Source: Macrostomum lignano (lineage: Eukaryota). From it: a DNA stretch of 64,000 nucleotides. This document shows positions 1 to 64,000 of this stretch, piece after piece. The DNA is taken from positions 1-64,000 of the forward strand of contig NIVC01002619.1 of the NCBI GenBank assembly GCA_002269645.1. Reading direction: 5' to 3'. Each line of letters starts with the position of its first letter. The stretch's first letter is position 1. Both the position numbers and the translations under genes were made by a program. The notes beneath the pieces are model-generated. The model had not been told where the DNA came from and ran no database searches. It saw only the letters and a list, made by a program, of their open reading frames with translations.

Positions 1-577
1 GACAGACAGAGACAGACATAACCCACCTCGTTATTGTAGTAACCAAATTAATTTGTTGGATTTTCTATGTTCCTAAAAAGTGAAGTAGACATGTGCTTAG
101 AATCATTTCATTAAACATTTTCTCTCTCTAAGGGTAATTAAACCGGATAAAATTTAAGCAAGTTAATAGTACTGCAAGTTAAATTTAAATCTATAGCAAA
201 TCTACAAAACTGTAGCGTCGCTTATTATAAAAAAACTTGCAAACATAATTTCTCAATTGTATATTAAAGATGTTATTTGTTTGGCCTATTTTTGCAGATG
301 TATATGCATATTCTGAGAGAGGTCTTGTTTTTACTTTTTTTGTTGCTGTAAAGACGTTACACCTCTGCAGTGTAGTTGGTATTATTGTCCATTCGCTCTC
401 TTCCATATGTGACGCTCTGATTGGAATAAAGTTATAGCCTTTTTTTCTGGAGTTTTTCATCGCAGCAAGGGGGTAACAATTGTAACTCAATTGTGACAAT
501 GAACTTCATATCCTGTTCGTAGCTGTTCTCTGCTTATTCCTCTATATTGTACTACTACGATTTCTAAAGGTTTCTCC

Positions 578-1992
578 GTATCTCCCTCTTCCCTCCTCAC
601 CCTCCGTATCACCCTCTCCCCTCCTCACCCTCCGTATCACCCTCTCCCCTCCTCACCCTTCGTATCACCCTCTCCTCTCCTAACCCTCCGTATCTCCCTC
701 TCCCCTCCTCACCCTGCGTATCACCCTCTCCCCTCCTCACCCTTCGTATCACCCTCTCCTCTCCTAACCCTCCGTATCTCCCTCTCCCCTCCTCACCCTC
801 CGTATCTCCCTCTCCCCTCGTCACCCATCCTTATCACCCTCTCCCCTCCTCACCCTGCGTATCTCCCTCTCCCCTCCTCACCCTTCGTATCACCCTCTCC
901 TCTCCTAACCCTCCGTATCTCCCTCTCCCCTCCTCACCCTGCGTATCACCCTCTCCCCTCCTCACCCTCCGTATCACCCTCTCCTCTCCTAACCCTCCGT
1001 ATCTCCCTCTCCCCTCCTCACCCTGCGTATCACCCTCTCCCCTCCTCACCCTGCGTATCACCCTCTCCCCTCCTCACCCTCCGTATCACCCTCTCCCCTC
1101 CTAACCCTCCGTATCACCCTCTCCCCTCCTCACCCTCCGTATCACCCTCTCCCCTCCTAACCCTCCGTATCACCCTCTCCCCTCCTCACCCTGCGTATCT
1201 CCCTCTCCCCTCCTCACCCTTCGTATCACCCTCTCCTCTCCTAACCCTCCGTATCACCCTCTCCCCTCCTAACCCTCCGTATCACCCTCTCCCCTCCTAA
1301 CCCTCCGTATCACCCTCTCCCCTCCTAACCCTCCGTATCACCCTCTCCCCTCCTCACCCTGCGTATCTCCCTCTCCCCTCCTCACCCTTCGTATCACCCT
1401 CTCCTCTCCTAACCCTCCGTATCACCCTCTCCCCTCCTCACCCTCCGTATCTCCCTCCCCTCCTCACCCTCCGCATCATCCTCTCCCCTCTTCACCCTCC
1501 GTATCAACCTCTCCCCTCCTCATCCTCCGTATCACCCTCTCCCCTCCTCATCCTCCGTATTACACTCTCCCCTCCTAACCCTCCGTATATCCCTCTCCCC
1601 TCCTCACCCTCCGTATCTCCCTCTCCCCTCCTCATCCTCCGTATTACACTCTCCCCTCCTAACCCTCCGTATATCCCTCTCCCCTCCTCACCCTCCGTAT
1701 CTCCCTCTCCCCTCCTAACCCTCCGTATCACCCTCTCCCCTCCTCACCCTCCGTATCTCCCTCTCCCCTCCTCACCCTCCGCATCATCCTCTCCCCTCTT
1801 CACCCTCCGTATCAACCTCTCCCCTACTCTCCCTTCGTATCTTCCTCTCCCCTCCTCACCCTCCGTATCACCCTCTCCCCTCCTCATCCTCCGTATTACA
1901 CTCTCCCCTCCTAACCCTCCGTATCACCCTCTCCCCTCCCAACCCTCCGTATCTCCCTCTCCCCTCCTCACCCTGCGTATCACCCTCTCCTG
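578..1992. repeat. 28-bp pyrimidine-rich minisatellite (CCCTCCGTATCACCCTCTCCCCTCCTCA)
   Basis: Period of 28 read directly (CCGTAT at 1081 and 1109). It explains the 28-aa periodic minus-strand ORFs. Confidence 0.95.
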
Positions 1993-2339
1993 ATACTATA
2001 TTTTGAGTATCACTAACAGATTTCAGTATCTCAGTTATGCTATTAAATCAGGCAGAAAAATTAATGCACTTAAATTGCTGCTTCAGTCGGTGTTTAAATT
2101 GTTATAAATATGCTAATTGTTCTCGTCTCTGTTGCCATGCGAAAGTCTCCGCCTAAATTTATTAAAAATATAAATTTAAAGCACTATCTTTATAGCGCAC
2201 TTAGGATACACCGCGCAAAATGTCTTCTGAATGATCGTTTTAATCGTCTCGCTTGCCTTGCTGGTCTGAATGGATTCCTTTTTTTAATCCCATGATACTA
2301 ATTACTAATATCCTTTCTAATCCCTCAATTCCAAAATCC

Positions 2340-2731
2340 ATAGTTCTGATCCCATAATCCTGGTTTCTGATTCCATAATTCTAAGATCCCCAATTATGAT
2401 CCCATAATCCCCAGCTCCCCGTTTCTGATCCCATAATCCCAAGCTCCCCGTTTCTGATCCCATAATCCCAAGCTCCCCGTTTCTGATCCCATAATCCCCA
2501 GCTCCCCGTTTCTGATCCCATAATCCCCAGCTCCCGTTTCTGATCCCATAATCCCCAGCTCCCCAATTCTGATCCTATAATCCCAAGCTCCCCAATTCTG
2601 ATTCCATTATCCCAAAATCCTCGATTTTGATCCCATAATCCCAAGCTCCTCGTTTCTGATCCCATAATCCCAACCTCCCCGTTTCTGATCCCATAATCCC
2701 AAGCTCCCCGTTTCTGATCCCATAATCCCAA
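2340..2731. repeat. 29-bp minisatellite (CTCCCCGTTTCTGATCCCATAATCCCAAG)
   Basis: About 13 tandem units visible. Confidence 0.9.
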
Positions 2732-2822
2732 ACGAATTTTATATTTTCGTCTCTGGTTTTTGTTTTATTGATGATTAGCAGATACACCTGTAGAGTGAAA
2801 AAATAGTTTTCGAGATTCAGAA

Positions 2823-4277
2823 TCACTCATTGCAGATTTGACTCAGCTGGTCAAAGTCTTCAAGACTGAGCAGCTTAGCACTCAGTCCAAAGCAGGCCAT
2901 CTCTCCATTCAGGCACTGGGCATCAACTGCGCCATAGCCCAACCTGAGGCACTGAAACACGGCCGTTGAGATATTAGCAGAGACTGTGTTAATTGTTGCT
3001 ACGGGCGCCAAAGTTCCATTGTGATAGACGCTCTGGTGAACAGTCTGGTTGAAGGTGATGCCGGCTGATAGTCCACGCGGCAGGCCATCGCTGGGCAGGA
3101 AGCTGGCAGACAAACCGAATGTGCCCTCGCCGTAGCCGCTGCTGGCCACCCAGCTGAATCCGTACACCAGGCCTGTTGACTTGATGAATGAGCTGCCCGG
3201 ATTGGTGCCGTTGCACTCTTGGAACCGGCTGTAGTACCGGGTTCTACCAGGATTTCCAGGTGGAGGCGTACGGGGACTCCGATTAGGCTGCTGCATTTGT
3301 GACTGCAAACTGGATTGCATAAAATCTGCTCACTCACCCCGTGTCCATGCCGTGATATATTTTGGTGAACACTGAATACTCCGTGCCAACCTGAAGGAAC
3401 TTCTCAAATCCAGGTGTGTTAGTGCTCAGGTAGGAGCCCGTGTTACCCTTGAAGTGAGCACCTGCTGCATCAACTGTCACATCGTGAGCCTTGAGACAGG
3501 ACAGTCTCGGGTTGACCTCATTCTTCAGACCGCTCCGAGAGAACTTGTAGAACAGCTTCAGCTTGAGCGGTTTGACCAGGGGCTCAGTAGACTCTGCAGT
3601 GAATTAAAAAACAATTGATTACAATGGGCAGATGTACAAACGACAGCTCAGCCGCAGCTATTGCGCAGCGCATCTGAAGACTGTGTACGGCTGTTCAGTC
3701 CAAGGACTGGGGGGAAGGTCGCCACACACACCCTCAATTACCCCAGCTAATGCAGGCACCCATTTTACAGCTGGGTGAACTGAAGCAATGCAGAGTTAAG
3801 TGTCTTGCTCAAGAACACAAGTTGTTCTAGTGGGATCGGGAATTATAGTAAATTTTCCTACAAACTAAATGATAGACTAAGAACGAAGTGGTCCTTGTAT
3901 AGAATTGTCAAGACAGCAGCCGCTGAGCCGCTCACCGCAGTCTCCGCACAGCACATCGGTGTACTTGTAAGAGTCGCAGTCGCCGTCAGTCCATTGCTCG
4001 AGTTGGGAACACGCGTCTCCATGGTAACACAGGCGGGTGGCGATGTCGAAGTGGAATGCGTTGCAGGTGGGCAGTCGGAGCAGGCGGCGGCGCACTGCAG
4101 CTTGCTGGCCAGGCGGTGCGGCAGCGGAGAGGCGGCCGCGGTGGGGCAGCGTCGGGTCTTTGTCGCGGCGAATTTCGGCAGCACCTTGGTTTCAGCTTCC
4201 CAGTCAGTGTTGCAAGCCAAGATGTTCAACAGTGTGGCAAGAATCCACCATCTTAATATAAGTGTCGCTAGTTTCAT
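2823..4277 (-). CDS. Secreted PAN/Apple-domain + LamG/concanavalin-like jelly-roll protein (about 339 aa if a 1-nt frameshift near 4077-4081 is corrected)
   Basis: Exons are 4277-3936, 3593-3338 and probably 3243-2823 (exon 3 acceptor uncertain). Signal peptide MKLATLILRWWILATLLNILAC. PAN-like SKLQCAAAC/RLPTCNAFHFDIATRLCYHG spans the frameshift. Exon 2 reads LKLFYKF...AHFKGNTGSYLS...YSVFTKI. Exon 3 ends VYHNG...LRLGYG...LNGEMACFGLSAKLLSLEDFDQL, matching a LamG_3-type C-terminus. Phase 1 and phase 2 junctions fit only the post-frameshift frame. Confidence 0.7.
3722..3838 (-). mobile_element. 5'-truncated CORE-SINE copy in intron 1 of the PAN-LamG gene
   Basis: Near-identical to 55627-55745. 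The minus strand reads TTCTTGAGCAAGACACTTAACTC...TTCAGTTCACCCAGCTGTAAAATGGG, which resembles the MIR/CORE domain. Confidence 0.75.
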
Positions 4278-5301
4278 ATGTTCTGTGTCGAATCTGAAGT
4301 CTTGGCTTTGAATGGAGCTTTAGACCGCTGAAGATGCAGGCTTCAATCAATTCGAAAGATGAAATTTATATATCAACTTGGAACACAATGCAGAGTATTT
4401 AATTTAATTATATTGGCGGCAGTGTGTTGTTGGCTTTTGAAAGCTTAACTTGAAAGCTTTTGGCAGGTGACAACTTCAATTGTCTTTAATTTATTTGACA
4501 TGACTGAAAAAGGTAACAATGCTGCCTTTCATCTGTCAAGTGCCACACGTCATAACTAATTAAGGTTTTGGGTTCTTGCTTTTATATCGCAAAAACGTAT
4601 CGTGCCTCTTCCGTCGAAAAGCTGTCATTTTTCGGAATGGAAAACAATTAATTTCTATAAATTAAAAATCAAGAACGACGCTATGCAGTACTTAGTAGCC
4701 TATATATAAAACATGCATTAGTCTTTTTTACTGTCACGACTTCGGATTCTGTAAAACTAAAGGCAAAAGATCGCTGTACGTAATAAAAGAAAGTGCAGTA
4801 GCGTGATCATAACTAAACAGTCCCAGTTTATTATAAATTAATTATACATGTACATCTGAGCTCGCAATCTATTTTCACATGTACATGTATAGCAGAACTA
4901 CAGGTTGTTGGAGGTTGGCTCTCACGAGTTCCAAATGGATGTCGACAATTCCCAAAAGTCTCAAATTAGCGATGGTCGCTCACGATCATCGAACTGAGGT
5001 ACATGTACATTGTATACATGTACATGCACATGCAGGTACTTTAGAGCCAGGCTCGGACGCGTTCCCACCCTATAGCGTCCGACTAATTACATGTAATACA
5101 AAACCAAACTCTCGTTGATTGTCGTGCATTCTTTGCTTAGAATAAACAATTAGATTCATCAGTACGCAGTAGTGTTTGAAGTGCCATTTCTGGTAGTAGA
5201 TTATTTAGTAATTAGGCTCAAGCTAATTAATTAGTTTTCAACTGTCAGCAACAACCCCGAGGTTTTATGATAACATATTGATTTGTGATTTTGATAAGCA
5301 T

Positions 5302-5590
5302 TCAGGCTTGGTCGCAGAGCTTCTGCAGCTATTGAAACTCGCTCAGGCTAAAGGGCTTTCGCGCTGAATCCATAGCATACATGTAGCATGTCGCCTTCCA
5401 GACATGAGCCAGCATTGGAATTGAATGCGCGAGATTTAAGCATCCGAAAAGGACCGTAGTGTAAGAATACATTTTTGGACTCAGATCTACAAAGTCTACA
5501 GAGTCCAAGGGTGCCGTACCGTCAGGCGTAAACTGGCTGATTGGATGGCGAATGCGACTCAAGACGGTAAGGTGAAGCTGGTGAATCACC
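5302..5590 (-). pseudogene. Decayed paralog of the LamG-like terminal exon
   Basis: Joining frames gives TTVLFGCLNLAHSIP/NAGSCLEGDMLHVCYGFSAKAL/SLSEFQ*LQKLCDQA*, versus STAVFQCLRLGYGAVDAQCLNGEMACFGLSAKLLSLEDFDQLSQICNE* at 2823-2970. It has two frameshifts and an internal stop. Confidence 0.6.
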
Positions 5591-6474
5591 GTTCATCTAC
5601 GAGGTTTCTATATTGACTGTCGCAGATCGCTCCTACCAACACCGAAGGAACACGTTTAATCGCATGTAATCCCAATTTTACCAACGGATTTCCTTCTAAG
5701 ACAGCTGTCAGATTCTCAAAAAAAACAATGCAATTATGCAGACAAACGGAGCTTAAAGGCTGTCACAATGTCTCAATACAGCAGTCTACATAGGAAGTTG
5801 ATCAATGAAGGAAGCCAGATGTCCTCCCGAGCTACCAACCAATTCAAAGTATGACTCTTTAGCACCCGTTATTGACAACAGCACAATGAGCCATGAGCAA
5901 CATTTTAATGTCTCAGAGACAGCACCTTCTCGATACATATCGTGCAACGTATTTTATTCAATATCTATCGTCACTTTGAAATAAATTAAAGCAAAATTTA
6001 ATGCACAATTAATTTAATAATTTCAAATTGAAAACACAAAATTATATTGTAATAAAAGAAACTCTTATTTATTAAAAACAACAACAGCCTACTATCAGTA
6101 GGAAGCAAAATAAATTAGTATCGCTTGATAAAACGTTTGCGAATGCAAAAATCTATTCTCAGATTAATAGAGTTTGTTGACTCAAAACCGTTAAAATAGT
6201 TTGTAAGTAAAAACAACAGAGTAAAAAAACTACGAGTATGCTAAGGGGGCCTACGAGAAAAAAGTTTGTTAAAACGGAGCAAATATCATGGCTTAGAAAA
6301 TTTGAAATGTGCTGCAGTGGCGAGAAAGCAGATCACTGCAAACACTTAGAAAAAATATCAAGTTTCTTTGGAATTCACTGCTAACAGTAAGTGAAAATCA
6401 ACGACACAATTTTAATTAGGAATGCGCCTTGATGATCTATCGCTGCTTGCTGTTGGTGTAGTTGGGAATCTAAA

Positions 6475-8082
6475 GGCTGGCCCAGCAATTGAGCATCTGG
6501 GAGGCTGGTGGCCCAGCAACTGAGGATTTGGGAGGCTGGTGGCCCAGCAACTGAGGATCTGGGAGGCTGGCCCAGCAACTGAGGATCTGGGAGGCTGGTG
6601 ACCCAGCAACTGAGGATCTGGGAGGCTGGTGACCCAGCAACTGAGGATCTGGGAGGCTGGCCCAGCAACTGAGGATTTGGGAGGCTGGTGGCCCAGCAAC
6701 TGAGGATTTGGGAGGCTGGCCCAGCAACTGAGGATTTGGGAGGCTGGTGGCCCAGCAACTGAGGATTTGGGAGGCTGGTGGCCCAGCAACTGAGGATCTG
6801 GGAGGCTGGTGGCCCAGCAACTGAGGATCTGGGAGGCTGGCCCAGCAACTGAGGATCTGGGAGGCTGGTGACCCAGCAACTGAGGATCTGGGAGGCTGGC
6901 CCAGCAACTGAGGATTTGGGAGGCTGGCCCAGCAACTGAGGATTTGGGAGGCTGGTGGCCCAGCAACTGAGGATCTGGGAGGCTGGTGGCCCAGCAACTG
7001 AGGATCTGGGAGGCTGGTGGCCCAGCAACTGAGGATCTGGGAGGCTGGTGGCCCAGCAACTGAGGATCTGGGAGGCTGGTGGCCCAGCAACTGAGGATCT
7101 GGGAGGCTGGTGGCCCAGCAACTGAGGATCTGGGAGGCTGGCCCAGCAACTGAGGATCTGGGAGGCTGGTGACCCAGCAACTGAGGATTTGGGAGGCTGG
7201 CCCAGCAACTGAGGATTTGGGAGGCTGGTGGCCCAGCAACTGAGGATCTGGGAGGCTGGTGGCCCAGCAACTGAGGATCTGGGAGGCTGGCCCAGCAACT
7301 GAGGATCTGGGAGGCTGGCCCAGCAACTGAGGATCTGGGAGGCTGGTGACCCAGCAACTGAGGATCTGGGAGGCTGGTGACCCAGCAACTGAGGATCTGG
7401 GAGGCTGGCCCAGCAACTGAGGATCTGGGAGGCTGGTGACCCAGCAACTGAGGATCTGGGAGGCTGACCCAGCAGCTGAGGATCTGGGAGGCTGGTGACC
7501 CAGCAACTGAGGATCTGGGAGGCTGGTGACCCAGCAACTGAGGATCTGGGAGGCTGGTGACCCAGCAACTGAGGATCTGGGAGGCTGGTGACCCAGCAAC
7601 TGAGGATCTGGGAGGCTGGTGACCCAGCAACTGAGGATCTGGGAGGCTGGCCCAGCAACTGAGGATCTGGGAGGCTGGTGGCCCAGCAACTGAGGATCTG
7701 GGAGGCTGGCCCAGCAACTGAGGATCTGGGAGGCTGGTGACCCAGCAACTGAGGATCTGGGAGGCTGGTGACCCAGCAACTGAGGATCTGGGAGGCTGGT
7801 GACCCAGCAACTGAGGATCTGGGAGGCTGGTCCAGCAACTGAGGATCTGGGAGGCTGGTGGCCCAGCAACTGAGGATCTGGGAGGCTGGCCCAGCAACTG
7901 AGGATCTGGGAGGCTGGTGACCCAGCAACTGAGGATCTGGGAGGCTGGTGACCCAGCAACTGAGGATCTGGGAGGCTGGCCCAGCAACTGAGGATCTGGG
8001 AGGCTGGTGACCCAGCAACTGAGGATCTGGGAGGCTGGCCCAGCAACTGAGGATCTGGGAGGCTGGTGACCCAGCAACTGAG
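6475..8082. repeat. 28/31-bp GC-rich minisatellite (CCCAGCAACTGAGGATCTGGGAGGCTGG[TGR])
   Basis: Over 50 units. It is the source of the three 540-575 aa periodic ORFs. Confidence 0.97.
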
Positions 8083-8616
8083 ACCCCCACAGAATGAATA
8101 CCAAGCAAAGGCTTAACAATTAAACCAATATTATCGTCAGTATCAAATTTCCATACTACACAAAAACTATATAATGGCGCTGGACAACAGACAACGAAAA
8201 TTATTACTAAATAATGATTTCAACAGACAAATCCATTTAATGAATCATTTTTGATAAACAGGGATATTCAAGATCAACAGGGCTCCAAATATATAGGCAG
8301 ACAGAAACGAAAATAAGAAAAAAAGAGGAAAAATGATTTTAGATACCGCTAGGCATGATGGCTTGAGTAAAACAAAAATAATATAAACTGTTCATTGTAT
8401 CCATGTCAACAAAAAACGCAATCAAGAGAGTGACCAGTGCCAGCAATATGTATGGCGACTGGAAATGCTTTCTTTGTTGAAAAAAAGTATAAGCAATCAC
8501 ACAAGCTGGATTTGGTTTTAGATGCGATTTTAGTACATTTATCTTTTCCGACAGCTCTACTAACAGTAGTGATTCAGACGGTGAGAAAATCTATTTTTTT
8601 TAAGAATTTAAAGGCC

Positions 8617-9190
8617 ACGACCCTGAGAAATCTGAGGTCACGAACATAAGAAATCTGAGTTTACGACCCTAAGAAGTCTGAGGTCACGACCCTGAGAAAT
8701 CTAAGGTCATGACCCTGAGAAATCTGAGGTCATGACCCTAAGAAATCTGAGGTCACGACCCAGAGAAATCTGAGGTCACGACCCTAAAAAATCTGAGGTC
8801 ACGACCCTGAGAAATCTAAGGTCACGATCCTAAGAAATCTGAGGTCACGACCCAGAGAAATCTGAGGTCACGACCCTAAAAAATCTGAGGTCACGACCCT
8901 GAGAAATATAAGGTCACGATCCTAAGAAATCTGAGGTCACGACCCAGAGAAATCTGAGGTCACGACCCAGAGAAATCTGAGGTCACGAACATAAGAAATC
9001 TGAGTTTACGACCCTAAGAAATCTAAGGTCACGACCCTAAGAAATCTAAGGTCACGAGCCTAAGAAATCTCTGAGTTCACGACCCTAATAATCTGAGGTC
9101 ATTGCCCGAAGAAAGCTGAGGTCACAACCTCAAAGAGCTGCGGTAACGACCGTAAAATCCAAGGTCATTACCGAAAATCTGGGGTCACGG
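8617..9190. repeat. 23-bp minisatellite (GAAATCTGAGGTCACGACCCTAA) downstream of the TTC39 stop
   Basis: Period of 23 (TGAGGTC at 8771 and 8794), degenerating rightwards. Confidence 0.9.
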
Positions 9191-9370
9191 CCTTAAAAAC
9201 ATAAAGAATTAGAGCATAAATAAGAATTAACATCTGAGATGGCGATCTCAAAAATCGGTAAAAAGAGACAATCTGACAAATCCGAGATGCATGATCCTCA
9301 AGTTAAAATGCCCCGGCCGTAAAAAAATCAATTCGATCGCGGTTACTCTGAGGCTTAAAAACACAGGCAG

Positions 9371-12300
9371 CTACTTAGCGGCCGAGGCGGTCTCAGCCAT
9401 AGACAGCGCCAGGGCGTGCGCCCGGAAGTGAATTCGAGATTCCAAGCTGATCCCGCGGCAAGACAGACAGGCATCAATGCAGGCGGAGGCCTCCGGCCGG
9501 CGGCCCTCGTCCAGGCGCAGGTGGGCCAGCTCCAGCCAGGCCCAGGCGATCACGTGACGATCTTGCCGGATACGGCGGGCAAGGCGATCGTCGACGATTT
9601 CCTGATGGATGGTTGGGCAATTAACAAGGTGACCAGCGGGTTAACTGGCTGTTTTCTCTTTACCTGCTAACATGCAGGACAAGTCATTCATATCATTATC
9701 CACACCTGTCAATCATAACCCTAGCCCTACACCTGTCAGTCATAACCCTAGCCCTACACCTGTGAGTCATAACCCTAACCCTACATCTGTCAATCATAAC
9801 CCTAACCCTACATCTGTCAATCATAACCCTAACCCTACATCTGTCAATCATAACCCTAACCCTACATCTGTCAATCATAACCCTAACCCTACATCTGTCA
9901 ATCATAACCCTAACCCTACACCTGTCAGTCATAACCCTAACCCTACACCTGTCAATCATAACCCTAACCCTACACCTGTCAATCATTACCCTAACCCTAC
10001 ACCTCTCAATCTTAACCCTAGCCCTACACCTGTCAATCATTACCCTAACCCTACACCTGTCAATCATAACCATTACCCTACACCTGTCAATCATTACCCT
10101 AACCCTACACCTGTCAATCATAACCCTAACCTTACACGTGTCAATCATAACCCTAACCCTACATCTGTCAATCATAACTCTAACCCTACACCTGTCAATC
10201 ATAACCCTAACCCTACATCTGTCAATCATAACCCTAACCCTACACCTGTCAATCATAACCCTAACCCTACACCTGTCAATCATAACCCTAACCCTACACC
10301 TGTCAATCATAACCCTAACCCTACATCTGTCAATCATAACCCTAACCCTACATCTGTCAATCATAACTCTAACCCTACACCTGTCAATCATAACCCTAAC
10401 CCTACATCTGTCAATCATAACTCTAACCCTACACCTGTCAATCATAACCCTAACCCTACATCTGTCAATCATAACCCTAACCCTACACCTGTCAATCATA
10501 ACCCTAACCCTACACCTGTCAATCATAACCCTAACCCTACATCTGTCAATCATAACCCTAACCCTACACCTGTCAATCATAACCCTAACCCTACACCTGT
10601 CAATCATAACCATAACCCTACACCTGTCAATCATAACCATAACCCTACACCTGTCAATCATAACCCTAACCCTACACCTGTCAATCATAACCCTAACCCT
10701 ACATCTGTCAATCATAACCCTAACCCTACATCTGTCAATCATAACCCTAACCCTACACCTGTCAATCATAACCCTAACCCTACATCTGTCAATCATAACC
10801 CTAACCCTACACCTGTAAATCATAACCCTAACCCTACACCTGTCAATCATAACCATAACCCTACACCTGTCAATCATAACCATAACCCTACACCTGTCAA
10901 TCATAACCATAACCCTACACCTGTCAATCATAACCCTAACCCTACACCTGTCAATCATAACCCTAACCCTACATCTGTCAATCATAACCCTAACCCTACA
11001 TCTGTCAATCATAACCCTAACCCTACACCTGTCAATCATAACCCTAACCCTACATCTGTCAATCATAACCCTAACCCTACACCTGTCAATCATAACCCTA
11101 ACCCTACACCTGTCAATCATAACCATAACCCTACACCTGTCAATCATAACCATAACCCTACACCTGTCAATCATAACCATAACCCTACACCTGTCAATCA
11201 TAACCCTAACCCTACACCTGTCAATTATACGCGAAATCCTACAAGAGTCAACCATAAACATAACTTTAAAATTACCCGCACTTGTCAATCAATCACACTC
11301 AACATAAATTGAAGCTGTACAACCTACACACCTGAAAGCACTTGTCGGCAGCCTCAGTCTGATTCAACTGTTTCAAACAGGCGCCTCGAAGCAGCAGAAT
11401 CAGAGCGGCGTCATCGTCAGGATAGGGCCAGCTGCCACCAGCCTGCGCAGAGTCGCCCTGACCTGAGGTGACCCGGCCTCTGTCCAGCTGGTCGGAGGCC
11501 AAATCAACGGCCGCTAAAAACGAACGAACCACGTCGGGGCCTTCGCAACCAACTAAAGGGAAGCCGTTCCACACGTAGACCACCTCCAGGCCCGGCAGGG
11601 TGAGCCGGCCGCCCTGTTCGGCGAATCGGCGAGCCCGGCGCATGGCGAACTTTTCTATTGGCAAACTCTTGCCAGCGATGCGCTTGTATAGGCGGGGCAC
11701 CTGAGCGGTGGTGGGGGTGAGTGACTGGTGTCAGTTGCGATTGACAGGCAATGAGTATTGATGACAATGTATAATGAATGACAGTTTTAGGATTATGATT
11801 GGCAGGTGTAGCGAGTGACTGGAATATTTGATTATGATTGACAGGTGTGGGGAATGGCATGCATACAGTAGGATCCTATTGATTGACAGGTGTGGGGAAT
11901 GGCATGCTGAGAATCATAATGATTGACAGGTGTGGGGAATGGCATGCTGAGGATCCTATTGATTGACAGGTGTGGGGAATGGCATGCTGAGGATCCTATT
12001 GATTGACAGGTGTGGGGAATGGCATGCTGAGGATCCTATTGATTGACAGGTGTGGGGAATGGCATGCTGAGGATCCTATTGATTGACAGGTGTGGGGAAT
12101 GGCATGCTGAGGATCCTATTGATTGACAGGTGTGGGGAATGGCATGCTGAGGATCCTATTGATTGACAGGTGTGGGGAATGGCATGCTGAGGATCCTATT
12201 GATTGACAGGTGTGGGGAATGGCATGCTGAGGATCCTATTGATTGACAGGTGTGGAGAATGGCATGCTGAGAATCATAATGACTAACAGGTGTGGCGAAT

Positions 12301-15300
12301 GGCATGCTGAAGATTATAATGATTGACAGGTGTGGGGAATGGCATGCTGAGGATCCTATTGATTGACAGGTGTGGGGAATGGCATGCTGAGGATCCTATT
12401 GATTGACAGGTGTGGGGAATGGCATGCTGAGGATCCTATTGATTGACAGGTGTGGAGAATGGCATGCTGAGGATCATAATGATTGACAGGTGTGGGGAAT
12501 GGCATGCTGAGGACCATAATGATTGACAGGTGTGGGGAATGGCATGCTGAGGACCATAATGATTGACAGGTGTGGGGAATGGCATGCTGAGGACCATAAT
12601 GATTGACAGATGTGGGGAATAGGATGCTGAGGATCCTATTGATTGACAGGTGTGGGGAATGGCATGCTGAGGACCATAATGATTGACAGGTGTGGGGAAT
12701 GGCATGCTGAGGACCATAATGATTGACAGATGTGGGGAATAGGATGCTGAGGATCCTATTGATTGACAGGTGTGGGGAACGGCATGTTTAGGATTCTATT
12801 GACTGACAGGTGTGGAGAAAAGTATGCTCAGGGTTTAGGTTATGACAGACACGTGCTAGGAATGAAAAGCTCACACCTTGTCCATCAAACCGGCAACGTG
12901 GTCTTCATCGCCAGTCGCAGCCTTGGCGCCCTCATCTCCTGTCCCGGCGCCATTCTGGTATTGGTAAAGAAATGCCGCCTTCTGATAAACCAGCGTGGCC
13001 TTACTCCATCGGGACTCTTTGGCTAGTATCTCGGCGTATTTCATAGACAAAAGCCAATCGGCTTTGTAAGCTTGAGTCCACATTAGCTCCCAGTAGCAGA
13101 CAAGATGCAGTTGGATCCATTCGGTCTGGCTTTCAATGCTGCGCTCGAATGCTTGGATAGCTCGGTGCGAGTTGCCGGATAGCAGCTGCTGACGGCCCTG
13201 AATTTGAGTTTGATAAATAATCAGAAACTTCAGGATAATTTTTTATAAGGAGGTCATTGACCTCCATAGAGAAAAAGCAAGATAAATCAGAATACTATCC
13301 AACCAACAATATATGGGGCCATTGACCCCATCCCCAAATGAAAGCAAAGCACCCTATTCAGAACTTGAAAGCGGTACATTAAATAGCGACAGGAGAGGCC
13401 ATTAACTCCCAGCCTCTAAAAACAATAAGCCAATAAGGGTTTAAGAATCATCGGGTGTCATTGATCCCACAAAAAACTAAGCGCCAACTAGAATATAATA
13501 TCTTAACCTCAGAATTATGAGAGGGGTCATTGACACCACAAAAAAGCCAATTAAAACCTGCTACTTAGACCTAGAATCATGAGGGGTCATTGACCCCCCA
13601 AAAGAAACTAAGAGCCAATTGGAATCTACTACTTACACCTAGAATCATGGAGAGGGGTCATTGACCCCCCCCCCCAACAAGAAATAAAGAGCCAATTAAA
13701 ATCTACCACTTACCCCTAGAATCAGGGGGTCATTGACCCCCCACAAGAAATAAAGAGCCAATTAAAATCTGCTACTTAGACCTAGAATCATGAGGGGTCA
13801 TTGACCCCTCAAAAGAAACTAAGAGCCAATTGGAATCTACTACTTACACCTAGAATCATGGAGAGGGGTCATTGACCCCCACAACAAGAAATAAAGAGCC
13901 AATTAAAATCTACCACTTACCCCTAGAATCAGGGGGGTCATTGAACCCCCCCCCCCCCACAAGAAATAAAGAGCCAATTAAAATCTGCTACTTAGACCTA
14001 GAATCATGAGGGGTCATTGACCCCTCAAAAGAAACTAAGAGCCAATTGGAATCTACTACTTACACCTAGAATCATGGAGAGGGGTCATTGACCCCCACAA
14101 CAAGAAATAAAGAGCCAATTAAAATCTACCACTTACCCCTAGAATCAGGGGGGTCATTAAACCCCCCCCCCACAAGAAATAAAGAGCCAATTAGAATCTA
14201 AGACTTACGCCTAGATTCATGCCGGAGGGGTCATTGACCCTCCGTGGAAGCTAAAGAGCCAATCCACCGCTAGCAATGCCCTTATATACTCACCTGAAAG
14301 TACAGGAACATAGCCCCATCGGGGTGAGCAGCTAAGCAGGGCTCCAACAGCTGGTGGACAGCGGCTAAATCGCAGCCTCCGGCACCCAGGATATGAGCAA
14401 AGGTAGTGTGATAGACTAGCAGTATAATCCTGCCCAGGGGTGCCCGGACACTGCCGTCCAACTCGGTGGCCAGCCGAATCTGCTCGAGTCCGTATCGCCT
14501 GTCGCCGGAGAATCCAACGAACTCCAACAGTCTGAGCAGTCGGGGCGGCAGCAGACTCAGCAGCAGATTGAAAGCGCCTTCTCCAATTCTAGCGCCGCTT
14601 TCGAAATGCAAGCGCAGTTCGGCGTTCAACCAGCGGCGCTTGTGCAACAGGCGCCAGCACTCTTTGTAGGCTTTGTAGCACTCGCGAATCTTGATGCCGC
14701 CCTGGATTGGATTGTTGTGATGCGGTCTTTGTTCAGCCTAATCCAGTCGCTGTACAGATAAATCAGTTTGTTTAGCCTAATCTAGTCTGAAAAGATAACT
14801 CAGTGTTTGTTCAGCTTAATCCAGTCTCTGTACACATAGACTCTGTCTGTCTCAAATCTCAAATCTCAAATCTCAAATCTGATCTTTGTTAACGTCGAAC
14901 TCAGTCGATTTACAGTTTTTGTCTTTGTTTGCACAAAAATTTAATTGGACGTTTTTATGGTGAACTCTGGTCTTTGTGGTCTGAATTGTGGTCTTTTTCA
15001 CAGTGAAATGTGGTCTTTCTTCACAGTAAAACCAGTTCTTTGTTCACAGTGAAAAGTGGTCTTTGTTCACAGGAAATGTGGTCTTTCTTCACAGTAAAAT
15101 CAGTTCTTTGTTCACAGTGAAAAGTGGTCTTTGTTCACAGGAAATGTGGTCTTTCTTCACAGTAAAATCAGGTCTTTGTTCACAGTGAAATGTGGTCTTT
15201 CTTCACAGTAAAATCAGGTCTTTGTTCACAGTGAAATGTAATCTTTGTTCACAGTGAAATGTGGTCTTTGTTTACAGTGAAATGTGGTCTTTGTTCACAG

Positions 15301-16970
15301 TGAAATGTGGTCTTTGTTTACAGTGAAATGTGGTCTTTGTTTACAGTGAAATGTGGTCTTTGTTCACAGTGAAATGTGGTCTTTGTTCATAGTGAAATGT
15401 GGTCTTTGTTCACAGTGAAATGTGGTCTTTGTTTACAGTGAAATGTGGTCTTTGTTCATAGTGAAATGTGGTCTTTGTTCACAGTGAAATGTGGTCTTTG
15501 TTCACAGTGAAATGTGGTCTTTGTTTACAGTGAAATGTGGTCTTTGTTTACAGTGAAATGTGGTCTTTGTTTACAGTGAAATGTGGTCTTTGTTTACAGT
15601 GAAATGTGGTCTTTGTTCACAGTGAAATGTGGTGTTTGTTTACAGTGAAATCGATCTAGAGTCCATTTTTAAAAGATTTGTTTTATACGAGTGTATTCGA
15701 AACCATCAGGCAAATTTACCTTGACAAAAGCAATAAAATTCTCGTCCTGAAGAAACGTGAGCACAGCTTTTTCTAATAACAACTCAGCGTAGCACAGCTC
15801 AGCGTGGCACTGCTCGTCAGTGAAATCGTTCGGCTGACGAGACGCTACGAAGCCTCGGCGTCGTAGCCGCTGAGAGACTTGCAGGCCCTGTTTAGTGGCG
15901 TCCAAAGCCTGCTGTATGTTAGGGCGCTCCATAGTCATGGAGGCCTGCAGGTAGCAGATGGTGGCGTAGCCCAGGCTGTGGTACATGGATGTGGCCGACC
16001 TGGGTATTGTTGGTGTCATCAAATGTGTGACATTTTCTGTGCCTTATCTGACTACTGGATCTCTAATAATGGCGTCATCTATATCTAATAATAGCGTCAT
16101 CGATATCTAATAATAGCGTCATCGATATCTAGTAATTGCGTCATCGATATCTAATAATAGTGTCATCGATATTTAATAATGGCGTCATCGATATCTAATA
16201 ATAGCGTCATCGATATCTAACAATGGCGTCATCGATATTTAATCATGGCGCCATCGATATCTAGTAATTGCGTCATCGATATCTAATAATAGTGTCATCG
16301 ATATCTAATAATAACGCCATCGATATCTAATAATAGCGTCATCGATATCTAATAATAGTGTCATCGATATTTAATAATGGCGTCATCGATATCTAATAAT
16401 GGCACCATCGATATGTAATAATGACGTCATCGATATCTTATATTGGCGCCATTTATAACCAAAAGTACATTTCAAGTGATTTAAAAACCAACTCACAGCG
16501 GTTCCATAACGGCCCTGGCCTTCTCAAACTGGTTACTAAGGAACAGGTCTAGAGCATTTTGAGCTTCGCCAATCGACTGGAGCAAGTCTGGCAAGTCAGC
16601 TGGTGGCGGCAAAGGAGGCAGTTGAGCGGCATCCCCTAGCAACTGAGAGGCTGATTCCTCTCGTTCCAAGGCCATTGCAGAATCAACACCATTTACACTG
16701 TGAAAAGAAAAATTAAATTAGTGCTGAGACATGCCTGCATACAGAATTGATATTTTAAATAAAAACCTAATCACTTACACTGCATCTTGATCTTCAGCTT
16801 CATCATCAGATAGAAACTCGACAGCATCTTCAAATGCCTAAATTTTAAGTTATGTTAGCTTAGTGTCTTAATATGTTAAACAATTTATTTATTAAAAAAG
16901 TAGCAAGTAAAAAATGATAACTTACCTCTTCATCATTCATACTCTGAAGACTTTCTTTGTCCTTTTCCAT
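9371..16970 (-). CDS. TTC39: Tetratricopeptide repeat protein 39 (IML2/TTC39 family), 637 aa
   Basis: Exons 16970-16926, 16837-16779, 16697-16497, 15999-15720, 14701-14294, 13197-12877, 11700-11332 and 9601-9371 total 1914 nt, all GT-AG and in phase. Family motifs include SMYHSLGYATI, HAELCYAELLL, GGIKIR, FESGARIGEGAFNLLLSLLPPRLLRLLEFVGFSGDR, CYWELMW, IAGKSLPIEKFA, LESRIHFR. Confidence 0.93.
9705..11225. repeat. 27-bp minisatellite containing two telomeric hexamers (ACCCTAACCCTACACCTGTCAATCATA), TTC39 intron 7
   Basis: About 56 units. It produces the NHNPNPTPV, DRCRVRVMI and SIITLTLHL artefact ORFs. Confidence 0.97.
11810..12830. repeat. 40-bp minisatellite (GATTGACAGGTGTGGGGAATGGCATGCTGAGGATCCTATT), TTC39 intron 6
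   Basis: About 25 units. It shares a 14-17 bp core, in inverted orientation, with the intron 7 array. Confidence 0.95.
13250..14270. repeat. About 60-75-bp repeat with palindromic core GGGGTCATTGACCCC and a 3-unit higher-order period of about 215 bp, TTC39 intron 5
   Basis: The core recurs about 14 times. Triplet blocks start near 13570, 13780 and 14000. Confidence 0.85.
14965..15650. repeat. 23-bp minisatellite (CACAGTGAAATGTGGTCTTTGTT), TTC39 intron 4
   Basis: About 28 tandem units. Confidence 0.95.
16065..16450. repeat. 22-bp minisatellite (GCGTCATCGATATCTAATAATA), TTC39 intron 3
   Basis: Period of 22 (16094 and 16116). Confidence 0.92.
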
Positions 16971-17809
16971 CTTTAAAACTGAATAAAGCACATAAAAACA
17001 AAAAAAATGGATGGTATATCAACTGTCTTGTTTATAATGCCATACTTAGATAGCTTTTGAAACTTTGACAGTTTCAAGCAATCAGCTTAAAATGCATTGG
17101 CCCCCTGCTATTTTTAATTACTTTGAAATCTTTTCTGGGCCAATTTAGGGTTTTAATTTTGAAGCTTATTGAATAAGATTAGCAAAAAATACAAATAAAA
17201 TTAGTAAGATATAGAGCATTCTGCCCTAAAAATACAAAGCTTAAAGATTATAAGAACATATAATTTAAAAATATTGAAATAGTTCTATATCTAAATTATC
17301 AAAATTAAGAAAAACCTTGTTGCAGGAAAAACTTGACAAGAAAACCTTTAGCAAGAAATCCTCATTGCAGGAAAAGCTCATGGCCTTGTGCAAGCAAATT
17401 TCAGTAGAATTTTTTTGCAATAATTTTTGTGCTTCTAATAAGATATAAATAATGAAAAAACTTGTTAAAATAAATAATATTAATTTGATAGGCCTACTAA
17501 TAATATTATTAAATACACAATGATGCATATATAATTCTAAATTTATAGATAACAAGCTGTTGAAACCTGCGGATTTTGAACCTGGGGAATTCTAATCCCT
17601 GGAACTACTTTTGCATGAATTCTGAAATCTAAGGCCATACACAAACAAAGACTTGTTAATAGTTAGTAGGATAGAAGTAGACATAAAATGGACACATTTG
17701 TGTAAAATTAGGATTTGAAGGCAAACATTGAAATTGTTGGCTGGGGTACTGCACAGAATGTCAGGCAATGTCTGTCTGACTCTAAAACATGTATTGGCAA
17801 ACTTTGGCC

Positions 17810-18790
17810 TCTCCCTGACTCTCCCTATGTCCCTAGCATCCTTTCCTTTAAAATTTCTATTGTCTCTTCTGTTTCCTCTCTTCTCTCTCGTCCCTTGTCT
17901 CTCCTCTCTCCCCTCTTTTCTCATATCTTCCCTCATCCCTCTTCTCTTTCATCTCTCTTATCTCATCTCTTGTCTCTTCTTTTCTCTCTCCTCTCCCCCT
18001 CTACTCTCTTCTCTTCCTTCTCCTCTATTCTTTTCTCTCTTCTCTTAACTCTTTCCTCTACTCTCTCATCTCTCCTCTTTCCTCTCTCTCTCTCCTCTCA
18101 TCTCTTCTTTCCTCTCTCCCTTCTTCTCTCGTCTCTTCCTTCACCTCTTTGCTCTCTCATCTTTCCTTTCTCTTCTTTTATCTTTTCTCTCTTATCTCTC
18201 CTCCTCTGTCCTCTCTCCTCTCGTCTTTGTAATCTCTCCTCTGTTCCCTCTACTCTCTCATCTTTCATCTGTTCACTCTTGTCTCTGCTCTCTCATCCCC
18301 TTCTTTAATCTGGCATCTCTGTCTTATATGTTCTCTCACCTCTCTCCTCTGTACTCTTTTCTTTCCCCTCTTGACTCCTCACTTTCCTTTCTCCTTTCTT
18401 CTTTTCTCTTCTCTTCCCTTTTCTATACTCTCTCTCCCTCTCCACTCTCCTCTCTTGTTTATCTCTCATCTCTCATTTCTCATCTCTCCTTCCACCTCTC
18501 ACATCTCTACAACCTTAGAGATGTATCTTTATCTCTTCTCTCTTCCCTTTACTCTCTCATCTCTTCTTTCACCTCTTTCCTCTATGCTCTCCTTTCTGCT
18601 GTCTCCCCTCTCCTCTTATCTGCAGCTCTCTGCTCTCTCATCTCTACTCTCTCCCCTCTTCTCCCCTTCTCTCTCATTGTCCTCACCCCTCATCTCTCCT
18701 ATTATCTTTTATCTTTTCTTTTATCCCCTCTGTCGCCTCTTCTCTCTCCAAATCGTCTATTCCTTCTTCTTTCCACTCTCATCTGCCCCT
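17810..18790. repeat. CT-rich low-complexity tract
   Basis: Almost pure C/T on the plus strand. It gives the L/S/P/F-rich artefact ORFs. Confidence 0.9.
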
Positions 18791-19645
18791 CAGCGGCTCA
18801 GCCATGAGCTGGATTCTTTATCTGGCCTTTGAGGTAAAAGTCTGCCCATCCCTGCTTGGAAAGCCAGTTTGTGGGACATAGTACTCTTATGGTTGTTCTC
18901 ATGCTTTGATCACGTCATCTTTCTTGCCAATTTGCAGCCCTGAAAGGAATTTGTGTATCTTTAGCTCTATTGCAATCTGTATCAGTCTAACAACCAAGGA
19001 AATATGCATTTCTTAGGAGGCCATTTAAAATTTCCATGGTGTGCCTAATTTAGTAGGGTTGTATAGATTGCATCGCATTGCCTTTTCATAAATCTTTTGC
19101 TTTTACAAACCATGCTGGATTCCATCAATTTGCCAATTGCCATCCACTGTTAAACTGCTGTATAGTTTGCCAATACAGAGGGGAGGGCAGTGGTTAGAAT
19201 TTCTCACTAAACTGTTATGGCTAAACATAGCCTCTCTAGTCTCTACTCTCAAGTGGCAAGTCAAGTAGCTAAAAATTCAAATGGCCAATTCAATATAGAA
19301 TCTTCAAATAGGCCTACTTTTAAAGAATGCCAATTGATTTGTTAAAGACAATTTTTCTACAAGTTTTATATCAAAGACAAAGTGCTAATAGTATAAGCTT
19401 GTCATTTGGCAATTGACTTTTGCAATCAGTAAGCTTTTTGATAATTCTACAATGTCATTTCAAATGAAGCACAATAGCACATTATTGCACAAGGCCTATT
19501 GGTCAATGTTTGACCTACACTCAATTTTTTATGGCATACATTTGTAATTATTCAATTTTTGTTCAAGCATATACCCAGTGTGATCTATACTAGGCCCTGT
19601 AGACTGCATTAACATACACTAATAATACTTAAGCCTAACCAGGCC

Positions 19646-22600
19646 GGTTTCCATGCATTTCGGTGCCCGTGCTTTTTGGTGCCCAGCATTTTGGTGCCCC
19701 AGATTGTCTTTCGGTGCCCCAGTTTATATTATGCCAAAATGATGATAATAAAAAAGAAATCCTATAACAAATATAATAAACGAGGCCAACTCCTCCGTTG
19801 GCGGAGTGAGGGGATAGATAGAACTCCCATCGCCAGAATTTCATTCCCCGAAACCATCAGCTGAATCCAATGACACGAATCCCATCGTCCAAATCCTCTC
19901 CAAATCCTATATTAACCTCCCAAAAACCATGTTGTTTTACCTGTGTGCAAAAATTGACTGCCTGCCATCGTCCAGACTGAGACTCTCGTCTGTCTCCTCT
20001 CTCCTCTTTGCTCTCTCATCTCTAATCTCTCCTATCTCCTCTCTGCTCTCTCATCTCTAATCTCTCCTATCTCCTCTCTGCTCTCATCTCCTCGCTTATC
20101 TATCATTTCTCATGTCTACTCTCTTATCTCTCCTCACTACTTTCTCCTCTCAACTTTTTCCTCTCTCCTCTTTTATCTCTTCTCTCTCCTCTCCTTTATC
20201 TCCTCTCTGCTCTCTCATCTCTCTACTTTCTCCCCTCTCCTCTCTCCCTTATCCTCTTGCTTCTCTCTCCTCTCTCTCCCCTCATCTCTACTAATTTATC
20301 TCTTCTCTCTCGTCTTTTGGCTCTACTCCCTCTGTCTCCTCTTTCTCCTCTCTTACCCCTCTCCTCTCTCCTCTCAATTCCTTCATCTCTTCTCTCGCCT
20401 TTATTCTCTTTTTTTCTTTTCTCTAATCTGTCCCTTTTAATTCTCTCTTTTCATGTTCTCTTTCATCTAATCTTTTATCTACTCTAGCCTTTTCTCTTTT
20501 CTCTATTCCCTTTCAATTTAACCATTTCATCCTCTCCATGAAACAGCTATCATCAAAATCCTCTCCGTTAAACTGCAATCTAGCTTGTATCATCCTCCTT
20601 CAAGCTACAATCCATCGATTTAAAAAAATACTATCTCTATCAAATTTCAGTCAATCAAGACTATGAAACTGAAGTCTATAAAAATATGATTTTTACTTGT
20701 CTGGGTATACGTCAAAAAATCTTCCAAATCTTCCAAATCCTCCATAAAACCTCTGAAATATCATAGCATGTTTTCCCTGTTTACAAAAATTGACTGCCAT
20801 CGTCCAGACTGAGACTCTCTCCTGTCGCCTCTCTCCTCTTTGCTCCTTTATCTAATCTCTTCTTTCTGCTTCCTGCTCTCCATCTCCTCTCTCATCTCTA
20901 CTCTTACTTTCTTATCAATCACCTCCCATCTCTCATCTCTCCCCTCTACGCTCTCATCTCTATTTTCTCATCTCTATTCTCTCATCTTTCCCCTTTTGCT
21001 CTCTCATTTGTTTTTTCATCTCTCTCTTCTCTCCCTTCTCTTCTCGCTTCGCTCTCTCCCCTCTTCTCTCTATCTCTTCTCTCCTGTCTTCTCTCAATTC
21101 TCTCTATCTCTCCTCTTCTCTCTCATCTCTCATCTCTACTCGCTTATCTATCGCCTCTCCTCTACCCTGTCCTCTCTCTCTCCTCTTTTTTCTCTCTCGT
21201 ATCTCCTCTCTGCTCTCAATTCTCATACTCCTATTTTCTCTCTTACCCTCTCCCTCTTCATCTCTCATCTTTCCCCTCTTCTCTCTACCGTCTCCTGTCT
21301 CATCTCTCCTCTCTCTTCTCTCTCCTCTGTACTATCTTATCCCTCCTCTCTCCTCCCATCTTTCCTCCCTCCTTTGCTCTCTCATTTTCCTCTCTCCCCT
21401 CCTTTCTTCCCTCTACTTTCTCTTCTCTTCGCTCTCCCTCTTCATCATTCCCGCCTCACTCCCCTCTTCTCTCCCCTCTGGCTCTGTCGTCTTTAATCTC
21501 TTATCTCTCATATCTACTGTCTTTCTATCATCTTTCTATCCTCTCTTCTCCTTGAAATCTCTCTTCTCTTTACTCTCTTATCTGACGGACTGAAAGCGCC
21601 GATAATCAAACCAATTGAAATTTGTTACCAGCCTCCTCCATTACTGAATTTACTCAAATGATAGCTGGCCTGAATTTGTGTACTCAACCCCCCCCCCAAC
21701 TACAATCTTGGCAGAAATTTTAAAAGTATGGAATCGTTTTTTCAATGCTGTGCTTTTTGTTTTCATATTTAAAGCAAATAACTTAAATCCCCGAATTCAG
21801 CGTTGCAAGATCCTTCCAGCAATATAAGTCTCTCCTCTCAAAGTTAAAAAAAAGGAACAGTTAACGTCTGAACTTCCCGGTTCAAAGCATTAAGTATCGA
21901 GTGTACATTCACCTGCCTGCTGTTTATTCATTGAATTTCACTGCCCAGCTAATATACAGACAGGCTGCCTTTTGAAAGGCGCCGATAGTAAAACCAATTG
22001 AATCTCGACACAGTCCTATCTATCTGTTTACAATGTACATTGCTATGTACACTCAGCCCAAACCAACCCTCCGTTCTGGAGGGAAGCATTAAATTTAACT
22101 GAACCCCCCAACACGCGGGGGTTTTATTAGCATTGAACCCAGAACACGCATCAACCACCCCTCCAATACACAGCGACCTGCGGGGGGAGGTTGGGGTGGT
22201 TGTTTTTACAATAATGCCACTGGAGAGGCAAAGTGGCCAAAGAAGGTTAAGAAAACAGTTTTTTGCTTTTTTAACGGACTTGACTTTTAATTTTTCAACA
22301 TTAAAATAGCCTATTTGTTGCGTAGGAAAATTTTGAATTGATATATGTAAGTCCCGCATTTGAGTTGCCAGCCGTCTAGGAGGAGATACGCGTTAAACCC
22401 GGCCGGTCGATCGACCCACTCAGCTTTAGATATAAGAGATACTTTACAAAACATTTGATATTTTTAATAAAAGCAGTATTAATTTTGTTAAACTGGCACA
22501 TTTCTTGAAATTGGAAAAATCTATTCAATTTAATTGCATACATTTGCTGTATCCTGTATATACATGTAGTTTATGCATGTAGTTAAAACTACATGTAGTT

Positions 22601-23234
22601 TTGATCGAAATTATGAAATGTGACAAGTCTACATGTATTTTAGTTAGTACTGATTTTTTGAATCACCCGATCATGTTTTATTTCACTTATAAATCACTTA
22701 AAGCACTTACTGCTAAATTAGAGCTCAATCTCTATATTTTGTGTCCAATTCTAATGTATAATTTGGCCACCAAAAAGCAAGCTGGGGCACCAAAAAGCAC
22801 AGGCACCAAAGAGCGTGGATACTAGAGGTCGGACGGGATCCCAATCCCGAAATCTCGGGATCCCAAGGAAAATTGAATTCCTATCATCCCATGGGACCAG
22901 AATCCCGACCCTAAAAAACTCGAGATTCGGGAACAGGTCTTTTGATTAATAATTTATAGAATTAGTGATTACTTGAAGGTATTTTGCTTTAACTTGTACT
23001 TGTTACATTATTTACTTTGTTGGTTACAAAACTTCATATCAATTTTGTTGTGTTTTACTTCTTGATCTTGAAAATTTTTTCTCAATTTTGTTTAACTTTA
23101 CATGGACAATACACTAAAAGACCTGATATCCCAATTCCCGAAATCCCTGATCCCGAGAAAAAAATTATTCCCGATCCCGATCTTGCCCGAAGATTTCAAT
23201 CCCATCTGACCTCTAAATGGCTCTAATGGATACC
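19646..23234. mobile_element. 3.6-kb non-autonomous TIR DNA transposon, Merlin-like (GG termini, 8-bp TSD)
   Basis: Perfect TSD ACCAGGCC at 19638-19645 and 23235-23242. Termini are GGTTTCCATGC... and ...TGGATACC. GGTGCCC/GGCACCAAAA motifs are repeated within both TIRs. The interior is CT-rich tracts (19985-20500, 20815-21575) each preceded by a duplicated ~100-bp leader. No transposase seen. The superfamily call is inference. Confidence 0.75.
22823..23215. mobile_element. hAT-like MITE nested in the right TIR of the 3.6-kb element
   Basis: 17-bp TIRs TAGAGGTCGGACGGGAT / ATCCCATCTGACCTCTA (2 mismatches). Subterminal ATCCCG repeats. 8-bp TSD GTGGATAC (22815-22822) / ATGGATAC (23226-23233), after a short terminal duplication. 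Confidence 0.7.
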
Positions 23235-24951
23235 ACCAGGCCTAACCTAAGCCAAGACAAGTAATGGCTAGAGTTCTAGCACTAGAACCCATTTTCTAAT
23301 GGCTAGGCCCTATGGATCCAGCAGTCGAGTCTTCTGCAGGTAACTTTCATCTTTCATCTACTAGGCCCCCTAATGAAATCTTAGAACATTAGTAGGCACT
23401 TCAGTGAGAAAATTAAATTTCAGAAATTGTTATAGGCTGCTATTTCACTAGATAGATCTTACTTTCCCATTTCCAAAATGGCCAAACTTTAGTGATTTGG
23501 TTGAGTAATAAGGAAACTACAGCTATTTTAGTAACCCCAATTTGTGCCTTTAGCCAATGGAATTTTTACATTACGGTTTGTGATCATTTTTGGCCAAAAA
23601 GTTGGCTTTTGTCTTTGAACACTTGTAATTAATTTTCTAGCCAACCAAAATGACTGTGCTTGGTGTCATTTTGTTCAGTTTTTTAGTGTTAATTGTATGA
23701 ATTATATATTTTAATATTATTTTATATGCCCAAGTTGCTAAGCTAATTGAAACAGGATGGGTGTATGAAATTTTGACTATTTTAACCAGATACGCAATGA
23801 TTGCAATTTTAAAAATACAATAGCATCTGTTCTGCTTGCTTAATTTATACAAGGCTAGTGTCATTTTGTTCAGGTTTTTACCTACTATAATACTATTCTA
23901 CTTCTTGCCCTAAATTTTTAATGCATGACAGACACCCCAACTGCAATGTAATGTGCTGTACAGGCTTTGCGCATGGGTTTATTAAAAAACGGTTTTGCCT
24001 ATCGTGTTCAGCATAGCAGAATTAGTTAAATGACACAGAGAACTAGTTTGCCGGAAGGCAGAGTCTCACAAAAAACACGAAATACACGTTTCAATGGGTA
24101 TTTTACATGTAAACGTATCAAAAAAAGAAACCTCCACAAAATTTTTGCGCCTATAGCTATTGGCAAGCGGTTTTTTTTACTGTGCTTGTATTGTCAATAG
24201 GTAATGAAAAATATAAAGAGAAACAATGCAGGAAAAGGATTTCATGGAAAATTTTGGATTTGAAATTTTGCATAGAGCCATATGGGCATTAAAAGAAAAA
24301 AAAATTTTTTTTTAACACCAGAAAAATGTTTCTAAATTATCCCTTTACACTATAAAACCTTTGTTTCCATTATAAGAAACACATTGCAGCTAAGAAAAAG
24401 CATTTTCTGAACCACTGTTTTTTTATTCATTTTGGCTTCAATTTTATATTCCTCCTAAAAAATGGTCAACTTTAAAAATAGACAGTGCAAAAAGTATAAC
24501 AAAGCTAGACTTGCAGTTGGTGTCATTTGAAAGAGCTCCTTTTTACCTTTTAAATGCATATTTTACTTTCATCCTGGCTTCTATAGTTTCTTTAAAATCG
24601 CCCTTGAAAAATTGAACTTTTTTCTTACTTTTTTGCCATTGGCACGCACTTCTTATAACTCACTGAAGTCCCTAACATTAGAAGTTTTTTGCTTTGAATA
24701 TCATTATTTTGTTTTGATCTTTTAGGGCCTAGGCCTATCTTGAACAAAATCTCAATATCAACCATCCATTAAAAAGTAAAATGTTTACTGCTATATTATA
24801 CCCATAAATTGCACTGAATTCATAAAAGTTGGGACTCGAGATTGGTCGGGATTGGGATCAAGATTTATCATTGCATTGGCATCCAGGCTTACTTAGGTAT
24901 GCGATGGCTAAGTACATGCTTTGGGGGCAACCTAGGCCTAGGGATTCACCT

Positions 24952-25249
24952 CATACGTGCGCAACAGTCGGCCGAGTCGGCCGATCCGGCCGACTGATTT
25001 GGCAGCCAACCAAGGAAGTCGCAAAAATGTCCACCTAAAAAAATACCTAAGTAGTAGTACTAAGTAGCTGACGAGGCATTTTGGCTTAATAAAACAGTCA
25101 TAGTTACTCCTGCCGTTTACCCAAAGTTGCGTTAATTTTGCTTTAGGGTTTTTTTACATGTAAGTCGCATTTTTGGCCAAAAACTACGTCGCATTTTTGT
25201 TAAAACTAAGTCGCACGGCCGACCGAATTTTGGAGGTTGCGCATGTATG
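24952..25249. mobile_element. 298-bp MITE with CATACRTGCGCAAC TIRs (P-element-like termini)
   Basis: 14-bp TIRs with 1 mismatch. Perfect 8-bp TSD ATTCACCT at 24944-24951 and 25250-25257. Confidence 0.85.
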
Positions 25250-25553
25250 ATTCACCTGGCCGTTTCTATTGGCAACACCACATGTAAGTCGCAATTGGAC
25301 GGAATGATAGTCATGTGACTGCTCTCAGCCAATAGCGACTTACATGTGTGTGTTGCTAATAGAAACGGCCGAGTGATTCCCAAGGTTGCGCATGTATGGA
25401 AGTAAGGATCCTTTATTATTATAATAAATAGGCACATGTATTTATTAGTAGGCCTATATTATTAGTCAAGTGACATTACTATACTAGCCTAACTTGTTTG
25501 TAGTTTAGTATAAGTTAGAGAGGCCCTACTTAGCCTACTACAGTACTAGATCG

Positions 25554-26185
25554 TAGAGGCCAGACAAACTCAGGTTTTGGTCAAGTCAAGTGACCAAACT
25601 TTGGGAGTTCGAACTGAGTATTCAAGTCAAGCTTTGTTGAGCAGTCGAGTTTTTGACAATGTTGGACTGTTGAACTGAACGGGGAACCGAAAATCCGGTC
25701 ATCAGTCGAGTAGAAAGAAAATTCGGTAGTTAGTGAATTTCAAACCTCAACCTATTTGACTATTGTCATATTTTTTGCACTAAACTTTGTAATTTTTATT
25801 TTGTTAGTATTTCCAATAATTAAAGATTATTAAATAATACCTTCAGTAAAAAATCGGGCTTTTCAATTATTTTTTGTTTGAGTAACTTAATCAATTCATT
25901 TAAGTGAAGATATTCTAGGAAATCAAAAATAACCTCGAAGGCTCGCTCGAAGTAAATAAACGAATCAATTTGGCATACTGCCATACTTGCCTCATTTAGT
26001 CCTTTTTGAAATTGCTTCTAAGCGATTTTTTGGGTATACTTAAAATTAAAAAACCTTTTATAAACCCGCCGAACTTTTCCCGACTCCTGACACTTACTCC
26101 CGACATGGTCGGCAATCTGAAAAAACACCCGGGTCCCAACCAAGAACCAAGTTGGGATCGGGATCGGGATCCCGGTCGGGCTCTA
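25554..26185. mobile_element. Possible degenerate hAT-like MITE (TAGAG...CTCTA ends)
   Basis: The right end CGGGATCCCGGTCGGGCTCTA resembles the 22823 family. The left end and TSD are only a partial match. Confidence 0.3.
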
Positions 26186-26380
26186 CTAGGTTCTATGTAT
26201 TATCTTGCAATAGCAGCATACTTCTATGGTGATCACCTTCCTGCTGACTGGCCAGCCTTTGCCTTCCTTCGTATTAGCTCCCCTGGTGACCTGGTCCTGG
26301 TGCCTTGTATTGCTTTGACTGCTGCTTGGAGTTGGATTCTGGCTAGGCTAGAATTGATAAACTTATGTTTTGTCCACTGT

Positions 26381-26699
26381 TATACATGCGCAACAGTCAG
26401 CCGAGTTGGCTGATCTAGCCAACCAATTTGGTGGCCAACCAAGGTAAAATGCAAAAATGCCCATCCTAATTCCTAGGGGCCTAATAAATACCCAAATAGT
26501 ACTAAGTAGCTAATGAGACATTTTGCCTTAATAAGACAATCATAGTTACTCCTGCCATTTACCCAAAGTTGCATTAATTTTACTTTAGGGTTTCTTTTAC
26601 GTGTATATCACATTTTTGGCCAAAAACTACATTACAATCATATTTTTTGTTAAAATTATGTTGCATAACTGACCAAATTTTGGAGGTTGCGCATGTATG
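26381..26699. mobile_element. Second, more diverged copy of the same MITE family
   Basis: Colinear with 24952-25249 and has the same TIRs. Degenerate TSD TCCACTGT/TCTATTGT. Confidence 0.8.
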
Positions 26700-29600
26700 T
26701 CTATTGTTACCAAATGCTGTTGAAATCAATTGGGATTAGCCAGGGACTGCCATGCTGCAGGAATTCCCACATCTGCAGGAATTCTATGTACTAGTATAGG
26801 TCCTATAGGAAACAGGAAAGTATAGTTTTTTTAAAGTGTCTATATGAATTTTAAAATAAATCTAATAAAGTCAAGTTTACCTATTTTGTTATATATTAGA
26901 CTTGAGGTTTTATAGGTTCTCTATATTGTTGAGAGAAACAAGGTGTTTGAAAGTATGTCCCATATTATAACTTTGAAAAGAATGTTCCCTGATTTTATTA
27001 TTCTAGAAACCATGAAACTTTCTCCTAAAAAGTTTTATACCTTTTGACAAACAGTATTCATATATATCTAAACCAATAAGGCTTAGCTACACAAGCTCAT
27101 GAGTAAAACCAAATTTTTGTTGCTTGCTACTGAAGCCAACAAGGGGCAAAGTCACCTAGCAATAGTTATCTGCTATTTTTAAGGTTGGGAGATTCAAATA
27201 GTTTTGCTAGGCATACTTATTATCCATGCAACAAATGCAAAAATACAATTATAGATGTAAACAGGAACAATAAATATGTAGACAAACATAGTAGAAAGAT
27301 GAGCAACTGTGTTTCTCTTATGTAAAACTATTATACTATAATTATGTGGTTCAATGGCTAGTAGTATAAAATTGGTCTAGGATCAAGGTGCAGCTTAGCT
27401 GGACATTGGAGGATATAGCCCTCATCATGCTTACAATGCCTAGAAGAAGGCCATTGATTCCCTTCCTTAAAGGATTTGCTTCTGTTATATTCTATTCAAC
27501 CTGCTTTGTTAGTTTCCCAATATAAAAAAATTATAACCAGTCAGCTAATTTGTTAGAAATAAAAATGTTGAAATTTCTATGGCCTGTCAAGACTAGATTG
27601 TTGCAGCTTGTAGTTGTGAGGCAAATCTTGGATTAGTTTGATTTGTTGAAAACCTTCAACAAACATTGTGATGAGCTTGCTAGTCAAATAGACCATATAG
27701 CTCAAATTCAAGCAATGCTGCAAGACCCACTTACTAAGCCACTTCTGCTGGTCAATGACTATAGCATCACTATAGAGCACCTTGAGCAGCTTTTCTAAAG
27801 TGGAAACATATAGGTTCCTGCCTTGTTGTATATTTCTATGGTTGAACTCTATAAGTCTTGGCTATTGTGTTTATCTTGATTTTAATTGACTACATTGAAA
27901 ACGGGAATTTGATCCTAGTATGGGAAAGTAAAAAAAAATTAGTTGCTGTGGGGCCTAGGATCAGCCTAGAATAGCTAAAGATTCTGCTTGCTCATTGTGT
28001 GCTAGATCTGAATTTGTTCTTGTATGAAATCATGGCACTTACCAAATAGTCACCTTTTTATTAGCAATTGTTATATAATGATGGCATGAATTTTTATAAC
28101 ATATCAAGAGTGTTAGCAATGTAGCACTTTGCACTCAGTTACTTGGGTGGTCAGCAAGTCTTGAATTCTGTTTGCCATTTCTGTTATAGTGACTTGCAGG
28201 CTATGCTAATAATCATCTTCTAGGCTTTCTCTCATGCTTGAACCTCGCAAATTATTTCTTAACTATAGTATAAGATGGTATGTCATCTTCAAAGGTGGCC
28301 ATTATGTTGAAATGAATTTCCTATGGCAAATATTTGATGATAGTGTGATGCTAGATTTTTTATGACAAATGTTAAAAATGGTTTTCTAAAATAAAAGCTT
28401 TTTTAGGTCTTTCATAAAGCCAATATGCTTCAAATTGAGTTAATAAACTCTCAATATATAGTGAATTGAATAACTAACATAAGGTAGGTAAGATAACTGC
28501 TTCTATGTTAGGCTGCAAACTTTTTTTATCAACCCTTGCATTGCAATTCTATCCTACCAAGATAAAATAAAAAGAATCATGAATTGACAATCTATGCAAG
28601 CAAAAAAATAAAAAAACTAAATGTTTAAAAATTGTTTTTATCTGTCACTATGAATTTGTCATTCAATGCATTTGTCACAAAAAAATTAACAAAGATTTTT
28701 TTATATTGGAAAGACAAAACAATATCTATATAATAGAACTAAAGAACCAAAGGTATGGCAAATATTGTGGGTAAGAAAGTTTAAATAATGAGGTCTATCT
28801 GGGGTCTACCTATTGCTACCTATATAAGGAGTATTGGCTTTGACTTTTGCTTCTTTTTTGAGAAAAAAAGTTGCCTATAATACTTAATAAATTATATTAA
28901 ATGAGTAGTGTATATATGATTTTATAATATATAATACATTTGATTATAGTTTTAAGGAAAATTATGAGTCTTGATTTAGGATTTATTTTAATCTGGGTAT
29001 TGAGGTGGGCAGCAGCTACTGTGTGCCAAATGAATTTGTATTTGTAGAGAGCAAAAAGTTCTTATAGGTGTATGTATACAATCAGGTTAAATAGGCCAAT
29101 GCAACAATTAGTCAGTCAACTCCAACTCCTACACACTAGGCTAGGTGGGCAACCCCTACTAGGTTAGTGGCACACAGATTTGGCATGATGAGCAGGTTGG
29201 TTGAAGGGCACCTAAATGGCTGCCTTCAGGTGCACTTGTACTTGACTGCCACAGTATGATAATTTTTAAATGAGGGTCCATTTAATAAAGGATAATATTA
29301 CAAGTTATTTAGAATCAAACCTTTGAAGTAATCCCAGACTTTATACAAATAAAAAATTAGGAAACCAGGATGCTAATATATACCTTAGTTCCATTATACA
29401 AGAATAGATTGGGAGGGAAAGAGACCCTGTCTCTAATAACCCACACTAGATTTTGCCTAAGGAAATGATGGTCTCCTCTTGGAAAATGTGCAATGTCTAG
29501 GTGAGGCTTTTGGAGTCCATGAGCTATGGCAATGGAGTATGTACCTATGGTACCAGGATTGAAAGATGCAAGATAAAGACAAACAGGGGAAGTAAGGGTT

Positions 29601-29873
29601 GATAGAGACCAGAGGTTGGCAAAAGTTTTACTTAAAACTTTACACTAACATTGTAAAATCTCAAAAGACCCTAGTGCCTGATAGAGAGGCTTTATGGGCT
29701 GCATGTAGCCTGTAGGCCGGAGTTTGCTCACCACTGATTAAGATATCAATATCATGCCGCTACTTGTGAGTAGTGCTACTAGTAAATTTGTCCAATTTTA
29801 GCACTGTGAACAAAAGCCAAGTGCAGAAAATGTATTTCCTATTTACCAAAAAATTGCATGCCAATCAAACGCA

Positions 29874-32800
29874 ATGTCCGCTTCGGCAATTTACATCCTG
29901 GACACCAAGGGCAAGGTGTTAATTAGCAGGAATTATCGCGGCGATGTGCCAATGTCTACTATTGAAAAATTCATGCCTCTATTGGTTGAGCGAGAAGAAG
30001 AGGGCACAGTACAGCCTGTGCTGTCATGTGACGATGCCTATTTTATGTACATCTCGCATAACAATGTCTACCTGGTTGCCACCACTAGGAAGAATGCCAA
30101 TGCCGGTCTCGTGTTCACCTTTCTGCACAAAATTGCCGACGTGTTTGTTGAGTACTTCAAAGACCTTGAGGAGGAGAGCATTCGGGATAATTTTGTGATT
30201 GTGTATGAACTGCTCGACGAGGTTATGGACTTTGGATTTCCGCAGACTACAGATACGAGAATTCTGCAGGTAACGATTAGCTTGCTTAGCTTACCTTGTC
30301 CCTAATTAATTATCAAAATCCCAATCTGACTAATTAATTATCGAAATCTTAATCTTAATACCAATAATAATCGATCTCCCAGGCCTCCCAAGCCTACTAA
30401 TTATTTATCAATATCTCAACCCTACTAATTAATTATCGATATCTCAACCCTACTAATTAATTATCGATATCTTAAACATACTAATTGATTGTCGATATCT
30501 CAAACCTACCAAATAATTATCAATATCCCAAGCCTACCAAATAATTATCAATATCCCGACCCTACCAATTAATTATCGATATCCCAACCCTACCAATTAA
30601 TTATTGATATCCCAAGTTTACTAATTAATTATTAATGTCTCGACCCTACTAACTACTTATCGATATCCAAACCCTACTAATGTATTATCGATGTCCCAAT
30701 TCCTACTAGATAATTATCGGTATCTTAACTTTACTACTTAGTTATCGTTATCTCAACCATATAAATCAATTATCAGTATCTTAAACCTACTAATAATTTA
30801 TCGATATTTTCAAATCCCTGCTAATTAATTATGATATCTCCTAATTCCTAATAATTAGTTTTAAAAAATCTCCTAATCGCTACCCATTAACTATTAACAT
30901 CTTCCAATACTTACAATTTAGTTTTGAATAGTCTAATCCCTACTAATTACTTTTAATATCCAAATCCCCTCTTTAATTATAGAAATCCCATAATTGACTT
31001 TTTAAATTCCCCAAAAAACAAGGAGTTCATCACCCAGGAGAGCCACAAGCTGGAGGTGGCCCCGAAACTGCCGCCAGCCGTTACTAACGCCGTCTCGTGG
31101 CGCTCCGAGGGCATCAAATATCGCAAAAACGAAGTCTTCCTAGACGTTATCGAAAGCGTCAATTTGTTAGTAAGCGTTAGCGGCAACGTGTTGCGCAGCG
31201 AAATTGTTGGCAGCGTTCGTATGCGAGACTATCTGAGCGGAATGCCCGAACTGAGGCTGGGTCTCAACGATAAAGTTCTGTTCGATGCTACTGGAAGTAA
31301 GTTGTTTGATTTTTTCATTATCTTTGAAAATACATGGAGAAAATTGTATGTCGGCTACACTACTTAACTTAGTAGCTGAATTTGCATTCTATATCCACAA
31401 AATAGCGGGTCCTTTAATACTACTAACTAAGTAGCTGAATTTGCATTTTTAATCTACAAAATAACGGTCTATTTACACTACTTACTAAGTACCGAATTCG
31501 AATTTTAAATCCACCAAATAGTGTGTCTATTTACACTACTTACTAAGTACCCGAATTCGAATTTTAAATCCACCAAATAGTGTGTCTATTTACACTACTT
31601 ACTAAGTACCCGAATTCGAATTTTAAATCCACCAAATAGTGTGTCTATTTACACTACTTACTAAGTACCCGAATTCGAATTTTAAATCCACCAAATAGTG
31701 TGTCTATTTACACTACTTACTAAGTACCCGAATTCGAATTTTAAATCCACCAAATAGTGTGTCTATTTACACTACTAACTAAGTAGCTGAATTTGCATTT
31801 TTAATCTACAAAATAACGGTCTATTTACACTACTTACTAAGTACCCGAATTCGAATTTTAAATCCACCAAATAGTGTGTCTATTTACACTACTTACTAAG
31901 TACCCGAATTCGAATTTTAAATCCACAAATAGTGTGTCTATTTACACTACTTACTAAGTACCCGAATTCGAATTTTAAATCCACAAAATAGTGTGTCTAT
32001 TTACACTACTTACTAAGTAGCTGAATTCGAGTTTTAAATCTACAAAAGCGTGTCTATTTTTACACTACTTACTTATTAAGTAGCAGGATTCGCATATTCA
32101 ATCCTAAATACTCGACATTTCTTCATTTTTCAGGAGGCAAGAGCAAATCTGTCGAATTGGAGGACGTCAAATTCCATCAGTGCGTCCGTCTCTCTAGGTT
32201 TGAAAACGACCGTACGATCTCTTTTATACCGCCCGACGGTGACTTTGAGCTGATGTCCTACCGGCTTAATACTCAGGTTAAGCCGCTAATCTGGGTTGAA
32301 TGCGCCGCGGAACGTCACGCGCATAGTCGAGTCGAGTACATGATCAAGGTGAGCTGGAGTTTGATCTATTGGCGTTTGACTATACCGATGGGTTAGTAGA
32401 ATCCACCGATGGGTTAGTAGACTCTACCGATGGATTAGTAGTCTCTACCGATAGGTTAGTAGACTCTACCGATGGGTTAGTAGACTACCGATGGGTTAGT
32501 AGACTCTACCAATGGATTAGTAGACTCTACCGATGGGTTAGTAGACTACCGATGCGTTAGTAGAATCCACCAATGGGTTAGTAGACTCTACCGATGGGTT
32601 AGTAGACTCCACCGATGGGTTAGTAGACTCTACCGATGGGTTCGTATTTAGTAGACTCTACCGATGGATTAGTAGACTCTACCGATGGGTTAGTAGACTC
32701 TACCGATGGATTAGTAGACTCTACCGATGGGTTAGTAGACTACCGATGGATTAGTAGACTCTACCGATGGGTTAGTAGACTCTACCGATGGGTTAGTAGA

Positions 32801-33937
32801 CTCTACCGATAGGTTAGTAGACTCTACCGATGGGTTAGTAGAATCCACCGATGGGTTAGTAGACTCTACCGATGGGTTAGTAGACTCTACCGATGCGTTA
32901 GTAGAATCCACCGATGGGTTAGTAGACTCTACCGATGGCTTAGTAAAATCTTTTAATTGGGCTAGCAGAATATACCGCGATAGGGTAGTCACAATATACT
33001 AAATCTTCTAATCTACTAAACTCGTAATATTTGTTTGAATTTAAGAAGTGTTAGTTTACTAGTGTACTAATCTGACATCGAACCCACTACTCGTATCAAA
33101 GTCAACAAAGCAGCCTTGCAATCTGTCGATACAATACTCCAAGCTTATCTATTTCTAAGTAATCGCCATTCTACTCTCGCAGGCTAAAAGCCAGTTCAAG
33201 CGACGCAGCACGGCAAACAATGTGGACATCATCATTCCTGTGCCTGCCGATGTTGACTCGCCAAAGTTTAAGGTTGGCTTTTGGTTTTCTACTTAACAGT
33301 AGTTTGTTAAAGTTTATAAGTATTTAGAAAAGCATTTCGAAATGTCTACAGAATCATTAATATGCTTCTTGTTTTTGATTTATAGATGCAAATCCAAGAA
33401 GCAAATAAAGATAAAGTTGAATACGAAATTAAAGGAAATTAAGGTGTTTTGGATTCCAAATCTAATGAACAAATGAAGGTTAATTAGATGCAAATCTAGG
33501 AAGCAAAAGGTCAAGTTCAATACGAAACTAAGGAACAAATGAAGGTTAATTGAATTCAAGTCTAAGGAAGAAAAATAAAGTCAAGTTGAAAACGAAAAGG
33601 GACAAATGAAGGTCAAGTCGAACATGTGAGACAATGAACAAATGGACGTAATTCAACCATCCCCGCAGACTACGGTGGGCAGCTGCCGCTACCAGCCCGA
33701 GAGCAGCTCTCTGGTGTGGAGCATCAAAGCATTCCCTGGCGGCAAGGAGTTCATTATGAGGGCGCATTTTGGACTGCCTACGGTTGACACCGATGAGAGC
33801 AATGGGAAGCCGCCGATTGCCGTGAAATTCGAGATCCCATATTTTACTGTGTCTGGCATTCAGGTAAGATATTTTTCACTGATGTGTGCTATATGTAAGG
33901 CAGACAGACAGACAGACAGACAGACAAGCAGGCAGAA

Positions 33938-34005
<68 letters not shown>

Positions 34006-34025
34006 GGATAGACAGACAGAAAGAA

Positions 34026-34100
<75 letters not shown>

Positions 34101-34180
34101 CAGGCAGAAAGACAGACAGACAGACAGACAAGCAGGCAGAAAGACAGACAGACAGACAGACAGACAGACAGGCAGACAGG

Positions 34181-34215
<35 letters not shown>

Positions 34216-34237
34216 GCAGGCAGACAGACAGACAGGC

Positions 34238-34277
<40 letters not shown>

Positions 34278-34293
34278 GGATAGACAGACAGAA

Positions 34294-34340
<47 letters not shown>

Positions 34341-34341
34341 A

Positions 34342-34388
<47 letters not shown>

Positions 34389-34433
34389 CAGGCAGAAAGA
34401 CAGACAGACAAACAGACAGACAAGCAGGCAGAA

Positions 34434-34478
<45 letters not shown>

Positions 34479-34481
34479 GGC

Positions 34482-34530
<49 letters not shown>

Positions 34531-34710
34531 GGCAGAAAGACACTAAGAAGGCAGACAGACAGAAAGGCACCTTAATCTCAGCATTCGATCAAACCCGAAC
34601 CTGCCCGCCAGGTGCGCTACCTGAAGATCATAGAGAAGAGCGGCTACCAAGCCCTGCCCTGGGTGCGCTATATCACTCAGAATGGAGAATATCAACTGAG
34701 AACGCAGTGA
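29874..34710 (+). CDS. AP1M1: AP-1 adaptor complex mu-1 subunit, 422 aa
   Basis: Exons 29874-30269, 31023-31296, 32134-32348, 33183-33272, 33669-33863 and 34612-34710 total 1269 nt, in phase. It runs from MSASAIYILDTKGKVLISRNYRGD to ALPWVRYITQNGEYQLRTQ*, closely matching mu1 rather than mu2. Confidence 0.97.
30300..30960. repeat. Degenerate 28-bp AT-rich minisatellite (CCTACTAATTAATTATCGATATCTCAAC), AP1M1 intron 1
   Basis: Period of 28 (30421 and 30449). Confidence 0.85.
31360..32090. repeat. 59-bp minisatellite, AP1M1 intron 2
   Basis: AATTTTAAATCCACCAAATAGTGTGTC recurs at 31501, 31560 and 31619. Confidence 0.92.
32385..32945. repeat. 21-bp minisatellite (GACTCTACCGATGGGTTAGTA), AP1M1 intron 3
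   Basis: About 26 units. It gives the 7-aa periodic ORFs. Confidence 0.95.
33900..34565. repeat. (GACA)n microsatellite, AP1M1 intron 5
   Basis: About 660 bp of GACA with GGCA/GAAA variants. Confidence 0.97.
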
Positions 34711-35014
34711 TTCAACTATCACGTGCAGACTCTCAGTTTGGACAGACAGATTGAAAGCAAAATGATTGCCTTTTTCTGTGGCTTGCGTCTTGCTTGAAGT
34801 TGTCTGGTCAGCAATTGCCCTAGGCCCCTATATATATAAATGCGTTTTGATTATTGAAAAATTTACTGTATACTCCATTGTTTGTTGAGAATGGAAAGTT
34901 GGTTATATTTATTAACTGTTGTCAAGTTCAATTGTTTTAAATTCAAAATTCTGGCCTCTTTTCTCTTTTACGTTGTATTTATCAAATTTTATAGTCAGAT
35001 TCTGAAGAAGTTTT

Positions 35015-35280
35015 GATAGGTTGAGTAAGCGCGTCTCAATTCTTGTGCCACACCAAAAGCCTTGGTTCAATTCCACGTGTAGAACAACATTTATTTGGGG
35101 CTAGTGTGCACGAAGTTTTGGCAGCGGTGGTGGGGTGAGGCTTTGTCCTTCGAGCCGCAAAGGGCCAGCCCCCAACGCACTGAGAGTGTACATTCCTGAC
35201 GATTAGAAAGTCAAAAAGGGCCAGTGTACACACTGTGCAAACACTGTACACACTACACACTGTGTACACACTGCACACAC
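35015..35280 (+). mobile_element. Possible degenerate tRNA-derived SINE
   Basis: A-box-like TAGGTTGAGT followed by B-box-like GGTTCAATTCC and a (TG/CA)-rich tail. No second copy in the window. Confidence 0.3.
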
Positions 35281-35309
35281 ACAAAAATGTGCAAAATTTT
35301 CCTTGGTTG

Positions 35310-37315
35310 TGCTGGAATGTTAAAGAGGATGCTGGAATGTTGGAGAGGATGCTGGAATGTTGGAGCTGATGCTGTAAATGTTGGACAGGATGCTGGAATG
35401 TTGGCGAGGATGCTGGAATGTTGGCGAGGATGCTGGAATGTTGGAGAGGATGCTGGAATGTTGGAGAGGATGCTGGCATATTGGGGAGAATGCTGGAATG
35501 TTGGAGATGATGCTGGAATGTTGAAGATGATGCTGGCATGTTTGAGAAGATGCTGAAATGTTGGAGATGATGCTGGAATGTTGGAGAGGATGCTGGAATG
35601 TTGGAGATGATGCTGGAATGTTGAAGATGATGCTGGAATGTTGGAGAAGATGCTGAAATGTTGGAGAGGATGCTTAAATGTTGAAGAGGATGCTGGAATG
35701 TTGAAGATGATGCTGAAATGTTGGCGAGGATGCTGGAATGTTGGCGAGGATGCTGGAATGTTGGAGAGGATGCTGGAATGTTGGAGAGGATGCTGGCATA
35801 TTGGGGAGAATGCTGGAATGTTGGAGATGATGCTGGAATGTTGAAGATGATGCTGGCATGTTTGAGAAGATGCTGAAATGTTGGAGATGATGCTGGAATG
35901 TTGGAGAGGATGCTGAAATGTTGGAGATGATGCTGGAATGTTGAAGATGATGCTGGAATGTTGGAGAAGATGCTGAAATTTTGGAGAGGATGCTTAAATG
36001 TTGGAGAGGATGCTGGAATGTTGAAGATGATGCTGAAATGTTGGAGAGGATGCTGGAATGTTGGAGAGGATGCTGGAATGTTGGAGAGGATGCTGAAATG
36101 TTGGAGAGGATGCTGGAATGTTGGAGAGGATGCTGAAATGTTGGAGAGGATGCTGGAATGTTGGAGAGGATGCTGGAATGTTGGAGAGGATGCTGGAATG
36201 TTGGAGAGGATGCTGAAATGTTGGAGAGGATGCTGGAATGTTGGCGAGGATGCTGGAATGTTGGCGAGGATGCTGGAATGTTGGAGAGGATGCTGGAATG
36301 TTGGAGAGGATGCTGGAATGTTGGAGAGGATGCTGGCATATTGGGGAGAATGCTGGAATGTTGGAGAGGATGCTGGAATGTTGGAGAGGATGCTGAAATG
36401 TTGGAGAGGATGCTGGAATGTTGGAGAGGATGCTGAAATGTTGGAGAGGATGCTGGAATGTTGGCGAGGATGCTGGAATGTTGGAGAGGATGCTGGAATG
36501 TTGGAGAGGATGCTGAAATGTTGGAGAGGATGCTGGAATGTTGGAGAGGATGCTGGAATGTTGGAGAGGATGCTGGAATGTTGGAGAGGATGCTGGAATG
36601 TTGGAGAGGATGCTGAAATGTTGGAGAGGATGCTGGAATGTTGGAGAGGATGCTGGAATGTTGGAGAGGATGCTGGAATGTTGGAGAGGATGCTGGAATG
36701 TTGGAGAGGATGCTGAAATGTTGGAGAGGATGCTGGAATGTTGGAGAGGATGCTGGAATGTTGGAGAGGATGCTGGAATGTTGGAGAGGATGCTGGAATG
36801 TTGGAGAGGATGCTGGAATGTTGGAGAGGATGCTGAAATGTTGGAGAGGATGCTGGAATGTTGGAGAGGATGCTGGAATGTTGGAGAGGATGCTGGAATG
36901 TTGGAGAGGATGCTGGAATGTTGGAGAGGATGCTGAAATGTTGGAGAGGATGCTGGAATGTTGGAGAGGATGCTGGAATGTTGGAGAGGATGCTGGAATG
37001 TTGGAGAGGATGCTGGAATGTTGGAGAGGATGCTGGAATGTTGGAGAGGATGCTGAAATGTTGGAGAGGATGCTGGAATGTTGGAGAGGATGCTGGAATG
37101 TTGGAGAGGATGCTGGAATGTTGGAGAGGATGCTGGAATGTTGGAGAGGATGCTGAAATGTTGGAGAGGATGCTGGAATGTTGGAGAGGATGCTGGAATG
37201 TTGGAGAGGATGCTGGAATGTTGGAGAGGATGCTGGAATGTTGGAGAGGATGCTGGAATGTTGGAGAGGATGCTGAAATGTTGGAGAGGATGCTGGAATG
37301 TTGGAGCTGATGCTG
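35310..37315. repeat. 20-bp minisatellite (TGCTGGAATGTTGGAGAGGA) with a 220-bp higher-order period
   Basis: About 100 units. The GAAATG variant recurs at 36711, 36931 and 37151. Confidence 0.97.
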
Positions 37316-37849
37316 TAAGTACTAGAATATATTAAATTGTAGTTACGAGCGTAACTTTTTTATAAGCTTTCGATACCCCGTGGCTTCACTGTTTTGTGTG
37401 CAATATCAAATTTTCAACGAAAACAATGATTTTGAATTTTTTAGCCTAATAATGCATATAAGAAATGCATATTGATGTAAATAATAAGTCACCGGCTTTT
37501 GATCTCAAATCCACCTATATTTATTCGCAATAGCTCATTCAAATTTCTTTGGGTCACTCGCTACAATTTTTGCACTTTTTCAACTGCAATGCCTATTATT
37601 GTGTAATTCCATTGCATTGTCAGAACGTTCTTGCAATTTTTATAGGGTCTCTTTTTGTGAGGATGTTTTTGGATAATATAATAATGTTAATATACTCATA
37701 AATTAGAAGATTTTTGTTTTAATTGTCCCGTCAGCTGTGTAAACTCATGTACATGCATCTTTCAGCTGTCGTTGCGGCTTATTATTGTGATTTACAGATG
37801 TAGGTTGCAAATCCCCACTTTGTCTCCTAAGACACATTTCCCATCCTAG

Positions 37850-40800
37850 ACACTTATTTCTCATCATAGACTCAGCATAGATACTCATCTCCTCATCATA
37901 GACTCAGCATAGACACTCATCTCTCACCATAGACTCAGCATAGACACTCATCTCCTCATCATAGACTCATCATAGACTCAGCATAGACACTCATCTCCTC
38001 ATCATAGACTCATCATAGACTCAGCATAGACACTGATTTCTCATCATAGACTCAGCATAGACACTCATTTCTCAGGATATACTCAGCATAGACACTCATC
38101 TCTCATCATAGACTCAGCATAGACACTCATCTCTCAGGATATACTCATCATAGACACTCATTTCTCATCATAGACTCAGCATAGAAACTCATCTCTCATC
38201 ATAGACTCAGCATAGACACTCATCTCTCATCATAGACTCAGCATAGAAACTCATCTCTCAGGATATACTCATCATAGAAACTCATCTCTCAGGATATACT
38301 CATCATAGAAACTCATCTCTCAGGATATACTCATCATAGAAACTCATCTCTCATCATATACTCATCATAGACACTCATTTCTCATCATAGACTCAGCATA
38401 GACACTCATCTCCTCATCATAGACTCATCATAGACACTCATCTCCTCATCATAGACTCAGCATAGACACTCATTTCTCATCATAGACTCAGCATAGACAC
38501 TCATCTCCTCATCATAGACTCATCATAGACTCAGCATAGACACTCATCTCCTCATCATAGACTCATCATAGACTCAGCATAGACACTCATCTCCTCGTCA
38601 TAGATCATCATAGACTCAGCATAGACACTGATCTCTCATCATAGACTCAGAATAGACACTCATCTCTCAGGATATACTCATCATAGACACTCATTTCTCA
38701 TCATAGACTCATCATAGAAACTCATCTCTCATCATAGACTCATCATAGACACTCATCTCTCATCATAGACTCAGCATAGACACTCATCTCTCATCATAGA
38801 CTCAGCATAGACACTCATTTCTCATCATAGACTCATCATAGAAACTCATCTCTCATCATAGACTCAGCATAGACACTCATCTCTCATCATAGACTCAGCA
38901 TAGAAACTCATCTCAGGATATACTCATCATAGAAACTCATCTCTCATCATAGACTCAGCATAGAAACTCATCTCTCAGGATATACTCATCATAGAAACTC
39001 ATCTCTCATCATAGACTCAGCATAGACACTCATCTCTCATCATAGACTCAGCATAGAAACTCATCTCAGGATATACTCATCATAGAAACTCATCTCTCAT
39101 CATAGACTCAGCATAGATACTCATCTCCTCATCATAGACTCAGCATAGACACTCATCTCCTCATCATAGACTCATCATAGACACTCATTTCTCATCATAG
39201 ACTCAGCATAGATACTCATCTCCTCATCATAGACTCAGCATAGACACTCATCTCCTCATCATAGACTCATCATAGACACTCATTTCTCATCATAGACTCA
39301 GCATAGACACTCATCTCCTCATCATAGACTCATCATAGACTCAGCATAGACACTCATCTCCTCATCATAGACTCATCATAGACTCAGCATAGACACTGAT
39401 TTCTCATCATAGACTCATCATAGACTCAGCATAGACACTCATCTCCTCGTCATAGATCATCATAGACTCAGCATAGACACTGATTTCTCATCATAGACTC
39501 AGCATAGACACTCATCTCTCAGGATATACTCATCATAGACACTCATTTCTCATCATAGACTCATCATAGAAACTCATCTCTCATCATAGACTCATCATAG
39601 ACACTCATTTCTCATCATAGACTCAGCATAGAAACTCATCTCTCGTCATAGACTCAGCATATACACTCATCTCTCATCATAGACTCAGCATAGACACTCA
39701 TCTCTCATCATAGACTCAGCATAGACACTCATCTCTCATCATAGACTCAGCATAGAAACTCATCTCAGGATATACTCATCATAGAAACTCATCTCTCATC
39801 ATAGACTCAGCATAGAAACTCATCTCTCAGGATATACTCATCATAGAAACTCATCTCTCATCATAGACTCAGCATAGACACTCATCTCTCATCATAGACT
39901 CAGCATAGATACTCATCTCCTCATCATAGACTCAGCATAGACACTCATCTCCTCATCATAGACTCATCATAGACACTCATTTCTCATCATAGACTCAGCA
40001 TAGATACTCATCTCCTCATCATAGACTCAGCATAGACACTCATCTCCTCATCATAGACTCATCATAGACACTCATTTCTCATCATAGACTCAGCATAGAC
40101 ACTCATCTCCTCATCATAGACTCATCATAGACTCAGCATAGACACTCATCTCTCATCATAGACTCAGCATAGACACTCATTTCTCATCATAGACTCATCA
40201 TAGAAACTCATCTCTCATCATAGACTCAGCATAGACACTCATCTCTCATCATAGACTCAGCATAGAAACTCATCTCAGGATATACTCATCATAGAAACTC
40301 ATCTCTCATCATAGACTCAGCATAGAAACTCATCTCTCAGGATATACTCATCATAGAAACTCATCTCTCATCATAGACTCAGCATAGACACTCATCTCTC
40401 ATCATAGACTCAGCATAGAAACTCATCTCAGGATATACTCATCATAGAAACTCATCTCTCATCATAGACTCAGCATAGATACTCATCTCCTCATCATAGA
40501 CTCAGCATAGACACTCATCTCCTCATCATAGACTCATCATAGACACTCATTTCTCATCATAGACTCAGCATAGATACTCATCTCCTCATCATAGACTCAG
40601 CATAGACACTCATCTCCTCATCATAGACTCATCATAGACACTCATTTCTCATCATAGACTCAGCATAGACACTCATCTCCTCATCATAGACTCATCATAG
40701 ACTCAGCATAGACACTCATCTCCTCATCATAGACTCATCATAGACTCAGCATAGACACTGATTTCTCATCATAGACTCATCATAGACTCAGCATAGACAC

Positions 40801-42410
40801 TCATCTCCTCGTCATAGATCATCATAGACTCAGCATAGACACTGATTTCTCATCATAGACTCAGCATAGACACTCATCTCTCAGGATATACTCATCATAG
40901 ACACTCATTTCTCATCATAGACTCATCATAGAAACTCATCTCTCATCATAGACTCATCATAGACACTCATTTCTCATCATAGACTCAGCATAGAAACTCA
41001 TCTCTCGTCATAGACTCAGCATATACACTCATCTCTCATCATAGACTCAGCATAGACACTCATTTCTCATCATAGACTCAGCATAGACACTCATCTCCTC
41101 ATCATAGACTCATCATAGACTCAGCATAGACACTCATCTCCTCATCATAGACTCATCATAGACTCAGCATAGACACTCATCTCTCATCATAGACTCAGCA
41201 TAGACACTCATTTCTCATCATAGACTCAGCATAGACACTCATCTCTCATCATAGACTCATCATAGACACTCATTTCTCATCATAGACTCAGCATAGACAC
41301 TCATCTCCTCATCATAGACTCATCATAGACTCAGCATAGACACTCATCTCCTCATCATAGACTCATCATAGACTCAGCATAGACACTCATCTCCTCATCA
41401 TAGACTCATCATAGACTCAGCATAGACACTCATCTCCTCGTCATAGATCATCATAGACTCAGCATAGACACTGATTTCTCATCATAGACTCAGCATAGAC
41501 ACTCATCTCTCATCATAGACTCAGCATAGACACTCATCTCTCAGGATATACTCATCATAGACACTCATTTCTCATCATAGACTCATCATAGAAACTCATC
41601 TCTCATCATAGACTCATCATAGACACTCATCTCTCATCATAGACTCAGCATAGAAACTCATCTCTCGTCATAGACTCAGCATATACACTCATCTCTCATC
41701 ATAGACTCAGCATAGACACTCATCTCTCATCATAGACTCAGCATAGACACTCATTTCTCATCATAGACTCATCATAGAAACTCATCTCTCATCATAGACT
41801 CAGCATAGACACTCATCTCTCATCATAGACTCAGCATAGACACTCATTTCTCATCATAGACTCATCATAGAAACTCATCTCTCATCATAGACTCAGCATA
41901 GACACTCATCTCTCATCATAGACTCAGCATAGACACTCATTTCTCATCATAGACTCATCATAGAAACTCATCTCTCATCATAGACTCAGCATAGACACTC
42001 ATTTCTCATCATAGACTCAGCATAGACACTCATTTCTCATCATAGACTCAGCATAGACACTGATTTCTCATCATAGACTCAGCATAGAAACTCATCTCTC
42101 AGGATAAACTCAGCATAGAAACTCATCTCTCATCATAGACTCAGCATAGAAACTCATTTCTCATCATAGACTCAGCATAGACACTCATTTCTCATCATAG
42201 ACTCAGCATAGACACTCATCTCTCATCATAGACTCAGCATAGACACTCATTTCTCATCATAGACTCAGCATAGACACTCATCTCTCATCATAGACTCAGC
42301 ATAGACACTCATTTCTCATCATAGACTCAGCATAGACACTCATTTCTCATCATAGACTCAGCATAGACACTCATTTCTCATCATATGCACTCATAACTCA
42401 TCAACACTCA
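37850..42410. repeat. 4.5-kb compound satellite (about 31-bp CATAGACTCAGCATAGACACTCATCTCTCAT built from 11-bp subunits)
   Basis: Continuous array. Variant markers indicate an internal duplication of about 1.36 kb. Confidence 0.97.
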
Positions 42411-42467
42411 TCTCCGGTGTGTTCTCCAAACTTCATGCCACTAATCAATCCAAGCGCATACAACAGC

Positions 42468-45400
42468 ATGCCGCCGAAGCCACCAGCTGCTGAGCTAAAC
42501 TACGACTGCCTTCCCCCGGAATGGTCGGACGACGAGGCAGTCTACCCGCTGTTCCATGCCTTCAAGCGGCCCCGAGCAGTGGATCCGGATAGTTTCGATC
42601 GCAAAATGAAATTCTGGTCTCGCCTATTGCTGGCCTTCTGCAGGCGGAACCGCATTGCCGCTTTGTCCGCAGACGATCTGAGACGATTGTTTCGTAGAAA
42701 GTTTCCAAGCGTCGGTAGAGACTACGAGCCCGAGTGCTTGGGCGCCGTGCTGTATCAGATGCTGCTGGATCAGCGTGGTCGGCATTTCAAATCCACTGAC
42801 GAAAATGACTGGCTGCTGGACCCGGCTGATGAGACGCAGAAGCAGCAGGGACTGGCTGGGAAGTGCGTACTTGATTCCTGATTCCTGATAAGATATACTG
42901 ATGACTCTCCTGACACCCGGATGATTGACTCACCTGACACCTGAGTGACTGACTCTCCTGACACCCGGATGACTGACTCACCTGACGCCCGGATGACTGA
43001 CTCACCTGACACCCGGATGACTGACTCACCTGACACCTGAGTGACTGACTCTCCTGACACTCGGATGACTGACTCACCTGACACCTGAGTGACTGACTCT
43101 CCTGACACCCGGATGACTGACTCACCTGACACCTGAGTGACTGACTCTCCTGACACTCGGATGACTGACTCACCTGACACCTGAGTGACTGACTCTCCTG
43201 ACACCCGGATGACTGACTCACCTGACACCCGGATGACTGACTCTCCTGACACCCGGATGACTGACTCTCCTGACACCCGGATGACTGACTCACCTGACAC
43301 CCGGATGACTGACTCACCTGACACCTGAGTGACTGACTCTCCTGACACCCGGATGACTGACTCACCTGACACCTGAGTGACTGACTCTCCTGACACCTGA
43401 GTGACTGACTCTCCTGACACCCGGATGACTGACTCACCTGACACCTGAGTGACTGACTCTCCTGACACCCGGATGACTGACTCACCTGACACCTGAGTGA
43501 CTGACTCTCCTGACACCTGAGTGACTGACTCACCTGACACCCGGATGACTGACTCACCTGACGCCCGGATGACTGACTCACCTGACACCCGGATGACTGA
43601 CTCACCTGACACCCGGATGACTGACTCACCTGACACCCGGATGACTGACTCACCTGACACTCGGATGACTGACTCACCTGACACCCGGATGACTGACTCA
43701 CCTGACACTCGGATGACTGACTCACCTGACACCCGGATGACTGACTCACCTGACACCCGGATGACTGACTCACCTGACACCTGAGTGACTGACTCAGCTG
43801 ACATCCGGATGACTGACTCACCTGACACCCGGATGACTGACTCACCTGACACCCGGATGACTGACTCACCTGACACCCGGATGACTGACTCGCCTGACAC
43901 CCGGATGACTGACTCACCTGACACTCAGATGACTGACTCACCAGCCCATGACGCCTTACTCATCTACTGACTCACCTGAATCGCCCAACAAACAATCGCA
44001 GGGTGACCGGCGCCGCCTATGATTGGCTGCTCCGTCGACCAATCGCGTACGCCTGGGGCACCTTCGTCTCTGGCTCGACTGCTGCCGAAATGCCAGCCAG
44101 CCTGCCCGACCGTCACGAGCTGGTTCACGCCGGAGTGTTGCGTAGCCTCATCGGGGAGGTGTTGAGCGGGTTGCAACAGGCGCAGGCTGCGGATCACGAC
44201 TCTGCCGGCCACGAGACTGTGAGTGACCTGTCGTATGTGTTTGCTCACATGCCAGCATCCTAATGATTTTAGACACGTTATTACTGACGTATTATGACAT
44301 TCTACTGACATCCTACTGACATATTAGTGACATTCTATTGACATATTAGTGACATTCTACTGACATATTAGTGACATTCTACTGACATATTAGTCACATT
44401 CCACTGACATATTAGTGACATTCTAATTACATTCTACTGACATCCTACTGACATACTAGCAACATTCTTCTGACATTCTATTGACATAATAATGACATTC
44501 TAATGACGTTCTACTCACATCCTAATGACATTAGTCACATTCTACTGACATCCAACTGACAGAATTGACGCGTTACTGACATCCTAATATTATATGTACG
44601 AGCGTATTATAAAAATTATTTTGTTAATTTCTTAAATCCAAACAATTCATTCCAGGACCCAGCATCTCCGCCTCATCGTTTCGCTCCGAGTTTGAACGTG
44701 TGCAGGAAGCGGGATTTCGACCGCTATCTGGAGTCCCTGTGCCCTCATCAGCCTACGAGGCGGCTTCTGGTGCAGCGGTTGATGTCTGACAGGCTGCTGC
44801 ACTCCAGAACTGTGCAGGTGCGGCTGTGCATTTCTTCTTCAAGTGATATTCTTGTTTCTTAACTTTTGTAATAGACATGACTAATACAATAAATAAGCAA
44901 TCCTGCTATAAACCTTGGGCCTCTCAACTTTTTAACTATGGGTTTTATTAAATACCCTGAAGAATTGAAATAAACTGCCCTAAAAAACCTGAACCAACCC
45001 TGAACCAACTCTGAACCAACTTTGAACCAACCCTGAACCAACTCTGAACAAACCCTGAACCAACTCTGAACAAACCCTGAACCAACCCTGAACCAACTCT
45101 GAACCAACTCTGAACCAGCCCTGAACCAACCCTGAACCAACTTTGAACCAACCCTGAACCAACTCTGAACAAACCCTGAACCAACTCTGAACCAACTCTG
45201 AACCAACCCTGAACCAACTCTGAACCAACCCTGAACCAATCCTGAACCAACCCTGAACCAACTCTTAATCAACTCTGAACCAACCCTGAACCAACTCTTA
45301 ACCAACCCTGAACCAACCCTGAAACAGCCCTGAACCAACCCTGAACCAACTCTGAACCAACTCTGAACCAACCCTGAACCAACTTTGAACCAACCCTGAA

Positions 45401-48267
45401 CCAACTCTGAACAAACCCTGAACCAACTCTGAACCAACTCTGAACCAGCCCTGAACCAACCCTGAACCAACTCTGAACCAACCCTGAACCAATCCTGAAC
45501 CAACCCTGAACCAACTCTTAATCAACTCTGAACCAACCCTGAACCAACTCTTAACCAACCCTGAACCAACCCTGAAACAGCCCTGAACCAACCCTGAACC
45601 AACTCTGAACCAACTTTGAACCAACCCTGAACCAACTCTGAACAAACCCTGAACCAACTCTGAACCAACCCTGAACCAACTCTGAACCAACTCTGAACCA
45701 GCCCTGAACCAACCCTGAACCAACTCTGAACCAACCCTGAACCAATCCTGAACCAACCCTGAACCAACTCTGAACCAACTCTGAACCAACCCTGAACCAA
45801 TCCTGAACCAACCCTGAACCAACTCTGAACCAACTCTGAATTAACTCTGAATCAACCGTGAACCAACCATGAACCAACTCTGAATCAACCGTGAACCAAC
45901 CCTAAACCAACCCTGAACCAACCCTGAACTAACCCTGAACCAACCCTGAATCAACTCTGAATCAACCCTGAATCAACTCTGAATCAACCGTGAACCAACA
46001 CTGAGACAACCCTAAATCAACCCTGAACCAACTCTGAACCAACCCTGAATCAACTCTGAATCAACTCTGAATCAACCGTGAACCAACCCTAAACCAACCC
46101 TGAACAAACCCTGAACTAACCCTGAACCAACCCTGAATCAACTCTGAATCAACCCTGAATCAACTCTGAATCAACCGTGAACCAACACTGAGACAACCCT
46201 AAATCAACCCTGAACCAACTCTGAACCAACCCTGAATCAACTCTGAATCAACTCTGAATCAACCGTGAACCAACCCTAAACCAACCCTGAACCAACCCTG
46301 AACTAACCCTGAACCAGCCCTGAACCAACCCTGAACCCACACCCGAAGGTGGGTCGCGCGGGCTCCGAGGAGCTGCTGGTGTGGGCTCGGTCTGCTGACT
46401 GCCCCCTTACAGACGAGTCGGCCATCTCTGCGGACGTGGCCACCGCCAACAGCATTCTGCACCTGGTGCACACCATCAAGACTCTCGAATCCGAGGAGCA
46501 ACAGTTGAAACTGCGAATATCGGCCGGCCGAGACGAGTGCAAACGCCTGCTCAGAGACGGTCGCAAAGACAAAGCTCTTGTTGTTATGCGACGGACCAAA
46601 GCGACTGAGACTCTGCTGGACGAGCGGAAACAGCAGCTGATGAATCTGGACCGGATGCTCATACAGGTTCAGATGGCTAACAGTAATAAGCAGGTGAGTA
46701 GCGGTGGCCTGAGTTTGCCCTCAAACGCCAAAATTTTCCTAACGGCTCAAAATCAGTTTTGATCCTCTAAGAATCACCTCTGACCCCCAAGAATTGCCTC
46801 TGATCCCCATCCCCAATAATACTCTTTGGTCCTCCAAGAATCGCCTCTGATCCCCATCCCCAATAATCACCTTTGATCCTCCAAGAATCGCCTCTGACCC
46901 TCATCCCCAATAATCACCTTTGATCCACCAAGAATCGCCTCTAACCCTCATACCCAATAATCACCTTTGATCCACCAAGAATCGCCTCTGACCCTCATAC
47001 CCAATAATCACCTTTGATCCACCAAGAATCGCCTCTGACCCTCATCCCCAATAATCACCTTTGATCCACCAAGAATCGCCTCTGACCCTCATCCCCAATA
47101 ATCACCTTTGATCCACCAAGAATCGCCTCTGACCCTCATCCCCAATAATCACCTTTGATCCTCCAAGAATCACCTCTGACCCCCAAGAATTGCCTCTGAC
47201 CCCCAAGAATCGCCTCTGATCCCCATCCCCAATAATACTCTTTGGTCCTCCAAGAATCGCCTCTGACCCTCATCCCCAATAATCACCTTTGATCCTCCAA
47301 GAATCGCCTCTGACCCCCATCCCCAATAATCACCTTTGATCCACCAAGAATCGCCTCTGACCCTCATCCCCAATAATCACCTTTGATCCACCAAGAATCG
47401 CCTCTGACCCAATAAAAGAATCGCCTCTAACCCAATAAAAGAATCGTTTCTGACCCAATAAAAGAATCGCCTGTGATCCCAATAAAAGAATCGCCTCTGA
47501 CCCCAATAAAGAATCGCCTCTGATCCCAATAAAAGAATCGCCTCTGACCCCAATAAAGAATCGCCTCTGATCCCAATAAAAGAATCGCCTCTGATCCCAA
47601 TAAAAGAATCGCCTCTGACCCCATAAAAGAATCGCCTCTGACCCTAATAAAAGAATCGCCTCTGACCCAATAAAAGAATCGCCTCTGACCCAATAAAAGA
47701 ATCGCCTCTGACCCAATAAAAGAATCGCCTCTGACCCAATAAAAGAATCGCCTCTGACCCAATAAAAGAATCGCCTCTGACTTCAAAATAAGAATCGCCT
47801 CTGACCCAATAAAAGAATCGCCTCTGACCCCCATGTAAAATTACCCTGCCCCGCAGGTGCTGGACGCATTCAAGGTCACCAGAGACTGGTTCAAAACCTC
47901 GCAAGCAGCCGAGGCCGACTCTCACGAGGCCGCTCACGAAGCTCTGGGCGAAATTCGCGACGTCCTCGACGAGCAGCGCGAATTGGCCGACGCCCTCGCC
48001 TACTCGCCTGGCGCTGAAGGCCTGGACGATAGCGAGCTGGAGTCCGAGCTGGACAAGCTGCTTTTAGAAGAAGCGGAACAGCCAGACTCTGCAGCCGGCA
48101 ATTCTACTAAGCGGAAGAAGCCGGCAGCGGCCGACGCCGAATTGGATGCCAAATTTTCTGAACTCGACGTTGATAGCCTGCAGCTGCCCGACGTGTCCGA
48201 CCTGCCGCTGCCGCACAGCCCCAACGTGTCTCTTGACGAGTTGAAGAAGCGACTGCAGGCGCTTTGA
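42468..48267 (+). CDS. CHMP7: Charged multivesicular body protein 7 (ESCRT-II/III hybrid, winged-helix + Snf7 domain), about 509 aa
   Basis: Exons 42468-42862 (alternative ATG at 42435), 44002-44218, 44656-44817, 46349-46693 and 47857-48267, in phase. N-terminal motif PPEWSDDE...LF.AF..PRAVDPDSFDRKMKFW. Snf7-like helical region (KDKALVVMRRTK...LMNLDRML...KQVLDAFK) and an acidic tail. Confidence 0.9.
42895..43975. repeat. 24-bp minisatellite (GACTGACTCACCTGACACCCGGAT), CHMP7 intron 1
   Basis: About 45 units. It gives the MTDSPDTR and VSGESVIR artefact ORFs. Confidence 0.96.
44275..44585. repeat. Degenerate 22-bp repeat (CTACTGACATATTAGTGACATT), CHMP7 intron 2
   Basis: Tandem units visible at 44310-44420. 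Confidence 0.8.
44990..46340. repeat. 11-bp minisatellite (CTGAACCAACY), CHMP7 intron 3
   Basis: Over 100 units, running to within about 10 nt of the acceptor at 46348. Confidence 0.96.
46760..47832. repeat. 47-bp array converting to a 23-24-bp array (shared core AAGAATCGCCTCTGACCC), CHMP7 intron 4
   Basis: The unit switch occurs near 47400. Confidence 0.92.
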
Positions 48268-48364
48268 GCTGCCGTGTTGGGTTTGATTGAGTGTTCAGCA
48301 CTCACTCACTTCTGGCTTGGCTTTTGCGTCTGCTGCACTGCCTCTGCTTACTGACTGCTTCCTT

Positions 48365-48865
48365 CTTGATCTCTCCCTCTCTTCCACTCCCCTCCCCGCT
48401 CTCCTCTCTCCCTCTCCCCTTTCTTCCTCTCCCTCTCTTCCACTCCCTCCCCCCTCTCCTCTCTCCCTCTCCCCTTTCTTCCTCTCCTTCTCTTCCACTC
48501 CCCTCCCCCTCTCCTCTCTCCCTCTCCCCTTTCTTCCTCTCCCTCTCTTCCACTCCCCTCCCCCCTCTCCTCTCCCTCTCTCCCACTCCCGCTCTCTCTC
48601 CCACTCCCTCCCTCCCGCACTCTCCCTCTCTTCCAGTCCTCTCTCCCTATCTCCCACCCTCCCCCACTCTCCCTCTCCCTCTCTCCCACCCTCCCCCACT
48701 CTCCCTCTCCCTCTCTCCCACCCTCCCCCACTCTCCCTCTCCCTCTCTCCCACCCTCTCTCCCACTCCCCCTCTTCCTCTCCCTCTCTACTCTTCTCTCC
48801 CTCTTTTCCTCTCTCCCCTTCTCCCTCTTTTTCGCCCTCTCCCTCTCTCACTCCCTCCACTCTCC
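48365..48865. repeat. CT-rich low-complexity tract in the CHMP7 3' region
   Basis: Nearly pure C/T. Confidence 0.9.
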
Positions 48866-49399
48866 AGCTCTCTGTTAGCAGTCTGCTTGGTTGTCCTGAG
48901 TCCCTCTGTTAATTTTCCTCTTTACATTTCTCATTGCTCTGTAAGCAGGCGTTAACTTTGTAGAGCGTTCACCATCGATAATGAATAGTCGTGGATACAT
49001 CAGTGAATAAACTGATTCACAAATTTCATGTTCATGCTTGATGGATCCAGCACTCCATTCTAAACTAATAATAAACTGGCCCGGATCGTTTAATCCAGAA
49101 AAATGTTTCTAATTTTGTTCCTGTTCCACTGTGTATGCACATCTACAGTCGCAATGGTTATTTTTTATAAAAACTTAATTAAATACTCCTACTTTAAGTA
49201 GTCTAGAAAAATGCGCGTAAATTATTTTTTTAGTTTTCAAACCTAACAGTGACTAAGTATAACAAATAAAATATTCAGTCAGTTGGTCAACTGCGCACTA
49301 TTAATTTTTTAAGCAGAAGCCAACTAAAAATGTACAAAACTGAAATTTCACTACTGACTTCCATCACTACTGAAATCACTGCAGCCGCCTTGCTGGACA

Positions 49400-51250
49400 A
49401 GCCAATTCAATTAGGGGATTCATTAGCCAATTTAATTAGGGGATTCATTAGCCAATTTAATTAGGGGATTCATTAGCCGATTCAATTAGGGGATTCATTA
49501 GCCAATTCAATTAGGAGATTCATTAGCCAATTCAATTAGGAGATTCATTAGCCAATTCAATTAGGAGATTCATTAGCCAATTCAATTAGGAAATTCATTA
49601 GCCAATTTAATTAGGGGATTTATTAGCCAATTTAATTAGGAGATTCATTAGCCAATTCAATTAGGAGATTCATTAGCCAATTCAATTAGGAGATTCATTT
49701 GCCAATTCAATTAGGAGATTCATTAGCCAATTTAATTAGGGGATTTATTAGCCAATTTAATTAGGGGATTCATTAGCCAATTCAATTAGGGGATTCATTA
49801 GCCAATTCAATCAGGTGATTTATTAGCCAATTAAATTAGGGGATTCATTAGCCAATTCAATTAGGTGATTCATTAGCCAATTCAATTAGGGGATTTATTA
49901 GCCAATTAAATTAGGGGATTCATTAGCCAATTCAATTAGGGGATTCATTAGCCAATTCAATTAGGTGATTTATTAGCCAATTCAATTAGGAGATTCATTA
50001 GCCAATTCAATTAGGTGATTTATTAGCCAATTCAATTAGGGGATTCATTAGCGAATTCAATTAGGGGATTTATTAGCCAATTAAATTAGGGGATTCATTA
50101 GCCAATTAAATTAGGGGATTCATTAGCCAATTAAATTAGGGGATTCATTAGCCAATTCAATTAGGGGATTCATTAGCCAATTCAATTAGGAGATTCATTA
50201 GCCAATTCAATTAGGTGATTTATTAGCCAATTCAATTAGGGGATTCATTAGCCAATTCAATTAGGGGATTCATTAGCCAATTCAATTAGTATATTCATTA
50301 GCCAATTAAATTAGGGGATTCATTAGCCAATTCAATTAGTATATTCATTAGCCAATTCAATTAGTATATTCATTAGCCAATTCAATTAGTATATTCATTA
50401 GCCAATTCAATTAGGATATTCATTAGCCAATTCAATTAGTATATTCATTAGCCAATTCAATTAGGATATTCATTAGCCAATTCAATTAGGGGATTCATTA
50501 GCCAATTCAATTAGGGGATTCATTAGCCAATTCAAATGGGGGTTCATTAGCCAATTCAATTAGGGGATTCATTAGCCAATTCAATTAGGGGATTCATTAG
50601 CCAATTCAATTAGTATATTCATTAGCCAATTCAATTAGGGGATTCATTAGCCAATTCAATTAGTATATTCATTAGCCAATTCAATTAGTATATTCATTAG
50701 CCAATTCAATTAGTATATTCATTAGCCAATTCAATTAGTATATTCATTAGCCAATTCAATTAGTATATTCATTAGCCAATTCAATTAGTATATTCATTAG
50801 CCAATTCAATTAGGGGATTCATTAGCCAATTCAATTAGGATATTCATTAGCCAATTCAATTAGGATATTCATTAGCCAATTTAATTAGTATATTCATTAG
50901 CCAATTCAATTAGTATATTCATTAGCCAATTCAATTAGGATATTCATTAGCCAATTCAATTAGGATATTCATTAGCCAATTCAATTAGTATATTCATTAG
51001 CCAATTCAATTAGGGGATTCATTAGCCAATTCAATTAGGATATTCATTAGCCAATTCAATTAGTATATTCATTAGCCAATTCAATTAGGGGATTCATTAG
51101 CCAATTCAATTAGGATATTCATTAGCCAATTCAATTAGGGGATTCATTAGCCAATTCAATTAGGATATTCATTAGCCAATTCAATTAGTATATTCATTAG
51201 CCAATTCAATTAGGGGATTCATTAGCCAATTCAATTAGGATATTCATTAG
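49400..51250. repeat. 25-bp AT-rich minisatellite (CATTAGCCAATTCAATTAGGGGATT)
   Basis: Period of 25 (49501 and 49526), about 73 units. TAGTATATT/GGATATT variants are restricted to the right half. Confidence 0.96.
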
Positions 51251-52139
51251 TCACTCTACATGTAAATATGAAGTTAGGCACAAGCGACCATTCTTTGGTG
51301 GGGTTATGCGATTCAGATATAATCAGGAATATCCTTGTGTTCGCCATTGTGTGTCTAAAATAACGGCAAGAGACATATTGCTGGTCTATTTTAACGGCTC
51401 GTATTCACTTGAAAGTTACGAAAAGGACGTTGGTTGGTTCAAAACTTACCTGAATCTACGTATTCTAGGAATTATAATTAAAGCCAGAATGAAGCTGTGT
51501 CAGCTGCAGAACCTAAAATTCTAGTTCCGGCTGTTACAACAACGCAACCAACAACGCGCAATGACTTGTTCTCCATGTCATGTCAATGGCGATGAGTATT
51601 GCACATTGATGCTTACCAGCAACGGAAGTATAGGGTTGGATCCTGGTGAAGCTATACTATTTTTGTCAAATATTGTTACGGATAATATTCTCATATCATT
51701 TGGACCTACTCCCGTGCGAACCTCCTTCCTTCAACATTCTTGTTTCAGTGAGTTCTCAGCCGATCTATGGTGAGATTGAAAATATTCTAGTTTCACCTCC
51801 ACCACAACCTCACCTCCACCTAAACCACAACCTCGACCACAACCTCAGCCTCAACCACCAACTGCACAACCACATTGGCAAGCATATCCAAAGCGTAACG
51901 TCTGTAAAGGTTTCTGCAACTGCTTCAAAAGCAGAAATTGCGCCTGGTCTTTGGTTGCATTTCTTCTTCATTTGCTGTTGGCCTGTTGTCTGACATTGAC
52001 CGTAGTGCTTTTTGGCCCGCTGCGGCTGTTAAAGGATAATGGACTGGTGAGCTGACACTGAAAATGGTAAAAGAAAGGTATTTTAGGCGAAAGAAAATAT
52101 ATTTTCAGCTAAAAATTCTGCAAATTCTAGATAATAAAT

Positions 52140-53150
52140 TCTGAGATTCTTGGCAGAAAATTCTGTAGATTCTGGGCAGAAAATTCGGCAGCTTCTAGGC
52201 AGAAAATTTGGCAGCTTCTGGGCAGAAAATTCTGTAGATTCTGGGCAGAAAATTTGGCAGATTCTATGCAGAAAATTCGGCAGATTCTGGGCAGAAAATT
52301 TGGCAGCTTCTGGGCAGAAAATTCGGCAGATTCTGGGCAGAAGTACTGCAGATTCTGGGCAGAAAATTTGGCAGATTCTGGGCAGAAAATTTGGCAGATT
52401 CTATGCAGAAAATTCGGCAGATTCTGGGCAGAAAATTTGGCAGATTCTGGGCAGAAGTACTGCAGATTCTGGGCAGAAAATTTGGCAGATTCTGGGCAGA
52501 AAATTCGGCAGCTTCTAGGCAGAAAATTTGGCAGCTTCTGGGCAGAAGTACTGCAGATTCTGGGCAGAAAATTCGGCAGATTCTGGGCAGAAAATTCGGC
52601 AGATTCTGGGCAGAAAATTCGGCAGATTCTGGGCAGAAAATTCGGCAGCTTCTGGGCAGAAAATTTGTCAGATTCTGGGCAGAAAATTCTGTAGATTCTG
52701 GGCAGAAGTACTGCAGATTCTGGGCAGAAAATTTGGCAGATTCTGGGCAGAAGTACTGCAGATTCTGGGCAGAAAATTTGGCAGATTCTGGGCAGAAGTA
52801 CTGCAGATTCTGGGCAGAAAATTTGGCAGATTCTGGGCAGAAAATTCGGCAGCTTCTGGGCAGAAAATTTGGCAGATTCTGGGCAGAAAATTTGGCAGAT
52901 TCTGGGCAGAAAATTCGGCAGATTCTGGGCAGAAAATTCGGCAGATTCTGGGCAGAAAATTCGGCAGATTCTGGGCAGAAAATTCGGCAGATTCTGGGCA
53001 GAAAATTCGGCAGATTCTGGGCAGAAAATCGGCAGCTTCTGGGCAGAAAATTCTGTAGATTCTGGGCAGAAAATTTGGCAGATTCTGGGCAGAAAATTCG
53101 GCAGATTCTGGGCAGAAGTACTGCAGATTCTGGAAAGAAAATTCGGCAGA
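52140..53150. repeat. 23-bp minisatellite (CAGATTCTGGGCAGAAAATTCGG) in intron 2 of the pseudogene copy
   Basis: The same family occupies 56890-57170 in the intact paralog. Confidence 0.95.
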
Positions 53151-53862
53151 TTCTTGGTATAAAATTTAAGTAGTTTCAAAGCAGAAACTTCGGCAGATTC
53201 ATTGCAATGAGGGGGATAGACTTGGGATTGAGAATTGAAAATTCAGGAAAGAGAGGAAGAAAGATTCATGGGGGAGGGGCAAAAATGAAGGTAATTATGG
53301 ACAGACATAGCAGACCAACGCTAATTATGTGCTGTTCCTGATTCATCAGCTAATTACCTACGTGCCTACGTGTATTCAGTAACTATAGAAAACTCCTCCC
53401 ACACCAACATGGCACAGGTACGAGTATCACAAGAGTGGATCAACTTGTCGTCGAAATTCGAGTCTACAACCCCATGGTTCGTGACTGTAAGTTCATTTGC
53501 TAGACAAATGAAATGCTTACATGTACTCGAAATTAACGTCTATATTAGGATATTTTCTTGGCCTGAAGCCGAACTTCCATATTTTCTGGCGTACATTTAT
53601 TTATAGCCAGCTAGTTATTTTTGCGAGATGTTTTTTTTTGAAAGACGATTCTACGAGCGTAATTGTTGTAAACATGAAACCGTGGCTCTCTGCCTGCGTA
53701 CGCGATGTGGTTCCTAATTATTAATCTAGAATATACACATGCACATAAATCTATATTTAGTCATTTGTTTCATACTGTTTATAACACACTTACTTAATTA
53801 AAGTGCGAAGGTAGAGAGTGGAAGTAGAGGAAATTGAGGTAGAGGGCGGGGTAGAGGGGCGG

Positions 53863-55033
53863 TGTTAGGCTTTCTGTTCTCCGGGGTCTTAATTTATCCG
53901 GGGGACACTGCAAAGCAAAATTATTGTCGCTTTGCGATAACCTACCCTGGATAATCCAAGGCACAACAAAATCGGGCTTTGAAATATCCTGGGTCTTAAA
54001 TTGTCCGGGGTGAATAAAGATTGGTGGTCAAGTTATTTACCTGATAAAGCGCATGTGAATGGGGCAGGACATCATTTCGAGAGAATGGGGCTGACTCAGA
54101 GGCCAGGGAAGGGCCCTGACTGCACCTTAGACAGGGGAGGGGCAGATGAGGTGCAGTCTAAGAATAAATCGATAATGGACTGGCGTCACATTGCTAGCAC
54201 TACAAGCGTACGTGCAATGAAGATGAGTGTACGAGCTAATAGCACACAAGGGAAAGTGTTGCGCAAATTACGAGTATATTACACGTAACTTTTAAGATAT
54301 ACAGAGTTTATTTCTTGTCGAAGTTCTAAGTTCAGGAAAATTTATCTCTCGATGGCTAAAGTATCGCTGAACCAAGTGTTCTTTATGTTTTGAACGAGTA
54401 TGTTGAGCTTCCGGAAAATTCCAGTACGAAAGAGAGAGATAATCTAAAAAGAAAAATGAGAGAAAAGAGCAAAAACTTCACGCTTCATTCAGCGGATGGC
54501 CTGTTTTTGATTGATCGAATTACATGTATGAATAGATTGGTGAATCAAGTAACAGTTTTTCGGCTGACAATGTATAGTATCAATAGCTTTAATTTTGCTT
54601 CTGTTTGGAGTGTGAAATGCAAGATAGTGATTGAAAATACACTCGGTTAAATAAGCATGACGCAGATGTTTGCCAATTGAAAAAGTAGCAAAAATGTTTT
54701 CTTACTTTGCCTTTCCTAACCCCGGATATCAGTAGCCGGATGTCCTAAAGCAAACCTCTGTCTCCGCAGACTGACCCCTCTCTTTCAACCTACAGTCGGA
54801 TGTCCTACGACAACTTCCCCTTCTTGTGATCTCCGGGCCGGATAGCAGAGTCAGTGCCGTAGGATGTCCGGGAGAGACATCTCAAAGTGCCCGGACAATG
54901 CAAAGCAGCTCAAGATATCCGGTTAGGAGAAAACAAAGCAGGCTTTTTGCTTGGCAGTATCCGGGCGGATATCGTAAGTGCGTTCGGATATCCGGGCCAG
55001 ACAAAAAAACCCCGGAAAGTCTAAACTGTAACA
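53863..55033 (+). mobile_element. 1.17-kb Ginger-like (TGT...ACA, 4-bp TSD) degenerate DNA transposon
   Basis: Ends are TGTTA.../...TAACA, with GCGG TSD at 53859-53862 and 55034-55037. Inverted subterminal TTAGRCTTTC..CCGGGGT and CCGGA repeats. The internal fragment ELPENSSTKERDNLKRKMREKSKNFTLHSADGLF resembles the N-terminus of GIN/Ginger integrases. It is absent from the paralogous intron. Confidence 0.6.
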
Positions 55034-55289
55034 GCGGAGATAGAGAGGGTACATGCAGAGGGCGGGGGTAGAGGCGGATATAGAGGTTAGAGATGGAGGG
55101 CTGGAGGTAGCTTGTAGTAGGTGTGGGGCAGTGTACATCTGCCTCCATCTCTCCCTCTAATTTCCCCTCTCTGTCTCGCTCACTTGGTCCGGCGTTATAA
55201 CTGCACCGTACAACAGCAAAAACAACAAAAGCAACAAAGACAACAACAAAAAACAACAAAAACAGCAACAACAACAGCAACAACAGCAA

Positions 55290-55533
55290 CTGGTTACGGT
55301 CGAGGCGCTGCAGCTCCGCTGTGTGGCCTCCCGGGTCACAGGCGTCATGAACCGCGTGCTCGTCGGCGCTCCTGCGCCCACCACCGAGTGGACCGTCGCG
55401 CACATCGTGCCGATCCCGAAGAAGGCATTGACAACGCGGAAAGAAGACCACCGCGGGATCTCGCTGATGTCCTGCACCCCGAAGCTCTTCAACCGGCTTC
55501 TGCTCGATCGTCTGCAGTCGGTGCTGGACCGGA
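55290..55533 (+). mobile_element. Non-LTR retrotransposon (LINE, RTE/CR1-like) reverse-transcriptase N-terminal fragment
   Basis: EWTVAHIVPIPKKALTTRKEDHRGISLMSCTPKLFNRLLLDRLQSVLD matches the W..A.I.PIPKK...YRGISL.S...KL motif preceding RT domain 1. Confidence 0.85.
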
Positions 55534-55621
55534 GATAGAGGGGTTAAAAGTGTAAGGGCCGAGGTAGACATAATGAAGGTATAAAACCGAGAAGTCTAAT
55601 TGCACTCTGTAAAACATGAAG

Positions 55622-55805
55622 CGTGGCACACACCCTCAATTACCCCAGCTAATGCTGGCACCCATTTTACAGCTGGGTGAACTGAAGCAATGCAAGAGTT
55701 AAGTGTCTTGCTCAAGAATACAAGTTGTTCTAGTGCGATCGGAAATCGAACCCCCAACCATCAAGTCGTGAGTCCGATGCTCTCACCACTAGGCTACAAA
55801 CCCTC
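55622..55805 (-). mobile_element. tRNA-derived CORE-SINE
   Basis: The minus strand has A-box TAGCCTAGTGG and B-box GGTTCGATTTCC, then the CORE-like CTTGAGCAAGACACTTAACTC...CAGTTCACCCAGCTGTAAAATGGG. A second copy lies at 3722-3838. Confidence 0.8.
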
Positions 55806-56124
55806 ACTCAAAATGAGATCACGCAAGTGTAACTAATGATTTTATATTATCATACTCGAAATTCTATTAATTCTTTTTGAAATTGAAACCACCTGGTGCC
55901 TAAAATAGCGGCTAGAAAGCCTATTTTTATTCCATTTTTATCTGTAGAAGTTTAAGAAAAGAATGTCACTCTGGAAAGTTACTTGGATAAGCTACCTGAG
56001 CCAATTAAATTTATTTATTCTATGAAATATAACTGGAGCCAGAATTAACTGCGCTTACAAAGCTAATGCTAAGCTGCCGGACTAATAGGAACACCTGGAC
56101 TCTACTTCTGCTGTTTCACTCGCA

Positions 56125-58665
56125 ATGGCTTGTTCTCAATGTCGTGTCAGTAGCGGTCATGCTTATTGCACATTGGTGCCTACAATTGACGGCATTATGA
56201 TGGTGGATCCTGGTATGAAACCAGTTATTATTGCATAAAACTATATTCTCATACCGTTACGAACTACATGTAGATAACTCCCGTCCGAACCTCTTTCAAC
56301 TCTCCCGCTACAGAGACTTCGGAGCCGCAATATGTAGAGATTGAAAAAATTACTCCAGCTTCACCTCCGCCGCGACCGCCGAGACACGGAAAAACGTCAC
56401 CTCCGCAACCTCCACCACAACCTCCACCTAAACCTAGACCACAACCTCCACCTAAACCTATACCACAACCTCCACCTAAACCTAAACCACAACCTCCACC
56501 TAAGCCACAACCTCGACCACAACCTCGACCACAACCTCAACCACAACCTCAACCACAACCTCGACCACAACCTCAACCACAACCTCGACCACAACCTCAA
56601 CCACAACCTCGACCACAACCTCAACCACAACCTCGACCACAACTTCCACCACCTACTGCACAACCACATTGGCAAGCATATCCAAAGCGTAACGTCTGTA
56701 AAGGTTTCTGCAACTGCTTCAAAAGCAGAAATTGCGCCTGGTCTTTGGTTGCATTTTTTCTTCATTTGCTGTTGGCCTGTTGTCTGACATTGACCGTAGT
56801 GCTTTTTGGCCCGCTGCGGCTGTTAAAGGATGATGGACTGGTGAGCTGACACTGAAAATGGTAAAAGAATGGGATTTTAGGCGAAAGAAATGAGATTCTG
56901 AGCTGAAAATTCTGCAGATTCTAGATAATAAATTCTGAGATTCGGGGCAGAAAATTCTGTAGATTCTTGGCAGAAAGTTCTGTAGATTCTTGGCAGAAAA
57001 TTCTGTAGATTCTGGGCAGAAAACTCTGTAGATTCTTGGCAGAAAGTTCTGTAGATTCTGGGCAGAAAATTCTGTAGATTCTGGGCAGAAAATTCTGTTA
57101 GACTCAAGGCAGAAAATTCTGTAGATTCTGGGCAGAAAATTCTGTAGCTTCTAGGCAGAAAATTCTGCAAAATTTACTACGATTTAGTCTACGGCAGATT
57201 CATAGTAATGAAGGGATAGATTCGTCATGGAAAATTGAAAAATTCAGGGAAGAATGAAAGGAATATTTAGTGGACGAAAATTAGGATAATTATATAGACA
57301 GACGAAGTTAACTAAAGCTAATCATGTGTTGTTCCTGATTCATTAGTTAGCTAACTATTCAGTAGAAAACTCCCCCACACCAACACGGCGCAGGTACGAG
57401 TATCACAAGAGTGGATCAACTTGTCGTCGAATTTCGAGTCTCCAAGCCTCACGGGTCTTGGCTGTAAGTCCATTTGCCGGGCATATGAATTGCTTACTCA
57501 GCAATTACGTCTATAGTATACAATTATTTTCTTGGCCTGAACTTCCATATTTTCTGGCGTACATTTAGCCAGCAAATTGTTTAACAAAACTGGTCTTTCG
57601 TCAACCGTCAATGTTTGACATAAACACATGAAGCCGCTACTTTGCCAGCGTGCGCGATGTGGTTTTTAACTGTTAGTCTGAATTATACCCGTGCACAAAA
57701 ATTATATTTAGTCATTCAATTCACTGTTTATAGCACACTTACTTGAAGTGCGAAGGTAGAGGAGTGAAGATAGAGGGTGAAGGTAGATGTAGAAGGCGGG
57801 GTAGAGGACAGAGGTATAGAGGGGCGAAGATAGAGAGGGTGTAGTTAGAAGGGCGGAAGTAAAGGGCGGAGGTAGAGAGCGGAGATGGAGGGGGCGGAGA
57901 TAGTGGGGGTGGATGTTGAGGTAGAGGCCGGAGGTAGATGGGGCGGAGATAGTGGGGGTGTAGTTAGAAGGGTGAAGGTAGAGGGCGGAGGTAGAGTGTG
58001 GACTTACGAGCGTAGAGGGGCGGAGGTAGATATAATGAAGGTATAAAATATGAGATGCCCAATTGCACTTTGCAAAACACGAAGCCCGACAGCCGGGAAC
58101 TACAAGCAACTTTTTCAACTGAAGCCAAACTATTTCAGTACAAACTCGCTGCTAAGCCAAACAAAGATTGATTGCTCACCTGCCAATGCCCCAACTTCAG
58201 CCGTGAACTTCGCCGCAATCGACCCGTCTATTAAGATGGTCAAGATTGAAGAGGACGAAAACGGCCAAAGAAGCAAAATACTCATCAAACAGGGTGGTCT
58301 GTTCCGCATCAATTTCAATGTGAGTAGAAGCTCAACCTCACTGAAAGTAGCAGATCTTATTTGATTCTTATCTGATTTATATTTAGTCATTAATTAAAAA
58401 GACCTTATATTTCCAGGTAAATTTTGATTGCAAGAACGGCGTAACTACTGTTCAATCGAGAGTTCAATATTCGACGCCGAAGCATCAGGAGTCCCAAAAA
58501 CTGCACGAGTGCATGCGAAAATGGATTGGTCAGTCAAGCCGCGATTTAATTGTGTGCAGTTTCAGCATAGTTCGTCCACTAACGGTCAATAGTTGGCTGC
58601 AGTTGCAGTTTTCTAGATATAACTGCAAAAATAACTTTACTGTAAGCTTGGAGAGAATGGTTTAA
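56125..58665 (+). CDS. Type II membrane protein, 398 aa: Cys/His N-terminal motif, Pro/Gln-rich cytoplasmic tail, TM helix, C-terminal TNF/C1q-like domain (putative TNF-superfamily ligand)
   Basis: Exons 56125-56212, 56314-56840, 57366-57463, 58085-58319 and 58417-58665 total 1197 nt, all GT-AG, phases 1/0/2/0, no internal stop. TM segment is WSLVAFFLHLLLACCLTLTVVLF, with no signal peptide. ILIKQGGLFRINFNVNF aligns by eye with the TNF-family strand motif (FasL LVINETGLYFVYSKVYF). The gene model is well supported; the family assignment is inference. Confidence 0.75.
56890..57170. repeat. 23-bp minisatellite (same family as 52140-53150) in intron 2 of the TNF-like gene
   Basis: GATTCTGGGCAGAAAATTCTGTA units. 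Confidence 0.9.
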
Positions 58666-58776
58666 CAAATTTTTGCATTCGTGAATTGTGCCATATAAGC
58701 CTTAAAGAGAAATAGATTTACAGCCAGAGTCCCAGTCAGCCAGCCCACTTATCTGCCCACTTATCACTGACTCTTT

Positions 58777-59065
58777 TTAAATTCTAAAGACTTCCTCAGC
58801 CCCGTCTTGCCCCACCCCTCCACTAGAGCGTCTCCTTCCTACCCCCACCGTACATTCATTTAATAGCTGCGTACAAACCCGCCCCTCCTTTTAAAGCGCC
58901 CACCCCAATTTTCTCGTCCTCTCGTCTTTATACCACTTCAAATTCTAAAGATTTTCTCACCCCTGCTTGCTCACCTCCTCACTAGAGCGTCGCCTTCCTA
59001 CCCCTCACTGTACATTCATCCAATGGCTGTGTACAAATCCACCCTCCCCTTAAAGCCCCCCACTA
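58777..59065. repeat. Diverged direct duplication, about 130-160-bp unit
   Basis: AAATTCTAAAGA...ACTAGAGCGTC.CCTTCCTACCCC...GTACATTCAT occurs twice. Confidence 0.7.
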
Positions 59066-59324
59066 ATCTCCTCATCAAATTAGCTATTTAACTCAATTTG
59101 TATTTCATCAGTGTACATTTTTCTCCAGTGAGTGTACTGCTTAAAAATCGTTAATTGTCGACAGTTACTTATGCTTTAGATATCAACTAGCAATCTTCGC
59201 CCCCCGATGGGGGACATCTGGATAGAATCTCTGTTTTCTACAAGTAACAAAAAGACAGCCAAAAATCCTTCAAAAAGACAACAGACAAACTGCTCAAATG
59301 AAGTGCATTGCAAAAAGAAATCAT

Positions 59325-60420
59325 CCCAAGACTGCAAGCATCCCCCAGATAGCAAGCATCCCCAGATAGCAAGCATCCCCAGATAGCAAGCATCCCCCAG
59401 ATTGCAAGCATCCCCCAGATAGCAAGCATCCCCCAGATAGCAAGCATCCCCCAGATAGCAAGCATCCACCCAGATAGCAAGCATCCCCCAGATAGCAAGC
59501 ATCCCCCAGATAGCAAGCATCCCCCAGATAGCAAGCATCCCCCAGATAGCAAGCATCCCCCAGATAGCAAGCATCCCCAAGATAGCAAGCATCCCCCAGA
59601 TAGCAAGCATCCCCCAGATAGCAAGCATCCCCCAGATAGCAAGCATCCCCCAGATAGCAAGCATCCCCAAGATAGCAAGCATCCCCCAGATTGCAAGCAT
59701 CCCCAAGATAGCAAGCATCCCCCAGATAGCAAGCATCCCCCAGATAGCAAGCATCCCCAGATAGCAAGCATCCCCCAGATAGCAAGCATCCCCCAGATAG
59801 CAAGCATCCCCAGATAGCAAGCATCCCCCAGATAGCAAGCATCCCCCAGATAGCAAGCATCCCCAAGATAGCAAGCATCCCCCAGATAGCAAGCATCCCC
59901 AAGATAGCAAGCATCCCCAAGATAGCAAGCATCCCCAAGATAGCAAGCATCCCCCAGATAGCAAGCATCCCCAAGATAGCAAGCATCCCCCAGATTGCAA
60001 GCACCCCCAGATAGCAAGCATTCCTCAGATAGCAAGCATCCCCCAGATAGCAAGCATCCCCAGATAGCAAGCATCCCCAAGATAGCAAGCATCCCCCAGA
60101 TAGCAAGCATCCCCCAGATAGCAAGCATCCCCCAGATAGCAAGCATCCCAAGATAGCAAGCATCCCCAAGATAGCAAGCATCCCCAAGATAGCAAGCATC
60201 CCCCAGATTGCAAGCATCCCCCAGATTGCAAGCATCCCCCAGATAGCAAGCATCCCCAAGATAGCAAGCATCCCTCAGATAGCAAGCATCCCCCAGATAG
60301 CAAGCATCCCCAGATAGCAAGCATCCCCCAGATAGCAAGCATCCCCCAGATAGCAAGCATCCCCAAGATAGCAAGCATCCCCAAGATAGATAGCATCCCC
60401 AAATAGCAAGCATCCACCAG
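59325..60420. repeat. 18-19-bp minisatellite (CAGATAGCAAGCATCCCC[C])
   Basis: About 58 units. It is the source of the GCLLS, MLAIWG and DACYLG ORFs. Confidence 0.96.
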
Positions 60421-60564
60421 ACAATAAGTAGCTAGTGCGACAATTTCCTTAGCATTATAGCGGCTCCTTTAAAATTCGCTTACTTTTACGTTTGAAATTG
60501 TGTATCTTTTATGTTTAACAGGGTGGCTCTTTTATGTTCTACGCTCGTACATGGTAACTCTTTT

Positions 60565-62735
60565 ATGTTTGATACGGTGGCTTTTCAATGTCTGACATAG
60601 TGGCTCTTCTATGTTTGACATGGGGGCTCTTCTATGTTTGACATGGGGGCTCTTCTATGTTTGACATGGGGGCTCTTCTATGTTTGACATGGGGGCTCTT
60701 CTATGTTTGACAAAGTGGCTTTTTAATGTTTGACATGGTGGCTCTATTATGTTTGACATGGTGGCTCTTTAATGTTCGAAATGGTGGCTCTTTAATGTTC
60801 AAAAAGGTGGCTCTTTTATGTTTGACATGGTGGCTCTTTAATGTTTGACATGGTGGCTCTTTAATGTTTGACATGGTGGCTCTTTAATGTTAGACAAAGT
60901 AGCTCTTTAATGTTTGACATGATGGCTCTTCAATGATAGACATGGTGGCTCTTTAATTTTTGACATGGTGGCTCTTTAATGTTGGACATGGTGGCTCTTT
61001 AATGTTAGACATGGTGGCTCTTTAATGTTCGACATAAAGTCACTTATATGTTTGACATGATGGCTCTTTTATGTTTAACATGGTGGCTCTTTAATGTTTG
61101 ACATGGTAGCTCTTTAAAGTTCGACATGGTGGCTCTTTAATGTTCGACATGGTGGCTCTTTACTGTTCGACATGGTGGCTCTTTTATGTTAGACATGGTG
61201 TTGCTTCAATGTTTGACATGGAGTTACGTATATGTTTTACATGGTGGCTCTTTTATGTTCGACGTGGTGGCTCTTTAATGTTTGACATGGGGTCTCTTCA
61301 ATGTTTGACATGGAGTTACGTATATGTTTGACATGGTGGCTCTTTAATGTTTTACATGGTGGCACTTTCATGTTTGACCTGGTGGCTCTTAAATGTTTGA
61401 CATGGTGGCTCTTGATTGTTCGACATAGAGTCATGTATATGTTTGCCATGGTGGCTCTTTAATGTTAGACCTGGTGGCTCTTTTATGTTTTGCATGGTGG
61501 CTCTTTTATGTTCGACATGGTGTCTCTTCAATGTTTGACATGGAGTCATGTATATGTTTGACATGGTGGCTCTTGTATTTTTAACACGTTGGCTCTTTAA
61601 TGTTCGACATGGTGGCTCTTTAATGTCTAACATGGAGTCACGTATATGTTTGACATGGAGTCATGTATATGTCTGATATGGTAGCTCTTTAATGTTTTAC
61701 ATGGAGTTACCTATATGTTTCACATGGTGGCTATTTTATGTTTGACATCATGGTGGTTCTTAAATGTTCGACATGGTGGCTCTTTAATGTTTTACATGGT
61801 GGCTCTTTAATATTTGACATGGTGGCCCTTTTATGTTCTACACGGTGGCTCTTTAATGTTTGACATGGAGTCATGTATATGTTTGACCTGGTGGCTCTTT
61901 AATGTTTGACATGGTGGCTCTTTAATGTTTTATATGGTGGCACTTTTATGTTTGACCTGGTGGCTCTTTAATGTTTGACATGGTGGCTTTTTAATATTTG
62001 ACATGGTGGCACTTTCATGTTTGACCTGGTGGGTCTTTAATGTTTGACATGGTACCTCTTTTATGTTCGACATGGTGGCTCTTTAATGTTTTACATGGTG
62101 GCTCTTTAATGTTTGACATGGTGACTCTTTTATGTTCTACATGGTGGCTCTTTTATGTTCGACATGGTGGCTCTTTAATGTTTGATAAGGTGGCTCTTTA
62201 ATGTTTAAAATGGTGGCTCTTTAATTTTCGAAATGGTGGCTGTTTTATGTTTGACATGGTGGCTCTTTAATGTTCGACATGGTGGCTCTTTAATGTTCTT
62301 AATGGTGTCTGTTTTATGTTTGACATGGCGGCTCTTTAATGTTTGACATGGTAACTCTTTTAGGTTTGAAATGGTGTCTCTTTAATGTTTGACATGGTGG
62401 CTTTTTAATGTTTGACATGGTGGCTTTTTATTGTTCGACATGGTGGCTCTTTTAGGTTTGAAATGGTGGCTCTTTAATGTTTGACATTGTGGCTCTTTAA
62501 TGTTCGACATGGTGGCTCTTTAATGTTTGACATGGTAACTCTTTTATGTTTGATATGGTGGCTCTTTTATGTTCGACATGGTGGCTCTTTAATGTTCGAC
62601 ATGGTGGCTCTTTTAGGTTTGAAATGGTGGCTCTTTAATGTTTGACATTGTGGCTCTTTAATGTTTGAAATGGTGGCTCTTTAATGTTTGACATTGTGGC
62701 TCTTTAATGTTTGAAATGGTGGCTCTTTAATGTTT
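60565..62735. repeat. 23-bp degenerate minisatellite (TTTGACATGGTGGCTCTTTAATG)
   Basis: About 90 units. Confidence 0.95.
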
Positions 62736-63149
62736 AGAATTTTGTGTTTTTAAGGTGTTTTAATAAAAAAAACATTTTTCACTACTAAGATTCGAACCAA
62801 GGTCGCTACATTAGCATTCCAGTCTGTTTGCATCCAGCTATCTCTTTTCAATTGGAGAACTTGAATTGTGGCCCTATAATAAATTCTTATAGCAAGTCAG
62901 TTAGAGTAAAAAGTTATGACATAATCAATTTCTCAGTCAGCCAGTATCAGTCTGAATTCAAGTTAGCAATATGGTTACGCAATTTCAATGAAGTCTTGTG
63001 TGCGTTTCTGTGGCACTGTTTTCAACTTGTTGTGATGCAATCTTTATCACAATCGTAATTCAGCCAGTCAGTTTTTTCTCTAGCATTCTTACAATTCATT
63101 TCAAGTCAAAAATTTGGCTTGACCTTTGCAAAAAAGCATGTTTTTCGAA

Positions 63150-63320
63150 TATTTAATCCCTTTAACATTGAGCAATTTCTTAGCCAAGATGCATGTACCG
63201 TCCCAGGAAAATTTCTGATCGAATGGTGCAAGTTTGAAGAAAATCGGTTGAGCCATTTTTTCTGAAATCTATCGCATAGCTAGTTAGTTACAGACATTTC
63301 ATTTTTAGTATATAGGAAGT
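63150..63320 (+). mobile_element. Possible Helitron/Helentron-derived non-autonomous element end
   Basis: GTGCAAGTTTGAAGAAAATCGGTTGAGCCATTTT...TTACAGACATTTCATTTTTAGTATATAGG resembles the 3' ends of common invertebrate Helitron-type MITEs. This is recognition by eye only. Confidence 0.35.
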
Positions 63321-64000
63321 GCTTATCAATTAACACTTTATAGTTAACATTAACAATGTCCATGTCCTACCCGTTTTGCCTGCTGAGTTTTATTGACCAT
63401 GCTTGTATATAACAGGCGCTTGTATTTTTCATCATGCAGGTATTCGTGAAATGAACTCAGTTCAGAGCGCGTTAAATTCCTAAATATCATTTTGTGCTTA
63501 ATTTTTGCAGTAAAATATTTTTGTACACACAATTGGCTTTCATTCATGTTTTGAGCTACTTTGAGTAGGTTAATTCTGTTTACCGCTAAAATCATCTGAA
63601 TACATCTAAATACATTTTGTAACTGCTTGTTGTTGTTTAAATTTATTTTTTCTCAAGGCGTTTGTTACCTTATCATTATCTCAATGGCGCAATTGTGTCA
63701 TGGAAAAGTACAATTATAGAATCATTATCATGAATCTTGTAGCAGCAGCCAAAACACGTGATCCAATGGTTACTAAGCAAGTATTGCATTGGAGTGAATC
63801 ATCCAAACCCGATAGCCCAAAAGCAGCGCATAGTTTACATTCGAAAGATTTGAAAATACAGTGTGGCATCGAAACGGAGTTATAAAAACCGAAAATAGCT
63901 TCTTTAAATACTTGGTAAGCTTTTTGGCATCCTTGGCAGTAGTTTCTTATCTAGCCCAACAGATCAAAGCAAACGTTGGCAGCAAGACTTTGCAAATTGG

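What the first reader, a model, noticed from the sequence alone, without database searches (positions are those of the whole stretch)
56125..58665. Hidden 5-exon gene with Fas-ligand-like architecture: Pro-rich cytoplasmic tail, type II TM helix and divergent TNF/C1q-like domain
Seen: five exons join in phase into a 398-aa ORF, although the ORF track shows only the wrong frame (NLDHNL) or fragments. The layout is MACSQCRVSSGHAYC..., TSEPQYVEIEK, roughly 100 aa of PPQPPPKPRPQ repeats, Cys-rich CKGFCNCFKSRNC, a TM helix, a stalk, then ILIKQGGLFRINFNVNF...KLHECMRK...CSFSIVRPLTVNSWLQLQF...NNFTVSLERMV*. Established: TNF ligands are type II proteins with a C-terminal jelly-roll, and vertebrate FasL is distinguished by a proline-rich cytoplasmic domain that binds SH3/WW proteins and supports reverse signalling. 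Inference: this is a highly divergent invertebrate TNF-superfamily (or C1q-fold) ligand with a convergent or ancestral FasL-like tail, probably unannotated.
Basis: partly seen in the sequence, partly recalled or inferred. Interest (0 to 1): 0.85.

Follow-up and report, generated by a model that had tools for sequence, protein, structure and literature searches.

The report
Probable divergent TNF-like ligand gene
The five exons do join into an intact 398-residue membrane protein whose outer end looks weakly but consistently like a tumour-necrosis-factor-type signalling domain, and whose inner proline-rich tail comes from a recently expanded DNA repeat, not from an ancient Fas-ligand feature.

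Summary
Exons 56125-56212, 56314-56840, 57366-57463, 58085-58319 and 58417-58665 (+) all have GT/AG borders and join in phase into a 398-aa ORF. It has no signal peptide and one strong TM helix (aa 171-197) with the more positive flank on the N side, so type II topology is predicted.

The tail is 53% proline over 103 aa. The C-terminal ~125 aa are all-beta.

TNF evidence is consistent but weak:
- Pfam finds neither TNF nor C1q.
- An exhaustive phmmer search of 1.84 billion proteins finds no real homologue.
- A TNF profile built from 16 human domains scores 13.6 bits; 0 of 20,000 shuffles reach it.
- That profile picks exon 5 as the best of 528 open segments in the window.
- The score needs exons 4 and 5 joined in order (14.2 bits against 2.6 and 4.5).
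- A C1q profile gives noise.
- Two low-confidence AlphaFold models both find TNF ligands as the nearest PDB structures (E 1e-3 to 1e-2).

The proline tail is a 12-nt coding minisatellite. A decayed partial paralogue 4.5 kb upstream has only a short version, so the FasL-like look is convergent and recent.

No expression evidence is available. Best reading: a new, very divergent TNF-superfamily-like ligand (confidence about 0.5).

The parts
56014..56047 (+). Conserved A/T-rich island (TATTCTATGAAATATAACTGGAGCCAGAAT) 78-111 nt upstream of the ATG. Possible core promoter.
   Evidence: It is the only well-aligned patch in the otherwise unalignable upstream 200 nt between the two copies; its partner is at 51460-51492. 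The promoter role is inferred.
56125..56212 (+). Exon 1: ATG and aa 1-29 (MACSQCRVSSGHAYC...), with three Cys conserved in the paralogue. Donor GTATGA.
   Evidence: It is 75% identical to paralogue exon 1', against 44-45% in the flanks. The predicted frame is the best of six by codon score.
56314..56840 (+). Exon 2: the rest of the cytoplasmic tail, the proline-rich region, the Cys-rich juxtamembrane segment and the TM helix. Donor GTGAGC.
56331..56342 (+). YVEI (aa 36-39), a Tyr-x-x-hydrophobic motif. It reads YGEI in the paralogue.
   Evidence: A sorting or SH2-docking role is inferred only.
56406..56652 (+). Coding minisatellite: 12-nt unit CAACCTCGACCA, 21 copies. It encodes the (QPRP/QPQP/PPKP)n proline-rich domain within aa 45-147.
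   Evidence: TRF gives period 12, 21.1 copies and 79% matches. The region is 53% Pro and has 10 SH3 class I/II consensus motifs.
56697..56816 (+). Cys-rich juxtamembrane segment CKGFCNCFKSRNC followed by the TM helix AWSLVAFFLHLLLACCLTLTVVLFGPL (aa 171-197, nt 56736-56816).
   Evidence: Hydropathy 2.57; the N flank is more positive than the C flank. The stretch is 99% identical to the paralogue, and the identity runs about 50 nt into the intron, which indicates gene conversion.
56893..57167 (+). 23-nt minisatellite inside intron 2. The same family is expanded to about 1 kb in the paralogue's intron.
57366..57463 (+). Exon 3: extracellular stalk (KTPPHQHGAGTSITRVDQLVVEFRVSKPHGSW). Donor GTAAGT.
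   Evidence: It is 86% identical to exon 3', against 63-67% in the flanking introns.
58085..58319 (+). Exon 4: the rest of the stalk and the first strands of the TNF-like domain, ending ...KILIKQGGLFRINFN. Donor GTGAGT.
   Evidence: Its open segment ranks third of 528 for the TNF profile.
58417..58665 (+). Exon 5: the remainder of the TNF-like domain (VNFDCKNG...NNFTVSLERMV) and the TAA stop.
   Evidence: Its open segment is the best TNF-profile score of 528 in the window (10.0 bits). Exons 4+5 joined score 14.2 bits, against 2.6 and 4.5 alone and 4.6 when swapped.
58161..58662 (+). Candidate TNF-homology-like beta-sandwich domain (aa 264-398), interrupted by intron 4 (58320-58416).
   Evidence: AlphaFold models show 8 strands. 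Foldseek top hits are TNF ligands.
51561..53486 (+). Decayed partial tandem paralogue (copy A): exon 1' 51561-51645, exon 2' 51749-52046 (short Pro repeat), exon 3' 53389-53486. It has no exon 4/5 equivalents.
   Evidence: tblastn and blastn. A frameshift in the repeat puts the TM helix out of frame with stops, and a further 1-nt indel lies in exon 3'.
55556..55622 (+). Copy A counterpart of the last 68 nt of intron 3, up to the exon-4 acceptor. Homology stops there and a tRNA-like SINE-type sequence follows.
   Evidence: 84% identity to 58018-58085; sequence.

Best explanation
This is a real five-exon gene for a type II membrane protein that works as a very divergent TNF-superfamily-type ligand.

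Proposed layout and mechanism:
- The N-terminal 170 aa face the cytoplasm. They carry a small Cys motif, a YVEI motif and a roughly 100-aa proline-rich tract full of SH3-type docking sites.
- A Cys-rich juxtamembrane segment, probably acylated, precedes a single TM helix.
- A roughly 90-aa stalk presents a compact C-terminal beta jelly-roll of about 125 aa. By analogy with TNF ligands this domain would trimerise and bind a cysteine-rich TNFR-type receptor on another cell.
- The stalk has no furin site, so the protein would act membrane-bound or after metalloprotease shedding.
- The proline-rich tail would recruit SH3/WW proteins for sorting or reverse signalling, as in FasL.
- The tail arose here by in-frame expansion of a 12-nt minisatellite, so it is convergent with FasL, not inherited from a common ancestor.

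Shown by the tools: the ORF, the splice signals, the TM helix and charge bias, the repeat origin of the tail, the decay of the paralogue, and the weak TNF profile and fold matches.

Inferred: expression, trimerisation, receptor binding, acylation and SH3 docking.
For: Gene model:
- The 398-aa spliced ORF is intact and has canonical GT/AG borders.
- Exon-shaped conservation islands appear against a diverged paralogue.
- That paralogue has accumulated frameshifts, while this copy has none.
- The predicted frame has the best codon score for exons 1, 4 and 5.

Topology: one strong TM helix, a more positive N flank and no signal peptide.

TNF likeness:
- A profile of 16 human TNF domains was checked to retrieve only TNF ligands from the PDB.
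- That profile scores 13.6 bits with a nominal single-test P of 2.6e-6. None of 20,000 shuffles reaches it (maximum 11.1).
- hhalign scores 23.2, against shuffles of 10.8 +/- 1.9 with a maximum of 19.2.
- The alignment puts KILIKQGGLFRINFNVNF on the family signature QLVVPSEGLYLIYSQVLF and is colinear through strands B to G.
- The profile ranks the exon 5 segment first and the exon 4 segment third of 528 open segments.
- The score needs the two exons spliced in order.
- Foldseek on two separate AlphaFold models gives TNF ligands as nearly all top hits: EDA-A2 at E 1.2e-3, then 4-1BBL, TNF, BAFF, LIGHT, CD40L, TRAIL and GITRL.
- The domain ends at the C-terminus right after the last strand, as TNF ligands do.

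Tail: it is a 12-nt tandem repeat of 21 copies and is short in the paralogue.

Background: a proline-rich domain that docks SH3/WW proteins is unique to FasL among known TNF ligands (PMC2647539).
Against: - Pfam TNF (PF00229) is not detected even at E up to 10. The best Pfam hit is a sub-threshold Cohesin match of similar strength (15 bits, E 0.02), which shows the sequence signal is near family-wide noise.
- hhalign probability is only 10.8%.
- The strict TNF signature pattern does not match, and the A and H strands do not align.
- No homologue was found among 1.84 billion representative proteins.
- The AlphaFold models are single-sequence and low-confidence (pLDDT 44 and 58). TM-scores are 0.4-0.55, and the second model puts a helix where the first has a strand.
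- There is no expression evidence.
- The acceptors of introns 2 and 3 are weak, and no canonical poly(A) signal lies within 1 kb.
- Codon scores are well below those of the housekeeping genes in the window.
Confidence: 0.5

Rival explanations
1. This is a real, lineage-specific type II membrane protein whose small beta-sandwich ectodomain is not homologous to TNF. It could be an orphan adhesion or adaptor-type protein, with the cytoplasmic proline-rich and YVEI tail as its main functional part. The TNF resemblance would then be generic jelly-roll similarity.
For: No curated family is detected. No homologue was found in 1.84 billion proteins. A Cohesin match, another jelly-roll family, is as strong as the TNF signal. 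Model confidence is low and TM-scores are around 0.45.
Against: The Foldseek top 50 are almost exclusively TNF ligands in two models, not a mixture of beta-sandwiches. The TNF profile beats all 20,000 shuffles and needs the spliced exon order. Type II topology with the domain at the extreme C-terminus is the TNF-ligand layout.
Confidence: 0.22
2. This is not a functional gene. It would be a chance chain of open segments and GT/AG sites in repeat-rich DNA, or a recently dead pseudogene like its upstream copy.
For: The repeat exon is open in several frames. Two acceptors are weak and there is no poly(A) signal. Codon scores are only marginally coding-like. The neighbouring copy is clearly decayed. 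There are no transcripts or homologues to support it.
Against: All five segments are intact and in phase over 398 codons, while the paralogue has frameshifts. Exon-limited conservation exists between the copies. The protein architecture is coherent. The TNF-profile signal is concentrated in exons 4 and 5 and increases on splicing.
Confidence: 0.23
3. The C-terminal domain is a C1q-type globular head, not a TNF domain.
For: C1q and TNF share the same jelly-roll fold. A few cerebellin-1 chains appear among the Foldseek hits of the second model.
Against: A C1q profile, verified against the PDB, gives hhalign score 10.4 and P 0.5, which is the level of shuffled sequences. No Pfam C1q hit was found. 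C1q proteins are secreted with a signal peptide and usually a collagen stalk, not type II membrane proteins (established knowledge).
Confidence: 0.04

Closest known systems
Fas ligand (TNFSF6)
   Same: Both are type II membrane proteins with a long cytoplasmic tail. Both have N-terminal Tyr residues, an extended proline-rich domain carrying class I and II SH3 motifs, a stalk and a C-terminal beta jelly-roll that ends at the C-terminus (FasL features from PMC2647539).
   Different: There is no detectable sequence relationship to FasL in particular. The tail here is about 170 aa, against 80 aa in FasL. Its proline region is a (QPRP/QPQP/PPKP)n coding minisatellite, not a polyproline run. That region is short in the paralogue, so it is recent and convergent. 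No casein-kinase motif was examined.
EDA / Eiger-type and other conventional TNF ligands (TNF, TRAIL, CD40L, BAFF, LIGHT)
   Same: These are the best Foldseek matches: EDA-A2 at E 1.2e-3, plus TNF, BAFF, LIGHT, CD40L and TRAIL. The profile alignment is colinear from strand B to strand G, including the G-[LF]-[YF] core of strand C.
   Different: The domain is shorter (about 125 aa against about 150). The conserved Trp and the C-terminal FFG-type motif are absent. It falls below the Pfam threshold.
Divergent compact TNF ligands (4-1BBL, GITRL, OX40L)
   Same: Both are compact or atypical TNF-homology domains with very low sequence identity to the rest of the family. 4-1BBL and GITRL are top Foldseek hits of the second model.
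   Different: Those are vertebrate immune co-stimulators with short cytoplasmic tails. No specific relationship is shown.
C1q globular domain family
   Same: It has the same jelly-roll fold class. A few cerebellin hits appear.
   Different: The C1q profile comparison is at noise level. Topology and domain context also differ.

Membership tests
TNF ligand superfamily (TNFSF) | Type II membrane topology: no signal peptide, a single TM helix, and the N-terminus in the cytoplasm | tested here: met
   There is one hydrophobic segment at aa 171-197 (KD 2.57). Flank net charge is +3 on the N side and +1 on the C side. The N-terminus is not hydrophobic. This is a prediction only; no dedicated topology predictor was available.
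TNF ligand superfamily (TNFSF) | C-terminal TNF homology domain recognised by the curated model (Pfam PF00229) at its gathering score | tested here: not met
   No TNF hit was found at E up to 10 for the whole protein, the ectodomain or the last 135 aa.
TNF ligand superfamily (TNFSF) | TNF family signature in strand C (PROSITE-type pattern, written from memory) | tested here: not met
   There is no strict match. ILIKQGGLFRINFNVNF fits 6 of the 10 specified positions. The same pattern hits only 9 of the 16 human domains used.
TNF ligand superfamily (TNFSF) | Significant profile similarity to TNF homology domains | tested here: inconclusive
   A custom 16-sequence profile scores 13.6 bits and none of 20,000 shuffles reaches it. 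hhalign scores 23.2 (P 0.003, probability 10.8%), against a shuffle maximum of 19.2. This is significant as a single directed test, but it sits at the noise level of a whole-library search.
TNF ligand superfamily (TNFSF) | Ten-strand beta jelly-roll fold superposable on solved TNF ligands | tested here: inconclusive
   Two single-sequence AlphaFold models (pLDDT 44 and 58) each show 8 strands. The Foldseek top hits are almost all TNF ligands, with E from 1.2e-3 to 6e-2 and TM from 0.4 to 0.55.
TNF ligand superfamily (TNFSF) | Homotrimer formation | not testable with these tools
   Only monomer prediction was available.
TNF ligand superfamily (TNFSF) | Binding to a cysteine-rich-domain TNFR-type receptor | not testable with these tools
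   This needs the species' receptor repertoire and binding assays.
Fas ligand orthology group | Cytoplasmic proline-rich domain with SH3/WW docking motifs | tested here: met
   The region is 53% Pro over 103 aa, with 5 class I and 5 class II SH3 consensus motifs and no PPxY. This is a shared feature, not evidence of orthology.
Fas ligand orthology group | Common descent of the tail and domain with FasL | tested here: not met
   The tail is a 12-nt tandem array and is only about 60 nt long in the older paralogue. FasL is not among the listed Foldseek hits, which are led by EDA and 4-1BBL.
C1q domain family | Profile similarity to gC1q (PF00386 or an equivalent profile) | tested here: not met
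   There is no Pfam hit. hhalign against a verified C1q profile scores 10.4 with P 0.5.

The most novel reading that the evidence does not exclude
An animal lineage has independently built a FasL-style reverse-signalling TNF ligand. Its SH3-docking cytoplasmic tail is a fast-evolving, probably length-polymorphic coding minisatellite attached to a TNF homology domain so divergent that curated models miss it. This would be a hidden class of TNF ligands in this lineage.
Probability: 0.2. Interest if true: 0.6.

Novelty: new member of a known kind. Interest (0 to 1): 0.4.

Why it matters
If the gene is expressed and the domain is a true TNF fold, standard annotation misses very divergent TNF ligands outside vertebrates. 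A proline-rich docking tail is considered unique to FasL among TNF ligands (PMC2647539). This case would show that such a tail can arise again by simple repeat expansion inside a coding exon. That would give a natural test of what a proline-rich tail does for a TNF ligand, such as sorting or reverse signalling. If the gene is not expressed, it is just one more decaying duplicate in a repeat-rich region.

Tried and rejected
Homology searches with no useful result:
- A word-indexed search with the 251-aa TM-plus-ectodomain found nothing.
- Exhaustive phmmer gave one hit, P0001. It is a 2244-aa bacterial RHS/Ig-repeat protein that matches the stalk through five weak repeated stretches, so I judged it spurious.
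- PDB sequence search found nothing.
- A JGI metagenome scan gave no relative.

Attempts to calibrate the database and identify the organism:
- A CHMP7-like query returned nothing.
- An AP-1 mu query returned many eukaryotic fragments with at most 70% identity over the full query length (one partial hit, 87% over 58% of the query).
- All listed hits were no longer than about 1.75 times the query length. The null is therefore probably a property of the tool, and I do not treat it as informative.
- The organism stays unidentified.
The look-up of the AP-1 mu first-exon ORF was not on record.

Negative feature scans:
- Rfam found no family in the window.
- ARAGORN found no tRNA in the SINE-like stretch.
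- No inverted repeats flank exons 4-5.
- Pfam did not recognise the short retrotransposon-like peptide.

Rejected or discounted readings:
- The Cohesin Pfam match (15 bits, below its 24.1 cut-off) is treated as noise.
- The C1q reading is rejected.
- I considered copy A exons 1'-3' as alternative 5' exons spliced to exon 4. I rejected this because copy A is frameshifted and its phase does not match.
- Literature searches found no described non-vertebrate TNF ligand with a proline-rich tail, but the searches were shallow.
Full report
**1. Observation**

The region is eukaryotic-looking DNA. Joining 56125-56212, 56314-56840, 57366-57463, 58085-58319 and 58417-58665 on the + strand gives 1197 nt, that is 398 codons and a TAA stop.

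- Every intron starts with GT and ends with AG.
- Three donors are close to consensus (GTGAGC, GTAAGT, GTGAGT).
- The acceptors of introns 1 and 4 have pyrimidine tracts. Those of introns 2 and 3 are weak.
- The ATG has A at -3 and G at +4, and in-frame stops lie 13-14 codons upstream.

**2. Is the gene model more than chance?**

Exon 2 alone is poor evidence. Its centre is a 12-nt tandem repeat (56406-56652, 21 copies) that is open in several frames and on both strands.

The best internal evidence comes from a partial tandem paralogue about 4.5 kb upstream (copy A), with exon 1' at 51561-51645, exon 2' at 51749-52046 and exon 3' at 53389-53486.

| Segment | Identity between copies |
|---|---|
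| Upstream 200 nt | 44% |
| Exon 1 | 75% |
| Intron 1 | 45% |
| Start of exon 2 | 70% |
| End of intron 2 | 63% |
| Exon 3 | 86% (91% over its first 75 nt) |
| Intron 3 | 67% |

The predicted exons are therefore islands of conservation. The TM-coding end of exon 2 is 99% identical, and the identity continues about 50 nt into the intron, so that tract reflects recent gene conversion and not selection.

Copy A is dead:
- A frameshift in its short proline repeat throws the TM helix out of frame into stops.
- Exon 3' has a further 1-nt indel.
- Homology resumes only for the last 68 nt of intron 3 (55556-55622). It stops at the exon-4 acceptor, where a tRNA-like SINE-type sequence begins.
- There are no exon 4/5 equivalents.

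The finding's copy has kept all 398 codons intact while its sister decayed, which argues that it is maintained.

A crude codon-usage score was trained on 953 codons from the AP-1 mu, Snf7/CHMP7-like and TTC39 genes in the window. It ranks the predicted frame best of six for exons 1, 4 and 5. The absolute scores are only at about the 93rd to 96th percentile of non-coding windows and well below those housekeeping exons.

On the negative side, there is no AATAAA or ATTAAA within 1 kb of the stop, and no expression data could be consulted.

**3. Protein anatomy**

- There is no N-terminal signal sequence.
- One strong hydrophobic helix spans aa 171-197 (AWSLVAFFLHLLLACCLTLTVVLFGPL).
- The N flank (CKGFCNCFKSRNC) is more positive than the C flank, which predicts the N-terminus inside the cell (type II).
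- The cytoplasmic 170 aa hold three Cys (C3, C6, C15) conserved in copy A. They also hold a YVEI motif (YGEI in copy A).
- A 103-aa stretch is 53% Pro, with five class I and five class II SH3 consensus motifs and no PPxY.
- The ectodomain has a roughly 90-aa stalk without a furin site, one N-glycosylation sequon and a C-terminal all-beta region.

**4. What is the C-terminal domain?**

Curated and broad searches are negative:
- Pfam shows neither TNF nor C1q. It shows only a sub-threshold Cohesin match.
- PDB sequence search is empty.
- Exhaustive phmmer over 1.84 billion representatives gives only a spurious repeat-driven hit to a bacterial RHS protein.

Directed tests favour TNF.

- hhalign against the last 135 aa scores 23.2 (P 0.0029, probability 10.8%). 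It places KILIKQGGLFRINFNVNF on QLVVPSEGLYLIYSQVLF and continues colinearly to strand G.
- 300 shuffles of the query give 10.8 +/- 1.9 with a maximum of 19.2.
- An HMM from the same alignment scores 13.6 bits (single-test E 2.6e-6).
- None of 20,000 shuffles reaches that score; the maximum is 11.1.
- Across all 528 stop-to-stop segments of at least 40 aa in the six frames of the window, the exon 5 segment ranks first (10.0 bits) and the exon 4 segment third.
- Exons 4 and 5 score 2.6 and 4.5 bits alone, 14.2 bits when spliced as predicted and 4.6 bits in swapped order. The signature is split by intron 4 and rebuilt by splicing, which independently supports junction 58319/58417.
- A C1q profile, verified, gives score 10.4 and P 0.5, which is noise.

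Structure prediction:
- Single-sequence AlphaFold models of the 193-aa ectodomain (pLDDT 44) and of the last 135 aa (pLDDT 58, pTM 0.52) both give an eight-strand beta sandwich ending at the C-terminus.
These are EDA-A2 at E 1.2e-3, then EDA-A1, 4-1BBL, TNF, BAFF, LIGHT, CD40L, TRAIL and GITRL, with TM 0.4-0.55.
- The second model returns mainly 4-1BBL, EDA, CD40L and GITRL, plus a few cerebellin and ExsFA chains.

Both lines of evidence are weak and not fully independent, but they converge.

**5. The 'FasL-like' tail**

According to PMC2647539, FasL is the only TNF ligand with an extended proline-rich domain. That domain docks SH3/WW proteins and controls sorting and reverse signalling. The resemblance in layout is real.

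However, the tract here is a 12-nt minisatellite with 79% unit identity. It sits in a window that carries more than a dozen unrelated minisatellites, and the diverged paralogue has only about 60 nt of it. It is therefore a recent in-frame expansion. It is convergent with FasL at most, not ancestral.

**6. Mechanism proposed**

- The protein is a membrane-anchored ligand whose C-terminal jelly-roll trimerises and engages a TNFR-type receptor.
- It is either retained on the cell surface or shed by a metalloprotease.
- The juxtamembrane cysteines are probably acylated.
- The proline-rich and YVEI tail recruits SH3/SH2/adaptor proteins for trafficking or reverse signalling.
- Only the sequence features are shown. 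Trimerisation, receptor binding, acylation and docking are inferences from the named families.

**7. Verdict**

- Observation: confirmed.
- Interpretation: partly supported. TNF-like is favoured over C1q, curated membership fails, and the tail is convergent.
- Probabilities: about 0.5 for an expressed divergent TNF-type ligand, about 0.22 for a real but unrelated type II protein, about 0.23 for a non-functional ORF or pseudogene, and about 0.04 for C1q.
- Novelty: a new and very divergent member of a known kind.
- Interest: moderate (0.4). It would rise if transcripts and a confident trimeric fold are obtained.

Noticed in passing
window 51561-53486 and 55556-55622: There is a partial tandem duplicate of the gene's promoter-proximal part (exons 1-3 and most of intron 3). 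It has frameshifts and no exons 4-5. A 99%-identical gene-conversion tract covers the TM-coding end of exon 2 and the first ~50 nt of intron 2.
   Followed up: yes
window 55623-55810: This sequence follows the truncated copy A. On its minus strand it carries tRNA-like box A and box B motifs (GTAGCCTAGTGGT...GGTTCGATTTCC), which looks like a tRNA-derived SINE. ARAGORN and Rfam do not call it, and it occurs once in the window.
   Followed up: partly
window 55293-55538 (+): A short open frame reads ...TEWTVAHIVPIPKKALTTRKEDHRGISLMSCTPKLFNRLLLDRLQSVLDRR*. It resembles the start of a non-LTR retrotransposon reverse transcriptase and lies inside intron 3 of copy A. Pfam gave no hit for this 82-aa piece.
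   Followed up: partly
window 50000-51250, 52136-53200, 56893-57167, 59334-60421, 60549-62735, and elsewhere (about 6.4-8.1, 9.7-11.3, 35-37.3, 42.8-43.9, 44.9-45.8 and 47.3-47.8 kb): The density of minisatellites with 18-25-nt units is unusually high, and many arrays are about 1-2 kb long. They produce long spurious ORFs in several frames. The 23-nt family in intron 2 is shared by both gene copies.
   Followed up: partly
window 29874-30269 and 33642-33872 (+): An AP-1/AP-2 mu-type adaptor subunit gene lies here. Its first exon matches AP-1 mu proteins across eukaryotes at up to 70% identity. A later exon hits Pfam Adap_comp_sub.
   Followed up: partly
window 42417-48267 (+): This is a multi-exon gene with an Snf7 domain (Pfam PF03357). 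I take it to be CHMP7-like from memory. Its introns are filled with minisatellites.
   Followed up: partly
window 11299-16022 (-): A TTC39-family gene lies here. It hits Pfam Iml2-TPR_39 at E 6e-32.
   Followed up: partly
window 57752-57996 (+) and 58790-59060 (+): Intron 3 contains degenerate G-rich GGTAGAGGGCGGAG-type repeats. C-rich sequence that looks like their complement lies just downstream of the stop codon. The repeat finder reported no inverted repeat pair.
   Followed up: partly
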